Positions 1 through 64,000 of a stretch of DNA of 64,000 nucleotides are shown here, in pieces. Both the position numbers and the translations under genes were made by a program. The first letter of the stretch is position 1; each line of letters starts with the position of its first letter. Source of the stretch: Myxococcales bacterium (lineage in GTDB: Bacteria > Myxococcota_A > Polyangia > Polyangiales > Houyiibacteriaceae); assembly GCA_019637115.1 (NCBI GenBank), contig JAHBWH010000010.1, positions 18,494 through 82,493 on the forward strand. Reading direction: 5' to 3'. Below the pieces are notes generated by a model, which worked only from the letters and a program-made list of their open reading frames with translations, ran no database searches and was not told where the DNA came from.

Positions 1-175
1 CGTCCGAGTCGATGAGCGCGAGCGTGCGCTCGTCGAGCTCGAGGCCCTTCACCGGGCAAGCGAGCGCGACCCAGAGCTTCTGATCCAGCTCTCCGAGCGC
101 GAGCAGGTCGGCGCTCGTGCGCAGCTGCACCTGGTCGACCCCGCCCGCGCGAAAGAAGCTCCACGTATGCGCCAT
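1..175 (-). CDS. 5' part of a conserved hypothetical protein (possible EF-hand-like region), runs off the window edge
   Basis: Manual translation from ATG at 175: MAHTWSFFRAGGVDQVQLRTSADLLALGELDQKLWVALACPVKGLELDERTLALIDSD; resembles a widespread conserved N-terminus (FRAGGxDQV...LDQKLWxALACP). Confidence 0.75.
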   Translation of the reverse strand, partial: MAHTWSFFRAGGVDQVQLRTSADLLALGELDQKLWVALACPVKGLELDERTLALIDSD

Positions 176-212
176 GTTCACCCTCGTCGCTGGCGACGTC
201 TCCCCGACGGCG

Positions 213-1067
213 TCAGAGGAACGTGTAGATGAGGCTCACGGTCGTGAGCGTGTCGAGCTTCTCGAAGCTGGTGCCGTCCGCGCGCTCCGCGGGGACGTTG
301 TCGAAGAGCAGCTTGAACTTCAGCTCGACCTGCAGCCGGCCCGCGATCGTGCTGCGGAGCGCCGCGTCGAAGTTGATGCGGAGGTCCTCGATCTGCTGGA
401 AGTTCAGCAGCGTCTCGACGCCGGTCAGGAACTTCACGTACTCGTTGAGGTTGTTCTCGTAGCCGAGGTAGATGCGCGCCGCGTGGACGATCTGGGTGTC
501 CTCCCCGGTCGACATCTGAATCTCGGTGAAGTTGTCGTACGTCATGTCGTAGCCGATCTCGCCCCACGCCCGGTGGTTCTCCTCCCGGACGAAGTTGCGG
601 AGATAACCGGCCTGGAGCTGGAGGCGCGTGTCGAGACCCGCGAAGGTGTCCCAGCGGTGGGCGGCGGCGACGAAGAGGGCGTCCATGCGCGTGAGGTAGA
701 AGTCGTAGCGCAGCTTCGTGTTGGAGTTCCGGACGGTGTCGACGAGCGGCGTCGTCGTGTCGCCGGCCGGGGCCGCGCGGCCGTAGTTGAAGGCCCAGTC
801 GAAGGCGGTCGCGTGGCGCCCGCGGACGAGCCGGAAGGCCGTGCCAGCCGCGAGGTTCCACGAGCGCGTGTTACCCGTCGCGACGTTCGCGCCCGCCGAG
901 ACGGCGAAGTTCGTCACGTCCTCCGAGGGCGCCTCGACGTTGGCCCGCTCGGTGAGCTGGGTCGGCGGCGGCGGGTCCTGCGCGAACGCGGGCGCAGAGA
1001 GCGCCGACAAGCCCAGGCAGATCGCTGCGAAGCGCGCGGAGGCGCATGATCGGTAGGTTCGTTCCAC
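213..1067 (-). CDS. DUF481/YdiY-like outer-membrane beta-barrel protein
   Basis: GTG at 1067 preceded by GAGGAG; signal peptide ending APAFA-Q; ATGNT motif, alternating beta-strands, C-terminal SLIYTFL. Confidence 0.8.
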   Translation of the reverse strand: MERTYRSCASARFAAICLGLSALSAPAFAQDPPPPTQLTERANVEAPSEDVTNFAVSAGANVATGNTRSWNLAAGTAFRLVRGRHATAFDWAFNYGRAAPAGDTTTPLVDTVRNSNTKLRYDFYLTRMDALFVAAAHRWDTFAGLDTRLQLQAGYLRNFVREENHRAWGEIGYDMTYDNFTEIQMSTGEDTQIVHAARIYLGYENNLNEYVKFLTGVETLLNFQQIEDLRINFDAALRSTIAGRLQVELKFKLLFDNVPAERADGTSFEKLDTLTTVSLIYTFL

Positions 1068-1137
1068 GGTCTTCTCCTCTGTGGGCATGCGCCCAACCAC
1101 CCCAAACCAGCCACCCAACCAACCCAGGCGCGCACAT

Positions 1138-1153
1138 AGCAACATCTCTGCCA
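1138..1153 (-). promoter_or_regulatory. sigma54 (-24/-12) promoter of the DUF481 gene
   Basis: Minus strand reads TGGCAGAGATGTTGCT: GG-N10-GC with TTGCT, near the TGGCAC-N5-TTGCW consensus. Confidence 0.7.
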
Positions 1154-1275
1154 GCGGGGCACCACTTTCTGGCGTTCGCGACGGGGGGAGTGGACTACTG
1201 AACGTCCGTGAACGGGGCCTACGCCCTCTCAGGCGCCGTCGCCGTCGGTCAGGGCCCACGACGACCGTGACACCC

Positions 1276-2448
1276 ATGCACCCGACCAGCCCCGATCCCC
1301 GAACGCACTGGACCCTCGAAGCCGACCTCGCGTTCTTGAACCACGGCTCCTTCGGCGCCTGCCCGCGTGAGGTGCTCGACGCACAGGCTGCGCATCGCGC
1401 TCGGATGGAGGCGCAACCCGTGCGCTTCTTCGTCGAGGAGCTCGAGCCAGCGCTCGAGGCCACTAGGCGCGAGGTCGCGGTGTTCCTCCGCGCGGAACCG
1501 GACGACCTCGTCTTCGTCCGGAACGCCACCGAGGGCGTCAACGCCGTCCTCCGCTCCCTCCGCTTCGCGCCGGGCGACGCGATCCTGATCACCGACCACG
1601 GCTACCACGCGGTCGAGAACGCCGCGCGCTACGTCGCCGCCCGCGAGGGGGCGCGCGTCGACGTCGCGAAGGTCCCCTTCCCGCTCACCGATCCGGAGCA
1701 GGTCACGCGCGCCGTGCTCGACGCGCTCACGCCGACGACCCGGCTCGTCATCGTCGATCACGTCACGAGCCCCACCGGCCTCGTCTTCCCCGTCGAAGCG
1801 ATCGCGCGGGCCCTCGACGCGCGCGGCGTCGATCTCCTCGTGGACGGCGCCCACGCGCCAGGGATGCTCGACCTCGACCTCCGCGCGCTCGGCGCCGCCT
1901 ATTACACGGGCAACTTCCACAAATGGATCTGCGCCCCCAAGGGCGCCGCCTTCCTGCACGTCCGTCGTGACCGACAGGGCCCGATCGTCCCGCCGGTCAT
2001 CAGCCACGGCCTCGACTCGACGCGCCCGCGGGCCCGCTTCCTCGAGACCTTCGACTGGACGGGCACCCACGATCCGAGCGCGGTGCTCGCGATCCCCGCG
2101 GCCCTCGCCTTCGTCGATCGGTGGTTCGGCGGCTGGCCCCGCCTACGCGAGTCCAACCGCGCGCTCGCGCTCGCCGCCCGCGACCGACTCGCCGAGGTCC
2201 TCGGCGTCGCCCCACCCGCGCCGGACTCGATGATCGGCTCGCTCGTCGCGTTGCCCCTGCCGCCAGGCGGCGGCCGACCCACGTCGCACCTCTACACGGA
2301 TCCGCTCCAGACGGAGCTCCGCGAGGCCCATCGCATCGAGGTCCCGATCGTCCCATGGCCCGCGCCCCCCGCCCGCCTCGTGCGGGTGAGCGCGATGCCC
2401 TACGTGACGCTCGAAGACATCGAGCGGCTGGCCCACGCGCTCCGCTGA
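1276..2448 (+). CDS. PLP-dependent class V aminotransferase-fold enzyme (isopenicillin N epimerase / L-cysteine desulfhydrase-like)
   Basis: FLNHGSFGA, NATEG, DHVTSPTG, VDGAH, and GNFHKW (PLP lysine). Confidence 0.9.
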   Translation: MHPTSPDPRTHWTLEADLAFLNHGSFGACPREVLDAQAAHRARMEAQPVRFFVEELEPALEATRREVAVFLRAEPDDLVFVRNATEGVNAVLRSLRFAPGDAILITDHGYHAVENAARYVAAREGARVDVAKVPFPLTDPEQVTRAVLDALTPTTRLVIVDHVTSPTGLVFPVEAIARALDARGVDLLVDGAHAPGMLDLDLRALGAAYYTGNFHKWICAPKGAAFLHVRRDRQGPIVPPVISHGLDSTRPRARFLETFDWTGTHDPSAVLAIPAALAFVDRWFGGWPRLRESNRALALAARDRLAEVLGVAPPAPDSMIGSLVALPLPPGGGRPTSHLYTDPLQTELREAHRIEVPIVPWPAPPARLVRVSAMPYVTLEDIERLAHALR

Positions 2449-2559
2449 CCGAGCGACCGAAACCACGCAGCCAGAATCCGACCCGGCGTCAGAAGGCGCG
2501 AACGTCGCCCTCGTCCCGGGTCCGGCGCCAAGCGTGGAAGCTCATGACCACGAGCGGGA

Positions 2560-3291
2560 TCACGAACGCGCCGAAGAAGAGGAACGCGCCGTGATGCACG
2601 AGACCTCGCCAGCGATCGCGAACGCGTCGATCCGCGACCACGCGAACGCCTGTGGCCCGGTGGGCAATCCCACGACGCAGCCGTCCGGCGCCAAGACCAA
2701 GACACGCGCGTCTCGGCGACGCGCTCGTCGTGCGGCGAGCACGCGCGGCGTGATCGCGCCGAGCGCCGTCCCCGCGACCACCGACGCGAGGAGCGGCGCG
2801 CCGGCGAGCACGCCGAGGTAGAGCCCCGAGAGCGCCCCCGCGGCGCCCACGGCGACCCGCTCGAAGGCGACGGTCGCGGGCGCCCTCGGCCCGGCCCCGA
2901 CGGGCACCTCGAGGGCGCCCGGCACGGCTTGGCGCGCGATCACGCGCTCGAGCAGGGTCGCCTCGTCGAGCCGCGGGCGAGCGGGCGCCGCCCGATACCC
3001 GATCTGCTGCGACCGCTCCCGGATGGTGGCCGCGAGGCCCTCGATCCCCCGCTCCCGGAGCGAGGGCGGCAGCGCGTCGAGCTCGAGCGCGATCCACGGC
3101 GGGGCCGGGGGCTCACGCGGCAGGAGCACGAGCAGGCGCTCCGGAGGCAGCGCCGCCACCCCGAGCACCTGCTCCCATCGGGCGCGCAACACCCGTCGCG
3201 GCGAGAGCCGAAGCGCGAGCCCCTCGGCCGCGAGCTCGATCGGCTCGCCCAGCGTGCCCTCGCGCTCTTCGACCCAGTCACTCGTCCGCAT
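2560..3291 (-). CDS. hypothetical membrane protein, 3' end possibly disrupted
   Basis: Overlaps the stop of the upstream CPBP gene; central hydrophobic hairpin; low-complexity end. Confidence 0.6.
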   Translation of the reverse strand: MRTSDWVEEREGTLGEPIELAAEGLALRLSPRRVLRARWEQVLGVAALPPERLLVLLPREPPAPPWIALELDALPPSLRERGIEGLAATIRERSQQIGYRAAPARPRLDEATLLERVIARQAVPGALEVPVGAGPRAPATVAFERVAVGAAGALSGLYLGVLAGAPLLASVVAGTALGAITPRVLAARRARRRDARVLVLAPDGCVVGLPTGPQAFAWSRIDAFAIAGEVSCITARSSSSARS

Positions 3292-4096
3292 CGTCGAGCC
3301 AGACCAGCGCCGCGAGCGCCGCCGCTGCGAGCGCGGCGCTGCCGAGCACGAGCGGCAGTGGCACGTGGAGGACCTCGTCGGCGAAGACGTTGACGCTGGG
3401 GATCGCGAAGAGCTCGGGGGGCACCAGCACGGGCACCGCGTTCACCATCGCGTGCAGCGCGAGCCCAGGGAGCACCGAGCGCGTGCGCAACCGGATCGCG
3501 CCGAGCACGAGGCCCGCCAAGAAGGCGACGACGGCCGCCGCCGGGCGGCCGTGCATCAGCCCAAAGAAGAGCGCCGAGAGCACGAGCGCGACGCGCTCGT
3601 CGTAGGCGCGCGCGAGCCCGGGCAGCAGCAGGCCGCGGAAGAGCAGCTCCTCGACGACGGGCGCGATGACGACGACCGCGAGCACCACGAGCACTCCGTC
3701 GAGGGCGCCGTCGATGCGCAGCAGGTCGCGGACGGCGTGAGCGTGGCGCAGGTCTCGCCCGATCAGCTCGTGGACCAGGTTGCCGACCTCGGCGAGCGGG
3801 AGCTGCAGCGCCGCGCCCGCGAGCGCCGCGAGCCCGAGCGTCGTCCACGAGGTCGGCCGCAGCGCGAGCGCCTCGCGCGCCGGCACCCCGTCATGCCCGC
3901 GCACGCCCCAGAGGATCGCCGCGCCGAAGGCGAGGAGCTGCGCGAGGCCGAGGCTCAAAGGATCGCGCATCACCGCTGCGGCGGCTTCGCCGAAGCTCGC
4001 GCCGCGGAGCATGCGCACGCCCGCCGCGACGAGCTGGACGCCGAGCGCGCCGAGCGTGGCGAGCACGACGTAGCCGAGCGCCGCGTGCCAGCGCAT
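3278..4096 (-). CDS. CPBP/Abi (CAAX protease-like) intramembrane metalloprotease
   Basis: APVVEELLFRG, FFGLMH and LHAMVN motifs; multiple TM helices. Confidence 0.9.
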   Translation of the reverse strand: MRWHAALGYVVLATLGALGVQLVAAGVRMLRGASFGEAAAAVMRDPLSLGLAQLLAFGAAILWGVRGHDGVPAREALALRPTSWTTLGLAALAGAALQLPLAEVGNLVHELIGRDLRHAHAVRDLLRIDGALDGVLVVLAVVVIAPVVEELLFRGLLLPGLARAYDERVALVLSALFFGLMHGRPAAAVVAFLAGLVLGAIRLRTRSVLPGLALHAMVNAVPVLVPPELFAIPSVNVFADEVLHVPLPLVLGSAALAAAALAALVWLDDADE

Positions 4097-4135
4097 CGGA
4101 GGCCCTTGGCGCTCGAGGACGACCACGTCGCGGGC

Positions 4136-6256
4136 TCAGCGACGCAGGAGGTGTTGGGCCATGGCGTGCTCGTAGAAACCCACCATGCCGAGGCCGACGA
4201 CCTGCTCGAAGAGCTGGCGCGCGCCCGCAGCGTCGCCCTCCGCGAGGCGACGCGCGCCCTCGTAGAAGAGCGCCTCGGTGCGCTCCCCCACCCCGTCGGC
4301 GGCGCGGCTGAGCTCGTCGAAGGGCAGCGCGCCCGTGCCGAAGGCCGCGAGCTTGCCGCTCCAGCCGTTCTCGCTGACCTGGTCGCGCAAGACCTCGACG
4401 ACGTCCGTGTCGACCGGGGCCCCGACACGCGCGGCGATCACCTTCACCCAGAGCGCGAAGTACACGCGCCACTGCGGCTCGAGTGTCACCTGGCGCTGAG
4501 CCTCGCGGAAGATCTCCTGCGCGAGCTCCAGGCTCGGCTCGGGGCTCGACACGAGGTGCGAGAGCGCCGTCGCGTAGGTCTCGCGCAGACGCGGCGCGGC
4601 GCGGAGCGCAGCGCGAAACGCACCCCCCGCGTCGTTGTGGCGCCCCAGCAGGTCGAGGAGGATCGCGCGGCGGGTGTGGATCTCGGCGAGCACCGCCGGC
4701 TCCTCGGCCTGCGGGGCGAAGCGGTCCCACTGCTCGAGGGCCTGCCGCCACATCCGCTCGGCCTGCGAGGCGTTCCCTGCGGCCGCGAACGAGTCGCCGA
4801 GCGATTGGATGATGGTCGCCCGACGCAGCTCGTCGAGCGGGCTCGTGCTCGGCGTGAGATCGAGCGCCCGACGGTAGTGGCGCACCGCGTCCTCGGCGGC
4901 GCCGGTCCGCAGCGCGAGCAGCCCGAGCTGCGCGAGCGCGTCGGCCGACTCTTGCGCCTGCAGGCTCGCCTCGAAGCGGCGCGCCGCCTCACCCGGGTTG
5001 CCCGAGTGCATCTCGGCCGTGCCGACGAGCAGCTCGATGCGCGCGCGCGCTACCGGCGGCTCGGCCTGAGGGAAGCGCGACGCGCGCTCGTCGAGGATGC
5101 GCAGCGCGCGGTCGGCCAGGCGGCGCGCGCCCGTCGCGTCGGCCCCGAAGAGGCCGCGCTCGAGGAGCTCGTCGATGGCCGCGAGCGCCTCGTCGTAGAG
5201 CTCGCGGCGCGTCGGCGCGCGCTCGATCGCGGAGGCGAAGTAGGCGAGCGCGTCGTCGGAGCGGTCGTCGACGACGGCGATCCGCGCCAGGCACGCGAGG
5301 AAGCGCGGATCGTCGGCGAAGCGCCGCTGCCCGAGGCGACACAGGCCCGTGGCCGACTGGGGGCGGGCCTCGCGGTAGACCTCGGCGAGCTCCACCGCGG
5401 CGTCGGCCGCGCGGGCACCGGAGCCTTGGACGAACTCCAGCGCGCGGATGAGCTGGCCCGCGGTCTCGCCGCGGTCATCGAGCCCTCGGAGGTGGGCGAG
5501 CGCGTCGCCCACGCGCCCGTGCCGCAGGTAGACCGCGGCGACGTCCAGGGGCGCGAGCCGGAGCACCTGCGCCGAGAGGGGGCCCATGCGCAGGAGCGCC
5601 TCCGGCCCCTGGCGGAACCCCTCGGTGATGGAGTCGCGGCGGTCGACGTGGAGCTGCGCGAGCGTCGCGAGCACGTCCGGCGCGGGCGCGAGGCGCGAGG
5701 CCTCGTCCCATTGGTCAATGAGCCCCGTGTAGCGCTGGAACGCCGTCGGGAAGGTCGACCGCGCGTCGCGACCCCAGGTCGTCACGAGCGCGAGCTCTTC
5801 TTGGACGCGCGCGTCGTCGGGGTGGATCGCGCGCAGGAGCCGCAGCGCGCCGATGACCTTGCCCTCCTGGCCGAGGCGCTCGGCGCGCGCGACGAGCGCG
5901 CGGGCGACGGGCTCGAACGCGGCGGGGACGTCACCCGACTCGACGTCTTCGGGGGTGAGCAGGTCCGAGAGTCGCTCGAGGTGCCGCGCGATTACCTCGG
6001 AGTCGCCACGGCGCAGCATCCGGTCGGAGCCTCGATCCAACCAGTCGACGAGCGCGTCGCGGAGCTGGCGCCGGGCGGGGTCGTCGGGTGGCAGCGCGTG
6101 GTACGCGCGCAGCAGATCGGGGCCGGTCTGGTCGTCGATCCGATCGGGCACCGGAGCGCCCAGCGCGGTCGTCGTCTGGCCGTTTCGGCCCGCCGTCGCG
6201 CACGCGAGCAGCACGAACGGCAAGACGATGAGGAGGGGTCGCACGAAGGTCTTCAT
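4136..6256 (-). CDS. TPR-repeat lipoprotein
   Basis: MKTFVRPLLIVLPFVLLAC lipobox; repeated helical TPR-like patterns (A..AV.HY.RAL.L). Confidence 0.8.
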   Translation of the reverse strand: MKTFVRPLLIVLPFVLLACATAGRNGQTTTALGAPVPDRIDDQTGPDLLRAYHALPPDDPARRQLRDALVDWLDRGSDRMLRRGDSEVIARHLERLSDLLTPEDVESGDVPAAFEPVARALVARAERLGQEGKVIGALRLLRAIHPDDARVQEELALVTTWGRDARSTFPTAFQRYTGLIDQWDEASRLAPAPDVLATLAQLHVDRRDSITEGFRQGPEALLRMGPLSAQVLRLAPLDVAAVYLRHGRVGDALAHLRGLDDRGETAGQLIRALEFVQGSGARAADAAVELAEVYREARPQSATGLCRLGQRRFADDPRFLACLARIAVVDDRSDDALAYFASAIERAPTRRELYDEALAAIDELLERGLFGADATGARRLADRALRILDERASRFPQAEPPVARARIELLVGTAEMHSGNPGEAARRFEASLQAQESADALAQLGLLALRTGAAEDAVRHYRRALDLTPSTSPLDELRRATIIQSLGDSFAAAGNASQAERMWRQALEQWDRFAPQAEEPAVLAEIHTRRAILLDLLGRHNDAGGAFRAALRAAPRLRETYATALSHLVSSPEPSLELAQEIFREAQRQVTLEPQWRVYFALWVKVIAARVGAPVDTDVVEVLRDQVSENGWSGKLAAFGTGALPFDELSRAADGVGERTEALFYEGARRLAEGDAAGARQLFEQVVGLGMVGFYEHAMAQHLLRR

Positions 6257-6450
6257 GGGGCCGGTCGCCCGAGCATAGCAAGAACGCCCCCTGGTGCCCC
6301 CAAACCGAAGTTCGTCCCAGGTATCCGCGGCCCTCGTCGCGGATCGCGACCGAGCGCGCGCGGGTCGTCCCCTGACGTCGGGCGTGGCGTCCGACGGCCC
6401 CGTCGAACGCCACGCTCGACGACCCGTCGCACCTGCCCCATGGTCTGGAG

Positions 6451-6912
6451 GTGTCCGAGACGTTTCCCGACGCCCCCCCGACCGAGCCCGAACGCGCGCT
6501 CCCGCCCCGCCTCGTCCTCTACGACGGCGTCTGCGGGCTCTGCGACCGGACGGTGCAGTGGCTTCTCGACCGCGACCCGGAGGGCAACCTCCGCTTCGCG
6601 ACGCTCCAGGGCGAGACGGGGCGCGCCGTGCTCGCGCGGCACCCCGAGCTCCCGGCCGGCCTCGACAGCGTGCTCTTCGTCGAGCGCCGCGACGGCGTCG
6701 AGCGCGTCTCCTATCGAAGCCGCGCGCTCTTCCAGATCGCGCGCCACCTGCAGGGCGCGCTGCCACGGTTCCTCTCGATCTTCCGGTTCGTCCCGGCGTT
6801 CCTGACCGACCTCGGGTACCGGCTCGTCGCCCGAGTGCGCTATCGGATCTGGGGCAAGCTCGACGCATGCCGCGTCCCGAGCCCCGGCGAGCGCGCGCGC
6901 TTCCTCGACTGA
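6451..6912 (+). CDS. DCC1-like thiol-disulfide oxidoreductase (DUF393)
   Basis: LYDGVCGLC, FATLQG and YRLVARVRYRIWG motifs. Confidence 0.9.
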   Translation: MSETFPDAPPTEPERALPPRLVLYDGVCGLCDRTVQWLLDRDPEGNLRFATLQGETGRAVLARHPELPAGLDSVLFVERRDGVERVSYRSRALFQIARHLQGALPRFLSIFRFVPAFLTDLGYRLVARVRYRIWGKLDACRVPSPGERARFLD

Positions 6913-6918
6913 CGCCCC

Positions 6919-9900
6919 TCAAGCCGCGAGGAAGATCCGGATCCACCGCGCGGGGTCGGCGACACCTTCGCCCCGCAGCGGGGACTCCGCGGTGCTCTCG
7001 CCGTGCCAGAGCAGCGTCGCAGCCGCGTGGAGCGTCATCTGTGCCGCGCCGAAGGCCGCCGAGGCCTCGCGCACCGCGGAGACCTCGTCCTTCGACGAGC
7101 CCTTTCGGCGCGCGACCCCCGCTCGGAGCATTGCGGCGTACCCACGCGCGTAGGGGCGCCCGGTACGCGCGAGCCAGCGAGCGCGCTCGTCGATCCGCGA
7201 CAACGAGGCGTCCGCATCACCCGCGGCGTGGGCGGCGAGCTCCACGCACCCCTCGAGGAACGACGCCTCGGCCTTGAAGAGCTGCACCGAGAGGAGCCCC
7301 GATCGCGCGAGCGCGGGCGCGAGCGCCGCGACGCGACGTCGCGCGGCCCCAACGTCACCCGCGTAGAGCTCGCACCAAACCAACGTCTTCTCCGCGAAGA
7401 AATGCTGAAACGTGAGCTCGTCGGACCGCCATTGAGAGACGACCTCGTGGATCTGCGCCCTCGCGTCGTCCACTCGCCCGGCGGCGAGCGCGAGCTTGGC
7501 CTCGATCACCGTGGCGATGAGGAGCGAGAACCGATCGTTCGTCTGCTCGGCGCGTCGGAGCACGACGTCGACACGCGAGCGCGCCTCCCCCAGGCGGCCG
7601 AGCCAGACGAGCGACTGCAAGCAGGTGTTGTCGAGGATCGAGCGCTCCCACGAGACGCCTGCGACCCCCGAGAGGGCGACGGCGGTCTCGTCCAGGCGCT
7701 CGATGGCGTCGGCGAATCGTCCGACCGCGGAGAAGGCGACGCCCTCCGCGAGCCCGATCCGCGCCACGAGCACCGGGTCCTGGGTCTTCCGCGCGAGAGC
7801 CGTCGCCTGCTCGATCAGGCGGAACCCACGGCGCGCCGCGCGCTCGGTCCCCGCGTAGGTGGTCATCAAGCCGTAGTAGTCGATCCCACGGACGATCCCG
7901 TTCGTGTAACCGACGCGCAACGACCGCGAGAGCGCCTCGAGGGCGAAGTATCCGCCGAGGATGGGGCTGAAATTCGCGTACCCACGGTTGGCCGCGAGCA
8001 AGAGGTCGATGCGCTCGCGCTCGTCGATCGGCACCGTCTTGGTCGGCACCGTCTTGGTCGGCACCGTCTTGGTCGGCACCGTCTTGGTCGGCACCGTCTC
8101 GGTCGGCGCGCCGCGCGGCGTCGTCCCGCGAATCCGCAGCCACGCCATCCGCCGCACCAGGCCGGCGATGGCGCGCCATCGACTCTTCGGGAACACCAAC
8201 CCAACCTCCTCGAACAGGCTCGCGAGGACCTCCCCGCCGAGGTCGAGCTCCGCGCCGGTGAGGTAGTGCTCGGCCGCGAGCCGACGCAGCTCTCGCCCAC
8301 GCGCGAGGTCGTCACGCGCGCACGCGAGGAACGCATCTCCGGCCTCCTTCGCGCGCCCCGCGTTCCCAAGCGCCACGGCGCGGGCCTGGGCGAGCGCGGG
8401 CAGCCGCTCGGGGGCCGTCGCCGCGAGATCTCGAGCCGCGTCGGCGTAGTAGTCGGCGGCTTGTCCGAAGGCGAGCGCGTGCTCCGCCGCAGCCGCGGCT
8501 TGCAGCGCGTACTCGCCCGCGCGCGACGTGCGACCCGCGCCCCGGTAGTGGTGCGCGAGCGCGCCCGGATCCGCGCCGCCGACGCGCTCGAGCGCGCGCG
8601 CCAGTGTGAGGTGGCGGTTCCCGAGTGAGTCGGGGTGAATCTGCGCGAGCACGCTGGCGCGCGTGCGATCGTGATAAGGCTCGAGCTGGTCGTCGCCGCG
8701 TACGAGGTGGTACCGCCCGAGGCTCGCGAGCACGTCGGCCAGTGGCACGTCGACGCTCGTCTCTTCGAGGGCCTCGGCCACGACGCGCGGCGCCACGGGG
8801 CGGTGCGCCACCGACACGAGCTCCACGACCGCGCGTAGCTCCGGCGGGACCCGCGCGAGGCGCGCGAGGATCAGATCCTCGACCTCGACGCCATCTCGGG
8901 CCGTCGTGGTCGAGAGGAACGCATCGGTCCGCTCGCGTTCGACGAGCTCCTCGAGCAAGAGCGGGACACCTCGCGACTGGCGGGCCAGGCGCAGGTCTCG
9001 CTCGGCGTCGGCGGCGCCGAAGAGCGACGCGGAGAGCGCGGCGGCTTCGGCCTCCGTGAGCGGCGCGACGTCTACGTGGACGACCTGCGTCGTTCCATCG
9101 GAGGCGCGCGGCAGGGCCCGCACGACCGGGCCGGCCGCCTCGTCCTCGCGATACGACGCGACGACCAGCACCCGCCCGAGGCTGCTGACGCGGAGCAGGT
9201 CCGTCATCAAGAGCGCGCTGTCCTCGTCGCTCCACTGGAGGTCGTCGATGGCCAGCACGAGCACGCGGTCGCCCGCGACGCGCGTGAGCAGCTCCTGCAG
9301 ACCGGCGAAGGCCCGGCGCCTCGCCTCGACCGGCGACGTGTCCTCCCACCGCTCCGGCACCGACCGCGCGAGCGCGGGCACCTGCGCGAGCGCGGGGAAG
9401 AGTCGCGTGAGCTCGGCGACGTGGGCGCTCGTGAGCGCGGCGACCTCCTCCTCCGGCCAACGAATCAACGCGGCGGCGACGCCGTCCATGCAGCCATCGA
9501 ACGCTTGGTAGGGGAGGCGCGCCTGTCGGAAGCAACGCGAGGACGACACGAGAGCGTCGCCGCGCGCGCAGACCTCGGCGAGGAAGGCGCTCACGAGCCC
9601 GCTTTTGCCGACCCCCGAACGCCCGCGCACGTGCACGACGACACGCCCGTCGCGCGCCGCCTCGAACGCCCGCCGCAGCGATGCCAGCTCGTCGTCGCGT
9701 CCAACGATGGTCGCGCGGCTCCCCTCGGCGCCCGATGGGCTCCCGAGGTGGAGGCGGGCGAGGATCTCCGCGCGGCTCGGGCGCGCGGACGGATCACGGC
9801 GGAGCAGATCCATTGCGAGCTCTGCGAGCGTCGAATCGAGCGCGCACACCGACGGTTCGAGCGGCTCCGGATCGGCGAGCAGCTTCTGCGCCATGATCGC

Positions 9901-10677
9901 GATGACATGCTCGCCCGAGTAGGGGAGCCGTCCGGAGAGCAAGAGGTAGAGAACGCCACCGAGCCCGTACCAGTCGGCCGCCTCGGTGAGCTCTTGGCCG
10001 AGCACCTGCTCGGGGGCCATGAACGCGGGCGTCCCGCGGGCGCGGGTCTCCCCGACCAGGGCGCTCGAACCGCCGAGGTGGGCGGCGAGCCCGAAGTCGA
10101 GGAGGACCACCCGCCCCTCCGGCGTGACGAGCACGTTGCTGGGCTTGATGTCGAGGTGGAGGAAGCCAGCCTCGTGCGTCGCCGCGAGCGCCAGCGTGAG
10201 CTGCGCGAGGGCGACGCGCAGTCGTGGGAGATGCGGGGGGCCGTCGGGGTCCGGCCGGACGAAACGTACCAGATCCGTGCCTTGGACCCACTCCATCGCG
10301 ACGAACCAGGTCTCGCCGTCGACCCCGAGCTCGTAGAGCTCGACGAGGTTCGGGTGCTTCACGCCCGCGAGGGCGCGCAGCTCGTTCTTCAGCGTGGCCA
10401 CGGCCGAGGGATCGACGTCATGGAGCGCCTTGAGGGCGACCTCGCGCCCGGTCTCGCCACAACGCGCACGATAGACGACGCCGAAGCCGCCGACCCCCAC
10501 CCGCTCCAGCAGCTCGTACTTCCCGAGACGGGGGCGCGCGTCGATCGGAGGGAGGACCCGAGGAGGGCGCTGGCGAGTCTGTAGGTCCGACGCGCTCCGC
10601 GGATCGGCGACGAAGGTCGTGACGAGCTTCGAGTCGATGTCGACGAAGTCGGAGGCAGCACGCTCGGAGGCGTCCAT
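6919..10677 (-). CDS. Ser/Thr protein kinase fused to AAA/STAND NTPase and TPR-like region
   Basis: GVGGFGVVY, VALK, HLDIKPSN, DFG, GTPAFMAPE; Walker A GRSGVGKS, Walker B VLAIDD; helical C-terminus. Start uncertain. Confidence 0.9.
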   Translation of the reverse strand: MDASERAASDFVDIDSKLVTTFVADPRSASDLQTRQRPPRVLPPIDARPRLGKYELLERVGVGGFGVVYRARCGETGREVALKALHDVDPSAVATLKNELRALAGVKHPNLVELYELGVDGETWFVAMEWVQGTDLVRFVRPDPDGPPHLPRLRVALAQLTLALAATHEAGFLHLDIKPSNVLVTPEGRVVLLDFGLAAHLGGSSALVGETRARGTPAFMAPEQVLGQELTEAADWYGLGGVLYLLLSGRLPYSGEHVIAIMAQKLLADPEPLEPSVCALDSTLAELAMDLLRRDPSARPSRAEILARLHLGSPSGAEGSRATIVGRDDELASLRRAFEAARDGRVVVHVRGRSGVGKSGLVSAFLAEVCARGDALVSSSRCFRQARLPYQAFDGCMDGVAAALIRWPEEEVAALTSAHVAELTRLFPALAQVPALARSVPERWEDTSPVEARRRAFAGLQELLTRVAGDRVLVLAIDDLQWSDEDSALLMTDLLRVSSLGRVLVVASYREDEAAGPVVRALPRASDGTTQVVHVDVAPLTEAEAAALSASLFGAADAERDLRLARQSRGVPLLLEELVERERTDAFLSTTTARDGVEVEDLILARLARVPPELRAVVELVSVAHRPVAPRVVAEALEETSVDVPLADVLASLGRYHLVRGDDQLEPYHDRTRASVLAQIHPDSLGNRHLTLARALERVGGADPGALAHHYRGAGRTSRAGEYALQAAAAAEHALAFGQAADYYADAARDLAATAPERLPALAQARAVALGNAGRAKEAGDAFLACARDDLARGRELRRLAAEHYLTGAELDLGGEVLASLFEEVGLVFPKSRWRAIAGLVRRMAWLRIRGTTPRGAPTETVPTKTVPTKTVPTKTVPTKTVPIDERERIDLLLAANRGYANFSPILGGYFALEALSRSLRVGYTNGIVRGIDYYGLMTTYAGTERAARRGFRLIEQATALARKTQDPVLVARIGLAEGVAFSAVGRFADAIERLDETAVALSGVAGVSWERSILDNTCLQSLVWLGRLGEARSRVDVVLRRAEQTNDRFSLLIATVIEAKLALAAGRVDDARAQIHEVVSQWRSDELTFQHFFAEKTLVWCELYAGDVGAARRRVAALAPALARSGLLSVQLFKAEASFLEGCVELAAHAAGDADASLSRIDERARWLARTGRPYARGYAAMLRAGVARRKGSSKDEVSAVREASAAFGAAQMTLHAAATLLWHGESTAESPLRGEGVADPARWIRIFLAA
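8027..8107. repeat. in-frame 15-bp tandem repeat (about 5 copies) encoding TVPTK
   Basis: GTCGGCACCGTCTTG repeated; protein PTETVPTKTVPTKTVPTKTVPTKTVPI. Confidence 0.95.
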
Positions 10678-10769
10678 CACGGCACCAGTCACATCAGCCA
10701 CACCCAGCTCCCCCCATATATCAGAGGTGCTGTAGGGTCCGACAGCAAACGCGTGCACAGGAGGGAGAG

Positions 10770-13043
10770 ATGGCCATGGAGACCGACGTCGACGTCCTCA
10801 TCGTGGGGGGCGGCTGGGCAGGCACGAGCGCTGCGCTCGCGCTCCACGAGCACAACCTGAAACACCCGAAGGACGCCCTCCGCTTCGCCCTCCTCGAGGG
10901 CCACGCCGACCGTCTCGGGGGGCGCGCGTATAGCTTCGAACACACCTTCGAGGGCCCGGACGGGAAGCCTCGGAAGACCTCGTTCGAGCACGGCGCCCAG
11001 TACATCGGCCAGGAGCAGAAGGCCATCTGGGGCGTCGTACAAGACGCGATCGCGCGCGGCCTGATCGCCGCCGACGACCTGGTGGACGGCTACGCGGCGC
11101 GCTACCCGTACAAGGAGCAGGTCATGATGGTGGCGGGCCGACGCTACCAATACGACCGCGACCAATGCCTCTTCGGGATCGGTGGGGTGCCCCCAGACCT
11201 CGGGATCTGGGACCTCATCGGCTCGCTCGTGTTCATCCAAGCCGTCGAGGCGTTCGAGCAGGCGATCGACGTGCTCTCGCCGTGGAGCTCGCCCGCGTTC
11301 GTGACCGAGCTCGACCAGGTGACCATGCAGGAGTGGATCGACGGCTTCGGGCTCCCGCCTGGGGCGGCCTCGCTCATGAAGGTCTCGGTCGAGGCCGTCC
11401 TCAGCGTGCAATGCGACCAGGTCTCGGCTTTCTATTTCTTGTGGTACTGCGCCTGCAACGGCGGCTTCCTCAACGAGGTGAACGACGAGCAGGGCGGGCC
11501 GCAGCAGTTCTACTTGGCATGCGGCCTCGACACCCTCATCGATCGCTTGGTCGAGCCCATCCGGGACCGCATCTTCTTCGGCGAGGTCGTGCGCGAGGTC
11601 GAGCACGACCCGCACGGCGTCACCGTCCGCACCGCGAAGGGAACCCACCGCGCGAAGAAGGTCTTGCTCGCGATCTCCCCGGCGAGCGCGGGGCACATCA
11701 CCTTCTCGCCCGAGCTGCCCGCGGCCTGGCAGAAGGTCACGAGCCAGTCGATGGGCGTGACGCTCAAATGCCAGCTCTTCTACCGAACCCCCTTCTGGCG
11801 CAACGTCGACGCGCAGAGCGATCCCGCGCTCGAGGGTGTGCCCCAATACACCGGCTACTGCGGCGCGAACGATTACCCCGTGATCTGGGTGATGGACTAC
11901 AGCCCCGTCGGGGCGGCGCCCGAGTACGCCGACCAAGGCTGCTATTGTCTGATGACCTTCACGATCGGCGACGAGGCGAAGCAGCTCGGCCCGAACCCGA
12001 CGAAGGAGCGCGTCGCGGAGGTCGTGACCGCGGCCGTGTCGAATCTCCTGAACGACGCGCGCGCCCTCTCGACCTCCGACGAGTTCCTCGGGCTCGAGAT
12101 GTTCGAGTGGAGCGAGGGGACACCGCTCATCCCAGGCGGTCCGAACACAGTCTTCGGCCCTGGTATCCTCACCGGAGAGGACGCCCCCGCGAAGGTCTTC
12201 GACCAACCCGTCGGCAAGAACCTCTACTTCGGCTGCGCAGAACTCGCCCGGACCCCGATCGGCGAGCGGACGAGCAAGCTGCCGGTGTTCATCCCGAACT
12301 GGCAGGACTTCGGCCAGACCGGCGTCTACTCCGATTGGCGCGAGAACGTCGGCTACATGGACGGCGCGATCACGTCCGGACGCTACGTCGCGCAGCAGAT
12401 GCTCGTCGACCTCGGGCTCGAGAAGGGGCCGTCGATCCTCGCGCGCATGGAGGCTTGGGCCGAGGAGCTCCTCGCCTACGGAGAAGCGCGCCTCGAAGAT
12501 CTCTTCATGAAGCCGAGCTCGTCCCCGCCGCCGACGGTGACCGAGGCGCAGGTGGTCGCCGTCCTCACGACCCTCTGCGAGAGCCTCTACTCGGCCTCGG
12601 CACCCACGATCGCAGCGTGGCAGGAGAGGCAGTGGAAGAACGACGCCCCCGCCCTCCAGGCGTGGGTCACCGACACGCTCGTGGAGGCGCTCGTGGCCAA
12701 CGGCTTGCTGGACGCGCCCCCGACGCGCCCCGCCGAAGGCTGCGGAATCGGGCGGTCGATCGCGTACATGATCGAGATGGCGGCCTGGTCGCCGAAGTTC
12801 ATGGACGCCGCGGTCGCCTTCACGAAGGCGGGCTACGCCCTCTACGCCGCGTACGAGCCGCCGCGGCACCCGGACGACCCCTACACCTTCAGCGAGGTAG
12901 TCGAGCTCACGCGCGTCGTGAACGCGCTCATGGCGCTGAAGTCGGCCGAGCCCTACCAACCCGGCTGCGACGTGAGCACGCCGGGGCGGCTGCTCTCGGT
13001 GCACGGCGTCCTGCGTGGTGGCGCGGGATCGACTGGCCGTTGA
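10770..13043 (+). CDS. flavin monoamine oxidase family protein with C-terminal extension
   Basis: GGGWAG dinucleotide-binding motif, RLGGR, FEHGAQYIG, GYMDGAITSG; RBS GAGGGAG. Confidence 0.85.
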   Translation: MAMETDVDVLIVGGGWAGTSAALALHEHNLKHPKDALRFALLEGHADRLGGRAYSFEHTFEGPDGKPRKTSFEHGAQYIGQEQKAIWGVVQDAIARGLIAADDLVDGYAARYPYKEQVMMVAGRRYQYDRDQCLFGIGGVPPDLGIWDLIGSLVFIQAVEAFEQAIDVLSPWSSPAFVTELDQVTMQEWIDGFGLPPGAASLMKVSVEAVLSVQCDQVSAFYFLWYCACNGGFLNEVNDEQGGPQQFYLACGLDTLIDRLVEPIRDRIFFGEVVREVEHDPHGVTVRTAKGTHRAKKVLLAISPASAGHITFSPELPAAWQKVTSQSMGVTLKCQLFYRTPFWRNVDAQSDPALEGVPQYTGYCGANDYPVIWVMDYSPVGAAPEYADQGCYCLMTFTIGDEAKQLGPNPTKERVAEVVTAAVSNLLNDARALSTSDEFLGLEMFEWSEGTPLIPGGPNTVFGPGILTGEDAPAKVFDQPVGKNLYFGCAELARTPIGERTSKLPVFIPNWQDFGQTGVYSDWRENVGYMDGAITSGRYVAQQMLVDLGLEKGPSILARMEAWAEELLAYGEARLEDLFMKPSSSPPPTVTEAQVVAVLTTLCESLYSASAPTIAAWQERQWKNDAPALQAWVTDTLVEALVANGLLDAPPTRPAEGCGIGRSIAYMIEMAAWSPKFMDAAVAFTKAGYALYAAYEPPRHPDDPYTFSEVVELTRVVNALMALKSAEPYQPGCDVSTPGRLLSVHGVLRGGAGSTGR

Positions 13044-13245
13044 CGAGATAGGCGCTCGAAGCGCCTCGTTCTTCGGCGGCGCGTCCTCGCGGCTCGTGCA
13101 CCCCGATCCGCGAGCCGAGCGGGCTCACCACCGGAGAACGCCGTTCTTCGGTGGTTCTTCCGCGCCCACCGAGGCCCCCGATCCATGATCCGAGCGTGCG
13201 CAGGAAGCGTGGCCCCGCGCGGGGTCCGCGCTACGCTCGCGCGCG

Positions 13246-13998
13246 ATGGTGGCGTTCGACCGGGTGCGCGCAGCGGGGCTCGTGAAGCTCTACGGGCGGA
13301 CACGCGCGCTCGCCGGGGTGAGCCTCGAGCTCCACGCGGGCGAGGTCACCGTCATCGAGGGGCCGAACGGCTCGGGGAAGTCGACCCTGCTCCAGATCCT
13401 CGCGCTCACCGCGAAGCCCACCGACGGAACCCTGACCTTCGGAGAGCTCGACGCCCGTCGGCACGCGAGCACGCTCCGCCGGCACCTCGGCGTCGTCGCC
13501 CATGCCTCGATGCTCTACCCGGATCTGACGGGCCGCGAGAACGTCCGCCTCTACGCCGCGCTCTTCGGGCTCGAGCGCCCGGGGGCCCGCGCGGCCGAGC
13601 TCTTCGAGCGCTTCGCGATCGGCAGCTTCGGCGACCGGCCGGTGCGCACCTACTCGCGCGGCCAGCTCCAGCGCGTGTCGCTCGCGCGCGCGCTCGTCGC
13701 CGACCCCACGCTGCTCCTGCTCGACGAGCCCTCCACCGGCCTCGACGTCGCCGGCGTGGCGCGCCTCGAGGAGGTCGTGCACGCCGAGCGCGCGCGGGGC
13801 GCCATCGTCGTACTCGTCACCCACGATGGCGGCCTCGCCGCTCGCGTCGCGAGCCGGCGCGTCGCGCTCCAGGGCGGCCGTCTCGTCCCCGCCCCCGAGG
13901 GTCCCCCCTACCGCACCGACCTCGAGGCTCGCTCCCCCGACGGCCATCCCCCCGAGGCCACCGAACGCTCTGCGGCGTCGGCCGAGGAGTCGCGATGA
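13246..13998 (+). CDS. ccmA: heme exporter ABC ATP-binding protein CcmA
   Basis: GPNGSGKST, YSRGQLQR, LLLDEP; ATGA-coupled to ccmB. Confidence 0.85.
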   Translation: MVAFDRVRAAGLVKLYGRTRALAGVSLELHAGEVTVIEGPNGSGKSTLLQILALTAKPTDGTLTFGELDARRHASTLRRHLGVVAHASMLYPDLTGRENVRLYAALFGLERPGARAAELFERFAIGSFGDRPVRTYSRGQLQRVSLARALVADPTLLLLDEPSTGLDVAGVARLEEVVHAERARGAIVVLVTHDGGLAARVASRRVALQGGRLVPAPEGPPYRTDLEARSPDGHPPEATERSAASAEESR

Positions 13999-14672
13999 AG
14001 GCGCTGCTCCGAGGCGCTTGGCTCGTCGCGGCCAAGGATCTGCGCATCGAGCTCCGCACGAAGGAGGTCACGATGACGACGAGCTTCTTCGCCGTCATCG
14101 TCGTGCTGCTCTCCTCGCTCGCCTTCTACCTCGACCGCAACGTCGCCGCCCAGGTCGCTCCGGGCGTCCTCTGGGTCTCCGTGGCCTTCGCGGGGCTGAC
14201 GAGCGTGTTGCGGAGCTGGGGCCGCGAGCGCGAGGAGGACGCGCTCCGCGGCCTGTTGCTCTCGCCGATCCCGCGCGCCTCGATCTTCTTCGGCAAGCTC
14301 CTCGGCAACTTGCTCTTCCTCTTCGCGGTGGAGATCGTGGTCGTCGCGCTCGTCGCGCTCTTCTTCCACCTCGAGCCCGAGCCCCTCCTCCCGACGATCG
14401 CGCTGCTCCTCCTCGGGAGCTTCGGCTTCGTCGCCGCGGGCACGCTCTTCGGCGCGCTCAGCGTCCAGAGCCGGGCGCGCGACCTCGTGATGAGCATCGT
14501 GGTCTTCCCGCTCGTGACCCCTGCCCTCCTCGGAGGCGTCGTCGCGACGCGAGAGCTCTTCGCGGGCGCCACGCTCCCCGAGGTCGTCGCGTGGATTCAG
14601 ATCCTCGGCGCATTCGATCTCGTCTTCGTCGGCGCGGGCTATCTGCTCTTCGACGCCCTGCTCTCGGACTGA
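13995..14672 (+). CDS. ccmB: heme exporter permease CcmB
   Basis: KDLRIELR, APGVLWV, REREEDAL.GLLLSP, FPLVTP; about 6 TM helices. Confidence 0.9.
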   Translation: MKALLRGAWLVAAKDLRIELRTKEVTMTTSFFAVIVVLLSSLAFYLDRNVAAQVAPGVLWVSVAFAGLTSVLRSWGREREEDALRGLLLSPIPRASIFFGKLLGNLLFLFAVEIVVVALVALFFHLEPEPLLPTIALLLLGSFGFVAAGTLFGALSVQSRARDLVMSIVVFPLVTPALLGGVVATRELFAGATLPEVVAWIQILGAFDLVFVGAGYLLFDALLSD

Positions 14673-14831
14673 CGATCTTCGACCTCGCGTCGCCGTCCCT
14701 CTCGCCGGGAGAGCGCACGATCTCCCGTCGCGCGCGGCGCGCGACCTCGCACGGCCCTCACGGGACGCAGAACGGCGCTTTCGTTTGACGCGACGGCATC
14801 CTGGTGGGAGGACGCAGCGACGGGAGGCACC

Positions 14832-15539
14832 GTGAGCGAGGTCGTTCTCAGCGCACGCGACGTGACGAAGGTCTACCGAATGGGCGAGGTCGACGTGCAC
14901 GCGCTCCGCGGCGTCACCCTCGAGCTCGTCGCGGGCGAGCTGCTCGTGCTCCTCGGCGCCTCGGGCAGCGGGAAGTCGACCTTGCTCAACATCCTCGGCG
15001 GGCTCGACAACCCGACCGCCGGCAAGGTCATGTATCAGAAGCAGGATCTCACCGCGGCGAGCGACAAAGCGCTCACCCTCTTCCGCCGCGCGCACGTCGG
15101 CTTCGTCTTCCAGTTCTACAACCTCATCCCCTCGCTCACGGCGCGGGAGAACGTCGCGCTCGTCACCGAGCTCGCGGACGACCCGATGACCCCGGAGGAG
15201 GCGCTCGCGCTGGTCGGCCTCACCGAGCGCCAGGACCACTTCCCCTCGCAGCTCAGTGGCGGCGAGCAGCAGCGCGTCGCGATCGCGCGCGCCGTCGCCA
15301 AACGCCCGAAGATCCTCCTCTGCGACGAGCCGACCGGGGCGCTCGACTACAAGACCGGCGTCAAGGTGCTCGAGGTCATCGAGAAGGTGAACCTCGAGCT
15401 CGGGACCACGACGGCGATCATCACGCACAACGCGCCGGTCGCGGCCATGGCCCAGCGCGTCGTCGCGCTCCACGACGGCCGCATCCAGCGCGAAGAGCTC
15501 AACGAGGCGCGCGTCTCGGCGAGCCAGATCGAGTGGTGA
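14832..15539 (+). CDS. ABC transporter ATP-binding protein (MacB/LolD type)
   Basis: [34 protein letters not shown]. Confidence 0.95.
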
Positions 15540-15543
15540 GGCG

Positions 15544-17907
15544 ATGTGGCTGCACCCGCTCCGGCGAAAGCTCTTCCGTGACCTGACGACCCTGAAGGGT
15601 CAGATCGTCACGATCGCGCTCGTCGTCGCGTGCGGGGTCGCCGCCCTCGTCACCATGCAGTCCGCGCTGCGCTCGCTGCGCGACGCCCGCGAGACCTTCT
15701 ACGCCGCGAGCGCCTTCGCCGACGTCTTCGTGATGCTCCGCCGTGCGCCCGAGGCCGTCGGCGGACGGCTCGCCGACCTACCCGGCGTTCGCGCGGTCGA
15801 CACCCGCGTGGTCGGGATGGGCACGATCCCGTTCGCCGATCGCTCGGAGCCGGCCCGCGTCACGGTCTCGTCGCTGCCCGGCAGCCTCGGTCGCCTCTAC
15901 CTCCGCGAGGGCCGCCTGCCCGAGCCCGGTCGCAACGACGAGGTCGTCCTGAGCGACGCCTTCGCCGAAGCGAACGAGCTGCGGCCGGGAGCGCGCGTCC
16001 CGCTCGTGGTCGGCGGCGTGCGGCGCAACGTGCAGGTCGTCGGCGTCGGCCTCGGCCCCGAGCACGTGATCGTGATGAACGTCGGCGACATGGCCATGGA
16101 CGCCAAGAAGAGCGGCGTCCTGTGGATGAACCGCGACGCCGCTGAGGCGGCCCTGGACCTCGGCGGCTCCTTCAACCAGGCCGTGCTCTCGACCGTCCCG
16201 GGCTTCGACACGCGCGAGGTCATCGACGGCGTCGACGAGATCGTGCGCCGCTACGGGGGCCTCGGCGCCCACGACCGCGAGCGGCAGATGTCCGACTTCA
16301 TGCTCTCGCAGGAGCTGATGCAGCTCGAGAACATGAGCGCCCAGATCCCGCCGCTCTTCTTGCTCGTCGCCGCTTTCCTGCTGCACGTCGTGCTGACGCG
16401 GCTCGTGCAGCTCCAGCGGGGGCAGATCGCCGCGCTCAAGGCGCTCGGCTACTTCAACCGCGAGATCCTCCAGCACTACCTCGAGCTCGCGAGCGTGATC
16501 GTCGTCCTCGGCGCGACGCTCGGCGTCGGCTTCGGCGCGTGGTTCACGCGAGAGATGATCGGCCTCTACGAGGAGTACTTCCGCTTCCCGACGCTGCGCG
16601 CGACGCTCGACCCCCAGACCGCGATCACGGCGATCCTCGTCGCGACCCTCGCCGGCGTCCTCGGCACCGTCACGAGCGTGCGCTCGGTCCTGAAGCTCAC
16701 CCCCGCCGCCGCGATGCAGCCCCCCGCCCCCGCGCGTTATCGGCGCGGCCTGCTCGATATCGGCTTCTTCTCGCGGCTCATCGGCCCGTCCACCCGCATG
16801 ATCCTGCGCGAGCTGCAGCGCCGGCCGCTGCGCGTCGCGCTCAGCGCGCTCGGCATCGGCGTGGCGGTGGGCCTGATGGTGGTCGCGCGCTTCTTCGGCG
16901 ACGCGATGGACTACCTCGTCGACGTACAGCTCCACGAGTCGCAGCGCTGGGACGCGCAGATCGCCTTCGCCGAGCCTCGCCCGCTGAGCGACCTCCGTGT
17001 CTTCGAGTCGATGCCGGGCGTCTTCCGCGTCCAAGGCCTGCGCGCCGTGCCGATCCGGATCGTCCACGAGCAGCGCTCGCGGCACATCTCCCTCTTCGGG
17101 CACTTCGGCGATCCCGAGCACGCGCTCCAGCGTGTCGTCGGCGCCGCCGGCGTGGCGTTCGAGATGCCCGCCGACGGCGTCTTGCTGACGGATACGCTCG
17201 GGGACCTGCTCGGGGTCGGCCCAGGAGACACCGTCACCCTCGAGATCCTCGAAGGTGATCGCCGGACCCTGCAGGTGCCCGTCGCCGGTCTCGTCGACGA
17301 GCTCTTCGGCCTGCAGGCGCACGCGAGCGCGGACACGCTCCACCGGTGGCTCGGGCAAGAGCCGAGCACAAGCCTCGCCCTCCTCTCGATCGACACCGCC
17401 CAGGCCGAGGCGCTCGACCGCCGCTTCGTCGCCCTTCCTGACGTGATCGGCGTCGCGCACATGGCGCGCGTCCTCCAGCAGTTCCGAGAGCAGAGCGCGC
17501 AGAACATCGGCGTCTTCTCGCTCATCCTCACCCTCTTCGGCGCCGTCATCGCCGTCGGCGTCGTCTACAACAACGCCCGCGTCGCGCTCTCGATGCGCGA
17601 GCGCGAGCTCGCGAGCCTGCGGGTGCTCGGCTTCACCCGCGCCGAGATCAGCACGATCCTCCTCGGCGAGCTCGCGGTGCAGGTCTTCGCCGCGATCCCC
17701 ATCGGGCTCGTCCTCGGGCGCGTTTTCTCCGAGGCGATGGCCAAGAACGTCGACCCCGAGATGTTCCGCTTCCCCGTGATCCTCAGCACGCAGACCTACG
17801 CCTTCGCGGCCGTCGTCACCCTGGCGAGCGCCTTCGTGAGCGCCCTGCTCGTCCGACGCAAGCTCGATCGCCTCGACCTCATCGGCGTCCTCAAGACGCG
17901 CGAGTGA
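15544..17907 (+). CDS. FtsX-like ABC permease (duplicated periplasmic + FtsX halves)
   Basis: QRGQIAALKALGY and RERELASLRVLGF motifs; C-terminal LKTRE. Confidence 0.9.
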   Translation: MWLHPLRRKLFRDLTTLKGQIVTIALVVACGVAALVTMQSALRSLRDARETFYAASAFADVFVMLRRAPEAVGGRLADLPGVRAVDTRVVGMGTIPFADRSEPARVTVSSLPGSLGRLYLREGRLPEPGRNDEVVLSDAFAEANELRPGARVPLVVGGVRRNVQVVGVGLGPEHVIVMNVGDMAMDAKKSGVLWMNRDAAEAALDLGGSFNQAVLSTVPGFDTREVIDGVDEIVRRYGGLGAHDRERQMSDFMLSQELMQLENMSAQIPPLFLLVAAFLLHVVLTRLVQLQRGQIAALKALGYFNREILQHYLELASVIVVLGATLGVGFGAWFTREMIGLYEEYFRFPTLRATLDPQTAITAILVATLAGVLGTVTSVRSVLKLTPAAAMQPPAPARYRRGLLDIGFFSRLIGPSTRMILRELQRRPLRVALSALGIGVAVGLMVVARFFGDAMDYLVDVQLHESQRWDAQIAFAEPRPLSDLRVFESMPGVFRVQGLRAVPIRIVHEQRSRHISLFGHFGDPEHALQRVVGAAGVAFEMPADGVLLTDTLGDLLGVGPGDTVTLEILEGDRRTLQVPVAGLVDELFGLQAHASADTLHRWLGQEPSTSLALLSIDTAQAEALDRRFVALPDVIGVAHMARVLQQFREQSAQNIGVFSLILTLFGAVIAVGVVYNNARVALSMRERELASLRVLGFTRAEISTILLGELAVQVFAAIPIGLVLGRVFSEAMAKNVDPEMFRFPVILSTQTYAFAAVVTLASAFVSALLVRRKLDRLDLIGVLKTRE

Positions 17908-17911
17908 AGCC

Positions 17912-19132
17912 ATGATCCAACCGAAGACCCGCAAGCTCCTCTCCCGCATCGGCACCGCGCTCTTCCTGGGCGCCGTCGCCGCGCTCATCGTGGTCGCCTC
18001 GCTGCCCAAGCCGATCCCCGTCGACGTCGTGACCGTCGCGCGCGGCGCGCTCGAGGTCACGGTCGACGAGGACGGCACGACGCGCGTGAAGGACCGCTAC
18101 GTCGTCAGCGCGCCCCTCGCGGGCACGCTCGGTCGACCCGAGCTCCGCGCGGGCGATCCCGTCAGCGAGGGCTCGGTGATGGCGCGAGTCGAGCCGATGG
18201 CCCCGCAGCTCCTCGACGACCGCAGCCGCGTCCAGGCCGAAGCGCGTCTCGCCGCCGCGCTCGCGGCGCAGCGCCAAGCGCGCGCGTCCGTCGCGCGCGC
18301 GGAGGCCGCCGTCGAGCTCGCGACCTCGACGGGTGCGCGGCAGCGGCAGCTCGCCGAGAGCGGCGGCGTCGCAGCGGCGACCCTCGACCAGACCCGCTTC
18401 GAGGCGCGCGCGCGCGCGGAGGAGCTCACGAGCGCGCGCTTCGGCGTGCGGGTCGCCGATTACGAGGTCCGCATGGCGCAGGCGGTGCTCGGGCGCGTCC
18501 CCGAGGCGCGCGGGCGCAAGCCGCCGGACGAGCCCGCGGAGCAGCTCGAGATCCCGTCGCCGATCGAGGGGCGCGTGCTGCGCGTGCTGCAGACGAGCGA
18601 GGGCGTGGTCCAGCCGGGCACCCCGCTCTTCGAGGTCGGCGACCCCGGCGCGCTCGAGGTGGTGATCGACGTGCTCACGGCCGACGCGGTGCAGATCGCG
18701 CCCGGCGCGCACGTCGAGCTGCTGCGTTGGGGCGGTGCGCCGCTCGAGGGCCGGGTGCAGCGCATCGAGCCGAGCGCCTTCACCCGCGTCAGCGCGCTCG
18801 GGGTCGAAGAGCAGCGCGTCAACGTCGTGGTCGAGATCGTCTCGCCGCGCGAGCAGTGGGAGGCGCTCGGGGACGGCTTCCGCATCGAGGCGCGCATCCG
18901 CGTTTGGCGCGAAGAGGAGATCGTGCGCGTCCCCGCCAGCGCGCTCTTCCGCAGCGGAGACGACTGGGCCGTCTACGTCGTCGAGGACGAGCTCGCGACC
19001 CGTCGCGTGGTCCAGATCGGCCGCCGCAACGGCTTCGAGGCTCAGATCCTCGAGGGACTTCGAGAGGGCGAGGCGATCATCGTCCACCCGAGCGACCAGC
19101 TCACCGAGGGGACGCGCGTCCGGGTGCGCTGA
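17912..19132 (+). CDS. efflux periplasmic adaptor (MFP) subunit
   Basis: N-terminal TM, VSAPLAG and SPIEGRV lipoyl halves around a coiled coil, SALGVEEQRV, GLREGE. Confidence 0.9.
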   Translation: MIQPKTRKLLSRIGTALFLGAVAALIVVASLPKPIPVDVVTVARGALEVTVDEDGTTRVKDRYVVSAPLAGTLGRPELRAGDPVSEGSVMARVEPMAPQLLDDRSRVQAEARLAAALAAQRQARASVARAEAAVELATSTGARQRQLAESGGVAAATLDQTRFEARARAEELTSARFGVRVADYEVRMAQAVLGRVPEARGRKPPDEPAEQLEIPSPIEGRVLRVLQTSEGVVQPGTPLFEVGDPGALEVVIDVLTADAVQIAPGAHVELLRWGGAPLEGRVQRIEPSAFTRVSALGVEEQRVNVVVEIVSPREQWEALGDGFRIEARIRVWREEEIVRVPASALFRSGDDWAVYVVEDELATRRVVQIGRRNGFEAQILEGLREGEAIIVHPSDQLTEGTRVRVR

Positions 19133-19250
19133 CCGTAGAGCGAGGACGCTCGACCCGAGCCACGGGTGAGTGCGCCGACCGGAGAGCGAGCTCGATCGAC
19201 CCGAGCCGCGTGCGCGGGTACGCCGACCGAAGAGAACGCCCGACCCGCGC
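19124..19250. repeat. three degenerate 46-48 bp tandem copies beginning in the MFP stop region
   Basis: gtgcgctgaccgtagag...cgacccgagcc (19124), gtgcgccgaccggagag...cgacccgagcc (19170), gtacgccgaccgaagag...cgacccgcgc (19218). Confidence 0.7.
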
Positions 19251-19332
19251 GACGACGCCGCCTCGCGCCGCCAACCGCGCGCGCCAGCCGTGCGGCGCCG
19301 GAACGTGCGATGCTCCCGCGTGGAGGGGCCGG

Positions 19333-21573
<2,241 letters not shown>

Positions 21574-21580
21574 CGCTCGG

Positions 21581-22558
21581 TCAGGGGATGAGCAGGGTCG
21601 AGCCCGTGGTGGTGCGGGACTCGAGCGCTTCGTGACACGCGCGGGCGTCGGCGAGGGCGAAGCGTTGACCGACGTGCACCTTCACGGCCCCGCGGGCGAC
21701 CACGTCGAAGAGGCGACCGGCGCTCAGCTCGAGCTCCTCGCGCGTCGCGACGTAGTCGAAGAGCGACGCGCGCGTGTAGTAGAGCGAGCCCTTGCGCGCG
21801 AGCGTCATCGGGTCGAAGGGCCCCGGCGCGCCGGAGGCGTTCCCGAAGCCGACGAGCATCCCCCGGCGAGAGAGGCAGTCGAGGCTCGCGTCGAAGGTCG
21901 AGCGGCCGACGCTGTCGTAGACCACGGGCACGCCTTCTCCTTCGGTCAGCGCGCGCACCCGCGCCGCGACGTCCTCGTGGGTGTAGTCGATCACCTCCGC
22001 GCAGCCGTTGTCGCGCGCGAGCGCGGCCTTCTCCGCGCTGCTCGTCGTCCCGATCACCCGCACCCCGAGGTGATGGAGCCACTGCGCGGCGAGCAGGCCG
22101 ACGCCCCCCGCGATCGCGTGCCAGAGCACGGTCATGCCTGGCTTCACGGCGAAGGTGCGGTGGATCAGGTACTCGACCGTCATCCCCTTCAGCAGCGACG
22201 CCGCCGCGACCTCTTCGGAGATCCCCTCGGGCAGCTTCACGAGCCGTCCGGCGTCGACGTTGCGTGCCTCCGCGTAGCTCCCCGGCCCGGCCACGTAGGC
22301 GACGCGATCGCCGACGACGACCTCGCTCACCTCTCCACCGACCGCCTCCACGACACCAGCGCCTTCGGTGCCGAGGCCGTGTGGCATGGAGGGCAGCGGG
22401 TAGAGGCCGCTCCGGTGGTACGTGTCGATGAAGTTCACCCCGATGGCACGGTGCCGGACGCGCGCCTCGCGCGGGCCTGGCTCGGGTAGCTCGACGTCCT
22501 CGACCCTCAGCACCTCGGGGCCTCCGGCCTGGTGAGCACGAACGGCGCGGATTTTCAT
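21581..22558 (-). CDS. qor: NADPH:quinone oxidoreductase (zeta-crystallin/MDR)
   Basis: IGVNFIDTYHRSGLY, HAIAGGVG, YDSVG, FGNASG, TTGS. Confidence 0.9.
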   Translation of the reverse strand: MKIRAVRAHQAGGPEVLRVEDVELPEPGPREARVRHRAIGVNFIDTYHRSGLYPLPSMPHGLGTEGAGVVEAVGGEVSEVVVGDRVAYVAGPGSYAEARNVDAGRLVKLPEGISEEVAAASLLKGMTVEYLIHRTFAVKPGMTVLWHAIAGGVGLLAAQWLHHLGVRVIGTTSSAEKAALARDNGCAEVIDYTHEDVAARVRALTEGEGVPVVYDSVGRSTFDASLDCLSRRGMLVGFGNASGAPGPFDPMTLARKGSLYYTRASLFDYVATREELELSAGRLFDVVARGAVKVHVGQRFALADARACHEALESRTTTGSTLLIP

Positions 22559-22636
22559 GCGCGCGATGCTGCCACGCGGGGCCGCGACCGCTCAACTCGC
22601 GTCGACCCCGCTTCGCCGACGTGACAGCCTCAACCG

Positions 22637-23155
22637 ATGCACCGCGGCTCCTCTCGAATCACCGACGGCGCTCGGTTTCTCAACGTCGACCTGGATCTTC
22701 GTGGGCCGCGCGACGTGCTCGACCACTGGGTCGAGGCGCTCCGGCCCACCCTCTTCGTGCTGGAAGCACCTCGCAGCGCCGAGGACACGCTCGTGCGGCT
22801 CGAGCTGTGTCGAGAGGTGTGCGGCGCCGAGGCAGCTCGTCTCGACACCACGCTCGCCGAGATCCTCGACGCGATCTCGCGAGCGCGTGAGGACGCTGCG
22901 CTCGCGAGCTCGGCGAGCGCGCCCGGCCTCGCGCTCGCGTACCCGCCGAGCGGGCCCGACGATGCGCTCACGAGCTCGTCAGGCGCGCCCGACGGCGTCG
23001 AGATCACGCTCTCCATCGGCGTGGACGCCTCTCCCGTACGGGAGACGAGCGTCGTCATCGCGCCCCGACACCTCGTCGCCGCCGCCCGGCTCGGCTGCGC
23101 GCTCGAGCTGACGATCTATCCCGCCACCTCCGTGGACGTGCGCGCGGAGGCTTGA
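22637..23155 (+). CDS. hypothetical protein (DUF4279-like C-terminus)
   Basis: FLNVDLDL near the N-terminus and LGCALELTIYP near the C-terminus; fills the gap between qor and the SLH gene. Confidence 0.55.
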   Translation: MHRGSSRITDGARFLNVDLDLRGPRDVLDHWVEALRPTLFVLEAPRSAEDTLVRLELCREVCGAEAARLDTTLAEILDAISRAREDAALASSASAPGLALAYPPSGPDDALTSSSGAPDGVEITLSIGVDASPVRETSVVIAPRHLVAAARLGCALELTIYPATSVDVRAEA

Positions 23156-23186
23156 GCCGCGCGCCCGACCGGTTCCGTTCGAACGG

Positions 23187-24494
23187 TCAAGGGATGCGGT
23201 TGCAGTGCCCGTAGTATTGCCGGCACTCGCGCGGCGCGGTGTCGCGCGCCGCGTTGTTGCAGTCGTGATTGGAGACCCCCACGCCCGTCACGCGGTCGGG
23301 GCAATGATTCAGCCCTGCGGGGGCGTTGCGGAACGAGCATCGGCACCGAAAGGTGCGAGCGCGCGACATGGCCAGGGCGCGGATCCCGCGGCCCATCTGG
23401 TCCCACCCGGCGTGGATGAGGTTCCAGGCGAGACGGGCGAGCGGCGCGAAGCAACCACCCCAGCCGGCCACCGCGATGCCGACGCTGCCGCCGATGAAGC
23501 CGACCACCGGAGCCGAGGCCGCCGCCGCGGGCAGCGCGCCGACCCCGGTCGCGCCTGCCGCGGTCCAGAGCGAGGCGAGGCCGGCGGCTGCGAACCCGGC
23601 CGCGACGCCGTAGACGACGCCGTCGACGCACGCGAAGAATGGCGTCTGTGTGCCGCGCGACGCCACCACGACCTCGCTCGTGACGTCGCGCGCCGTCGCG
23701 ACGCCCCAGTTCGCCGTCGCGAAGAGCGCGTAGAAGACGTACGACGCGACGTGGGCGCGGCTCGCCGCGGTCGTGGGCCGCAGCAGCGTCCCCGCGGGCG
23801 CGTGGAGCGGTAGGTTCGCGAAGAAGCCCGCCTGGTCGCCGTTGGCGACCGCGCCACGCGCCCACCCGGCCACGTCGCCGGCGTCGTCGTAGTGATTCTC
23901 CGTGAGCGCCCAGCTTCCACCTGCGAGCCTCAGCCCATTGGCGAGCGCGACCACCACCTCGACTCGGGTGATCGTCTGATCTGGCCGGAAGTCGCCCTCC
24001 GGGTAGCCGCGCATGAACCCTGCGGCGTGGGCGCGCCGAATGGCCGTCGACGCCCAATGAGACGCGGGCACGTCTCGAAAGCTCGTCGCCGACGGGGTAA
24101 CCGAGCGCGCGAAGGCGTTGGTCACCATCGCGGCGAACTGCGCGCGCGTCACCGCGGCGTTCGGTTGAAAGGTCCCGTCGGGGAATCCGCTGATGATCTC
24201 CCGGTTGAAGAGGAACTCGATCTCGTGCGCGGCCGCGTGCCCTGCGATGTCTCGGAGGACGCCGCGCGAGGCGGTGAAGACCTCGATCTCGTCGAGCACC
24301 GGGGGCTCGGGAGCGTCCGCGTTCGTCGTCTCGGCCGGGTCGAGCGGGGTTGGCGCGTCGTCGAGCTCGTGAGGCGAGGCGTCGCCGACGCCCGCGTCCA
24401 AGTCGATGCCCGGAGCTGGCGCGGCGACGCACGCGACCATCGTCAGACAGACGAACCAAAGGTAAGCGCGCAGCGGTCGTTCGGGGTGGGTCAT
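23187..24494 (-). CDS. lipoprotein with three SLH repeats, Gly/Ala hydrophobic hairpin and Cys-rich tail
   Basis: LTMVAC lipobox-like; ISGFPDGTFQPNAAVTRAQF, FRDVPASHWA...GYPEGDFRPDQTITRVE, LRPTTAASRAHVA. Confidence 0.85.
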   Translation of the reverse strand: MTHPERPLRAYLWFVCLTMVACVAAPAPGIDLDAGVGDASPHELDDAPTPLDPAETTNADAPEPPVLDEIEVFTASRGVLRDIAGHAAAHEIEFLFNREIISGFPDGTFQPNAAVTRAQFAAMVTNAFARSVTPSATSFRDVPASHWASTAIRRAHAAGFMRGYPEGDFRPDQTITRVEVVVALANGLRLAGGSWALTENHYDDAGDVAGWARGAVANGDQAGFFANLPLHAPAGTLLRPTTAASRAHVASYVFYALFATANWGVATARDVTSEVVVASRGTQTPFFACVDGVVYGVAAGFAAAGLASLWTAAGATGVGALPAAAASAPVVGFIGGSVGIAVAGWGGCFAPLARLAWNLIHAGWDQMGRGIRALAMSRARTFRCRCSFRNAPAGLNHCPDRVTGVGVSNHDCNNAARDTAPRECRQYYGHCNRIP

Positions 24495-24506
24495 GCGACG
24501 AAGCTC

Positions 24507-24522
24507 TGCAGCACATGTGCCA
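24507..24522 (-). promoter_or_regulatory. sigma54 promoter of the SLH gene
   Basis: Minus strand TGGCACATGTGCTGCA: TGGCAC and GG-N10-GC. Confidence 0.7.
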
Positions 24523-24917
24523 CCGACGCCGTCATCGGCTTACATCTGATACGTCCTCGGCGACCCTCGAGATGTCTGGTGATTCATCCGTAATCGGCAC
24601 GCCATCCCCCGATTCATCGTCGCGCCGAGCCCACGTGGGCGGCCACGGTGAACGCCACTCCGAAACGCTCGGGAGCTCGAGAGTCTCCAGCGCTCGAGGT
24701 GCTCACGCCCGCGACCTCGTGAGCCGAGACTCCGCGTTCAGCCACCCACACCCATCGATCACGGAGCGCGTCGCTCGCTCGACGTGTAGCGGCCACACTC
24801 GCGAGCCCGCGAGCCTGGACGCTCGTGACCACCATGCCGCTGACGCGCACGAGGTCGCGGAGGGCGGGGCCCTGGACAGCCTCGGTCAGATCCGTCGAGC
24901 CCGGCGCGGCCGCGGGC

Positions 24918-25796
24918 TCAACGCGCAGCGGCCAACGCGCGCGGGAGCGCCGTCGTCACGCCTACCCCGAGCGCCGGATGGCTGCCGCCGTGGACGAGCG
25001 CGCGGAGGCGACCCGCGCGGTCCAGGACGGGCGAGCCCGAGTTGCCAGGGACGATGGGGCAGCCGGAGAGCCAACCGACGCGCTGCGCGTTCGCGCCGAG
25101 CTGCCGCACGGCCCCATCGGCGGTCTCGGCGCGGCAGAGGCGCGCATCGAGCGCGTGCTGGCTGTCGTAGATCGGGTGCGGCGTCACGGAGACCACGGTG
25201 ACGATCGTGCCCGGCGACACGGGCGCCGCCTCGATGGGTGCGCTCGGGCGGTCGATGGGGCGCGCGAGGGTGATGAGCGCCCAATCCTCGAGGAGCACGT
25301 CGTCGTCGAGGTCGGGGTCGACCGCCTCGACCCGCGCGCACGCGGCGGCCTCGGCGCCGTGGGTCACGGTGGCCGGGAAAGCGACCCACGCCCCCTCGCA
25401 GCGCGCGCCCGCGCCGCGCTCGGGTCCGGTGAGACAATGACTCGCGGTCAGCACGCGATCGGGCGCGACCAGCGTCCCCGTGCAGCGCGCGGGCCGCACG
25501 ACCCCGAGCAGGTCGACCGCCTCTCCGGGGAAGACCACGAGCCCGACCGAGGGCGGGCAGCCTCCTGGCGCGGCGCAGCGAACGACGAGCTCGGCGGCCT
25601 CGCGCGGCCGGCTCACTTCGAGCGGCCCGCTCTCTTCGATCGGCGCCCTCGTCTCTGTCGCGATCACTTCTGCCATGTTCGGCTCGTCGCGCGCGCCCGC
25701 GGCGGGCGCCGTCGACGCACCCGAGGGCGGCCTGGAGGCTCCGCACCCCATGGCCGCGACCAGCAGGACGAAGAGGCGCGGCGAGGAGAGCGGCAC
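24918..25796 (-). CDS. trypsin-like serine protease lipoprotein
   Basis: AMGC lipobox; CTGTLV, LTASHC, DWALI, GNSGSP catalytic triad motifs. Confidence 0.9.
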   Translation of the reverse strand: MPLSSPRLFVLLVAAMGCGASRPPSGASTAPAAGARDEPNMAEVIATETRAPIEESGPLEVSRPREAAELVVRCAAPGGCPPSVGLVVFPGEAVDLLGVVRPARCTGTLVAPDRVLTASHCLTGPERGAGARCEGAWVAFPATVTHGAEAAACARVEAVDPDLDDDVLLEDWALITLARPIDRPSAPIEAAPVSPGTIVTVVSVTPHPIYDSQHALDARLCRAETADGAVRQLGANAQRVGWLSGCPIVPGNSGSPVLDRAGRLRALVHGGSHPALGVGVTTALPRALAAAR

Positions 25797-25925
25797 CCTT
25801 ACATCCTGAGGACACCGCGGAGCGCCAGCAAGCTCGACCCCCGCGAGCGCCATCGAACGTGGCGCTCCGCACTCGTAAGATGCTTCGAAGCGGTCGGCCC
25901 CCTCGAGCGCCCTCGAGCGTCGCCC

Positions 25926-27323
25926 TCACTCGAAGAGGCGCTCGAAGCGGTCGGCCCGCACCGCGACGAGGCGCCCCATCAGGTAGCCGAGCACGCCGAA
26001 GAAGTACGCGGGAGCGGCGACGCCGACCAAGAGCGCGAAGAGCAGGCCGACCAGACTCCCGCTCTCGGCGAGCCCGCCCATCACGCGCGACGCGACCATC
26101 CACGTCAGCCCCCCCGCCGCGCCGACGGCGAGGTAGGGCAGCCCGCCCGCCACGATCCCGCGGACCACCAAGATCGGATCGAGCGCGGCCGTGATCCGGC
26201 CCGTCCCAAGGACCATGGTCAGCGCCATCAACAGATAGAAGGGGAAGACGAAGGCCCCCGCGCTCAACGTGATGAGCGCCGCGGTCGGGGGGAGCCGGGT
26301 GGTCGCGTAGACCGCGAGGCCGGCGAGGATCCCGAGGAGCGTCATGGCCGCGCCCTGGGCGAAGACGTCGGAGCGTTCGGGCATGCGGTAGCGGGGCCGC
26401 GGCCACGAGAGCTCGTCGTCGTCGTCATCGGCGCCGACCTGCATCGACTGCCGGTAGTAGACCGCGAGCAGCCCGAAGTAGCCGAGGTACCAGAGGATGC
26501 GCAGCACGAGGCCGGCCACGCCGAAGCCGAGGCCGAAGGGGATGAAGAGCGGCACGACCGGCACGATCGTGAGCGCCGCGAGCCAGAGCATGCCGAGCCC
26601 CAGGAAGGGCACCAAGAAGGCGACGGGGACCCGCGGCCAGAAGCCCGGATCCCGCGCCATCACCTCCTCGACGGTCGCGGACGGCGTCTCTGCTGCCACC
26701 GGTCGCCACCCGTCGTCGACGCGCGTCGGCGGGCGGCTCGGCGGATGGAGGGGCTCGTCGAGCTCGGGCAGCGGCAACCCGCGCGGATCGATCTCGAGCT
26801 CGAGCCCGACGCCGAAGCCGCCGTCGCGGGGGAGCGGCAGGGCCGCGGGATCGAGGCCCTCGGCGAGCGGCGCGAGCGGCGACGCCCCCTCGCGAAGCGT
26901 CGTCAGGGCGCCCTCGTCCACCTCGGCGAGCGGGCGAGGCGCGGGCGGCGGGAGGTCGAGCTCGAGGTCGGTGTTCAACGTCGCGGGCGGGCTCGACGCG
27001 CTCGGCTCGGCCCACGCCGTCGCGGACGACCGGAGAGCGCGCGAGGAGGCGGCCGACAGCATCTCCGCGAGCCTCGACGCCGCGAGCGTGCACCCCACGT
27101 AGGTCCCGAAGAGCCCGTCTTCGCCCACGTCGAGCTCGAGCCCCGCCGCGCCGGCGCGCAAGACGCCGAGCAGGCGCGCGAGCACCCGCGCGCGAGCCTC
27201 CTCGTCGAGGGCCGGGTGCAGCAGCACGAGCGATGCCTCCGCGTCGTGGAGCCGCGCCTCGTAGACGGTCCCCGAGGGGACCTCAGCCGCGCGCGCGACG
27301 AGCCGATACGAGCCCAGCTTCAC
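25926..27323 (-). CDS. hypothetical protein: kinase N-lobe-like start, Pro/acidic linker, multi-TM C-terminal domain
   Basis: VKLGSYRLVARAAEVPSGTVYEAR; Pro/Glu-rich middle; about 6 TM helices. Confidence 0.7.
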   Translation of the reverse strand: MKLGSYRLVARAAEVPSGTVYEARLHDAEASLVLLHPALDEEARARVLARLLGVLRAGAAGLELDVGEDGLFGTYVGCTLAASRLAEMLSAASSRALRSSATAWAEPSASSPPATLNTDLELDLPPPAPRPLAEVDEGALTTLREGASPLAPLAEGLDPAALPLPRDGGFGVGLELEIDPRGLPLPELDEPLHPPSRPPTRVDDGWRPVAAETPSATVEEVMARDPGFWPRVPVAFLVPFLGLGMLWLAALTIVPVVPLFIPFGLGFGVAGLVLRILWYLGYFGLLAVYYRQSMQVGADDDDDELSWPRPRYRMPERSDVFAQGAAMTLLGILAGLAVYATTRLPPTAALITLSAGAFVFPFYLLMALTMVLGTGRITAALDPILVVRGIVAGGLPYLAVGAAGGLTWMVASRVMGGLAESGSLVGLLFALLVGVAAPAYFFGVLGYLMGRLVAVRADRFERLFE

Positions 27324-27524
27324 GCCCTCGCCGGGCGAAGACGACGCCTGCACCTGCTCGTCGACCACGCAGGGAGATCCTCGCACGTTCTCGCCTGGCC
27401 GACGAGCCCTTCCCTCCGTCCGAAGCGCCCGGACTTCACGACCAGACGCGCGCGACCTCTGCAACGCCGCGTCGCGTGGTCGCTCGGCTCACCGAGCGTC
27501 CCGAGCGTAGGCGGGTCAGCCGCG

Positions 27525-27595
27525 CCGTGGCTCACGACCGGAGGCGCTCGACGTCTCGTACCGTGGCTCACGACCGGAGGCGCTCGACGTCTCGT
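27525..27595. repeat. 35-bp exact tandem duplication (period 36) over the DUF4132 stop codon
   Basis: ccgtggctcacgaccggaggcgctcgacgtctcgt at 27525-27559 and 27561-27595. Confidence 0.95.
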
Positions 27596-30500
27596 CGCAG
27601 CTCCGCGTAGGCGACGTCGCTCAGCTCGAGGAGCGCCCCGCCGTCGAGCGCGAGCGGCTCGGACGTCACCACGTCCACGTAGCGGAGCTCGGCCATCTCG
27701 ACGTGCGGCGAGAAGGTCCAGCGCGCCTCGCACGGAGCGCCGTCCTGGCGGCGGAGCGCGAGCGCCCACAGCGTCGCGAGGCCCCGATCGACGCGGCGCC
27801 AGCCGCGGGCCTCGAGCCGCCCGACGAGCGCACGCGGCGCGATCGCGATGCCGCCCGAGTCTTCGAGCGCGCGCGAAGCGCGATCGTGCGATGAGCCTCC
27901 GCGACCGAGCTGCTCGAAGGGCTGCACGAGGCCGTAGTCCGCGAAGACCTCGCCCCACGCGGCGTCGAGCCCGCGCGCCGGGTGTGCGAGCCACACGACC
28001 GCGTCCGCGGCGAGCGTGACCGCGTCGTCGTGCACGTCCGCCAAGCTGCCGTCCTCGCAGACACGAAACGCTCGCAGGGCGCCTGACTCGTCGAGCGTCT
28101 CCCAGACCAAGCCGCGCGCCAGCGCCGCCGCGAGCGGATGGCCGAGCACGAAGCGCTCGAAGTCGGCGCGTGTCCAGCGACGCTCCTCGCGGAGCGCCAG
28201 CTCGAAGCGACGGCGCGCGACGGTCGCCGCGAGCTCGAGATCGGCCCGCAACGCCGCGAAGCGCTCGCGCGCCGTCGTCACGCCCTCGGGCTCGCCCCGC
28301 TTCGCGCGGGGGAAGCTGGCGCTCCAGGGTCCCTCGCCCCGCCGCACCTGGAGCGTGAGCGTCGGACCGATCGTCGCGACCAACCCTTCGCCGAGCTCGA
28401 CGACGCCGCGTACGAGCCCGAGATCGGGGAGCGTACGGTCGGCGAGCGCGCTCGCGTCGAGCCCGCGGCGCGCCGCAGCGTCGTCGAGCATCGCGGCCGC
28501 GTCGCGCTGGAGCGCCGCGTAGCGGGTCGTCGACGCGATCTGATCGAGCGTCGCGAGCGCGAGGTCGGAGCCGATCTCCGCGAGGGCCGCGCAGGCCCGC
28601 GTCGCCTTGGCGGCGCTCTTGCGGGCCTGCTCACGCGCGAAGCCCGCGAGCCGGCGCGTCCCTTCGTCCGAGTCGAAGACCGTGAGCGCGTGGAGCATCC
28701 AGTCGTGTCTCCCTGGCGCGTCGCCGAGCACCCATTGCTCGAAGAGCTCCCGCGCGAACGCCTCGAAGGAGCCGCGGTCGAGCGAAGGATCCTCCGACAA
28801 GCGCGTCGCCGCGGCGTAGGGCTCGCCTACGGCACCGAGCGAGAGCACGTCGAGCACCGCCTCGACGTGAGCCTCGTCCAGCCGTCCGCCCGCGCTCGTC
28901 CGCAGCGGCGGCAGCGCCTCGACGCGCAGGAAGGACGGCCGCGCGGGCACCTTCGCCTCGGTGTGCAGCGGATCACGCGCGAGCAGCGCCTCGGACGACG
29001 CGAGGGCCGCTGGCCCGAGCGCCTCGGCGGCGCGACGGATCACCTCCACGTGGCCGCGCGCGGCGAGGTGGAGCAGCACCGACTCGCAAGCGCGGCGGTC
29101 CGCGCCGAGCGGCCCGAGCGCGCCGGGGAGCAAGCCAGCGATGACGACGTCGGCGTGGGCCTCGAACCACGCGAGCGCCGCGCGGCGGGCGTTCTTCTTC
29201 GCGGCGACGCGCGCCATGGGGAGCGCCATCGCGGGCGAGACGAGGGCCGACGCCGCAGCGAAGAGCACATCGCCGCCCTCGTACGCGAGGTGCCCCGACC
29301 AGTCGTGCTGGAAGCCGGCGACCGCGTCGAGGCCGAGCCACGTCACCCACGCGAAGAGATCGTCCATCACGGCGCCCTGCGCGAGCGCGAAGGCCGCGGC
29401 CGCGTCCTCCCGGCCGAGCGCGAGCTTCCGCCCCCCGACCTCGACCTCTCGTGACGCGATGAAGTACTGCTCCGCGCGCGCGGCTTCCCACCACGCATCG
29501 CGCGCGGCGCCCTCCAGCACAGGCGCGGCGCTCGGCGCGAGGGCGCCGCCGAGCGGACGCGCGAAGCCACGCTCGAGCCCGAGGATCGGCAGCCCCTCGA
29601 GCACTGGAGGTCGCGTCTTCTTCTTCGGCGCGCGCCAGGGCCGCGTCACGAGGAAGGCCGGAAGCGTCGATGGATCCGCGATCGGGCCCTCCGGCGTCAC
29701 GTGACCGGTCACGCGCGCGACCGCGGCGCGCAGCTTCGAGCGCGGCTCCGCCTGGACGGACTCCTCGAACGCCACCGCCGCAGGCGGATGCTCGCGGAAG
29801 ATCGCGAGCACGGTCGGCCCGAGGATCGGGTGCGTCGCGTAGCGCGCGAGGAGGGCCGAGGCCGCGGCGACGCCAGCGGTCGACGGCGCGCTCGGCGGGC
29901 CTGAAGCGCCCGAGGCGACCGCGCCCGAAGCGCCCGAAGCGCTCGCCAGCGTCGCGCCCGAGGCGCTCGCGCCCGTTGCGGGCGTCGCGCCCGCGGCGAT
30001 CGCGCCAACCGCCTCGATGACGAGCCGGGGCGGTGTCTTGAGGAGCGGGCCGTACCGGGGCTTCTTCAGCAGCGCAGGCAGAAGCTCTTCGAAGAGCGCG
30101 ACGGCCTCCTCGGCCGGCAGCGCGGACGCGAGATCGAGCGCGTACTCGGGGACGCGCGCCCCGTCCTCGGCCTCGATCCACGCGTGCACGCTCGCGATGT
30201 CGGCGAGCGAGGCGAGGAGGAGCGGCGACGGACGCACGCCGGCCGCCTGCGCGCCGCGCACGTCCTCGGCCGCCCACGGCTCGTCGGGGAAGACGAAGGC
30301 GAGCCAAGCCCGCCAGTCGAAGCGCCGCTGCGCCGAGAGGCCCGAGGTGTCCGCTTCGAGCGCGCGCCGCAGCGCCGCCGCCGTCGCCGTCGCGCGTGCG
30401 TACTCGGCGGCGTCCAGCGCGCACACGACGTGCCGAAGCGCGGTGGCGCCGCCGTGATTCCAGCGAGCGCGCGACCGCCCCGCACCGACGACGAGCACGC

Positions 30501-30972
30501 CAGACGTGTAGCTCCCGTGCGAGTCGGTCTCGAGCCGCGCGCCGAGCGCGGTGATCGCGACGACCTCGGCGGCGTCCTTCGCGCCGCCGAGCGCCGGCGC
30601 GAGCGTGAGGCCCACGTGGGCGGCCATCCCCTCGGCGACGATCAGCGCGGGCGTGGACGCGGCCGCGAGCGCCTCGAGCGAAGGCGTCGTGAGCAGCTCG
30701 AGGGCCGCCGCCCGCGCCTCCCCGAAGGAGACCGCCGGCATCGCGAGGGCGGGTGGCAGGGGCCCAACCTCCGCCGACACCTCGTCGTCTCGCTGAAGCA
30801 TCGACTCGAGACCCCGCGCGAAGAGCTCGGCGTAGGTGTGCTCGAAGTAGCGCTCGGGCTTGCGCGCGACACCACGCGCGATCGCGACCAACGTGGACTT
30901 CGGATCGGCTGGCCGCGCGCTACCGGCCCACGCGCGCCGCGGGTGCGGCTCTCTCTTCTTCGATGCGCTCAT
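27568..30972 (-). CDS. DUF4132 domain protein (MolR-like)
   Basis: FARELFEQW, LADRTLPDLGL, RRWTRADF...HPL...LVW, LAHP, WGEVFADYGLVQPFEQLGR. Confidence 0.85.
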   Translation of the reverse strand: MSASKKREPHPRRAWAGSARPADPKSTLVAIARGVARKPERYFEHTYAELFARGLESMLQRDDEVSAEVGPLPPALAMPAVSFGEARAAALELLTTPSLEALAAASTPALIVAEGMAAHVGLTLAPALGGAKDAAEVVAITALGARLETDSHGSYTSGVLVVGAGRSRARWNHGGATALRHVVCALDAAEYARATATAAALRRALEADTSGLSAQRRFDWRAWLAFVFPDEPWAAEDVRGAQAAGVRPSPLLLASLADIASVHAWIEAEDGARVPEYALDLASALPAEEAVALFEELLPALLKKPRYGPLLKTPPRLVIEAVGAIAAGATPATGASASGATLASASGASGAVASGASGPPSAPSTAGVAAASALLARYATHPILGPTVLAIFREHPPAAVAFEESVQAEPRSKLRAAVARVTGHVTPEGPIADPSTLPAFLVTRPWRAPKKKTRPPVLEGLPILGLERGFARPLGGALAPSAAPVLEGAARDAWWEAARAEQYFIASREVEVGGRKLALGREDAAAAFALAQGAVMDDLFAWVTWLGLDAVAGFQHDWSGHLAYEGGDVLFAAASALVSPAMALPMARVAAKKNARRAALAWFEAHADVVIAGLLPGALGPLGADRRACESVLLHLAARGHVEVIRRAAEALGPAALASSEALLARDPLHTEAKVPARPSFLRVEALPPLRTSAGGRLDEAHVEAVLDVLSLGAVGEPYAAATRLSEDPSLDRGSFEAFARELFEQWVLGDAPGRHDWMLHALTVFDSDEGTRRLAGFAREQARKSAAKATRACAALAEIGSDLALATLDQIASTTRYAALQRDAAAMLDDAAARRGLDASALADRTLPDLGLVRGVVELGEGLVATIGPTLTLQVRRGEGPWSASFPRAKRGEPEGVTTARERFAALRADLELAATVARRRFELALREERRWTRADFERFVLGHPLAAALARGLVWETLDESGALRAFRVCEDGSLADVHDDAVTLAADAVVWLAHPARGLDAAWGEVFADYGLVQPFEQLGRGGSSHDRASRALEDSGGIAIAPRALVGRLEARGWRRVDRGLATLWALALRRQDGAPCEARWTFSPHVEMAELRYVDVVTSEPLALDGGALLELSDVAYAELRRDVERLRS

Positions 30973-31048
30973 CGAGAGAGCAGTAGTCGAGCTTCGCTCG
31001 GTGGAGAAGGGCCTGCCGTCTCGCGACGAAGTTGGTCATGCTCTCTCG

Positions 31049-31657
31049 ATGACGCTCCACGTCGCGACCATCGTCGAGGACACGGACGCCGAGGGGCCGG
31101 GGCGGCGCTTCGCGGTCTGGGTGAAGGGCTGCACCATCCGTTGCCCGGGATGCTGCAACCCCGAGATGTTCGAGCGGGCGGGGGCCACGCCGCACGAGCC
31201 CGAGGCGCTCGCACGGCGCGCTGCCAGGTGCGGCGTGGAGGGCGTCACGGTCCTCGGCGGGGAGCCCTTCGAGCAAGCCCCGGCGGTCGCGCGCTTCGCG
31301 GAGGAGGCCCGCGCACGAGGGCTCTCGGTGATGGTCTTCAGCGGCTACGCGCTCGAAGCGCTTCGGGCGCGTCGCGACGCTGGCGTCGACGCGCTGCTCG
31401 CGGCGACCGACCTGCTCGTGGACGGGCCCTACGACGCGCGCGCGCCCGAGCCCCGGCGCCGGTGGATCGGCTCGACGAACCAGCGCCTGCACTTCCTCAC
31501 CGATCGCTACGATCCCACCGACCCGTGCTTCGAGGCATCGAACGAGCTCGAGCTCCGCTTCGACGGCCACGAGCTCGTCGTGAGCGGTTGGCCGACCGCC
31601 GCCCGCCGGGTGCTCGCGCGCGCGCGCGCACGAGCACGTGGGGCTTCGGACGAGTGA
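31049..31657 (+). CDS. small NrdG/activase-like radical SAM 4Fe-4S protein
   Basis: EGPGRRFAVWVKGCTIRCPGCCNP (CxxxCxxC), LGGEPFEQ, DLLVDGPY, GSTNQR. Confidence 0.9.
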   Translation: MTLHVATIVEDTDAEGPGRRFAVWVKGCTIRCPGCCNPEMFERAGATPHEPEALARRAARCGVEGVTVLGGEPFEQAPAVARFAEEARARGLSVMVFSGYALEALRARRDAGVDALLAATDLLVDGPYDARAPEPRRRWIGSTNQRLHFLTDRYDPTDPCFEASNELELRFDGHELVVSGWPTAARRVLARARARARGASDE

Positions 31658-31739
31658 GCCCGATGCTCTCGGGGCTCACTGCCGCGCGAGCTCACGTCCG
31701 CCATGCTGCGCGTGCGCCGTCGACCCTCGGGGCGGCGTC

Positions 31740-31801
31740 GACGATCGGGGACGACGACGATCGGGGCAGACGATGATCGGGGCACACGGCGACGATCGGG
31801 G
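31740..31801. repeat. short intergenic repeat GA(C/T)GATCGGGG x4
   Basis: Copies near 31740, 31756, 31772 and 31791 with 5-8 nt gaps. Confidence 0.8.
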
Positions 31802-31927
31802 CGCGTTCGCCCCCTGCGGGGATCGCCGAGGCAGGCCACCCGAACGGTGAGGAACGGGGCGGACGACGACGAACGCCGCGGATGAGATCCGCGGCGTTCG
31901 TACGAGAGAGCCGGTCGACTCCGTCGA

Positions 31928-32140
31928 TCAGCGCACGAGCACGTAGCCGAAGCCGCGGGTGTTGCGCTCGCCTGCGTCCGGCGAGCAGAACGCCGCGTTG
32001 CCGACGCTGATGGTGGTGTCCTGACCGCAAGCGTCACCGGCGGTGCCGATGCCGATCCGCGAGTCCGGGCTGCCACAATCACCCTCCGCGTTCAGCGTGT
32101 ACCCGCTCCCGCACGAGCACGCGAACGACCCGCTCGCGAG
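31928..32140 (-). pseudogene. gene remnant: EGF-like fragment joined to a Cys-containing C-terminal domain
   Basis: GSFACSCGSGYTLNAEGDCGSPDSRIGIGTAGDACGQDTTISVGNAAFCSPDAGERNTRGFGYVLVR*; no plausible start of its own. Confidence 0.6.
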
Positions 32141-32398
32141 CTCCTTCTGCTCGCTCTGAGCGCTTCGTCGGGTGCGGCGATCGAGATGCGCCGCGGTAGG
32201 AGCCGCGCGCGTGGCCCGAAGGTGGGCTCGGTCATTTCCCTCTGTCTTCGTTCCCAGACGCCGTCCGCTTCCCGCGGGTCGGAAAGAGTGGGCTCGTCCG
32301 AGCACCTGGCGGGCTGCGCTCGCACCTGTCAGCACTCCCCCGACAAGCGGTACCCGGCGGTCGGGTATGCTCGGTCGACAATCGCGGTTGGGGGGACG

Positions 32399-34129
32399 AT
32401 GCGCACACAGATTCGTGTGATGGCGTGGATGACGGTGGTGTCCGTCGTCATGGCGTGTGGCGACGACGACGGGGATGGGGCGCGTGACGCGAGCGCGGGG
32501 ACGGACGCGCCCCTGGTCGCGTGCACGAGCGACGAAGCTTGTGACGACGGGCTCTACTGCACGGGCGCCGCGCGATGCCGCCCCAGCGACGAGGCCGCGG
32601 ACGCGCGAGGCTGCGTTCACGATCCCGCCCCGTGCCCTGGCCCATGCGACGAGCTCGAACGACGCTGCGGTGACGAGGAGTGCCCCGATGCCGACGGCGA
32701 CGGGTACAGGGACGCGCGCTGCGGCGGCGACGACTGCGACGACTCCCGCGCCGACGTGAACCCGGGAGCGGTCGAAGTCTGCGATCCCGAGCACGTGGAC
32801 GAGGACTGCGATCCGAGCACGATCGCGGGCGCGGAGGGAGACGTCGACATGGACGGGTTCGTCTCGACGCGTTGCTGCAACACGCAGGCGACGGGCGCGC
32901 TCCGTTGCGGCCTCGACTGCGACGACGCCCGCGCGGACGTGCACCCGGGCGCGCTCGACATCTGCAACGGACGTGACGACGACTGCGACGGCGTCATCGA
33001 CGAAGATCCCAACCGGACGTTCTACGAGGACGTCGACGGCGACAGCTACGGGGTCGAGTCGAACGTGCTGGTGGCTTGTTCGGCGCCCCCGGGATACGCG
33101 GTCATGCCGGGTGATTGCAACGACATGGATCGGCACATCCACCCCGCGGCGACCGAGATCTGCGACGGCGTCGACAACAACTGCAGCGGCACGATCGACG
33201 ACGCCCCCAGCGGCTGCGCGTGCCTCGACGCCAGCTCGATCGCGTGCGGGTCGACGTCCAACGTGGGAGCGTGCCGCATCGGCTCGCAGAGCTGCGTCAG
33301 CGGCGTGTGGCAGCCTTGCGTGGGCGCGCAGGGGCCCGAGCCCGAACGATGCTCCGGACAGGACGACGACTGCGACGGGCTCGTCGACGACGAGGACCCC
33401 GACGTCGCCGCGGGCGACGCGACGCGGACCGGCGCGCGCCGTTACTACCGCGACGCGGACGGTGATGGCCACGGAGACCCGACGATGAGCCAGCTCCGTT
33501 GCGCCCCGCTCGCGGGCTGGGTGCTCCTCGGCGACGACTGTGACGACTCCAACCCCGCCGTGTCGCCTTCGAACAGCGAGAGCTCGTTCCCGTGCGACGG
33601 CATCGACAACGACTGCGACGGACGAATCGACGAGGCGAGCAGCACGACCCGCAGCTGCTACCGCGACGCGGACGGGGACGGCTACGGCGTGACGGCGGAC
33701 GTCGTCGTCACGACCGCCTGCGCGTGCCCCGCCGGGAGGGTGACGAACCCGGGAGATTGCGTCGACAACACCAGCACCTGGAGCGCGTCGATTCACCCTG
33801 GCGCGACGACCTACCGCTCGCACGCGCACTGCAACGGCGGCATGCCGTGCACGCGGACCAACGGCCGCGACGGCTGCGTGCACCCGCTCACCGGGAGCTG
33901 CTCGAACCCAGCGAGCTTCGACTGGGACTGCGACGGCCAAGCGACTCCTCAGCCGCCGCTCGTCTGTCCCGCTACGCTCTGTCGGGGACGGCGCGGACCG
34001 ACGACGACACACCCCGCCACCAGCGCGACCGATCCCAACACCGCGTGCGGGACCCAAGTCGGGTTCTCCGGCTGCACGTTCTCGTGCGTCGCAGAGCCGA
34101 CGGATCCGGATCGGCTCCCCTGTCGATGA
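32399..34129 (+). CDS. Cys/Asp-rich lipoprotein with putative metal-binding (MopE-type) repeats
   Basis: VMAC lipobox; repeated DCDD...VxPGAxExCDGxDNDCDGxIDE and YxDADGDGYG units. Confidence 0.9.
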   Translation: MRTQIRVMAWMTVVSVVMACGDDDGDGARDASAGTDAPLVACTSDEACDDGLYCTGAARCRPSDEAADARGCVHDPAPCPGPCDELERRCGDEECPDADGDGYRDARCGGDDCDDSRADVNPGAVEVCDPEHVDEDCDPSTIAGAEGDVDMDGFVSTRCCNTQATGALRCGLDCDDARADVHPGALDICNGRDDDCDGVIDEDPNRTFYEDVDGDSYGVESNVLVACSAPPGYAVMPGDCNDMDRHIHPAATEICDGVDNNCSGTIDDAPSGCACLDASSIACGSTSNVGACRIGSQSCVSGVWQPCVGAQGPEPERCSGQDDDCDGLVDDEDPDVAAGDATRTGARRYYRDADGDGHGDPTMSQLRCAPLAGWVLLGDDCDDSNPAVSPSNSESSFPCDGIDNDCDGRIDEASSTTRSCYRDADGDGYGVTADVVVTTACACPAGRVTNPGDCVDNTSTWSASIHPGATTYRSHAHCNGGMPCTRTNGRDGCVHPLTGSCSNPASFDWDCDGQATPQPPLVCPATLCRGRRGPTTTHPATSATDPNTACGTQVGFSGCTFSCVAEPTDPDRLPCR

Positions 34130-34217
34130 CCGTAGGCCCGCGAGTGCGGCCGCACCACGTCGTCCCCGCCGACCCGAGGCGTGCGGATGGGTTCGGGGGT
34201 TACACTCTGAACTCTCC

Positions 34218-34829
34218 GTGACGCAGATCTCCGACGCATCCGTGTACCTGCTCTTGGGCGCCCTCGCCGTGGGGGCGCTCGTCGGGCTCGCGGCGCTCGC
34301 TCACGCGCTCTACCGCACTCGGAGGCGCCCGCTCGGACCGCTCGCGCGGCTCCTCGTATGCGCGCTGGTGCCCGCGTTCGCCGCCGTGGCGGCCGCGCCG
34401 CTCCTCGTTGCGGCGGCGCGGGTCCCCTTCGGCCTCCTCGCCGCGCTCCTCGCGGTCTCCCTCGTGCTCGACGCGCGCCACCCGAACGAGGACGGACGCC
34501 CCGCCACCGCGCGCCGCGTCGCGGCCGGGGCCGCGATCATGCTCGCCGCGTTCCTGCTCACGCACACGCCGCTCGAGACGTGGTGGTTCGAGCGCACGTT
34601 CGACGCACGCGAGCACGAGCTGCAGGCGCGGCGTAGCTCACCCGAGCATCGCGCCCAGGTCGCGAGCGAGCTGGCGGCGTGCGCGGCCGAGGACGAGGAC
34701 GGGACCGCGTGCTTCGAGTACGGCTTCGGCTATCGGCAGGACGCGGATGCCGAGACCGCTCGGGTCTTCCTCGTCGCCGCGTGCGAGCGAGGCCACGAGA
34801 CCGCGTGCGCCTACGCGCAGGATCCTTGA
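34218..34829 (+). CDS. membrane protein with C-terminal Sel1-like helices
   Basis: About 4 TM segments, then AC...ACFEYG...ACERGHETAC. Confidence 0.65.
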   Translation: MTQISDASVYLLLGALAVGALVGLAALAHALYRTRRRPLGPLARLLVCALVPAFAAVAAAPLLVAAARVPFGLLAALLAVSLVLDARHPNEDGRPATARRVAAGAAIMLAAFLLTHTPLETWWFERTFDAREHELQARRSSPEHRAQVASELAACAAEDEDGTACFEYGFGYRQDADAETARVFLVAACERGHETACAYAQDP

Positions 34830-34906
34830 GCGTCGCGGCGCCCGTGTCTCGAGCCTTCGAAGGCAACTCCCGCCCTACCGAGGCGAAAAGGCTACGCTCC
34901 ACCCCG

Positions 34907-35563
34907 ATGGACCTGAGCGAGGCCGAAGCCGAGCAGACGCGACTCGCGGCGCGAGTCGAGGAGACCGATCGTCTCGGCGCCGTTCGACGCATCGCGGGGG
35001 CAGACGTCGCCTACGAGAAGGATGGTGACCGCTTCTTCGCGGCCGTCGTGGTGCTGGACGCGGAGTCGCTCGAGGTCGTCGAGATCGCCCGACACGAGGG
35101 CGTGGGGCCCTTCCCCTACGTCCCCGGTTTGCTCTCGTTCCGCGAGCTCCCCGCGCTCCTCCCATGCTTCGCGCGGCTCTCCGAGCCGGTCGATCTCGTG
35201 GTCTGCGACGGCAACGGGAGGCTCCATCCGCGCGGCTTCGGGATCGCTTGCCACCTCGGGGTGGCGCTCGATCTGCCAGCGATCGGATGCGCGAAGAACC
35301 TGCTCCTCGGAGAGGTCGGCGCGCTCGCGGAGGACCGAGGGGCGCAGGCGCCCATCGTGCTCGAGGGAAACGAACGTGGCCGCGCGCTCCGGACGCGCGA
35401 GGGCGTCAAGCCGGTCTACGTGTCGGTCGGGCATCGCGTCTCGCTGCCGACCGCGTGCGCCTGGGTGCTGCGACTGGCAGCGAGCTATCGCCTCCCCGAG
35501 ACCACACGCGCCGCAGACCACGAGGTGAACGAGTGGCGTCGTCGGCAGCTCGAGTCTGCCTGA
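34907..35563 (+). CDS. nfi: endonuclease V
   Basis: AGADVAY, FPYVPGLLSFRE, DGNGRLHPRGFGIACHLG, IGCAK, PVYVSVGH, YRLPETTRAAD. Confidence 0.95.
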   Translation: MDLSEAEAEQTRLAARVEETDRLGAVRRIAGADVAYEKDGDRFFAAVVVLDAESLEVVEIARHEGVGPFPYVPGLLSFRELPALLPCFARLSEPVDLVVCDGNGRLHPRGFGIACHLGVALDLPAIGCAKNLLLGEVGALAEDRGAQAPIVLEGNERGRALRTREGVKPVYVSVGHRVSLPTACAWVLRLAASYRLPETTRAADHEVNEWRRRQLESA

Positions 35564-35726
35564 TGGCGTCGAGAAGGTCTGGGCCTGAACGGAGAAGAGT
35601 CGCCGCGCCTCGCGCGGGAACGTTCGCGGCCAGAGCACGGGTCGTGCCTATCGCTCGGCGCGCTTGGCCCTTCGCCGAGACACCGATGGTAACGGTCTGG
35701 TGTGATCGCTCGACGCACCCGCACCC

Positions 35727-36764
35727 ATGAACGCCACCCGGATCGTCATCCACCGCGCGGGCTCCTACGAGCAGCTCCGCGTCGAATCTCACCCCGCCCC
35801 ACGCCCGAAAGCGGGAGAGGTCGCGATCGACGTGAAGGCGACGGGCGTGAACTACGCCGACGTGATCGTGCGGATGGGCCTCTACGCCTCGGCGAAGGAG
35901 CTCGTCGGGTGGCCGATCACCCCCGGCTTCGAGGTCGCTGGCGTCGTTCGCGAGCTCGGCGAGGGCGTGACCGACCTCGAGGTGGGCGACCGCGTCGTCG
36001 CCGGGCTGCTCTTCGGCGGCTACGCGAGCGCCGTCGTCGCGCCACGTCGCCAGGTGTGGCGGCTCCCCGACGCCCTCTCGTTCGAGGAGGGCGCGGGGAT
36101 CCCAGCCGTCTACCTCACGGGCTGGTTCGCGCTGCACTTCCTCGCGCACCCGCGTCGCGGCGACCGCGTGCTGGTCCACAGCGCCGCTGGCGGCGTCGGC
36201 TCGGTGCTCGTGCAGATGGCCAAGCGCCTCGGGTGTGAGGTGACGGGCGTGGTCGGACGCGCCGAGAAGGTCGACGTCGCGCGCGAGCTCGGCTGCGACC
36301 ACGTCATCGACAAGTCGAGCGAGGACCTCTGGGCGCGCGCGAAGGCGATCTCGGCGCGAGGCTTCGACGTGGTCCTCGACGCGAACGGCGTCGAGACGCT
36401 CGCGAAGAGCTACGCCCACCTCCGCCCCGCCGGCAAGCTGGTGGTCTATGGATTCGCGACGATGATGCCGAAGACCGGAGGCAAACCAAGCTACCCGAAG
36501 CTCGCCCTCGACTGGCTTCGCACGCCGCGCTTCAACCCGCTCGATCTCACCAATCAGAGCAAGAGCGTGCTCGCGTTCAACCTGAGCTACCTCTTCGACC
36601 GGATGGACCTGCTCGGCGAGGCGATGGAGGACGTGCTGGCGTGGATCGCCCGCGGTGAGCTGAAGCCCCCCGCGACGACGACGTACCCCCTCGATCAGGT
36701 CGCCGAAGCCCACCGCCACATCGAGTCGGGCAAGAGCACCGGCAAGCTCATCCTCATCCCCTGA
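35727..36764 (+). CDS. VAT-1-like medium-chain dehydrogenase/reductase
   Basis: GVNYADVIVRMGLY, TPGFEVAG, VHSAAGGVG, GKSTGK. Confidence 0.9.
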   Translation: MNATRIVIHRAGSYEQLRVESHPAPRPKAGEVAIDVKATGVNYADVIVRMGLYASAKELVGWPITPGFEVAGVVRELGEGVTDLEVGDRVVAGLLFGGYASAVVAPRRQVWRLPDALSFEEGAGIPAVYLTGWFALHFLAHPRRGDRVLVHSAAGGVGSVLVQMAKRLGCEVTGVVGRAEKVDVARELGCDHVIDKSSEDLWARAKAISARGFDVVLDANGVETLAKSYAHLRPAGKLVVYGFATMMPKTGGKPSYPKLALDWLRTPRFNPLDLTNQSKSVLAFNLSYLFDRMDLLGEAMEDVLAWIARGELKPPATTTYPLDQVAEAHRHIESGKSTGKLILIP

Positions 36765-36844
36765 CCCAGAGGCAGGGCGAGCGCCTCCGCCAAGCTCGAC
36801 ATCGCGCGGGCAGAGGCGTTGCCCGCCCTTGGGCGTGACGGCAC

Positions 36845-36965
36845 GACAGCCGACGACGGTCGGTCGAGCCCTGGTCGACAGCCAGTCGAGACCTGGACGA
36901 CAGCCGGTGGACGACCACTCGAGACCTGGACGACAGCCGGTCGACGGGCTCGACGACCGCTCGAC
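36845..36965. repeat. degenerate intergenic tandem repeat, about 33-bp period
   Basis: tcgagacctggacgacagccggt at about 36886 and 36919, plus degenerate flanking copies. Confidence 0.75.
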
Positions 36966-37067
36966 CGCGGGTCGGCAAGGTCACCGGGGCGCCGTTGCGG
37001 GAACGATTACAGGAGTCCCCTCCCGGCGCCTTCCACCGTGGGTCACCGCGCTGGTATCGTATCGCGG

Positions 37068-38381
37068 ATGTCCAAGCCGCCGCGCTCCGCGTTGGGGAAG
37101 CTCAACCAGCTCACCGAGTCCCACGGAGAGCTCCGACGCGGCAAGGGCATGGTGAGCGGCGTCGTCGCGCTCTCGCTCGCGATGCTCTCGCTGCTCGCGG
37201 TGATCGGCTTCCACTTCCCCGCGTACACGAGCACACCCGAGCTGCGGGCGATGTACGACGTCACGACGCTCCGCTACCTCCTCTTCGGCGGGATGCTGAT
37301 CTCGGGCATGACCGCCGCGCTCAACCTCGTGCTGGGCCGCGCGCGCTGGCTCTCGGCCGGCGCGTTCGCGTTCCTCGGGGTCGCGCAGCTCCTCGGTGGC
37401 CCGACCGTGCCCATCGGCGACTTCGCCGACGACACGCCCTACATCGGCCTCGACTTCTTCATCCTCGACCTGCTCGGCTCGACGCTCGTCTTCGTGCTCA
37501 TCGAGAAGCTCGTCCCGCTGCGGCGCGAGCAGCCGGTCTTCCGCGCGGAGTGGCAGACGGACCTGCAGCACTTCTTCGTCAACCACCTCTCGGTCGGGCT
37601 CGTGCTCATCGTCGTCAACCGGATCGTGCAAGGCGCGTTCGGTTGGGCCGAGAGCGACACCGTCCGAGGCTTCGTCCAGGGCTTGCCCTTCCTGCCGGCG
37701 CTGCTGCTCTGCGTCCTCGTCGCGGACCTCGCCCAATACTGGCTCCATCGCGCCTACCACGAAGTCCCGCTGCTCTGGCGCTTCCACTCGGTGCATCACA
37801 GCGCGAAGTCGATGGATTGGCTCGCCGGCTCGCGCCAGCACATCTTCGAGCTGATCCTCACACGCGTCCTCGTGCTCGGCCCGATCTTCGTGCTCGGCTT
37901 CTCGCAGCGCGTCGTCGACGCCTACGTGATCGTCGTCGGCTTCCAAGCGGTCTTCAACCACGCCAACGTCAGCGTCCGGCTCGGGCCCCTGCGCTACGTG
38001 ATCGTGACCCCGAACTTCCACCACTGGCACCACTCGCGCGACACCGAGGCCATCGACAAGAACTACGCCGCGCACTTCGCGTTCCTCGACTACCTCTTCG
38101 GCACGGCCGTGACCGCGAACCGGACGTGGCCCGATCGCTACGGCGTCGTCGGCGACTACGTGCCCGACGGGTTCTTTCGCCAGTTCTGGTTTCCGTTCGG
38201 CGGCTCCACCGAGAGCCAAGAGGAGCGACGCCTCTCGAAGCTCCCGGTACCGGCGGACGAACCAGCCGAGCCCAGCGCGGTCGACGTCCACGGCCAAGCG
38301 GGCGATGGCCTCTCCTCCGGCTCGACGCACGAACCACTCCCGAGCGTCGCGCCCTCCGTCTCGAGCCCCGCTCCGGAGTGA
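37068..38381 (+). CDS. sterol desaturase / fatty acid hydroxylase superfamily membrane di-iron enzyme
   Basis: His boxes HRAYH, HSVHH, FNHAN, HHWHH; KNYA...DYLFGT. Confidence 0.9.
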   Translation: MSKPPRSALGKLNQLTESHGELRRGKGMVSGVVALSLAMLSLLAVIGFHFPAYTSTPELRAMYDVTTLRYLLFGGMLISGMTAALNLVLGRARWLSAGAFAFLGVAQLLGGPTVPIGDFADDTPYIGLDFFILDLLGSTLVFVLIEKLVPLRREQPVFRAEWQTDLQHFFVNHLSVGLVLIVVNRIVQGAFGWAESDTVRGFVQGLPFLPALLLCVLVADLAQYWLHRAYHEVPLLWRFHSVHHSAKSMDWLAGSRQHIFELILTRVLVLGPIFVLGFSQRVVDAYVIVVGFQAVFNHANVSVRLGPLRYVIVTPNFHHWHHSRDTEAIDKNYAAHFAFLDYLFGTAVTANRTWPDRYGVVGDYVPDGFFRQFWFPFGGSTESQEERRLSKLPVPADEPAEPSAVDVHGQAGDGLSSGSTHEPLPSVAPSVSSPAPE

Positions 38382-38667
38382 TCGCGGGGTGGATCCTGCT
38401 GGAGCTCGCGCAGACGCGGCGGCCGCTCATCGTGGGCGTCCTCGAGCTCTTCTCCTGAGGCGCAGTCGGAGCTTCGATGTCTGCTACCCACGGTGCGTGC
38501 CGTGAACGCTCGCGAGCAAGAGCGCCCTCCTCCGCCCTGCGCCCCGAGGTGCCGTGGTCGACAAGGCCAACGTCCCGTAGGCGCGACGCAGCGGTGACGC
38601 CAAGCGTAGTGGCGCGAAGCGCGGTCTCTGACGATGGATTGGCGCCTTCGTCAAGGACGCGAGTGCC

Positions 38668-38776
38668 CAGCACTCGCGCGACACCGAAGCCAGCGACGAG
38701 AACGACGCCGCGCAGTTCGCCTTCCTCGACGACCTCGTCGGCACGGCCGTGACCGCGGACCGAACGAGACCCGACG
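38668..38776 (+). pseudogene. decayed ~108-bp copy of the desaturase segment 38028-38136
   Basis: Ungapped alignment with about 14 substitutions: cagcactcgcgcgacaccgaagccagcgacgagaacgacgcc... vs caccactcgcgcgacaccgaggccatcgacaagaactacgcc... Confidence 0.85.
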
Positions 38777-38787
38777 CGAACCGCACG

Positions 38788-39756
38788 TCAGCGCCAGCGC
38801 GCGAGGAACGCGATCAGGTCCTCGCGCTCGGCTTCGTGGAGCGCCTCCACGCCTGGGTGGGGCGCGCGCCCCGCGCAGCCGACGAGCACCGCGTGTAACG
38901 TCGGCGCGCATCCGTCGTGGAGGTAGGGGGCGCGCTGGCCGACCCCCGTCAGAAGCGGCACCTGAAGCATCTCGGCGTCGACGACCGCCGCCTCGCGGCG
39001 TGTCCCCAGCGGCCCCGCGTGGCAGACGGCGCAGCCGGCCTGGTCGAAGACCTCCGCGCCGCGGGTGGCCGCCGCGGCGTCGGAGGCGGTCGCGATGGCC
39101 GGGAGCGCGTCGAGCCAAGCGCCGAGCGCGTCCACCTCGGCGTCGGACACGCGATGTCCGCCCATCTGTCGCTCGAAGGTATCCGTCATCACCTGCGCCA
39201 AGCTCCGGATCTCACCGCGCCAGTGAAACGGAGCCGTCGACGAGATCCCTCCGACGAGCGAGTGTGTGCGGCGCGGACCTTCTCCGAAGTCCCACGTCAG
39301 TCCGTCGTCTCGACCCTCGGGGTGACACGACGCGCAAGCGACCCCGCTGCTCGGGACGTCGTGGAAGAGCGCGTGCCCAACGTCGGAGCCTCGGGCAGCG
39401 TCGAGCCAGACCCGACGTCGCTCGATCCCGTCGGCGTCGACGAGGGTCAGTGAGGCAGCGCGCGACGCGAAGGCGATCCACGACTCGCCCAGACGATCGC
39501 GCGCCGAATCGGCGACCCAGACCAGGTCCTCGTGCACCAGCATGTGGCCGCCGCTGATCGGCGGCGGAGGCGGACGGTGGATCGTGACACCACCATCGCG
39601 TGCGACCGCCGCTTCGCCCGCGCCCACCTCGCCTCCGTCGGCGTCGGCGCGCTCGGAGCTCACCGCGTCGGGCTCGGCAGCCTCGGCGGCGTGGTCGGCA
39701 CAACCTGCTGCGAGAAGCCAAGCACAGACGAGCGCCGTCCCTGTTCGAGTCGCCAT
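38788..39756 (-). CDS. di-heme c-type cytochrome lipoprotein (cytochrome c peroxidase-like), possibly internally shortened
   Basis: RBS GGAGG; LAAGC lipobox; CASCH and CAVCH; TAPFHWRG, APYLHDG. Confidence 0.8.
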   Translation of the reverse strand: MATRTGTALVCAWLLAAGCADHAAEAAEPDAVSSERADADGGEVGAGEAAVARDGGVTIHRPPPPPISGGHMLVHEDLVWVADSARDRLGESWIAFASRAASLTLVDADGIERRRVWLDAARGSDVGHALFHDVPSSGVACASCHPEGRDDGLTWDFGEGPRRTHSLVGGISSTAPFHWRGEIRSLAQVMTDTFERQMGGHRVSDAEVDALGAWLDALPAIATASDAAAATRGAEVFDQAGCAVCHAGPLGTRREAAVVDAEMLQVPLLTGVGQRAPYLHDGCAPTLHAVLVGCAGRAPHPGVEALHEAEREDLIAFLARWR

Positions 39757-39978
39757 CGTCCCTCCGAAGGAGTGTCGTCCGCTGCGGAGCGACTTTCCAT
39801 GGGGGCCCAACCTTCGTGCCCGCAGTTTCCCGCGCGCCGGACAGATCTCGAGCCCGTGCGGACGCTCGAGGAGCGTAGCGCCCTCCGTTTGTGGCCCGAC
39901 GCTCGCGTGGGGCGCGTCGTGACCGTGGCGGCGGACCGCACGGTCATGTCGACGGTGCTCGTCCGTCGTCGGCTGGGC

Positions 39979-40671
39979 TCACGCGCGAAGACGTCGGGCG
40001 ATCAGCGCGCGCAGCTCCTCCCCGTCGCCCACGTCGTAGGGCGTGCCGTGCGAGGGGAGGATCCGCGCGGGGCGCTCCTCGTCGAGGGTGCGCTCGAGCC
40101 ACGCGCGGAAGGCCGCGCGGTCCTCGAGACCGAGCCAGTCGAACGTCGCGCCGATGCAGAGCCCTGGCGCGGTCGAGAGCCACCTCAACATCACACCGCG
40201 CGCCCCCTTCAGCGGCCGGGTCTCGTGGAAGAGCGCGTCGCAGATGATCCACGTGCGGGCGCCATCGACGTCGAGCGAGAGCCACGCCTCGCCGTTCTTC
40301 GTCCCCGCGGGCACGAGGAAGCGCGCGCCCGGCGGTAGGCGCTCGGCCGCAGCGTCGATCGGCGCGAGGCCCACGTGACCCTTCTTGCGCAGTCGCGCGC
40401 TCGCACGCTCCGACGCGACCACGGCCGCCTGCGGGAAGCGCTCGCGGTACGCCGGCAGCCCGAGGTGGTGGAAGTGGTTGGGCGCGAAGAGCACCTCGAC
40501 GTCGCCGAGCCCGGCGAGCTGCTCGAGCAATTCCGTCCCGAGGCGCGTCGGGCTGTGGACGAGCAGCCCACCGCTCGCGAGCCGCGCGACGTACATCCCG
40601 TTGTGCCAACCGAAACCGAGATCCTTCTCGGCGTGCCAGAGCCCATCCCCGAGCGCCGTCAGCGTCGCCAT
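39979..40671 (-). CDS. DUF4336-like (metallo-beta-lactamase-like fold) protein
   Basis: RLASGGLLVHSP, APNHFHHLGL, ICDAL, ILPSHG. Confidence 0.8.
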   Translation of the reverse strand: MATLTALGDGLWHAEKDLGFGWHNGMYVARLASGGLLVHSPTRLGTELLEQLAGLGDVEVLFAPNHFHHLGLPAYRERFPQAAVVASERASARLRKKGHVGLAPIDAAAERLPPGARFLVPAGTKNGEAWLSLDVDGARTWIICDALFHETRPLKGARGVMLRWLSTAPGLCIGATFDWLGLEDRAAFRAWLERTLDEERPARILPSHGTPYDVGDGEELRALIARRLRA

Positions 40672-40978
40672 GACACGAGCGTACGCGCTTCTTGCACGAC
40701 GAAGCCACCTCAGCGAGCGCCCCGACCGCGGAGCCGAGCAGAAGCGATGATGCGAGGGACCCACCGCGACTCCGGTAGGCGTGCTTGCCCACGCGGTCTC
40801 GTCGCGCATACTGGAGGCTCAATCGCGGCATCGGAGACGCTGCGCGGGAGCGGGGAGTGATCGAAGGTCGGCGGGTAGGGGGCGAGACCGACACGGTCGA
40901 GGTCGCGGCGAGGCAGGTCACCTGCTGCCGTCCCGGCAAGCGACACCACCTCTCCGCCCAACCGACGGCCGCACCCAC

Positions 40979-42853
40979 GTGAAAGATCGGTTCCTAACCC
41001 GACTACGCGCGCTCTTGGGATCCTTCAATCCCGAGCGTTGGCGCGAGAGCCTCTTGCGGATCGTGCTTCGAGTCGGGCTCGGCCTGGGCGTCCTCGTGTA
41101 CGTGCCGAGCGTCGCAATCGCCTGGCAGCTCGACATGTCGGCGATCGTCATCGCGGACACGCTCGCCGTCCTCGTCGTGGCCTGGCTCGCCCTCGTCGAG
41201 CCGCTCACCTTCACCGTACGCGCGGCGATGCTCTGCGCGGTCTTGTTCTCGCTCGGCGTCGTGCTCCTCGCGCTCGTCGGGCCCGTCGCGCAGATCTACC
41301 TGCTCGGCTTCTCCCTCATCGCCACGTTGCTGCTGCGGATGCGCGTGGGGCTCGGTACCGTCGCGCTCAACGCTGCGACGATGCTGTCCCTCGGCCTGCT
41401 CGGCCACGCCGCGCCGGAGATGACGCTCGTCGGTTGGGGCGAGTCTCCGACGGCGTGGGCCGTGGTGACGGTCAACTTCGTCTTCGTGAACGCGCTCCTC
41501 GTCGCCGCCCTCGGGGCGATCGTCGGCTCACTGGAGGAGATCACCGCGCGTGAGCGCCACGCCCGCCAAGCGCTGGAGACCGAGCAGGCCTCGCTCGTCG
41601 CTACCAACGAACGGCTCGAGCGCGAGGTCGCCGAGCGCAGGCGGACCGAGGAGGAGCTGCGCGCCTCCGAGGTGCGCGAGCGTGCGCTCGAGGACGAGCG
41701 GAAGTCGCTCGACGCGCAGGTGCAGCACGCGCAGAAGATGGACGCGATCGGGCGGCTCGCCGGCGGGATCGCGCACGACTTCAACAACATGCTCAGCGTC
41801 ATCGCGGGGTACGCGAGCCTCGCGCGCGAGAGCGTCCCCGACAGCTCGGAGCTGCAGTCGGACCTGGGCGAGATCCTGAAAGCGACCGAGCGCTCCACCC
41901 AGCTGACGAGTCAGCTCTTGGCCTTCGCGCGACGACAACCGATCGCGCCCCAGGTGTTCGAGCTCGACGAGGCGGTGGAGTCGACGCTGCGGATGCTCCG
42001 TCGCCTCGTCGGCGAGGACATCCAGGTCATGTGGAAGCCCGGCCGCGCCGGGGTCGTCCGCATGGACCCCGCGCAGCTCGACCAAGTGCTCGTCAACCTC
42101 GCCGTGAACGCGCGCGACGCGATCGGAGGCGTCGGGCTCCTGTCGGTCGAGACGTCCCACGTCACGCTCGATGAAGAGTACGTCCGGATGCACGTCGAGG
42201 CGCGCGAGGGGAGCTTCGCGGTCCTGGCCGTGAGCGACGACGGATGCGGCATGGACGAGGCGACCCGCGCTCGAATCTTCGAGCCGTTCTTCACCACCAA
42301 GCCCATCGGCGCGGGGACTGGACTCGGCCTCGCGACGGTCTACGGGATCATCAAGCAGAACGACGGCCTGATTCGCGTCTACAGTGAGCCAGGTCGCGGG
42401 ACCACCTTTCGCGTGTACCTGCCCTCGGCGCTCGAGGCCGAAGCGACCGTCAACCGCGCGAGCACGACGGTCTCGAACATCGGCGGAGAGGAGACGATCC
42501 TCCTCGTGGAAGACGAGCCGACGGTGCGCGAGCTGACCGCGCGGCTGCTAGAACGGCTCGGCTACCGAGTCCTGGTCGCAGATGGGCCACGGGCTGCGCT
42601 GGAGCTCTCGGCGGCGCACGCAGAGGAGATTCACCTCCTCGTGACCGACGTGGTGATGCCGCAGATGAGCGGGCGCGACGTCCGGGAGGCGCTGACGAAG
42701 GAGCGCCCCGCGATGCGTTGCCTGTACGTCTCGGGCTACACCGCCGACCTGCTGAGTCCGGAGGGCGTCCTCGAAGAGGGCGTCCACTTCCTCCCCAAGC
42801 CGTTCGCGCCTAGCGCGCTCGCGGCCAAGGTGCGCGAGGCCCTCGCGACCTGA
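40979..42853 (+). CDS. membrane hybrid histidine kinase/response regulator (CckA-like)
   Basis: About 6 TM; [40 protein letters not shown]; receiver LLVEDE, TDVVMP, KPF. Confidence 0.95.
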
Positions 42854-43001
42854 CGGCTCGTCGAGGAGCCGCTCTCGAAGCCGCCGTCGAGGAGCGCTCC
42901 CGACGTGAGGGCACGCCCCGCAGAGGGCGGACGGCTGGCGGCGACCGAGGCTGACTTCGAACTGTCACACAACTCGATCGGCGCCGGCCCGAGACGGGTT
43001 C

Positions 43002-46000
43002 ATGTCGACCCCGATCTTCCGTCGTCGTCCGCCGAAGCGGGCAGCTCGCCCGGGCCGCTTCGCTCTGCGGCTCATCGGTCTCTCCCTCCTCGGGCTCTTG
43101 GCGCCCGGGATCGATTGTCAGAGTCGACCCGGGTGCGATCACGCGGACGCCTGTCGAGCACGCGAGAGCCGACGCTGCATCAACTTCTGCGCACCACGCT
43201 GGACCGACGCGGAGGTGATCACGACGGATGGCGCTGCCTGTCCACGGGCGGAGCACGAGTGCTCTCTCGAGCTCGACTTCTCACGCGGCGACCTCGCGCT
43301 CTGCCCCACGGGGTGGAGCTGCGCTGCCGATCCGCAGGATCCCGCGTCGCCTCGCGGACGATGCGAGCCGGCGGGGCGCTTCGGCGCTCACTGTGGGCGC
43401 TTCGCGAACGACGCCGCCGAATCGGGTGAAGGCTTCGGCGGCTGCTCGCCAGGGCTCGCTTGCGTTGCAGAGTCTTGCGCGACCATGGCGCCGTGGGAGC
43501 GCTTCATGCCCAACCTTCCGCCCCCCGGCGCGGGCGATCCAGGCAGCTTGGGGGACCCCGGACGTTGCCTCCCTCACGCGCTCGAGGGCCAGCGCTGCGA
43601 CACCGACGTGCTGACGGCCCCCGGCTGCGCGACATGCGAGCCAGGGACGCTCTGCCTCGACGCGAGGGCGTATGGGCTCGAAGGCCTTCGGTGCCTGCGC
43701 CCCTGCGACTCGGACGGGGACTGCGCTTGCGGAGCGAAGACGTATTGCGACGCCATCCCGGACTCGGCGATCGCGGCGCACGGCGGCGCCATCGACGGCC
43801 GCACCTTCTGTCGCCCCTGCCTCGCGACACACGCGACGTGTGAGAGGGGCAACCCCGCGCTGACTTGCTGTGACGGCAGCGCGAGCTGCGAACGTGTCTA
43901 TCTCGACCTCTCCGAGGCGACGACATCGTCGACCTCCTCTTCGGGCCCACACATCGACTTCGGCTCGCCGGTGTGGCGAGGCGGAGCCGGAGGCGGGACC
44001 GGCGGCTCCGCGACGGGTATCGGAGGCTTCGTGGGCGGAGGCGGGACGGGTTCGAGCCCGTCGGGCGGCACGGCCTCGGGCGGCCCGAGCTTCTCCGACG
44101 AGGTCCCATCCGGCGTCGTGGACGTCGTCGATCGCTGTTGCCGGCGCGAGGGCACCGCGTGCGAGCAGGGGCTCGAGGACGCCTGCTGCAGCGGTACCCG
44201 CTGTGGTGTCCGCGGGACCTGCGAGACATGCGGAATCACCGGTATGAACGCGAAGCACTTCGCGTGTTGTCCCGGCTACGTCGCCGTGCCGGTGCCCAGC
44301 GGCGGACGTGAGTGTCGTCGCTGCGGGGCGCTCGGAACCGCGGGAGCGTGCTCGCCGTACACGTTCGTGACCATGGGGCGAAGCGCGATCGACAACGTCG
44401 CGATCCCCGCGACCAACGCTGGGGTCCCGGATGTCCTCGGCCTCGCGGGTGGGAACCTCGTCGACACACGTGGCCGGGTCGAAGCCGTGTCGTACCGACT
44501 GCACCCACGCCACCGAGCCTACGCCTTCTACGCGCCCTTCACCCGAGATCACCTGGGTGGGCTGAGCGGAGGAGACTCGTACCGCGCACTTCCGCCGACG
44601 CAGGATGCCGTATCCGAGGTGCTTCATCGTTTCGCCGCGCCGCAATCGATCCAAGCGGTGCGGGTCTACGACCCGGGCGCGTGCTCGTTGATGCTCGACT
44701 GGCAGCGGCTCGTGGACAACGTGACGATCGACAGCTTGCGTTCGAACCTCTACCCACCGCGCAGCGCCGGGCAGCGAATCAACGCGATTCGGCACATCGA
44801 CACGCAGGTGAGCCCGGTCCTGCGCCACCGCCCCGCGTTCCCAGCGGAGCTCCCGCTCGGGCCGGCCGTGCCAGACGACCGCCTGCACATCCAATCGAAG
44901 TTCCGATTCGAGCACAACAGCTGCATTCGCGCGATCGAGGTCACCATCGACCTCGAGCTGGCGATCGAGCTCACCGATCTGCAGCCCCCCGACCGCGGGT
45001 TGGACGCACACATCACGTCGGCGGGGTGCGAGTGGTTCAGCGAGGCGACCGGTAACTTCTACGAGTGCGACCTGCCCGTCGAGCGCGACGGTGAGCAGGT
45101 GCGCCTCGAGCGCTTCGTCATCCGCGAGACGCCGCGATGTGCGCCGGGCGCGTGCTTCGAGGAGGAGCTGGTTCTCGGGGTGGGTTGCATGCCGTGGGAG
45201 GACGAGTATCGATGTACGTTGCCGGTGCTCGAGGCACGACCGAGAGGGGACTACCGCGTGGTGAACGTCGACCGCCGCAACCCGAACAGTGAGCTCGTGG
45301 ACTGGCAGACCTTCGCGCGGCCCCGATTCCCCGACCCCTTCAGGCGTCGCATCAGGGTTCGGCCCACGCGCACGGACATCCGCTTCGACCGCCATTGTGC
45401 GCTCTCGGCGGTCACGGCTCCCTTGATCCGAAGGAAGCTTTGGGCGGGGATCTCGGCAGGGTTCGGCGATATCGAGAGCCGTCTGACCTCCGTGGTCGCC
45501 AACGCGTTTCGCATGGCGCCGCGCCGCGTGTTGATTCGTCCGGAGGGCGTCGAGATCGTGTTGGCGGAGAACGAGCGCGACCCTCAGTACGCGCGGGCGC
45601 TCGAACAGACGACGGCGACGGATCGGTCGGTCCTCTGGCGCTTGGCGAGCTGCGAGGATGCGCGAAACCGCACGCGAGGACCGGCCGGCGAGGTCGGCGC
45701 TCCCAACCCCAGCGCACTTCCGGTCGTGTCGTCTTCGAGCGGGAGCGCCGTGTCGCCCCGTTTGAGGGACCAAGCCCTCTGCCGCCCCGACGCCCCTGAT
45801 GCTTGCGGAGACGTCTGCCCCGAGACCGGCTACCGATGCACCGATGGAGTGCAGGCCTTCTTGACCACCGGTGAACCGATGGCGGCAGCGTTCCGCCGGG
45901 AGGCCGTGTGCGCGGGCGGGGCGTGCTGCAATCCCGAGGACCTCTGCACCGACGGCGATCGGACGCGGTGTCGCGGGAGGGCCGTCGTCGACTACTCCCG

Positions 46001-46241
46001 GGGCGAGTTCATCGTGCGATGCGGCGCCGATTGCCGTGCCTATGGGAGCAACACGTCGAGCGACGCGACCTGTTGGGCCGGAGGGCGCTTCGTCTGTGTC
46101 GGTGAGGAGGTCACGGTGCCCAACCTCCGAGGAGAGCCGCGCCGCGTCGTCCACTGCGCGGAGGGGTGCACTCCGTGCCCCGTCGAGACGAGCGCGTGCG
46201 ACGCCACCGGGCGCTGCGTGGCCCGAGAGGGAGCGCCGTGA
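43002..46241 (+). CDS. large Cys-rich exported hypothetical protein
   Basis: Basic + hydrophobic N-terminus, two Cys-rich blocks around a Gly/Ser linker, a Cys-poorer central domain and a Cys-rich C-terminus. Confidence 0.75.
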   Translation: MSTPIFRRRPPKRAARPGRFALRLIGLSLLGLLAPGIDCQSRPGCDHADACRARESRRCINFCAPRWTDAEVITTDGAACPRAEHECSLELDFSRGDLALCPTGWSCAADPQDPASPRGRCEPAGRFGAHCGRFANDAAESGEGFGGCSPGLACVAESCATMAPWERFMPNLPPPGAGDPGSLGDPGRCLPHALEGQRCDTDVLTAPGCATCEPGTLCLDARAYGLEGLRCLRPCDSDGDCACGAKTYCDAIPDSAIAAHGGAIDGRTFCRPCLATHATCERGNPALTCCDGSASCERVYLDLSEATTSSTSSSGPHIDFGSPVWRGGAGGGTGGSATGIGGFVGGGGTGSSPSGGTASGGPSFSDEVPSGVVDVVDRCCRREGTACEQGLEDACCSGTRCGVRGTCETCGITGMNAKHFACCPGYVAVPVPSGGRECRRCGALGTAGACSPYTFVTMGRSAIDNVAIPATNAGVPDVLGLAGGNLVDTRGRVEAVSYRLHPRHRAYAFYAPFTRDHLGGLSGGDSYRALPPTQDAVSEVLHRFAAPQSIQAVRVYDPGACSLMLDWQRLVDNVTIDSLRSNLYPPRSAGQRINAIRHIDTQVSPVLRHRPAFPAELPLGPAVPDDRLHIQSKFRFEHNSCIRAIEVTIDLELAIELTDLQPPDRGLDAHITSAGCEWFSEATGNFYECDLPVERDGEQVRLERFVIRETPRCAPGACFEEELVLGVGCMPWEDEYRCTLPVLEARPRGDYRVVNVDRRNPNSELVDWQTFARPRFPDPFRRRIRVRPTRTDIRFDRHCALSAVTAPLIRRKLWAGISAGFGDIESRLTSVVANAFRMAPRRVLIRPEGVEIVLAENERDPQYARALEQTTATDRSVLWRLASCEDARNRTRGPAGEVGAPNPSALPVVSSSSGSAVSPRLRDQALCRPDAPDACGDVCPETGYRCTDGVQAFLTTGEPMAAAFRREAVCAGGACCNPEDLCTDGDRTRCRGRAVVDYSRGEFIVRCGADCRAYGSNTSSDATCWAGGRFVCVGEEVTVPNLRGEPRRVVHCAEGCTPCPVETSACDATGRCVAREGAP

Positions 46242-47224
46242 CCCGTCTAGCTTTCAAGCTCCGGTCGCACGCAGACCTCACGCCGAGAGGCCGCTCGTCG
46301 GCCACGCGGTGGGCGGCATGCGTGCTCGGCATGGTGGCCGCGCTGGCTGCGGGTTGTTTTCGCAGCAACGAGGATGGCCGGGGCGACGCGGCCCGAATCG
46401 ATGGGGGGGCGCTGCCGACGGACGATGCCGCGCGGTTGGAAGCGGGCTTCGACGCTGCGGGTCACGCCTGCGGGACCCACGCGGGCTATCTGCGGTGCGG
46501 GCACCGCTGCCTGAACCCCGACTGCCCCGAAGTCGACGGGGTGCAGGGTGCGTGCATAGCGTTCGACGTCTGCCTGTACCAACCGTCGGATCCTCGAGGG
46601 GCGCGGGGTTGCGAGATCACTCCCGCGGCTCGAGGTGGAGTCGCCGTCTACTGCTGGGGCGGAGACCTGTGCGTCACCGGACCCGGCGCACCAGCCGGGA
46701 GCATCGCGGGCGCGTGCATGGACGAACGCGCGTGCCGGTTCTTGCGCGTCGAGGGCGAACGCGAGGGCTTCGAGCACCGCTGCCAATACAGCGACGGCAC
46801 GTACTACGAAGCAGGTCCACCGTGGCTCGAGCGCTGCCCCGCGTCCCCCGAGCCACGTAACCCCTTCTGCGGCGGCGCGTGCGGCGAGTGCCCCTACGAC
46901 CCAGGGGAGTTTTCGGAGGCTCGCTGGGGGACGAGCTGCTGGGGTGTCAACGAGGAGCGCGGCTTCGGCGTCTGCACGATCCAAGCGTGGGACACCTGCC
47001 GCCGCTCACAGGCGGGCACCGGGAGCGCGGCGCGCGAGGCCTGGGACGAGTTCGAGCTCCGCGCGGGATACCCCGTCGCCTGCATGGTCGCCGTCGACGA
47101 CGAGACCGACGACCGGCTCGCCGACTTTGGGGTCTGGGTCTCACGCGCCGCCTGCGACCACTACACCGGCACGTTCCCAGGCTCCTTCTCTTGTGTGGGC
47201 GCCGACTGGCGTCCCCTCGAGTGA
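46238..47224 (+). CDS. Cys-rich lipoprotein
   Basis: GTGA overlap with the upstream stop; LAAGC lipobox; many Cys (FCGGACGEC). Confidence 0.75.
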   Translation: MTRLAFKLRSHADLTPRGRSSATRWAACVLGMVAALAAGCFRSNEDGRGDAARIDGGALPTDDAARLEAGFDAAGHACGTHAGYLRCGHRCLNPDCPEVDGVQGACIAFDVCLYQPSDPRGARGCEITPAARGGVAVYCWGGDLCVTGPGAPAGSIAGACMDERACRFLRVEGEREGFEHRCQYSDGTYYEAGPPWLERCPASPEPRNPFCGGACGECPYDPGEFSEARWGTSCWGVNEERGFGVCTIQAWDTCRRSQAGTGSAAREAWDEFELRAGYPVACMVAVDDETDDRLADFGVWVSRAACDHYTGTFPGSFSCVGADWRPLE

Positions 47225-47251
47225 GAGAGGAGGGGCGCGTTCCTCGACCCG

Positions 47252-48247
47252 TCAGGCCGGCTTGCGGACCAAGAAGAAGTACATCGGCGTGAACGTGCCC
47301 GTCTCGCCGCCCGCGACCAGCGCGTCCGCGCCCTGGTTGAGGAAGCTGCTGACGTCGCTCGTTCCCTGCGGCGCGAGCTTCACCTTCTCCATGAAGCGCG
47401 TGAGCTTGTTCGTGAGCACGCGGCCGAGCGGCTTGCGCGGGAGCGCGAGCAGGCCCTTCTCCCGGCCCGTCAGCGGCAGATACCACGGCGTCTCGGGGCT
47501 CCCGTGGCCGGCCATGTCCTCGGTCTCCAGCACCTCGAAGCCCGCGTCGCGCAGCGCCGCGTCGACGACGCTCGTGTGTGAGAGGTCGGGCAGGCCATTG
47601 CCGATCTCGATGTCCTTCTTGATCTTCCGGTGCGTCGGGTCGCTCTCGTCGTAGCGGTCCGTGAGGCACCACTCGTAGCCTGCGAAGAGCGCGCCCGGCT
47701 TCATCGCGCGGTGCAGGCCGCGGAAGAGCTTCGTGCGGTCCGGCGCGTGGCAGCTCGCCTCGATGGTGTAGACGGCGTCGAAGCGCGCGTCCTCGAAGGG
47801 CAGCTCCATGAAGTCCGCCTTCGCGAAGCTGACGAGGTGGTCGAGGCGCTGCTTCCTCGCGTAGCGCTCGGCGCGCGCGACCTGGTAGGCGTTGTTGTTG
47901 ATCCCGACGATCTTCGCGCCGCTGCGCTTCGCGATGTGGCGCGCGGGCCCGCCGACGCCGCAGCCGACGTCAAGGACCTCCTTGCCAGGCGCGAGGCGGA
48001 GCGCGCGGTCGAGGTGGCGCTCGTGGCGCAGGAGGCTCTCCTTGAAGCCCTCCCACTTCCAGCGCGGCGCGAAGTGGAAGTGCTGGCCCCAGCCGATCTC
48101 GTAGAAGTCCGTCGCGAGGTCGTAGTACTGGTTGACGAGCGTCGTGTAGCTCGTGAGCCGCGTGTCGACGTCGCTCTGCTCGTGCAGGCCCTTGTAGGCG
48201 TCGACGGTGGACTTGAAGGACTCCTTGACGGTCTCGCGCTGCGCCAT
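47252..48247 (-). CDS. smt: sterol C-24 methyltransferase (Erg6/SMT family)
   Basis: YYDLATDFYEIGWGQHFHFAP, LDVGCGVGGP, GINNNAYQ, IEASCHAP, YEW, IEIGNGL, FTPMYFF. Confidence 0.93.
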   Translation of the reverse strand: MAQRETVKESFKSTVDAYKGLHEQSDVDTRLTSYTTLVNQYYDLATDFYEIGWGQHFHFAPRWKWEGFKESLLRHERHLDRALRLAPGKEVLDVGCGVGGPARHIAKRSGAKIVGINNNAYQVARAERYARKQRLDHLVSFAKADFMELPFEDARFDAVYTIEASCHAPDRTKLFRGLHRAMKPGALFAGYEWCLTDRYDESDPTHRKIKKDIEIGNGLPDLSHTSVVDAALRDAGFEVLETEDMAGHGSPETPWYLPLTGREKGLLALPRKPLGRVLTNKLTRFMEKVKLAPQGTSDVSSFLNQGADALVAGGETGTFTPMYFFLVRKPA

Positions 48248-48440
48248 CGTGCTTCTCGCATCGGCGCCGGGGCGCCTCGGTTGGGGAGCCCATCAGCGGG
48301 GCTCGAAGGTCGGTCGAAGGTCGGTCGGGGGTCGTGGACGAGAGCCTCGGAGGCTCGCAGGTCGTCGGGCTAACACGTGAGGCGCGCTCGCGCCTCGTGA
48401 TTTCGGCGTGGCCGGCGAACGCTGCGCCGGTCGCCGCCTC

Positions 48441-50537
48441 TCACTCCGCGGGCGGCGCAGGCGCGCGCTCCGCTGCCTCGCGCGCTTCGGGCGCGACGCC
48501 GAGGCGACGCTCGGCGAGGGCCAGCGCCCACACCGGGAAGAGCCGCCGGTAGAGGCGGTACTCGATCAGCGCGGTGCGGAAGAAGACACCCGCGAACTCC
48601 TGGATCGGGAAGTCGCCGCGCTCGTCCTGCACGGACGCGAGCCACTTCGCGCCCTTCGCGATGGGCTTCTCCTCGACGTCCTCGCCCGCGAGGAGCGTGA
48701 GCAGCGCCCACGCGGTCTGCGTGACGTGCCCGTGGCCGAGGTCCTCGTACGTGTCCGTGAGGCACGTCCGCCAATGCTCGCCCCAGCTCCCGTCGGGCCG
48801 CTGCCGCGCGCGCACGAAGGCGCACGCCTTGCGGATGGCGGGGTCGTCCGCCGACGCGCCCGCCGCGCGCAGGCCGCGCACGCCGAACATCGTCCCGTAG
48901 AGGAACCACACACCCCACGCGCCCGGCCACGAGCCGTCCGGCCGCTGCGTCTCTCGGAGCCGCGCCTCGGCGCGCGCGATCGCACCGTCGATCTCCGCGC
49001 GCATGAGCGTGGGGAAGCGCGCCCGCACCTCGCAGAGCGCGATGAGGTTCGATGCGGTGCACTCCACGTAGGAGAGCTCCGTCATCGAGTCGCCGAACAT
49101 CTCGGCGGGGTTCATCCACTCGAGGGTAAAGCGCTGCTTGCGCGCCTCGTAGCTGCCGAAGCCACCCTCGGGGTTCTGGCATTGCAGCAAGAAGCGCACG
49201 GCCGCCTCGACGGCGCGCTCGTCGAGCGTCGCCAGCGTCTCGGGCGCCTCGAGGAAGGCGCAGAGCGCCTCTGCGGTGCAGTCGCTGACCGGCCAGCCGT
49301 GCCACACACCCGCGAAGCAGAAGCCGCCCGTGGGGTCGACCCGGTATTGCTGGCGGTACTCGGCGACGCTGCCGCCGGGCGGACGCTGGATCTGCTGCGT
49401 CGCGAGCCAACCGAGACCCGTCGTCAGCGCCTCGTCGGCGAGCGCGCGCGTCTCGGGCGAGAGCGCCGGGCGCGCCGCGCTCAGCGCCTGGAGCGCGAAG
49501 CTCGTGTCCCAGGTGGCGCTCCGCGCGCCCGCGACGCGCGTGCCGTCCTGCGCGTCCTCCCAGAGCCAGCCCTCGAAGCGCTCCATCTGGCGCGCGACGT
49601 CGGGGTCGTGCTTGTCCCAGGCGTGCAGGGTGAGCGCGAAGAGCAGCCCGTTGACCGGCGAGAGGCACGTATGGTCCGTGCTGCGGAGCTCCCAGCGCAT
49701 GCGCTCGCGGATGCTCGCGAGGCACGCGCGTCGGATGGCGCCCGCGCCGGGGAGGAACGAGCGCAGCGCCTCGTAAGCGTTGACCGCCTTGTACATCGCC
49801 TCGAGCGCCGGCCCCGGCGGCGCCCAGAGGTCGCGCTCGCGCAAGAGCCCGCGCGCCGACGCGAAGTCGAGCGCCTCGTACTCGACGCGGCCGCTCTGGG
49901 CGTGGAAGGCGTAGATCTCCTGGCGGAGCTCGTCGGTGAGCGGGGTGCGCCGCGCGCGCAGCTTCAGCCCGTGCACGCTCGCCATGCCCATGTAGATGAG
50001 CCGCGTGTGGCAGTAGTAGTTGCCGGGGTGCACCGGCGAGGACGTGGGCATGAGCCACGCCTCGGGCGGCACGGCGTTGACGCCCTCCCAGCCGTAGAGG
50101 TTCATGATCGCGAGCCAGGCCTTGCCCCAGCTCGGGATCGCGCGGACGTCCTCGCGCGCGAAGAGCTCGCGCGCGAAGGCGAGCATCGGATCGTCCGCCG
50201 ACACGCCGAGGGTGCGCGCGGCCACGTACGCGAGCGTCGTCACGAAGAGCGACTCGCCCCCGTGCGGGTGCAGGCCCCAGCCCCCAGGCCGGCCGTCGGG
50301 TTGCGCGAGCTGCTCGGCGCGGAGCTGCTGCACGAGCGACGCGCGGCGGTCCGCGGAGAGCGGACGCTCCATCACGTGCATCGCGAGCGCGTATTGCGCC
50401 GCGAGCATCGGGTTCCAGACGTCCTCACCCTCCCAATGGTCGGCGGGGCGCGCGGCCTCGTCCGCGTGGCGCTCCTCGCCGCGCAGCGCGACGAGCCGCC
50501 GGACGGCGCGGTCGAGCGCCTCGCTCGTGGTCGCCAC
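48441..50537 (-). CDS. osc: 2,3-oxidosqualene cyclase
   Basis: GGWGLH, IPSWGKAWL, PPEAWL, YYCHTRLIY, HGWPVSDCTAE, YVECT, QW repeats (QRPDGSW x2); GTG directly after the HMGR stop. Confidence 0.93.
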   Translation of the reverse strand: MATTSEALDRAVRRLVALRGEERHADEAARPADHWEGEDVWNPMLAAQYALAMHVMERPLSADRRASLVQQLRAEQLAQPDGRPGGWGLHPHGGESLFVTTLAYVAARTLGVSADDPMLAFARELFAREDVRAIPSWGKAWLAIMNLYGWEGVNAVPPEAWLMPTSSPVHPGNYYCHTRLIYMGMASVHGLKLRARRTPLTDELRQEIYAFHAQSGRVEYEALDFASARGLLRERDLWAPPGPALEAMYKAVNAYEALRSFLPGAGAIRRACLASIRERMRWELRSTDHTCLSPVNGLLFALTLHAWDKHDPDVARQMERFEGWLWEDAQDGTRVAGARSATWDTSFALQALSAARPALSPETRALADEALTTGLGWLATQQIQRPPGGSVAEYRQQYRVDPTGGFCFAGVWHGWPVSDCTAEALCAFLEAPETLATLDERAVEAAVRFLLQCQNPEGGFGSYEARKQRFTLEWMNPAEMFGDSMTELSYVECTASNLIALCEVRARFPTLMRAEIDGAIARAEARLRETQRPDGSWPGAWGVWFLYGTMFGVRGLRAAGASADDPAIRKACAFVRARQRPDGSWGEHWRTCLTDTYEDLGHGHVTQTAWALLTLLAGEDVEEKPIAKGAKWLASVQDERGDFPIQEFAGVFFRTALIEYRLYRRLFPVWALALAERRLGVAPEAREAAERAPAPPAE

Positions 50538-50538
50538 G

Positions 50539-51825
<1,287 letters not shown>

Positions 51826-51953
51826 GAAATCCACTCCGGAGGAGGAAGCGGCCGCGATGGCGGCCATCGAGAGGAAGGGGCGAAGCCCCGTCGGGAGACG
51901 AAGCCTCGATCGCGGAGCGACCGAGGTGAGCGGGTGACCCTGGGTGGGTTGGC

Positions 51954-52045
51954 ACCCTGTGAGCCCTGTGAGCCCTATGAGCCGACACGCTGTGAGCCGG
52001 CACGCTATGAGCCGACACGCTGTGAGCCGACACGCTGTGGTGAGG
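51954..52045. repeat. intergenic minisatellite (two 9-mers then four 15-mers TGAGCCG(A/G)CACGCT(G/A))
   Basis: tgagccctg tgagcccta tgagccgacacgctg tgagccggcacgcta tgagccgacacgctg tgagccgacacgctg. Confidence 0.9.
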
Positions 52046-52141
52046 CGACGCCGAGTCGGGAGCGCTCGGGCTCGGGAGACTGGGATCGAAAGTTCGGAAA
52101 GAGCGAGAGAGAGGCGCCGCGCGGGGCGGCAACCCCGAAGG

Positions 52142-53290
52142 TCAGGCGGGCGAAGCGCCCTCGGAGGAGGCGGGCTTGGTGCCGATCTGGGTCAGACCGC
52201 CCTCGCCTTGGCTCGCGAGGTAGGCCTCCCATTTGCGGATCGTGACCTCTTGGAAGGCCTTCACGACCGGGTTGAGCTCCGCGAGGGGCGCGTCCCAGTG
52301 CATCTCGTAGCCCTCCTGCTCGGCCTCGACCGCGAGGCCGTCCTCACTGAGCAGGGGCTTGACCGTCAGCTCCTTCGCCGCCGGGAGGAACGCCTTCATC
52401 AGGCCCTTCGGGATCTCGAAGCTCGTGAAGGGGATGTTGAAGGCCTTGAAGTAGAAGACGAAGAAGCCGCGGGTCGTCCGCTCGTCGATCGGGAGCACGA
52501 AGAGCCAGTGCTTGATCTGATCGTCCGTGTTCGACCACTGGTAGGGGTACTCGTAGCCGAGGCGCATGTAGTTCGTGTTCACGCGCTTGCGGCTGACGAA
52601 GAGCTTGTTGAAGCGGCCCTGCCCGACCTTCGTGTCGTACTCGAGGTAGACGTTGTCGCCGACGGTCTCGTATTTGCGCAGCTCGGCGTCCTCGAAGGGT
52701 CGGAAGCGCCGGTGCAGGTAGGCGTGCGTGAAGTCCGACACGTTGTCGATGATCATCGAGTGGTGCGCCTTCCACGTGAAATCCGCGGAGATGCTTGGCC
52801 ACGCGTCGGGGCCCTCCAGCTCGGGCACGACCGGCAGCGCGACGCTCTGCGCGCGCTCGACGTCGCCCGGGAAGATCCAGATGAGGCCGTAGCGCTCCTG
52901 CACCGGGACCTCGGGCACCTTGAACTTCGGGAACTTCCGCCCGAAGAGGCTGTGCGGGATCTCGACCACGCGGCCGTCGCCGTCGTACGCCCAGCCGTGG
53001 TAGGGGCAGACGAGGTTGCAGCCGTCGACGTGGCCCGTCGTCAGCTTGAGCTGACGGTGCGCGCAGCGGTTCTCGACCGCGCGGATCTGACCGTCCTCAC
53101 CACGGAAGACCGCGATGCTCCGCTTCCAGAAGACCACCTCCTGGACACCGCCCGCCTTCACGTTCTTCGACCACTCGGCCGGGTACCAGTAGTTCGGGTC
53201 CATGCCGGCGGCGCGGACCTTCTGGCGCGTGTTCTTCGCCTCGGCGAACGACGGCGGGGGCTGGATGGGTTTGGTGTAACGGCTGCTCAT
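52142..53290 (-). CDS. Rieske non-heme iron oxygenase, probable sterol C-4 demethylase component (SdmA-like)
   Basis: CAH...CPYHGW Rieske motif; DNVSDFTHAYLH and ED mononuclear iron ligands. Specific function inferred from cluster context. Confidence 0.8.
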   Translation of the reverse strand: MSSRYTKPIQPPPSFAEAKNTRQKVRAAGMDPNYWYPAEWSKNVKAGGVQEVVFWKRSIAVFRGEDGQIRAVENRCAHRQLKLTTGHVDGCNLVCPYHGWAYDGDGRVVEIPHSLFGRKFPKFKVPEVPVQERYGLIWIFPGDVERAQSVALPVVPELEGPDAWPSISADFTWKAHHSMIIDNVSDFTHAYLHRRFRPFEDAELRKYETVGDNVYLEYDTKVGQGRFNKLFVSRKRVNTNYMRLGYEYPYQWSNTDDQIKHWLFVLPIDERTTRGFFVFYFKAFNIPFTSFEIPKGLMKAFLPAAKELTVKPLLSEDGLAVEAEQEGYEMHWDAPLAELNPVVKAFQEVTIRKWEAYLASQGEGGLTQIGTKPASSEGASPA

Positions 53291-53307
53291 GGGGAACTCG
53301 GCTCGCT

Positions 53308-54405
53308 TCAGGCGTGGATGGCTACGCCGTCCGGCGCGCGACGGACCGGCGCGCGGTCCTCGGGGGACTTGGCCTCGGGGTGCGTGATCGCGCCCCGGCT
53401 CCAGTGGAACGCGTAGGCCTCGGCGAAGGCATCCCGCATCGAGCTCGGGCGGAAGCCGAGCTCGTTCTGCGCCTTCGAGGTGTCGGCGTGGCGGCGCAGG
53501 CGGAGGCGCCGGATGGCGCCGGGGGTGAGCAGCTGCTGGCGCTTGGGCGCGAAGCGCGTGAGCAGGAAGCTCGAGATCTCGGCCGCGGGCAGGAGCGCCG
53601 CCGCCGGGACGCGGAAGCGCGGACGCGGCGCGCCCGTGATCTCCTCGAGCATGTCGAAGATGTGATCGAAGTCGAGGAACTGGGTCGCGACGATATACTT
53701 CTGGCCAGTGCGCCCGCGCTCCATCGCGCGCACGTGGCCGTCGACGATGTCGCGCGCCGCGACGAACTCGAAGCCGCCCGGCGAGTAGACGTTGAGCTCG
53801 CGGTTGGCGAACTTGCAGATCGTCGTGCCCATGCGCGAGGGCAGGTAGTCGTGGCCGCCGATGATCGCGCAGCTCGTGACGATGAGCGCGTCGAGCCCCT
53901 CGACGCAGGCCTTGAGCAGCTCGTGCTCCTGCAGGACCTTGCTGCGCTCGTAGGGCATCGCGCGGTGGTAAGGGTAAAACTGCCGCGTCTCGTCCGCAGG
54001 CTTCGACGTCTCGTCGAGGTCGTAGCCGACCGCCGAGAACGAGCTCGTGAGCACGAAGCGCTCGACGCCGGTCTCCTTGGCGGCCTGCATCAGGTAGCGC
54101 GCGCCGAGCACGTTCGTCTCGTAGATCGTGCGGCGGTGCTCGGCGTCGCCGTCGATCGTCGAGACCATCGACGCGACGTGGTAGACGCGGCGGCAGCCCT
54201 CGACGGCCTGGATGAGCGAGCCGCGATCGCGCAGATCGCCGTAGGCCTTCTCCACGCCGTGGAGGCCGTCGACGGCCTCCTCGTTCTCGCCGCGGCGCAG
54301 GAGGACACGCACGCGCTCGCCCTCCTCGACGAGGCGGTGCAGGAGGTTCGCGCCGAGGTGGCCGGTCGCGCCGGTGATCAGGGTGGGGGCGTCCTTGGCA
54401 GGCAT
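53308..54405 (-). CDS. extended SDR NAD-dependent epimerase/dehydrogenase, probable sterol C-4 decarboxylase/reductase (SdmB-like)
   Basis: ITGATGHLG, TSS, YERSK; TGATG-coupled to the upstream fusion gene. Confidence 0.8.
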   Translation of the reverse strand: MPAKDAPTLITGATGHLGANLLHRLVEEGERVRVLLRRGENEEAVDGLHGVEKAYGDLRDRGSLIQAVEGCRRVYHVASMVSTIDGDAEHRRTIYETNVLGARYLMQAAKETGVERFVLTSSFSAVGYDLDETSKPADETRQFYPYHRAMPYERSKVLQEHELLKACVEGLDALIVTSCAIIGGHDYLPSRMGTTICKFANRELNVYSPGGFEFVAARDIVDGHVRAMERGRTGQKYIVATQFLDFDHIFDMLEEITGAPRPRFRVPAAALLPAAEISSFLLTRFAPKRQQLLTPGAIRRLRLRRHADTSKAQNELGFRPSSMRDAFAEAYAFHWSRGAITHPEAKSPEDRAPVRRAPDGVAIHA

Positions 54406-57400
54406 CAGTGGACCGTCGCTTCGTGGGTGGAGCTCTCGAGCGCGGGCATGCGCCAGAGGGCGTCGTAACGTTGGCGGAGCGCCTCGTCCTTCGAGGCGTT
54501 CGAGAGGCAGTCGGCGATGAGCTCCTCGACCTCGGCCCGCGCGATCTTCACGGGGTTGCCCGCCGTGAACATCGCGTCGTTGCCTCGCGCGTGGACGAGC
54601 GTGCGCACGGCCATCCACAGCGGGAGCAGGCAGAAGAGGCGCATCGCGCCGTGCTCGGCCGGGATGGCGAGCACGTACTCGAGCGCGCGATCGAGGCGCG
54701 CCTGCGCGGTGTCGAAGAGCGGCGCGACCGCCGCGTGCGCGCGCTCGCGGACGGCGGGGTCGACGAGCGCGTCGATGGCGAGCCCCTGCAGGTTCGCGCT
54801 CGTGCGCGGGATGAAGCTGACGCGGCGCTCGCGGTCGTCGGTGATGTCCTTGAGGATGTTCACGAGCTGGAGGCCGACGCCGAAGGCCTCGGCCTCGGTG
54901 CGGAGCGCGTGCTCGGTGTCGGTGCCCGCGGCGCCCATGGCCTCGACGAAGAGGTCGGTGAGCATGTGGCCGACGGTGCCCGCGACGAAGTAGCAATAGC
55001 GCTCGAGATCTTCGACGGTGTAGAGCGCCGTGTAGCCGTCGTCGCCCGCCGTGCGGTGCGAGTAGAGCTGCATGCCGCGCGTCATCTCCGCGACCCACCG
55101 CGTCGCCTTCGTCTGCATGCCCTTGGGCAGGCCCCGGAAGACGCGGAGCACGGTGCCGAGGTGCTGGCAGAGGTCGTTCTCGACCTGGTTGCCCTCCACG
55201 CCGCGGAACTGATCCTCGAAGCGGCGCACGACCTCGTCGTCGGGGCTCGCGTAGAGCGCCGCGAGGAAGGTCTCGTAGCGGGCGTCGCGCTCCTCCACGG
55301 TGAAGAAGGCGTTGTCCTCGATCGTGTCGGCGATGCGACAGAGCAGGTAGCCGCAGGTGACGGCGGTACGCAGGTCGCCGGGGAGCATCTCGATCGGCCG
55401 CGCGAAGGAGCGCGAGACCGCGAGCAGGCTCTCGCGACAATAGGCCACGTCCTCGGAGCTCGCCTTCGCGGCGCGGCGCCCCTTGGCGGGCATCACGCGC
55501 GTAGCGCGCTTGTCGCGGTAGAGGTGCAGCGCGTCGGAGGCCTCGGCCCCGAGCGCGACCGACTCGCCGAGCGACGCGAGCCCGCGCTCGATGGCCTCCC
55601 AATGCGGGGCCTCGCTCGCGAGCAGCGCGCGGCAGACGATCGCCGTCGTGCGCGCCCCGCCGAAGCTGCCGTCCTCGCGCTGGCCGGCGACGAGCACCCG
55701 CACCGCCCGCCGCAGGCGCGGGTGGAAAGGAGGCAGCCCCGAGGCGTGGAGCAGCTCGAGCGCGAGCGCGGTGCCCATGAGCCCGCCCTCGAACGCGCCG
55801 TCGCTCCGCTGCGCGCGGCGGAGCTGGTCGGCGAAGCGCGCCCACGCGCCGTCGATGACGCCGGGCAAGAGCCCGGGGAAGCGGGCGCGGGCCCGGCGCA
55901 TGGCGACCGCCGCGTCGCGGCGCGCGCCGAGGTTGCGCGTCGCGTCGGCGGCCTCGACGAGCTGAGGCACGAGGCGCACCGCGTCGTCGAGCCGATGCTG
56001 CGCGACGGCGCCCTCGAGCTCGAGCGCGAGGCGGCTCGCCGGCTCGGCGGGCGCGAGATCGGCGGCGTCCGTGACGCGGGCGAGCAGCGCGTCGACGTCG
56101 ACGCTCACGCTGGGCGTCGCGCCCTCGGTGGGCGAGGGCAGCACGGGCGCCGGCGGCGTGATCCCAGCACCACGCAGCGGGTGGAGGCGCGTGCCCACGC
56201 GGCGCCACTTCTCGCGGAGGCGGCGGGGGACGAGCGTCGCGCCCGGCCACTGCGCCCACTCGGCGAAGCGCGCGAGCTCGTGCGGGAGCCGGCGCAGCGC
56301 CTTGTCCGCGACGACCTGCTGCGTCGTGTCCTGGACCGCGCGGCGCGCGACGTTGACGAACGCCCCGCCGAATTGGTCGAGGCGGACCTCGTCACCCGCG
56401 AGGATGCGCATCGTGCGCACGCGCTCGGCGGGCTCGTCGCGCCAGGTGTCGAAGACGGCGCTGCGGATCGCGACCGCGCTCTCGTCCTCGCGCATGAAGA
56501 CCTGGAAGAGCGCGTTGACGAGCAGCTCGGAGACGTAGCTCTGCGGCTCGCGCGTCTGGCGGTACTCCTCGAGCGTCGCGCTCGAGAGCAGCGTGTCTGT
56601 GTCCTTGAGCGCCACCGTGATGCCCGTCGCCGTGAGCGGGTGGCAGAAGCCGACGGCGTCGCCGACGAGCGCGACGCGGCCCGCGCCGTAGAAGGTGCGC
56701 GGGAGGAAGCGGTTGCTCGCCCAGATGATCTTGTCCTGCTCGAGCGCGCGCTTGTACGCGGGGCGGAGCGTCTCGGGGAAACGCGAGGCGAAGGCGTCCC
56801 AGAGGTAACGCGCGTCGCGGCGCGCCCCCGGGGTGCCTGCCGGGATGTCGACGCACGCGCGGACCCGATCCTCGGCGATCCGGTAGAGCAGGATGGCGCC
56901 CGGCCCGCCGAGCAGCACGTGGCCATAGCCCTCGAAGGGCATCTCGATGCCGTGCAGCTCGATGCCCGCCATGTGCGAGATGAGCTCGGCCTCGTCCTCC
57001 TGCCGCAGGCTCTTGCGCACGACGCTCGAGCGGCCGTCGGCGGCGATGATGCGCCCCGCGGCGATCGTGTGCTCGCGGCCGCCGTGGGTGAAGGTGACCT
57101 TCTCGCCCGCGACGCCCGAGACGCGCGCGTGCTCGAGGTAGGTGACGCCGGGCGTCGCGGCGGCGGCGCTGCGGAGCGACTCCACGAGGTCGCCGTGCTC
57201 GCACGAGAAGCCGACGGTCCCGTCCGCGTAGTCGAGCTGGACGGCCTCCGAGCCGTCGTCGGGGAAGACGGCGAAGCCGTAGCAGGGGGTGTGCTTGGAG
57301 GTCGCCGCGTGCGGGAAGAGGCCGTACTTGCGGAGGACGTCGCCGCCGGTCGGGTGAATCCACTCACCCGCGAAGCGCGAGGACGCGCGGGGGTTCGCCT

Positions 57401-57518
57401 CGAGGAGCAGGACGGCGGCGCCCTGACGGGCGTATCCGACGGCGGCGGCGGATCCGGCGGGGCCCCCGCCGACGACGATTACGTCGTAGCTCGGCTCGAT
57501 GGTCGCGTTTTCGCTCAT
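54405..57518 (-). CDS. fusion: squalene monooxygenase + degenerate QW-repeat barrel + squalene/phytoene synthase
   Basis: N: GGGPAG, AGEWIHPTG, ADGRSS, GDAVGFCHPLTATG. Middle: QRSDGAF, QREDGSFG. C: VSRSF, YLLCRIADTIED, YCYFVAGTVG, LQLVNILKDITDD. Confidence 0.88.
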   Translation of the reverse strand: MSENATIEPSYDVIVVGGGPAGSAAAVGYARQGAAVLLLEANPRASSRFAGEWIHPTGGDVLRKYGLFPHAATSKHTPCYGFAVFPDDGSEAVQLDYADGTVGFSCEHGDLVESLRSAAAATPGVTYLEHARVSGVAGEKVTFTHGGREHTIAAGRIIAADGRSSVVRKSLRQEDEAELISHMAGIELHGIEMPFEGYGHVLLGGPGAILLYRIAEDRVRACVDIPAGTPGARRDARYLWDAFASRFPETLRPAYKRALEQDKIIWASNRFLPRTFYGAGRVALVGDAVGFCHPLTATGITVALKDTDTLLSSATLEEYRQTREPQSYVSELLVNALFQVFMREDESAVAIRSAVFDTWRDEPAERVRTMRILAGDEVRLDQFGGAFVNVARRAVQDTTQQVVADKALRRLPHELARFAEWAQWPGATLVPRRLREKWRRVGTRLHPLRGAGITPPAPVLPSPTEGATPSVSVDVDALLARVTDAADLAPAEPASRLALELEGAVAQHRLDDAVRLVPQLVEAADATRNLGARRDAAVAMRRARARFPGLLPGVIDGAWARFADQLRRAQRSDGAFEGGLMGTALALELLHASGLPPFHPRLRRAVRVLVAGQREDGSFGGARTTAIVCRALLASEAPHWEAIERGLASLGESVALGAEASDALHLYRDKRATRVMPAKGRRAAKASSEDVAYCRESLLAVSRSFARPIEMLPGDLRTAVTCGYLLCRIADTIEDNAFFTVEERDARYETFLAALYASPDDEVVRRFEDQFRGVEGNQVENDLCQHLGTVLRVFRGLPKGMQTKATRWVAEMTRGMQLYSHRTAGDDGYTALYTVEDLERYCYFVAGTVGHMLTDLFVEAMGAAGTDTEHALRTEAEAFGVGLQLVNILKDITDDRERRVSFIPRTSANLQGLAIDALVDPAVRERAHAAVAPLFDTAQARLDRALEYVLAIPAEHGAMRLFCLLPLWMAVRTLVHARGNDAMFTAGNPVKIARAEVEELIADCLSNASKDEALRQRYDALWRMPALESSTHEATVH

Positions 57519-57849
57519 GATTTCTCCCGTCGACTTCGATGGGCACAAGCTCGAAGGCCTGTGGCGCGCGCCCCTCCGGACGGACTCGATCCCGGGCTGG
57601 GGTAGCAAGGGCGGGGGCGGACAGGGTCCCCAATCGGGTGAGCGGGGCGCGCCAGCAGGCGAGCCGTCGACCCTCCCAGGTGAATCGGGTTCTAGCGAGC
57701 GCGCCTCACGAAGGCGTGTTCCTTAGCGGTTACGGTAGGTTACGCGCCAGAAACATGTTCGCCGGGGCTAGGAGGGGCCCCGCGATCGTGTCAGCGCCTC
57801 GGCTCTCGGCGAGGCGTGTGGCTACGAGCCTTTCGTGTACGCTGCGAGC

Positions 57850-58230
57850 ATGACGCATGACCGCCTCATCCCATGCGCTGCTTGTGGGGCCCACGTCCGC
57901 GCGGCGGAGCCGTGCCCCTTCTGCGGCGGAGAGGGCGCGCACGACGGGTCGGCGCCCCGCGGCACCCGCGGCGGCGTGGTCGCCGCTTCGCTCCTGGCCC
58001 TCTCGGCGTGCGCGAGCCCGAGCCCCGAGCTCCCGCCCGAGCACGACACGGGCGACGAGGTCGTCGTGGAGACGCTGCCCTCACCGGAGGACGACGAAGA
58101 CCGGATCGTCGACGGAGAGCCGCCCGCCGAGGAGCTCGTCGGACCGCCCGAACCTCCGCCCGCGGCGGCCTACGGCGGCCCGCCCGACGACATGATCATG
58201 CAGCCGATGTACGGCATCGCGCCGGAATGA
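57850..58230 (+). CDS. putative splicease substrate: zinc ribbon + lipobox + acidic/Pro linker + two XYG motifs
   Basis: CAACGAHV...CPFC, LLALSAC, AAAYGGPP, QPMYGIAPE; ATGA overlap with the radical SAM gene. Confidence 0.8.
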   Translation: MTHDRLIPCAACGAHVRAAEPCPFCGGEGAHDGSAPRGTRGGVVAASLLALSACASPSPELPPEHDTGDEVVVETLPSPEDDEDRIVDGEPPAEELVGPPEPPPAAAYGGPPDDMIMQPMYGIAPE

Positions 58231-59525
58231 GCGCCGAGGTGCCGTCCGCGCTCGTGCGCCACACGAGCCACGGCGACGGACCGCGCTACGTGGTCTGGGA
58301 GATCACGCTCCGCTGCGATCTCGGCTGCAAACACTGCGGCTCGCGCGCTGGCCACGCGCGGGACGACGAGCTCTCGACCGACGAATGTCTGGACGTCGTC
58401 GGGCAGCTCCACGAGCTCGGCGTCGCGGAGGTCACGCTCATCGGCGGGGAAGCGTACCTCCGCGAGGATTGGGATCTCATCGCGCGCGCGATCACCGACC
58501 GCGGGATGCGCTGCGGCATCACGACGGGCGGGCGCGGGCTCGACGACGATCGCGTGCGCCGCGCCGTCGACGCGGGCGTCTCGACGATCTCGGTCTCGAT
58601 CGACGGGCTCGAGCGCACGCACGATCTGCAGCGAGGCGCGACGGGATCGTTCCGCGCGGCGCTCGACGCCTGCGAGCGGATCGCGAAGAGCTCGATGCGG
58701 CTCGCGACGAATACGCAGATCAACCGGCTCTCGATGCCCGAGCTCGTCGCGCTCGCCGACCTGCTGCACGAGGTCGGCTCGAAGGCGTGGCAGATCCAGC
58801 TCACCGTGCCGATGGGGCGCGCCGCCGATCGGGCGGACCTCCTGCTGCAGCCGCACGATCTGCTCGAGCTCTTCCCGCTGCTCGTCTGGATCAAGCGCGA
58901 GAAGCTCACGCCGCGCGACATCCGGCTCTTCCCCGGCAACAACATCGGGTACTTCGGGCCCTACGAGCAGGAGCTTCGCTACGGGGGCGCGAGCGGCACG
59001 CACTGGACCTCCTGCGGCGCGGGGCGCGCGTGCCTCGGGCTCGAGTCCGACGGCAAGCTCAAGGGTTGCCCTTCGTTGCCGACCGATCGCTACGGCGGCG
59101 GCCTCGTGCGGGAGACGCCGATCGCCGAGCTGATCCGGCGCGAGCCCATCGCACACCTCGGCGCCCGCACCGCGGCGGATCTCTGGGGGTATTGCGGGAC
59201 CTGCTACTACGCCGACGTCTGCCGCGCCGGCTGCAGCTGGACCGGACACGTGCTCATGGGCCGGCCGGGCAACAACCCCTACTGCATCCATCGCCAGCTC
59301 GACCACGAGCGACGAGGCCTGCGCGAGCGCCTCGTGCGCGTCGAGACCGCCCCGGGCGTGCCCTTCGACCACGGCCGATTCACGACCGAGCTCGAGCCGC
59401 TCGGGCCCGCCCCCGAGCGCGCGACGATCCTCGGCGTCGACCTCGCCGAGGTGCTCGCGATGGGGCGTGAGCGGGCTGGCGCGTTCGACGCGCCGGAGAG
59501 CAAACGGCGGCTCCGCGTCGTCTGA
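58227..59525 (+). CDS. radical SAM/SPASM enzyme, PlpX/PcpX-type tyramine splicease
   Basis: VWEITLRCDLGCKHCGSRAG, VTLIGGEAYLREDW, TTGG, WQIQLTVPMG, PGNNIGYFGPYE, CGAG...KGCPSLP, LWGYCGTCYYADVCRAGCSWT...GNNPYC. Confidence 0.88.
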   Translation: MSAEVPSALVRHTSHGDGPRYVVWEITLRCDLGCKHCGSRAGHARDDELSTDECLDVVGQLHELGVAEVTLIGGEAYLREDWDLIARAITDRGMRCGITTGGRGLDDDRVRRAVDAGVSTISVSIDGLERTHDLQRGATGSFRAALDACERIAKSSMRLATNTQINRLSMPELVALADLLHEVGSKAWQIQLTVPMGRAADRADLLLQPHDLLELFPLLVWIKREKLTPRDIRLFPGNNIGYFGPYEQELRYGGASGTHWTSCGAGRACLGLESDGKLKGCPSLPTDRYGGGLVRETPIAELIRREPIAHLGARTAADLWGYCGTCYYADVCRAGCSWTGHVLMGRPGNNPYCIHRQLDHERRGLRERLVRVETAPGVPFDHGRFTTELEPLGPAPERATILGVDLAEVLAMGRERAGAFDAPESKRRLRVV

Positions 59526-59679
59526 AGGTCAGAGCTCGAGTCGGAGCGCCGGGAGGCTGCCGTCCGCGATGGGGCGTGAGCGGGCAGGCGCGTTCGATGT
59601 GCCGGAGAGCCAACGGCGGCTCCGCGTCGTTTGAGGTCAGAGCTCGAGTCGGAGCGCCGGGAGGCTGCCGTCCGCGATG
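59456..59679. repeat. ~109-bp tandem duplication spanning both convergent stop codons
   Basis: Unit starting cgcgatggggcgtgagcggg at 59456 and 59565; a few substitutions and one indel. Confidence 0.95.
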
Positions 59680-60989
59680 CCGCCGCCGATCGTGAGCAGA
59701 CCGACGCGGGCCGCGTCGTTCGTCACGAGCGCCGGCGCGCGCGCGACGTCGTCGTCCCAGCCGCCCAAGGGGAGCAGCTCCGCGTCCGATTGTGCGAGGC
59801 AACCGAGCGCCTCTGAGGCCGAGGCCGTGACCTCGACCGCCTCGAGGGAGACGCGCGTCAGCCCCGCGACGCCGAGCGCGCCGACCGAGAGCAGCACGCC
59901 GATCCGGGGGTGGTCGACGAGGCTCACGCCGCGCAGGACGTTCGGCCCGCTCGGGTCGAGCACCTGGACTCCGTCGCCCATCTCGACCGCGCCCGCTTCG
60001 CCGAGCAGCGTGGTCCGAAGGACCGTGCGCGCGACCTCGACGCCCTCGAGGCGCACGTCCGCCGACGCGACCGAGGCGACGCCGACCGCGCCGTTTTCGT
60101 CGGCGCGCCCGCCCGTCCAGGTGACGTCGCTGCTGCGCTGGATCCACGCGCCGCCGAAGCGATGACCGCGGACCACGAGGTCGCGATGAGCCCCGTGGCT
60201 CTCGTGGTGGAGCAGCCCGAGGTCCGCCGCGGAGATCTCGACGTCGCTCGTCTCGAGGCGCGCGTCGCCGACCGCCACGAGCCCATAGGCCGGGAGCAGC
60301 TGCCGCCCCGGCCGGACATCGTCGATGACGAGCCCCTCGAGCGTCGCTTCGCTCGCCTCGACGTAGATCGCGGTCCCGACGAGCTCGCGGACCGAGCCGC
60401 CTCGCCAGACGAGCGTCGAGTTCGCGACGATGGCGCCCCACGGGCCCACCTGGACGGCGTCGAGCTCCACGATCGACACGTCCCGAGCGTCCAGCACCGC
60501 GAGCCCGATGGCGCTCTCCGTCGGCTCCGCCAAGGGCGGGAAGCTCGCGGGGTCGTCCACGCCGACGACGCGAACGCGCGAGACGACGACATCGTCCGCG
60601 CGCACCGCGAGGCCGACCCCGCGTCGCACGGAGATCTCCACGTCCTCGACGCGCGCGCCCGCGCCGAGCGCGCGGACGCCATGGCCCGCGTCCACCACGA
60701 CCCGGAGGCTCCGCAGCGCGGCCCCCGCGGCGAGCGTGACCACGGCCTCGTCCCCCACGAGCTCGCTGCCCGCGACGCCCTCGAGCGCGACCCGCTCGGG
60801 CACTCGGAGCGTGGCGCCCTCGACGCGGCACGGGCCCACGCGGACGACGGCGCCCGCCGAGGCGCGGTCGAGCGCCTCCTGGAGCGCTTCGGCGTCGCAG
60901 ATGCCGTCATCCCCACACGCGGCGAGGAGCCCCGCGACGACCAACGCCGCGGGGAGGAAGGGGCTCGGACCGATGCGACGCGGACGCAT
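59637..60989 (-). CDS. right-handed beta-helix lipoprotein
   Basis: LLAAC lipobox; ALQEALDRASAGAVVRVG; repeated G/V/I-rich strand pattern. Confidence 0.8.
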   Translation of the reverse strand: MRPRRIGPSPFLPAALVVAGLLAACGDDGICDAEALQEALDRASAGAVVRVGPCRVEGATLRVPERVALEGVAGSELVGDEAVVTLAAGAALRSLRVVVDAGHGVRALGAGARVEDVEISVRRGVGLAVRADDVVVSRVRVVGVDDPASFPPLAEPTESAIGLAVLDARDVSIVELDAVQVGPWGAIVANSTLVWRGGSVRELVGTAIYVEASEATLEGLVIDDVRPGRQLLPAYGLVAVGDARLETSDVEISAADLGLLHHESHGAHRDLVVRGHRFGGAWIQRSSDVTWTGGRADENGAVGVASVASADVRLEGVEVARTVLRTTLLGEAGAVEMGDGVQVLDPSGPNVLRGVSLVDHPRIGVLLSVGALGVAGLTRVSLEAVEVTASASEALGCLAQSDAELLPLGGWDDDVARAPALVTNDAARVGLLTIGGGIADGSLPALRLEL

Positions 60990-61136
60990 GCGCCCGACAT
61001 ACCCGCTCGAGGGCCCCCCGTCACCCGGGCGCCAGCAGGGATTAATCGCATTAGCGGTCGCCGAAGCCGCCTCGCTCGCGGCCGCCCAGGCGCTCGGGGG
61101 AGGCGGCGGGCCACCGACCTCGTCGGCCCACGGAGT

Positions 61137-63200
61137 TCAACGCTCGAGGGGCGGCGGCGTCGGCAGCACGCTCGTCTCGATGTCGCGGCCGTTCTCCGAG
61201 AACCAGACCTGCGCCGAGACCTTGCGCAGGTCGTACCCCTCCGCGGCGACGTTCACCCCGACGAGGCTGCGCGTGACCACCCCGCCGCGGAGCTCGAGAT
61301 CCCCGACCGCCTCGTTCGGCTCCTCGTGCTCGTCGAGCCCGCGCGCGACCTGCGCGCCGATGAGCTCGTTGCCCTCGAGCCGGAAGCGCTCCAGCACCAC
61401 CTGCGCGCCGTCGTACACGCCGAGACCGATGCCTCCGACGAACGACGCGCAACGGTCGACCTCGTCGAGGCAGCCCGACCGGTAGCTGTTGCTGATCACG
61501 ACATCGCGGAGCTCGATCGACGTGTCGTCGTTGAACGCGAAGAGGCCACCGGTCTGGCTCTGGTCGAGGTGGACGCGCTCGAGCGAGACCCGCGAGCGCT
61601 CCGCCTGCAGCCCCGCGCCGAAGAGCGTCTCGGGGTGCGCGTGGGTGTAGTAGGTCGTGAGATCCGTCCCGCGGACGTCGGCGAGCAGCGCCATCACGCC
61701 GTACCCGTCGCAGCCCTCGACCCGCACGCGCGCGAACTCGAGCTCCGCCTCGTAGGCGACGAGCCCGAAGGCATGGTCTTCGGGTCGCAGCGGCGTCGGA
61801 CGGCCTTCGACGCCGACGACGCGCGTGTCCTCGAGCCGGCCGCTCGCGCCCAGATGGAGCTGAACCCCCACCCGCAGGCCTTGATGGACGACGGTGCGCG
61901 AGAGCTCGAGGTGCGCGCCCTCCCCGCGCGCGACGACGCCGAACTCGTGCCATGCGTCGTCGGCGTTCGCGACGAAGAGATCCTCCGCGCGCAGCCGCCC
62001 GCCCGCGACGTCGACGCCGAGGTTCGTGATCGCCCCGACCACCACCCGGCGCATCGAGCACGTGGCGCCGGGGAGCACCGTGACGCCGATGCTCGCGCCC
62101 TTCACGTCGCCGACGAGCGTGTCCTCGAGCTCGAGCGACGATCCCTCGTGCTCGACGAGGATCCCCGCGTCGTTCGTCGCAGAGACGAAGAGCCTCCGCG
62201 CGCGCGCGCGGCCGCCGCCGGCCACCTCGACGCCATGACCACGGAGCGCCCCCGCCGGATGCGACTGAGCGCCGATCACCACGTCCTCGAGCTCGAGCTC
62301 ACCGCCGAAGACGCCGATCGCCGCGACGTCGTGTCCGCGCAGCTCGGCGCGACGGAGCGAGAGGTGCCCCGTCGTGTGCACCAACACCCCGACGTCGAGC
62401 TCCCCCGCGATCCCCGGCTCGAGCATCCGCGTCACGAGCTCCTCGGCCTCCACGCGACCGGCGACCCAGAGCCCGGTCCCGGGGACGTCGAGCACGACGA
62501 CCCCACGCAGGCTCGCCTCTCCCCCTTCGCGGACGATGATCCCATGCTCCGGCCCCGTCACGGAGATCCCGTCGAGGACCACGGCGGCCGACGTGACGAC
62601 GATCGCCCCGGGCGCGTCGCCCGCGCGCGCGACGACGCTCGTCTCGGCCGCGCAGGCGCCGTAGAGACGCAGCGGCCGATCGAGGACGAGTCCGTCGGTC
62701 TCGTAGCGACCGGGCGCGAGCACGAGCGCCGAGCCCGAGGCCGCCGCGGCGAGCGCGACGTCGAGCTCGCCGAAGGGCGCGCTCTCCGAACCGTCACCTC
62801 CGCTCGCGCCGGCCCGGACGTGGACCACGACGCCGTCGGGCGCAGGGGGATCCTCGCAGGCCCGCCCCGCCGGTCGGCACGCCGCCTCGCTCGGCACGTG
62901 GAGCGCGTGCGCGTCGCAGCGTCGAGGGTCGTCGCCGCCGAAGGGCGCGCAGATCAGCGCTTCGCCGAGGTCCACGGGGATCCAACCGGCCGGACAGGCG
63001 CCGTCCACGCGGAAGCTCGGCGCGGTCGGCAGCTCCGCCGGCGCGACCTCCGGGGGCGTCGCGCCCGCGTCGGCATCTTCAGGTCCACCGTCGGACGTCG
63101 CCGGAGGCTCGCCCCCGCCGCACGCGGCTATGACGAGGAAGAGCGCCACGCTCCGTCCAAGTCGGTTCCTGCGGAGCGGGAGACGAGACGGCGGCGCCAC
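61137..63200 (-). CDS. right-handed beta-helix lipoprotein (DUF1565-like motif)
   Basis: VIAAC lipobox; VHVRAGASGGDGSESAPFG...ALAAA...LAPGRY; repetitive strands. Start uncertain. Confidence 0.8.
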   Translation of the reverse strand: MAPPSRLPLRRNRLGRSVALFLVIAACGGGEPPATSDGGPEDADAGATPPEVAPAELPTAPSFRVDGACPAGWIPVDLGEALICAPFGGDDPRRCDAHALHVPSEAACRPAGRACEDPPAPDGVVVHVRAGASGGDGSESAPFGELDVALAAAASGSALVLAPGRYETDGLVLDRPLRLYGACAAETSVVARAGDAPGAIVVTSAAVVLDGISVTGPEHGIIVREGGEASLRGVVVLDVPGTGLWVAGRVEAEELVTRMLEPGIAGELDVGVLVHTTGHLSLRRAELRGHDVAAIGVFGGELELEDVVIGAQSHPAGALRGHGVEVAGGGRARARRLFVSATNDAGILVEHEGSSLELEDTLVGDVKGASIGVTVLPGATCSMRRVVVGAITNLGVDVAGGRLRAEDLFVANADDAWHEFGVVARGEGAHLELSRTVVHQGLRVGVQLHLGASGRLEDTRVVGVEGRPTPLRPEDHAFGLVAYEAELEFARVRVEGCDGYGVMALLADVRGTDLTTYYTHAHPETLFGAGLQAERSRVSLERVHLDQSQTGGLFAFNDDTSIELRDVVISNSYRSGCLDEVDRCASFVGGIGLGVYDGAQVVLERFRLEGNELIGAQVARGLDEHEEPNEAVGDLELRGGVVTRSLVGVNVAAEGYDLRKVSAQVWFSENGRDIETSVLPTPPPLER

Positions 63201-63594
63201 CGCAGATCGGTACGTCGCCGCGCGACCATGGTCAACGCGCGCCGAGGCGGAGGCGCCCTGCCACGTGCTCACGACGGCGCCCATCGCGCAGCAGGCGACG
63301 TGAGCTGGCCTGCGCAGCGCTGCGCCCCAGCAGCGCCGTGTTGGGTCACCGCGCTCAACCGCGGCACAGCGAATGCCACTCACCACGTTCGCGACCCGAA
63401 TCTAATCGAGTTAATCGATAGCCAGTCCACGTATGAGGACACCCGCTCGCACGGCAACATGCTGGTTTCCACAAAACGCAAACCAAGTTCCACCGCGCCC
63501 GACGGGCGCCGACCAATAACTCGCATGGCCCCTCGGCGGCTCCCATAACGCCGCCACCGCCGGCGATGACCGAACGCCGAAGAGGGAGTGAACC

Positions 63595-64000
63595 ATGGGC
63601 TTCGATGGGACGAGTGTGGGTTCGTTCGGATCGACCGAGGGCGAGAGCGCCCTCTCCACCTTCACCCGTCGCCCCGTCCGCGCGCGGCGCTCGCGCGTGG
63701 CTCGAGAGCTCCTCTTCTTCGCCACGTTGAGCTTCGCGCTGGGCTCCTTGCTCGGCGCTGCGCGCGCCGACACGGGCGTCGAGCTCGGGGCGTCGGCGTC
63801 GCTCCACCGGGTCGAGTCGAACACCGCCGGGGCGGCGTGGGCGCCGAACGTCCGCGCGACGATCGTGCTCCCCGTCGCCGGGCCCCTCAAGGCAGGCGCG
63901 TTCGCGCAGGCGATGGGCACCCGCGTCCCGCTGGTCGACCCCAACGTCGGCGGCGGCATCGTCGCCCAGCTCGGGCTCGAAGAGGTGCTCCGCAGCTTCC
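63595..64000 (+). CDS. 5' part of an exported, probably outer-membrane beta-strand protein, runs off the window
   Basis: GAGGGAG RBS and ATG at 63595; frame open to the edge; hydrophobic signal ending AARA-D then alternating strands. Confidence 0.6.
   Translation, partial: MGFDGTSVGSFGSTEGESALSTFTRRPVRARRSRVARELLFFATLSFALGSLLGAARADTGVELGASASLHRVESNTAGAAWAPNVRATIVLPVAGPLKAGAFAQAMGTRVPLVDPNVGGGIVAQLGLEEVLRSF

What the first reader, a model, noticed from the sequence alone, without database searches (positions are those of the whole stretch)
54405..57518. Single polypeptide fusing squalene monooxygenase, a cyclase-like remnant and squalene synthase
Seen: one uninterrupted ORF of about 1037 aa. 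The N-terminal FAD monooxygenase has squalene-epoxidase signatures (AGEWIHPTG, GDAVGFCHPLTATG; compare GExLQPGG and GDAxNxRHPLTGGG in SQLE/Erg1). The C-terminal head-to-head prenyl synthase has both Asp-rich motifs (DTIED, NILKDITDD). Established: SQS and SMO catalyse consecutive steps (FPP to squalene to 2,3-oxidosqualene) and are normally separate proteins; SMO-OSC fusions have been reported in some myxobacteria. Inference: this is an 'oxidosqualene synthase' that may channel squalene. I do not know of a characterised SMO-SQS fusion.
Basis: partly seen in the sequence, partly recalled or inferred. Interest (0 to 1): 0.9.

Follow-up and report, generated by a model that had tools for sequence, protein, structure and literature searches.

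The report
Natural squalene epoxidase–squalene synthase fusion enzyme
One bacterial gene joins the enzyme that makes squalene to the enzyme that epoxidises it, linked by a decayed piece of a sterol cyclase; the fusion is real and common in myxobacteria, but I found no paper that describes it.

Summary
The ORF is real: minus strand, 57518..54405, 1037 aa, with coding-type GC3 throughout. Contigs from four studies show no indel in it.

Residues 1-447 are a squalene epoxidase: Pfam SE 101 bits, best PDB hit human SQLE at 7e-28. Residues 686-1037 are an SQS-type squalene synthase: SQS_PSY 145 bits, best PDB hit human SQS at 3e-18.

Residues 448-685 are a non-catalytic cyclase relic. They align with the window's own oxidosqualene cyclase at 39% identity over 96 aa, E 7e-13.

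The gene heads a sterol operon: fusion, SdmB, SdmA, HMG-CoA reductase, OSC, sterol methyltransferase. It holds the genome's only full-length squalene-epoxidase match and its only SQS-type synthase.

The architecture is conserved. All 120 listed homologues carry both enzyme domains, with long, medium or no spacer. Relatives carry overlapping split SMO|SQS genes.

A long-form orthologue is D187_003106 of sterol-producing Cystobacter fuscus. It was published only as "SE". Ten literature searches found no description of the fusion.

Likely function: FPP to squalene to 2,3-oxidosqualene. Channelling is untested.

The parts
54405..57518 (-). Whole fusion gene, 1037 codons plus TGA stop
   Evidence: ORF and translation. 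(GC3 0.95, uniform along the frame). (contigs from four studies, no indel in the ORF).
57519..57535 (-). Ribosome-binding region (GGGAG-type) just upstream of the ATG
   Evidence: sequence read. Homologues begin at the same place in alignment A1.
56178..57518 (-). N-terminal FAD squalene monooxygenase (SMO) domain, residues 1-447
   Evidence: Pfam FAD_binding_3 at 11-311 and SE at 158-375. Best PDB hit is human squalene monooxygenase 6c6n, E 7e-28 over residues 11-356; the next family scores 1e-9.
57453..57470 (-). GxGxxG dinucleotide-binding motif (G17-G22)
   Evidence: translation. G22 is invariant and G17/G19 nearly invariant in 120 homologues.
57345..57371 (-). AGEWIHPTG motif (res 50-58)
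   Evidence: Aligned with GEFLQPGG of human SQLE. A50, G51, E52 and H55 are invariant in 120 sequences.
56622..56663 (-). GDAVGFCHPLTATG motif (res 286-299)
   Evidence: Aligned with GDAYNMRHPLTGGG of human SQLE. G286, D287, G290, H293, A297 and G299 are invariant.
55464..56177 (-). Middle spacer, residues 448-685: a reduced, non-catalytic cyclase-derived domain
   Evidence: Alignments A1 and A3. The spacer profile hits SHC 1gsz at 2e-18 and human lanosterol synthase 1w6k at 7e-15. No DCTAE-like motif occurs in 0 of 120 spacers. Mean pairwise identity is 0.38, against 0.60 and 0.66 for the enzyme domains.
55635..55907 (-). OSC-like core of the spacer (res 538-628), with two Q-x-x-D-G-[AS]-F hairpin repeats
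   Evidence: BLASTP against the window's own OSC, residues 538-633: 39% identity, E 7e-13. hhalign probability 97.8%, E 8.4e-13.
54408..55463 (-). C-terminal squalene synthase (SQS) domain, residues 686-1037
   Evidence: Pfam SQS_PSY at 700-993, 145 bits. The best NCBIfam model is squal_synth over its whole length, 109.7 bits but below its cut-off of 286.75. The best PDB hits are human SQS 3asx/1ezf, E 3e-18 over residues 7-338 of the domain; CrtM and phytoene synthase match only locally.
55314..55328 (-). First Asp-rich motif, DTIED (731-735)
   Evidence: Aligned with DTLED of human SQS. D731, E734 and D735 are invariant in 120 sequences.
54969..54998 (-). YCYFVAGTVG segment (841-850)
   Evidence: Aligned with YCHYVAGLVG of human SQS. 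Y841, C842 and V845-G850 are invariant.
54834..54860 (-). Second Asp-rich motif, NILKDITDD (887-895)
   Evidence: Aligned with NIIRDYLED of human SQS. N887-D891 and T893-D895 are invariant.
53308..54405 (-). Next gene: SdmB-like NAD-dependent sterol C-4 demethylation protein. Its ATG overlaps the fusion's stop (TGATG).
   Evidence: overlap. Pfam Epimerase/3Beta_HSD. NCBIfam SdmB 310 bits, below its cut-off of 600.
52142..53290 (-). SdmA-like Rieske 4-methylsterol monooxygenase
   Evidence: Pfam Rieske + VanA_C. NCBIfam NF052579 413 bits, below its cut-off of 600.
50539..51867 (-). HMG-CoA reductase (start codon uncertain)
   Evidence: Pfam HMG-CoA_red 353.9 bits.
48441..50654 (-). Oxidosqualene cyclase, the consumer of the fusion's predicted product (start codon uncertain)
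   Evidence: Pfam SQHop_cyclase_N + C. NCBIfam osq_cycl 641 bits against hopene_cyclase 199.5 bits; it passes TIGR01787. It is the only cyclase match in the genome.
47252..48292 (-). Sterol methyltransferase-like gene, last gene of the cluster
   Evidence: Pfam Sterol_MT_C 87 bits plus methyltransferase domains.

Best explanation
This is a bifunctional enzyme of bacterial sterol synthesis.

Proposed mechanism:
- The C-terminal SQS-type domain joins two farnesyl diphosphates head to head and reduces presqualene diphosphate with NAD(P)H to squalene.
- The N-terminal FAD monooxygenase epoxidises that squalene to 2,3-oxidosqualene.
- The oxidosqualene cyclase encoded four genes downstream in the same operon then cyclises it.
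- The 238-residue spacer is a reduced, non-catalytic remnant of an oxidosqualene-cyclase-type alpha/alpha hairpin domain. It acts at least as a folded linker.

Shown here: domain identities, conservation of the catalytic motifs, genomic context, the lack of other candidate copies in the genome, the fused/split gene pattern in relatives, and sterol production by an organism that carries a long-form orthologue.

Inferred: both activities, the product, and any advantage of the fusion such as co-localisation, fixed 1:1 stoichiometry or hand-over of the insoluble intermediate. The protein has no predicted transmembrane helix, so it would work as a peripheral membrane enzyme; that too is inference.
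For: 1. Specific homology.
- SE 101.4 bits and SQS_PSY 145.2 bits.
- Human SQLE is the best solved relative of the N domain, at 7e-28 against 1e-9 for the next family.
- Human SQS is the best solved relative of the C domain, at 3e-18 over the full length.
- NCBIfam squal_synth scores 109.7 bits over the whole model. HpnD, CrtB and HpnC score 47-59 bits and match only partly.

2. Motifs aligned to the human enzymes are invariant in 120 of 120 fused homologues: D731/E734/D735, Y841, D891/D894/D895, S702-R703-F705, G286-D287 and G51-E52.

3. Context.
- The operon runs fusion, SdmB, SdmA, HMGR, OSC, SMT, with a stop/start overlap.
- The same gene order occurs in L021 and L022.
- A cyclase lies within 6 kb in 9 of 10 fused genome loci.

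4. Own genome (98.2% complete).
- SE gives one real match, the fusion. A second match is only 20.5 bits over 37 positions.
- SQS_PSY gives two matches: the fusion and a CrtB/HpnD-like gene.
- There is one cyclase, and it is OSC-type.

5. Rosetta-stone pattern.
- Relatives in the same family carry SMO and SQS as separate genes in the same order.
- In G017 the two genes overlap by 11 nt.
- I counted 6 such split loci among 80 genome loci and about 32 among 80 metagenome loci.

6. The orthologue P0130 is D187_003106 of Cystobacter fuscus DSM 2262.
- It is 46% identical to the window protein in both enzyme blocks.
- It is the 'SE' gene listed for a strain that was shown to make squalene and cycloartenol (Wei et al. 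2016, PMC4919349, Tables 3-4; passages seen).

7. Purifying selection in this frame: 28 of 34 variable sites across four runs are third codon positions.
Against: - No activity data exist for any member.
- The C domain does not reach NCBIfam's equivalog cut-off for squalene synthase (109.7 against 286.75 bits).
- At the position that by my own count corresponds to Tyr195 of human SQLE, the family has an invariant Phe (F82). The numbering is recalled, not taken from a tool.
- The genome has 7 fatty-acid-hydroxylase-family genes above the Pfam cut-off. An alternative epoxidase of that superfamily cannot be excluded.
- A second SQS_PSY gene exists.
- Loci with both an SMO-OSC fusion and an SMO-spacer-SQS fusion show that one SMO domain may not be the whole story in some organisms.
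- No RNA evidence was obtained.
- Channelling has no support beyond the fusion itself.
Confidence: 0.75

Rival explanations
1. Only one half works. The protein is a squalene synthase carrying a dead or regulatory flavoprotein domain, or an epoxidase carrying a dead synthase domain. The other step is done elsewhere, for example by the CrtB/HpnD-like gene or by an alternative epoxidase of the fatty-acid-hydroxylase family.
For: - A second SQS_PSY gene is present.
- Seven FA_hydroxylase genes are present.
- F82 stands where human SQLE has a Tyr. This rests on my own count from the alignment, and the residue number is recalled.
- The squal_synth equivalog cut-off is not met.
Against: - The motif residues of both domains are invariant in 120 of 120 homologues.
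- Mean pairwise identity is 0.60 for the N domain and 0.66 for the C domain.
- Both domains persist as intact separate genes in the split relatives.
- The second SQS_PSY gene scores best as a phytoene synthase and only 32 bits on squal_synth.
- HpnCDE would need two extra SQS_PSY genes, and only one was found.
Confidence: 0.1
2. Both halves are active but the chemistry differs from FPP to squalene to 2,3-oxidosqualene. Examples are another C30 or C40 head-to-head product, double epoxidation to 2,3;22,23-dioxidosqualene, or oxidation of a different isoprenoid.
For: - The family is only 30-40% identical to characterised enzymes.
- It falls below the curated SQS cut-off.
- Some loci carry two SMO domains, which could mean divided labour.
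Against: - SQS is the best match over the full length, while CrtM and CrtB match only a 70-90-residue core.
- The operon holds an OSC-type cyclase and sterol-tailoring genes.
- C. fuscus, with an orthologue, makes squalene and cycloartenol.
Confidence: 0.1
3. Artefact: two or three neighbouring genes were merged by a sequencing or assembly error, or the ORF is a chance open frame in high-G+C DNA.
For: - A mirror ORF of equal length is open on the other strand.
- One C. fuscus assembly lists the orthologue as two proteins of 529 and 650 aa.
- Split gene pairs exist in relatives.
Against: - GC3 is 0.88-1.00 in one frame across both junctions.
- Contigs from four studies carry the same uninterrupted frame.
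- 120 of 120 listed homologues from many assemblies have both domains in one protein.
- These include complete Cystobacter genomes.
Confidence: 0.01

Closest known systems
Stand-alone squalene synthase (human FDFT1, PDB 3asx/1ezf/3vj8; Trypanosoma cruzi 3wca)
   Same: The whole catalytic domain aligns, E 3e-18. Both Asp-rich motifs, the SRSF flap, the YC-x-x-VAG segment and the FC-x-x-P segment are conserved.
   Different: There is no C-terminal membrane anchor; no 19-residue window exceeds a Kyte-Doolittle score of 1.45. The domain is fused behind an epoxidase. It scores below NCBIfam's SQS equivalog cut-off.
Squalene monooxygenase / Erg1 (human SQLE catalytic domain, PDB 6c6n)
   Same: The FAD fold and SE domain align over about 350 residues, E 7e-28. 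The GE-x-x-x-P-x-G and GD-x-x-x-x-x-HP-x-T-x-x-G motifs are conserved.
   Different: There are no eukaryotic regulatory N-terminus and no membrane hairpins. Phe replaces one Tyr (my own count). The domain is covalently linked to SQS.
D187_003106 of Cystobacter fuscus DSM 2262 (P0130), listed as 'SE' by Wei et al. 2016
   Same: Same three-part architecture, with 46% identity in both enzyme blocks. It lies two locus-tag numbers from the strain's OSC (D187_003104), and the strain makes cycloartenol.
   Different: It is the long form (1163 aa), with a spacer about 110 residues longer that passes Pfam SQHop_cyclase_C; its 90%-identity cluster mate P0084 scores 32 bits.
SMO-OSC fusion proteins seen in genome data (e.g. 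L020, L040, L045)
   Same: The N-terminal SE domain is followed by cyclase sequence. The window's spacer matches their cyclase part best, at up to 63 bits.
   Different: Their cyclase is complete (both Pfam halves at ~170 bits). SQS is a separate gene. Their SMO domains form a separate branch. I found no paper that describes them.
Class II triterpene cyclases (SHC 1gsz; human lanosterol synthase 1w6k)
   Same: The spacer profile matches their QW-type helical hairpin repeats, E 2e-18 and 7e-15. Profile positions 123-281 correspond to OSC residues 480-689.
   Different: Only part of one toroid is left. There is no DCTAE-type acid motif in 0 of 120 spacers. In the window's clade about 100 further residues are missing.
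Split, overlapping SMO|SQS gene pairs of related Polyangia genomes (e.g. G017, L028, L030)
   Same: Same two enzymes in the same order, with the same downstream HMGR and OSC. In G017 the 11-nt overlap means a single frameshift separates the fused and split states.
   Different: Two polypeptides, and no spacer.

Membership tests
Squalene/phytoene synthase superfamily (Pfam PF00494) | Profile match above the gathering score | tested here: met
   145.2 bits against a cut-off of 26; residues 700-993 cover profile positions 3-260 of 263.
Squalene synthase proper (NCBIfam TIGR01559 equivalog) | Score above the curated equivalog cut-off | tested here: not met
   109.7 bits against 286.75. It is nevertheless the best model and the only full-length one: HpnD scores 58.7, CrtB 51.2 and HpnC 47.3.
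Squalene synthase proper | Two Asp-rich Mg-diphosphate motifs and the catalytic Tyr segment, aligned to a solved SQS | tested here: met
   DTIED/DTLED, NILKDITDD/NIIRDYLED and YCYFVAGTVG/YCHYVAGLVG align in the comparison with 3asx. They are invariant in 120 sequences. The roles of these residues are recalled from the literature.
Squalene synthase proper | NAD(P)H-dependent conversion of FPP to squalene | not testable with these tools
   Needs an enzyme assay or heterologous expression.
Squalene epoxidase (Pfam PF08491 SE + FAD_binding_3) | Profile matches above the gathering scores | tested here: met
   SE 101.4 bits against 20.1; FAD_binding_3 78.3 bits against 22.
Squalene epoxidase | Closest solved structure is a squalene monooxygenase rather than another group A flavin monooxygenase | tested here: met
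   6c6n scores E 7e-28; the next hit, VisC, scores 1e-9.
Squalene epoxidase | Epoxidation of squalene at C2-C3 | not testable with these tools
   Supported only indirectly: an OSC-type cyclase is in the operon, and this is the only full-length SE match in the genome.
Triterpene cyclase domain (Pfam PF13243 SQHop_cyclase_C), for the spacer | Profile match above the gathering score | tested here: not met
   The window protein scores 10.8 bits; the spacer alone scores 14.3 bits, E 0.021; the cut-off is 26.1. Long-form homologues pass: P0033 at 37.8, P0084 at 32.0 and P0036 at 27.1 bits.
Triterpene cyclase domain, homology only | Significant pairwise or profile similarity to a bona fide cyclase | tested here: met
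   E 7e-13 against the window's own OSC. hhalign probability 97.8%. The spacer profile against PDB SHC gives 2e-18 and against OSC 7e-15.
Triterpene cyclase, as an enzyme | Complete two-toroid fold with a catalytic acid motif (DCTAE in OSC, DxDD in SHC; motifs recalled) | tested here: not met
   Only 238 residues remain. A DCTAE-like motif occurs in 0 of 120 spacers and DxDD in 8 of 120. Even the five longest homologues examined show only partial matches of 75-125 residues at most (four of them); the fifth shows none.

The most novel reading that the evidence does not exclude
The spacer is the decayed C-terminal half of an oxidosqualene cyclase. On this reading the family descends from a single polypeptide that carried epoxidase, cyclase and squalene synthase together (SMO-OSC-SQS), that is, FPP to protosterol on one chain.

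Today's forms would then record its stepwise dismantling: long spacer, then medium spacer (this window), then no spacer, then two overlapping genes. The relic may survive because it still does something, such as docking the free-standing OSC or handing squalene between the two active sites.

Evidence in favour:
- The spacer matches OSCs better than SHC-like cyclases. Bit scores are 33-63 for the cyclase part of SMO-OSC fusions and 31-48 for free OSCs with a hit (11 of 12), against 25-37 for SHC-like cyclases with a hit (5 of 6).
- The match is colinear with OSC residues 480-690, on the side that faces the SQS domain.
- On the outgroup-rooted tree the long forms branch first, and the split forms are nested among fused ones (AU test p 0.014).

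Evidence against, or missing:
- No complete triple fusion was found. Nothing over 1815 aa turned up, and the five longest members have only partial cyclase matches or none.
- The root rests on long branches.
- The SMO domains of SMO-OSC fusions are a separate lineage.
Probability: 0.25. Interest if true: 0.75.

Novelty: new variant of a known kind. Interest (0 to 1): 0.6.

Why it matters
- Myxobacterial sterol genes are central to current arguments about where eukaryotic sterol synthesis came from. A covalent link between the last oxygen-free step (SQS) and the first oxygen-requiring step (SMO) is a rare genomic character. Together with its cyclase relic and its split derivatives, it could help to order events in that history.
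- It also affects annotation and gene counts. These proteins are named either 'squalene monooxygenase' or 'squalene/phytoene synthase family protein'. Surveys that score SQS and SMO as separate genes may therefore miscount.
- A soluble, anchor-free, single-gene route from FPP to 2,3-oxidosqualene would be useful for making triterpenoids in bacteria.
- The long, medium, short and split series is a ready-made natural experiment on whether fusion improves flux through a water-insoluble intermediate.

Tried and rejected
Structure and binding
There is therefore no model, no fold search, and no test of whether the spacer is folded or touches either domain.
- The protein-atlas search held neither the query nor the stored homologue P0020.
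The contigs of P0138, P0153, P0163 (spacer + SQS without SMO) and P0194 (SMO + spacer) could therefore not be inspected. They may be true two-domain genes, fragments or frameshifts. The metagenome scan with P0138 found no close copy; the best match was 67% identical over part of the query.

Expression
- No RNA holder was listed by the look-up of sequencing runs. This says nothing about expression.

Promoters and terminators
- The consensus scan found 0 promoter-like sites and no terminator-like site on the minus strand in 46800-58000. This is uninformative.

Triple fusion
- Nothing over 1815 aa scored E <= 1e-20. The tool itself says this is weak evidence.
- The five longest family members examined carry only partial cyclase matches or none.

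Gemmatimonadota
- Some loci were reported as matching both halves of the query. In my ORF check they held only an SQS ORF at E <= 1e-15, so they were not counted as fusions.

Phylogeny
- The AU test under the mixture model did not finish in three calls.
- I then ran it on 33 of the 70 rows under LG+G4, leaving out the very long branch L041. The group tested was named after I had seen the tree, which weakens p = 0.014.
- The hint that SMO domains of SMO-OSC fusions score lower when a second SMO is present rests on 5 against 5 related sequences, with one exception (80.5 bits).

Literature
- Ten searches found no description of a natural SMO-SQS fusion.
- In nine papers I saw only the passages around my search terms: PMC10152446, PMC12146001, PMC8237579, PMC7306690, bioRxiv 10.1101/2024.11.01.621555 (25), PMC4919349, PMC12414744, PMC10202945 and PMC10161426.
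- Supplements are closed. The supplementary texts and tables of Hoshino & Gaucher 2021 and of Lee et al. 2023 could mention fused genes.
- Subscription papers, for example Bode et al. 2003, were not searchable.

Report

Full report
**1. The ORF**

The window is about 72% G+C, so long open frames occur on both strands. At this place a 1067-aa frame is open on the minus strand (54405..57608) and a 1065-aa mirror frame on the plus strand.

Only the minus frame reads like protein:
- From the ATG at 57518 it gives 1037 residues.
- GC by codon position is 0.73/0.52/0.95.
- In 150-nt windows GC3 stays at 0.88-1.00 from residue 8 to the stop, with no dip across the middle part.
- A GGGAG-type ribosome site precedes the ATG.
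- The TGA stop overlaps the ATG of the next gene as TGATG.
- Homologues start at the same position.

**2. Assembly**

The stretch occurs in DNA runs of at least five studies at half or more of its sampled words. I laid four runs from four studies on 54300-57700:
- One 27,968-nt contig (X1) spans the whole stretch with 24 substitutions and no gap.
- Contigs of X4 and X5 bridge both domain junctions (55463/55464 and 56177/56178) without gaps. A contig of X6 bridges the first junction.
- The only indel listed lies at 54348, in the next gene.
- The four 'joints' listed each come from a single contig with 21-24 letters on the shorter side. The tool warns that these are probably foreign.

Of the 34 variable places inside the ORF, 28 are third codon positions. 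In the spacer the figure is 11 of 14. One of the runs may be the window's source, so this is not four fully independent confirmations. The homologues below settle the point.

**3. The two enzyme domains**

Pfam:
- FAD_binding_3 at 11-311.
- SE (squalene epoxidase) at 158-375: 101.4 bits, cut-off 20.1.
- SQS_PSY at 700-993: 145.2 bits, cut-off 26.

Solved structures:
- The N part hits human squalene monooxygenase 6c6n at 7e-28 over residues 11-356. The next family scores only 1e-9.
- The C part hits human squalene synthase (3asx, 1ezf, 3vj8) at 3e-18 over its full length. Dehydrosqualene and phytoene synthases match only a core of 70-90 residues.

NCBIfam ranks squal_synth first and over the whole model, at 109.7 bits. 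HpnD, CrtB and HpnC reach 47-59 bits. The curated equivalog cut-off of 286.75 is not met.

The alignments place DTIED on DTLED, NILKDITDD on NIIRDYLED, YCYFVAGTVG on YCHYVAGLVG and VSRSF on TSRSF of human SQS. They place AGEWIHPTG and GDAVGFCHPLTATG on the matching SQLE motifs. All of these residues are invariant in an alignment of 120 fused homologues. The catalytic roles of these residues are recalled from the literature, not from a call.

No 19-residue window exceeds a Kyte-Doolittle mean of 1.45, so no transmembrane anchor is predicted.

**4. The middle part**

On this protein Pfam's cyclase model scores only 10.8 bits, or 14.3 bits (E 0.021) for the spacer alone. By itself that is not evidence. 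Several other results are:
- In longer homologues the same region passes the cut-off: P0033 37.8, P0084 32.0 and P0036 27.1 bits.
- A profile of 12 spacers, the window's included, hits squalene-hopene cyclase 1gsz at 2e-18 and human lanosterol synthase 1w6k at 7e-15. Profile positions 123-281 correspond to OSC residues 480-689.
- The profile aligns with the window's own OSC at hhalign probability 97.8%, E 8.4e-13.
- The window's spacer alone aligns with the window's OSC at 39% identity over 96 residues, E 7e-13. Fusion residues 538-628 correspond to OSC residues 538-633.
- An SHC-type representative gives only 8e-6.
- Against cyclases in the fetched loci, the spacer scores 33-63 bits on the cyclase part of SMO-OSC fusions (11 of 11 hit). 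It scores 31-48 bits on free OSCs (11 of 12 hit) and 25-37 bits on SHC-like cyclases (5 of 6 hit).

The spacer has no DCTAE-like motif in 0 of 120 family members, and DxDD in only 8 of 120. It is far too short for the two-toroid fold. It is therefore cyclase-derived but not a cyclase.

It evolves faster than the enzyme domains. Mean pairwise identity is 0.38, against 0.60 and 0.66. It keeps a regular pattern of conserved Gly, Thr-Ala, Arg-Arg-Ala and Leu positions.

In a search of 1.84 billion representatives, full-length single-stretch matches to the spacer profile were found mainly in proteins of ~1130-1200 aa, at positions ~445-790. A few shorter proteins of 552-810 aa carried the spacer with only one enzyme domain. 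Ordinary cyclases matched only the repeat unit.

**5. Context and copy number**

Downstream on the same strand lie five genes:
- an SdmB-like dehydrogenase;
- an SdmA-like Rieske oxygenase;
- HMG-CoA reductase;
- an oxidosqualene cyclase (osq_cycl 641 bits against hopene cyclase 199.5 bits);
- a sterol methyltransferase-like gene.

In the window's own genome (8.88 Mb, 98.2% complete):
- The SE model finds only the fusion, plus a 37-position match of 20.5 bits.
- The cyclase model finds only the operon's OSC.
- SQS_PSY finds the fusion and one other gene. That gene scores best as a phytoene synthase or HpnD, and only 32 bits on squal_synth.

An OSC needs 2,3-oxidosqualene, and the fusion is the only conventional source of it that I can find.

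Caveat: there are seven fatty-acid-hydroxylase-family genes above the Pfam cut-off. Alternative epoxidases of that superfamily are known (recalled).

**6. The family**

The word-indexed search returned 180 hits at E <= 0.001, of which 120 were listed. All 120 have at least 380 residues aligned to the N part and at least 300 to the C part.

Spacer lengths fall into three classes:
- 100 residues or fewer: 10 proteins.
- 200-299 residues: 29 proteins, including the window at 238.
- 300 residues or more: 81 proteins.

Source names, where given, are Myxococcota, Polyangiales, Sandaracinaceae, Deltaproteobacteria and Cystobacter.

Among 80 loci from species-representative genomes, my ORF check found:
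- 10 with SMO and SQS in one frame, all with myxobacterial labels;
- 6 with adjacent separate SMO and SQS genes;
- 11 with an SMO-OSC fusion, four of them directly upstream of an SMO-spacer-SQS gene and four in Gammaproteobacteria;
- 3 with an SQS-cyclase fusion.

Among 80 metagenome loci, chosen by likeness to P0138 and therefore not a frequency estimate, 13 were fused and about 32 were split and adjacent.

In G017, a genome of the window's own family, the SQS start codon lies 8 nt before the SMO stop. A single frameshift therefore separates the split and fused states.

Gene order around the fusion is conserved. L021 and L022 repeat fusion, SdmB, SdmA, HMGR, OSC. In 9 of 10 fused genome loci a cyclase lies within the 6-kb flank.

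**7. Evolution (inference)**

I built a tree of concatenated SMO+SQS rows: 70 rows, LG+C20 PMSF, quick search. It was rooted on seven 'SMO-OSC plus separate SQS' rows.
- Long-spacer forms branch first.
- The window sits in a starred clade of 14 medium-spacer rows that includes an 'uncultured Sandaracinus sp.' record.
- Eight of the nine split pairs form one starred clade inside the fused radiation.

A constrained tree that holds all fused rows together was rejected at p-AU 0.014. That test used 33 rows under LG+G4, omitted L041, and tested a group named after the tree had been seen.

SMO domains of SMO-OSC fusions form their own branch.

The simplest reading is a long spacer, then shortening or loss, then fission. 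The root depends on long branches, however, and the tool gave long-branch warnings.

**8. What is known**

P0130, a 1163-aa member of the P0084 cluster, is D187_003106 of Cystobacter fuscus DSM 2262. Its sources name it 'hypothetical protein', 'Squalene monooxygenase' or 'squalene/phytoene synthase family protein'.

Wei et al. 2016 (PMC4919349) list exactly this locus tag as the strain's squalene epoxidase homologue, next to OSC D187_003104. They report squalene and cycloartenol from the strain. The words 'fusion' and 'fused' do not occur in the main text. It is the only paper in the library that holds that tag.

Passages of eight further papers did not mention a natural SMO-SQS fusion. They cover bacterial sterol and triterpene evolution and engineering.

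The protein is thus on record and has been counted as an epoxidase. As far as I could search, its three-part nature has not been described or tested. Supplements were closed.

**9. Verdict**

The two-step 'FPP to oxidosqualene' reading is well supported by sequence and context, but it has not been tested biochemically. The cyclase relic is real. Channelling is only an idea.

The thing is a new variant of known enzymes, and it is widespread rather than unique.

Noticed in passing
window 54408-57605 (+): A 1065-aa open frame mirrors the fusion gene on the opposite strand. It has no coding-type composition and looks like a by-product of 72% G+C, so ORF length alone is unreliable in this window.
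   Followed up: partly
window 47252-54405 (-): The rest of the sterol operon: SdmB-like, SdmA-like Rieske oxygenase, HMG-CoA reductase, oxidosqualene cyclase and a sterol methyltransferase-like gene (Sterol_MT_C 87 bits). This predicts C-4 demethylated, side-chain-methylated sterols in an uncultured sludge/bioreactor myxobacterium.
   Followed up: partly
window 35706-38378 (+): A Zn-dependent alcohol dehydrogenase is followed by a 538-aa protein with a C-terminal fatty-acid-hydroxylase domain (ERG3/ERG25 superfamily). It could be a further sterol-tailoring enzyme 16 kb from the operon. The genome has 7 such genes above the Pfam cut-off.
   Followed up: no
window 57873-59525 (+), 59637-63386 (-): Divergent from the fusion gene lies a radical SAM/SPASM peptide maturase (nif11-class/GDL-type, 479 bits, below its cut-off). 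Beyond it are two large ORFs without family, one with a faint beta-helix match. This is probably an unrelated RiPP locus.
   Followed up: no
L020, L037, L040, L044 (Myxococcota); L045, L047, L049, L070 (Gammaproteobacteria): These loci hold single ORFs of ~1140-1290 aa (stop to stop) that fuse a squalene epoxidase domain to a complete oxidosqualene cyclase, with SQS as a neighbouring separate gene. I found no paper that describes them.
   Followed up: partly
L018, L025, L027, L031, L033: An SMO-OSC fusion lies directly upstream of an SMO-spacer-SQS fusion, giving two epoxidase domains per locus. The SE score of the OSC-linked copy is lower in 4 of these 5 (23-57 bits; one scores 80.5) than in five SMO-OSC fusions that are the sole SMO (82-96 bits). 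This hints at relaxed constraint. The sample is small and the sequences are related.
   Followed up: partly
L056, L060 (Amycolatopsis), L078, L182, L185: Open frames in these loci join an SQS domain to an SHC-like cyclase (25-28% identical to the OSC). All three pairwise fusions among SQS, SMO and cyclase therefore occur in nature.
   Followed up: no
P0138, P0153, P0163, P0194; P0126 + P0134 (Cystobacter fuscus): P0138, P0153 and P0163 (657-696 aa) carry spacer + SQS without SMO. P0194 (810 aa) carries SMO + spacer. One C. fuscus assembly lists the orthologue as two proteins of 529 and 650 aa with consecutive accessions. These could be real fission at the other junction, frameshifts or fragments; I could not tell which.
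   Followed up: partly
L001 (G000:C388) 1483-2592 (+): The genome's second SQS_PSY gene is CrtB/HpnD-like. It carries an inserted run of GAPT-type repeats between its two halves and sits next to a GlmU-like gene rather than in a carotenoid cluster.
   Followed up: no
window 31886-34126 (+) and 40751-42850 (+): A 747-aa protein with three MopE-type copper-binding motifs, and a MASE11 hybrid histidine kinase/response regulator, lie upstream of the sterol region.
   Followed up: no

Follow-up and report, generated by a model that had tools for sequence, protein, structure and literature searches.

A candidate two-gene tyramine-splicease system of Myxococcota whose putative substrate combines a zinc ribbon with a lipoprotein-like signal segment

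In a 64,000-nucleotide stretch of DNA from a Myxococcales bacterium (the window, in which all positions below are numbered from the first letter), we found a pair of overlapping genes that probably forms a binary tyramine-splicease system, that is, one lacking a Y protein, and that belongs to a Myxococcota-wide clade. In this reading, to which we assign a probability of about 70%, a zinc ribbon followed by a lipoprotein signal peptide would serve as the leader, and the product would be a lipopeptide carrying keto-amides. The basis for it lies in the gene pair, its motifs, their conservation, the co-occurrence of the two genes and the modelled interface between their products.

Results

The substrate gene, P0001, occupies 57850..58230 on the + strand (ATG at 57850, TGA at 58228-58230) and is translated into 126 aa. 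The splicease-like radical SAM/SPASM enzyme gene, P0002 (58227..59525, +; 432 aa), begins at ATG 58227 within an ATGA overlap, sharing its start with the P0001 stop codon. Coordinates and translations confirmed the ATGA-coupled pair reported in the initial annotation, and the features that had been read in the small protein, a CxxCxxH...CPFC ribbon, an internal LSAC, an acidic Pro-rich stretch and AYG and MYG motifs, were all present. P0001 matched no Pfam or NCBIfam family; there were only sub-threshold zinc-finger matches, no Nif11/NHLP match, and no GYF, TonB-C or other Pfam domain.

The zinc ribbon (57874..57924, +) follows the motif C9-x2-C12-x2-H15 ... C22-P-F-C25 and is supported by conservation, the AF2 model and the modelled interface. 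In an alignment of 66 substrate sequences the four Cys residues (C9, C12, C22 and C25) are invariant, a count that is affected by the choice of the rows taken from loci, which were picked on a CxxC..CxxC pattern; H15 is at least 90% conserved. The AF2 monomer has ribbon strands at residues 6-8 and 15-17 (pLDDT 77-86) and a helix at 42-52, in a protein that is otherwise largely disordered (mean pLDDT 64.5). Only 11 residues lie between C25 and R37, where a signal-peptide-like segment begins (57958..58011, +), supported by the same three kinds of evidence. It comprises R37/R40, a hydrophobic helix at G41-L51 and a lipobox-like L51-S-A-C54; what follows R37/R40 reads GGVVAASLLALSAC, the lipobox-like element included. 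The positive n-region, the h-region and the lipobox ending in an invariant Cys that characterize lipoprotein precursors are thus found in P0001. The signal peptide of such a precursor is at the extreme N terminus, whereas here some 36 residues with a folded ribbon come first, an arrangement that is atypical of lipoproteins.

The position of the ribbon ahead of the hydrophobic segment is odd for a cleaved signal peptide, and it invites an alternative in which the enzyme-substrate pair is the same while P0001 is an uncleaved bitopic inner-membrane protein and not a lipoprotein. The ribbon would then stay in the cytoplasm with a cytoplasmic partner of its own, connected through one TM helix to a periplasmic tail. 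There is a precedent for this layout in GltJ, whose N-terminal 4-Cys ZnR is cytosolic and is joined by a single TM helix to a flexible region in the periplasm (PMC11135422, accessible part), although P0001 itself has no GYF or other cytoplasmic domain. Also, a strict lipobox pattern is found in only 32 of the 66 substrates and a relaxed one in 59. On the other hand, C54, which closes the hydrophobic run and played no part in the selection of sequences, is invariant (66/66), and the residue before it is A, G or S in 64/66; a plain membrane anchor needs neither, so these features count against the bitopic layout, which we consider unlikely. In 52 of the 66 sequences the uncharged run ahead of the Cys is 12 residues or longer, and the distance from ribbon to Cys ranges from 20 to 53 residues.

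A further argument comes from a search with a profile of the ribbon-to-lipobox part only against 1.84 billion representatives. Among the best 150 matches, 127 were single-module proteins, and 121 of these contained YG in the tail, which had not been profiled; within the same set, 323 of 348 tail Tyr residues were followed by Gly. A module that appears to occur almost only on proteins with YG tails fits a dedicated leader better than a membrane anchor of the GltJ type.

The pairing of enzyme and ribbon/YG protein is not due to chance. Among 80 related loci, which span two enzyme clades, a ribbon/YG protein adjoins the enzyme in 71: the ribbon ORF is directly upstream in 59, every one of which has YG in its tail (59/59), and in 12 others the ORF is downstream, divergent or has a degenerate ribbon. 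In L090 and L091, two loci that branch at the base of the window's clade, an NHLP-like precursor with an IYG site replaces the ribbon protein. No ribbon/YG gene was found in the remaining 7, three of which (L042, L071 and L108) lack DNA on one side. Among cultured relatives, Lujinxingia vulgaris TMQ2 has a pair homologous to this one, at locus L084. No other gene family was conserved beside the enzyme in the 80 loci, and no gene flanking the pair in the window recurs there. These data support, at the level of sequence, the assignment of the P0001 type as a conserved, co-inherited substrate candidate in whose tail it is the YG sites that are conserved.

The host genome is high in GC and contains many spurious open frames, and P0001 has no named family, so one could suppose that the neighborhood is fortuitous, the small ORF being an unrelated membrane protein or no gene at all and the true substrate lying elsewhere. 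This notion is already contradicted by the co-occurrence just described, by relatives of P0001 in the protein collection with E values down to 4e-46, and by the complex model presented below, and we regard it as having almost no chance of being correct. A six-frame pattern scan of the genome, which followed the earlier suggestion to look for additional substrates acting in trans, points the same way. It returned 15 frames with a ribbon, a hydrophobic segment and a Cys, four of them with YG; C190 and C376, both ribbon and YG frames, were rejected as trans substrates, being junk or unrelated. The only two sensible ribbon, lipobox and YG proteins each lie beside their own enzyme copy, and no extra substrate emerged. 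The second of these enzyme copies (C6) is 51% identical to P0002 and has its own ribbon/YG protein upstream.

P0002 contains the family motifs that had been claimed for it. The radical SAM cluster motif C30-x3-C34-x2-C37 (58314..58337, +) and the seven Cys of the SPASM region (C263, C281, C323, C326, C332, C336 and C353; 59013..59285, +), arranged as C-x12-G-x4-C ... C-x2-C-x5-C-x3-C ... C, are invariant in 76/76 aligned relatives, and the protein scores 77.8 bits against Pfam Radical_SAM. Its best family matches place it beside the splicease families. By far the nearest NCBIfam models are TIGR04103, which we take to be the same family as the InterPro class named for PlpX (PMC11002830), at 479.8 bits and TIGR03913 at 433.7 bits, about threefold above any other SPASM family (the next scores 153.7). 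Both values are below the curated cutoffs (725 and 591.75 bits, respectively), and P0002 is therefore a member of neither family. The same holds for 20 of 20 sampled clade members, which score 444-538 bits against TIGR04103 and 349-509 bits against TIGR03913. A profile search found no TIGR04103 member above the cutoff in the host genome or in 14 control genomes, so the enzyme tree contains no PlpX-type or other characterized splicease sequence. From the family scores, we read P0002 as representing a sister clade of the known spliceases. The P0002 clade includes at least 7834 protein clusters at E<=1e-30 and is carried by 104 of 401 sampled Myxococcota genomes. In public annotation, the enzymes are named only "radical SAM protein" and their partners "hypothetical protein". 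Likewise, an ESM Atlas search with P0001 returned only Myxococcota "hypothetical protein" clusters, with a recognition value of 2178, under the mark of 2300.

The tail of P0001 downstream from C54 is acidic and Pro-rich, and its only two Tyr residues, Y108 and Y121, are each followed by Gly, for which the probability by chance is about 0.01 (14 Gly in 126 residues). The AYG site (A107-Y108-G109; 58168..58176, +) lies in PPAAAYGGPP, which is kept in the closest relatives, and the MYG site (M120-Y121-G122; 58207..58215, +), four residues from the C terminus, is kept as QP[ML]YGIAP. Across 60 substrate tails, 145 of 155 Tyr residues precede Gly, a residue whose frequency is 0.117. A logo of these 145 sites has P at -2 in 94, at +3 in 110 and at +4 in 104, for a consensus of P-x-Y-G-x-P-P.

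The tyramine-excision chemistry that we propose for P0002 is deduced from its family likeness and from this site motif. SPASM enzymes of closely related families can differ in chemistry. Given this variety and the scores below both cutoffs in P0002 and all 20 tested clade members, the enzyme could in principle act on the same Tyr-Gly sites through other radical chemistry, such as Tyr cross-linking, C-H functionalization or epimerization. We think this quite improbable. The P-x-Y-G-x-P context equals that of the PlpXY splice tags printed in Table 1 of PMC10533398, as far as the accessible text of that paper goes; these are of the GPIRPLYGLPI type, the PlpA tag being PIRPLYGLPI, and the myxobacterial sites resemble the latter. 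MYG itself is a natural PlpXY/PcpX site (PMC11414181; also the accessible part of PMC10533398). In addition, Tyr followed by Gly is the sole conserved tail feature of the substrates, as it is in described spliceotides (PMC11414181, and PMC11626197 as far as available), and the threefold margin of the two nearest families over the rest of the SPASM enzymes also favors tyramine excision.

We modelled the complex of P0001 with P0002. The ipSAE was 0.82 (0.80-0.84 between runs), compared with 0.00-0.01 for three controls. In calibration, 58 of 80 solved complexes attained the ipSAE mark, as did 2 of 110 mismatched pairs; these counts hold only roughly for this model because our own alignments and riding ligands were used. 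Runs shared at least 66% of their contacts, with a partner pLDDT of 52-54. The model puts MYG on the barrel by the SAM motif, with both the ribbon and the hydrophobic helix lying on the enzyme surface. The confident interface includes ribbon residues 4, 6-8, 12-15 and 23, and residues 40-48 and 51-52 also contribute to the modelled interface, although a hydrophobic helix may be buried for generic reasons. Residues 112-126 enter the barrel, where they contact enzyme residues 21-25, 68-72, 95-99, 119-122, 158-164 and 187-194; G122 touches residues 23, 70, 72 and 99, beside the invariant G73-G74-E75. In the best run, MYG was the only one of the two sites that the confident interface included. The suggestion that the zinc ribbon serves for recognition thus gains support from the model and from the near restriction of the module to proteins with YG tails. 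Published AF2 models of binary spliceases place XYG in the active site and an alpha-helix of the leader on the enzyme (PMC11414181), a picture that our predicted complex matches.

Discussion

For the sequence of steps, the lipidation and the role of the product, we infer the following. The cytoplasmic enzyme would be made from the same message as its substrate and right after it. It would bind the ribbon and the hydrophobic helix of the signal peptide, which would act jointly as the leader, while the disordered tail is threaded across the barrel so that a P-x-Y-G-x-P site comes to lie beside SAM. Excision of a tyramine equivalent (C8H9NO, -135 Da) would leave an alpha-keto-beta-amino amide at M120-Y121-G122 and probably also at A107-Y108-G109. 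After splicing, Sec would export the protein, C54 would receive its lipid, and signal peptidase II would cleave the chain, taking off the ribbon along with the signal peptide; the pair would then need no dedicated gene for a peptidase or an exporter. A similar order of events is seen with anaerobic sulfatase-maturating enzymes (AtsB/anSME), cytoplasmic radical SAM/SPASM enzymes that modify a protein with a signal peptide before its export; their chemistry (formylglycine) and substrates are different, and the analogy extends to the order of events only. The expected product, about 73 residues long, is a short lipopeptide with an acidic, Pro-rich sequence; it would be anchored in the envelope and bear one or two electrophilic keto-amides. 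By analogy, its most likely role would be that of a tethered trap for Ser or Cys proteases; the activities behind this idea belong to other spliceotides (PMC11626197, in its accessible part). Every testable part of the initial interpretation was supported; its "displayed protease inhibitor" remains an inference by analogy.

Two types of characterized systems are closest. The type I systems of Pleurocapsa (PlpA/PlpX/PlpY and PcpAXY) share with our pair a radical SAM/SPASM enzyme, with TIGR04103 as the best HMM match, a substrate encoded beside it and X-Tyr-Gly in P-x-Y-G-x-P. In contrast to them, P0002 scores 480 against a cutoff of 725, and the pair has no Y protein (RRE), no Nif11/NHLP leader and no epimerase, peptidase or exporter gene; its substrate instead combines a zinc ribbon with a lipoprotein-like signal. 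In lacking a Y protein, the pair agrees with the published binary systems, namely, the type II pairs RhaX/RhaA, RcsX/RcsA and RasX/RasA of Rheinheimera (PMC11414181). Their leader helix and active-site XYG (PMC11414181) would correspond to helix 40-52 and MYG in our modelled interface. Type II leaders, compared here without their enzyme sequences, are soluble peptides in RiPP loci with multiple BGCs and with peptidase and exporter genes nearby, according to the accessible part of PMC11626197, whereas the helix in P0001 forms the hydrophobic core of a signal peptide and follows a zinc ribbon.

Two other comparisons are more distant. TIGR03913, the GDL motif peptide-associated radical SAM/SPASM maturase family, is the second-best match, yet all 21 tested enzymes fall below its cutoff and the GDL partner peptides differ. 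ZnR membrane proteins of the GltJ/AgmX type resemble P0001 in their N-terminal 4-Cys ribbon, single hydrophobic helix and disordered extracytoplasmic region (PMC11135422, accessible part); P0001 differs in having no GYF domain, linker or TonB-C and in having an invariant lipobox-like Cys and a YG tail.

Taken jointly, the observations allow a broader proposal, which we hold tentatively and regard as possible although it is less probable than not. It is a RiPP-like pathway that would borrow the lipoprotein route and for this reason do without its own leader peptidase and exporter. By gripping the signal-peptide helix of the ribbon-containing leader, the splicease would hold back export until the tail had been spliced; Sec, Lgt and signal peptidase II would then export the protein, lipidate it and strip the leader, giving lipopeptides and lipoproteins that are anchored in the envelope and bear keto-amides. 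Among relatives, each protein would carry from 1 to at least 5 backbone keto-amide warheads, and the result would be a tethered surface layer for protease trapping or covalent capture in about a quarter of the sampled Myxococcota. In a paralogous "C-Y-G" subtype, splicing would take place at the very cysteine that carries the lipid.

To our knowledge, spliceases are the only route to beta-amino, alpha-keto residues in ribosomal chains. The characterized substrates in the literature that we compared, as far as its text was available, are soluble peptides with classic leaders. If our reading is true, backbone splicing also decorates cell envelope lipoproteins in a large clade, a signal peptide and a zinc ribbon can act as a RiPP leader, and the general secretion machinery can stand in for pathway-specific processing. 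Protein engineering would gain compact two-gene systems that act on a short tag flanked by prolines, and there would be a testable hypothesis for the way in which predatory or social bacteria protect their surface against proteases. A full-text search found no literature joining a splicease or spliceotide with a zinc ribbon, lipoprotein, Sandaracinus, Deltaproteobacteria or myxobacteria, and nothing relevant on TIGR03913, TIGR04103 or "GDL motif"; paper supplements and the survey of Scott et al., Chem 2022, which reportedly classifies splicease types, were outside its scope.

The surroundings of the pair are plain. Upstream is a divergent squalene epoxidase/synthase fusion gene and downstream a convergent gene with no Pfam family. 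Inspection of the flanks bore out the earlier remark that no Nif11 leader, PlpY/RRE, peptidase or exporter gene adjoins the pair, and no NHLP leader or epimerase gene was found there either. Genome-wide, the PqqD family PF05402, which a truncated RRE could escape, had no match at E<=0.01 in this 98%-complete genome. A scan that is uninformative for this host organism showed no sigma-70-like promoter around the pair and one terminator-like site upstream of it (57492-57505, + strand). One RNA library run (X19, share 0.11) contained a 261-nt contig identical to 57929-58189, inside P0001; the other pieces of X19 are 20-40 nt long and come from other records, and since DNA carry-over is possible, the contig was not counted as transcription. 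Tandem Repeats Finder reported nothing at 57000-60500, and a separate repeat search around the pair detected a 108/109-bp duplication.

Gene pair and enzyme family

Translation of the high-GC window DNA bore out the overlapping gene pair that the initial annotation had placed at 57850-59525: a putative substrate ORF of 126 residues runs on the plus strand from an ATG at 57850 to a TGA at 58230, and the ATG of a 432-residue enzyme ORF (58227 to 59525, plus strand) overlaps this stop. The features claimed for the smaller protein are also present. Its N terminus reads C9-A-A-C12-G-A-H15...C22-P-F-C25 (the CxxCxxH...CPFC ribbon); R37 and R40 are followed by a hydrophobic run, G41-L51, that leads into the lipobox-like L-S-A-C54; and the tail is proline rich and acidic. 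The sole two tyrosines lie in A107-Y108-G109 and M120-Y121-G122, and for a 126-residue protein containing 14 Gly, the probability that Gly follows both by chance is ~0.01. Since the upstream neighbor, a squalene epoxidase/squalene synthase fusion, is divergent and the downstream neighbor, which has no Pfam family, is convergent, the pair stands alone.

The enzyme carries the family motifs attributed to it, namely, the radical SAM C30-x3-C34-x2-C37 (CxxxCxxC) and seven SPASM cysteines; Pfam detects Radical_SAM only. Its best NCBIfam match is TIGR04103 ("nif11-class peptide radical SAM maturase 3"; 479.8 bits versus a cutoff of 725), which we take to correspond to the PlpX subclass, followed by TIGR03913 ("GDL motif peptide-associated radical SAM/SPASM maturase"; 433.7 bits versus a cutoff of 591.75); the third-ranked family scores no more than 153.7 bits. 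PMC11002830 describes PlpX as prototypic of a SPASM subclass that removes tyramine at Xaa-Tyr-Gly sites. Because 20 further clade members also score below both cutoffs (444 to 538 bits for TIGR04103 and 349 to 509 bits for TIGR03913; 0 of 20 above), the clade is, judged by these profile scores, sister to the two models and inside neither. It comprises at least 7834 clusters at 90% identity with E ≤ 1e-30, which source records label just "radical SAM protein." A relative (E ≤ 1e-90) was detected in 104 of the 401 sampled genomes of the phylum (91 of the 340 high-quality ones) and in 76 of the 255 genera.

Tyrosine-glycine sites and pairing across related loci

We gathered 80 related loci, nearly all from Myxococcota-labeled MAGs, plus Lujinxingia vulgaris TMQ2. 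In 59 of them, a scripted scan identified an ORF with the CxxC...CxxC pattern whose end lies immediately ahead of the enzyme gene, and all 59 ORFs have at least one YG beyond the ribbon. Twelve of the remaining 21 loci hold ribbon/YG proteins elsewhere in the locus; substrates lie downstream of the enzyme, often two to three in tandem, in L095, L099, L101, L102, L103, L104, L106, L109, and L113, one gene further upstream in L086, and divergently in L100, and that of L092 has a degenerate ribbon. No ribbon/YG gene was found in 7 of the 80 loci, 3 of which (L042, L071, and L108) are missing DNA on one side. No further gene family is repeatedly found next to the enzyme in the 80 loci, and the genes that flank the pair in the window do not reappear there.

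Two loci have an NHLP-like precursor in place of the ribbon protein (L090:2294-2956 and L091:1840-2958); these precursors are helical, carry a hydrophobic I-Y-G site, and precede enzymes that are basal in the clade of the window's enzyme; one of the two records is labeled Brevundimonas. The L049, L050, and L053 substrates (e.g., L049:2297-2980) have ~100 extra, folded-domain-like residues after a single YG, with no Pfam family above the cutoff, so that in some relatives the splice site would sit in a linker between lipid anchor and domain.

In the tails of 60 substrates, Gly follows 145 of 155 Tyr, versus a Gly frequency of 0.117. Pro occupies position -2 at 94 of these 145 sites, +3 at 110, and +4 at 104; L, V, E, or A is found at -1 and I, A, L, or V after the Gly, and the final site is mostly 3 to 9 residues from the C terminus. 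The same P-x-Y-G-x-P core is present in the splice tags used with PlpXY (GPIRPLYGLPI and variants, in Table 1 of PMC10533398), and the natural PlpXY sites mentioned in that paper include MYG and LYG.

In a tree of 76 enzymes (quick IQ-TREE run, LG+G4, SH-aLRT support only, midpoint root), the window's enzyme falls in a 54-member clade with upstream substrates. A second splicease-like gene of the same genome (contig C6:10662-11795, minus strand; 51% identity to the window's copy) falls in a 22-member clade, in which substrates are downstream or of a "C-Y-G" subtype. The ribbon partner upstream of the C6 enzyme (locus L014:6922-7290, minus strand) has a tail rich in Cys and Asp, and its lipobox Cys is followed by Y-G (..LMAC-YG-AAYP..); splicing at C-Y-G, if it occurs, would act on the very cysteine predicted to be lipidated. 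Trans substrates elsewhere in the genome had been suggested, and a six-frame pattern scan returned no additional sensible ribbon-lipobox-YG protein beyond the two pairs. Other genomes do contain substrates remote from the enzyme gene: an enzyme lies within 1.5 kb in 7 of 19 loci retrieved via the substrate, and all 5 genomes with "orphan" substrates carry two to three clade enzymes elsewhere.

The ribbon-to-Cys module as a candidate leader

Alignment of 66 substrates revealed five invariant columns, the four ribbon cysteines and C54, with H15 nearly invariant; the loci rows were picked by their ribbon pattern, which makes the ribbon invariance partly circular, and C54 played no part in the selection. 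A, G, or S directly precedes C54 in 64 of the 66 substrates, an uncharged run of at least 12 residues lies ahead of it in 52, and a strict lipobox pattern fits 32, a relaxed one 59. A profile of the ribbon-to-Cys part (alignment A3, 71 positions, with the tail outside the profile), searched against 1.84 billion representatives, matched 3520 proteins at E ≤ 0.001 and 215 at E ≤ 1e-10. The best 150 matches comprise 127 small proteins, each with a single N-terminal module, and 23 others that are long with multiple ribbons or differ in some other way. A tail YG is found in 121 of these 127 single-module proteins, with Gly after 323 of their 348 tail Tyr; the six proteins lacking YG appear end clipped. 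The module is thus essentially dedicated to YG-tail proteins, as expected of a coevolved leader.

The substrate monomer was modeled with short strands at 6-8 and 15-17 and a helix at 42-52, being otherwise disordered. The substrate-enzyme complex, modeled from two alignments (substrate and enzyme) with SAM and three 4Fe-4S clusters, gave an ipSAE of 0.82 (runs of 0.82, 0.80, and 0.84) versus 0.01, 0.00, and 0.00 for controls, to be read against a calibration, only approximate here given our own alignments and ligands, in which 58 of 80 solved complexes and 2 of 110 mismatched pairs reached the tool's mark. The runs share at least 66% of contacts, with a partner pLDDT of 52 to 54. The confident interface includes ribbon residues 4, 6-8, 12-15, and 23, in keeping with the earlier suggestion that the zinc ribbon may serve for recognition, as well as helix residues 40-48 and 51-52 and the MYG region, 112-126; the AYG site lies outside it in the best run. 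H15 contacts the nearly invariant F243 of the enzyme, G122 contacts residues 23, 70, 72, and 99, and further contacts of the C-terminal peptide are with 119-122, 158-164, and 187-194. Going by the usual radical SAM fold, the residues contacted by G122 and the C-terminal peptide are barrel-strand ends around the invariant G73-G74-E75 SAM motif. With MYG at the barrel and the helix on the enzyme, the modeled complex resembles published AF2 splicease models, in which XYG occupies the active center and the leader helix fills the Y-protein site of ternary systems (PMC11414181).

Proposed mechanism and relation to known systems

We propose that the cassette works in the manner of known spliceotide systems, as a binary splicease system whose leader would be the zinc ribbon plus the signal peptide. 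By family, the enzyme is cytoplasmic and oxygen sensitive. It would have to act before the substrate tail crosses the membrane, an order that translational coupling and the enzyme's predicted hold on the signal-peptide helix would favor. Sec export, lipidation, and signal peptidase II cleavage would be expected next, given the positive-inside layout and the invariant lipobox-like Cys. The main rival to this export and lipidation half is that the protein persists as an uncleaved bitopic protein resembling GltJ, as described in PMC11135422. Cleavage by signal peptidase II would discard the ribbon, and this route would account for the lack of an accompanying peptidase or exporter gene in all 80 loci. 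The lipidated, cleaved product would be a Pro-rich acidic lipopeptide bearing keto-amide groups. By analogy, its most likely role is that of a tethered protease trap, because published spliceotides are described as inhibiting Ser and Cys proteases only in the spliced form (PMC11626197).

Type I spliceotide systems (PlpA/PlpX/PlpY-like) have a Y protein and Nif11 or NHLP leaders, whereas the window's pair is without these; type II systems, which are Y-less, have two components, as does the cassette. As summarized in citing papers (PMC10533398 and PMC10849128), the survey of Scott et al. covers 27 characterized and 939 predicted systems from 189 genera, and it may already include this clade. A literature search, with this survey outside its reach, found no paper linking spliceases to zinc ribbons or lipoproteins. 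The chemistry of the cassette is probably already known, and the cassette class is common; the unusual part is the leader and export logic, which is directly testable.

Genomic surroundings and public sequencing runs

The final 70 bases of the radical SAM gene and the 3' end of its convergent neighbor fall within a tandem duplication of 108/109 bp (59456-59679; copies 93 to 100% alike), which doubles the junction between the two genes. The duplication is polymorphic: in a DNA contig from public run X4, the second copy is missing and 59525 abuts 59634, while the two copies are bridged within 122-nt contigs from runs X1 and X5. Two downstream convergent genes on the minus strand (59637-60989 and 61137-63386) encode N-terminal lipobox-like signals (..LLAAC.. 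and ..VIAAC.., respectively), and neither is kept beside the cassette in relatives; the second protein weakly matches a right-handed beta-helix family (E of 3e-4, below the cutoff).

The window also holds a sterol-type biosynthesis cluster on the minus strand (47252-57608), with genes for a sterol methyltransferase (47252-48292), a squalene/oxidosqualene cyclase (48441-50687), a 3-beta-HSD/epimerase-like protein (about 53311-54330), and the 1067-aa squalene epoxidase-squalene synthase fusion (54405-57608). On the plus strand, 36765-38381 encodes a member of the fatty-acid-hydroxylase family.

At least half of the sampled words from 57600-59800 occur in 12 runs from five studies (sludge, bioreactor, and biofilm metagenomes), and the assembly may derive from one of these runs. 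A 27,968-nt contig of X1 shows 4 differences over 57602-59555, and a 3,322-nt contig of X5 shows 10; these long contigs confirm that the window's organism or a close strain is present in those metagenomes.
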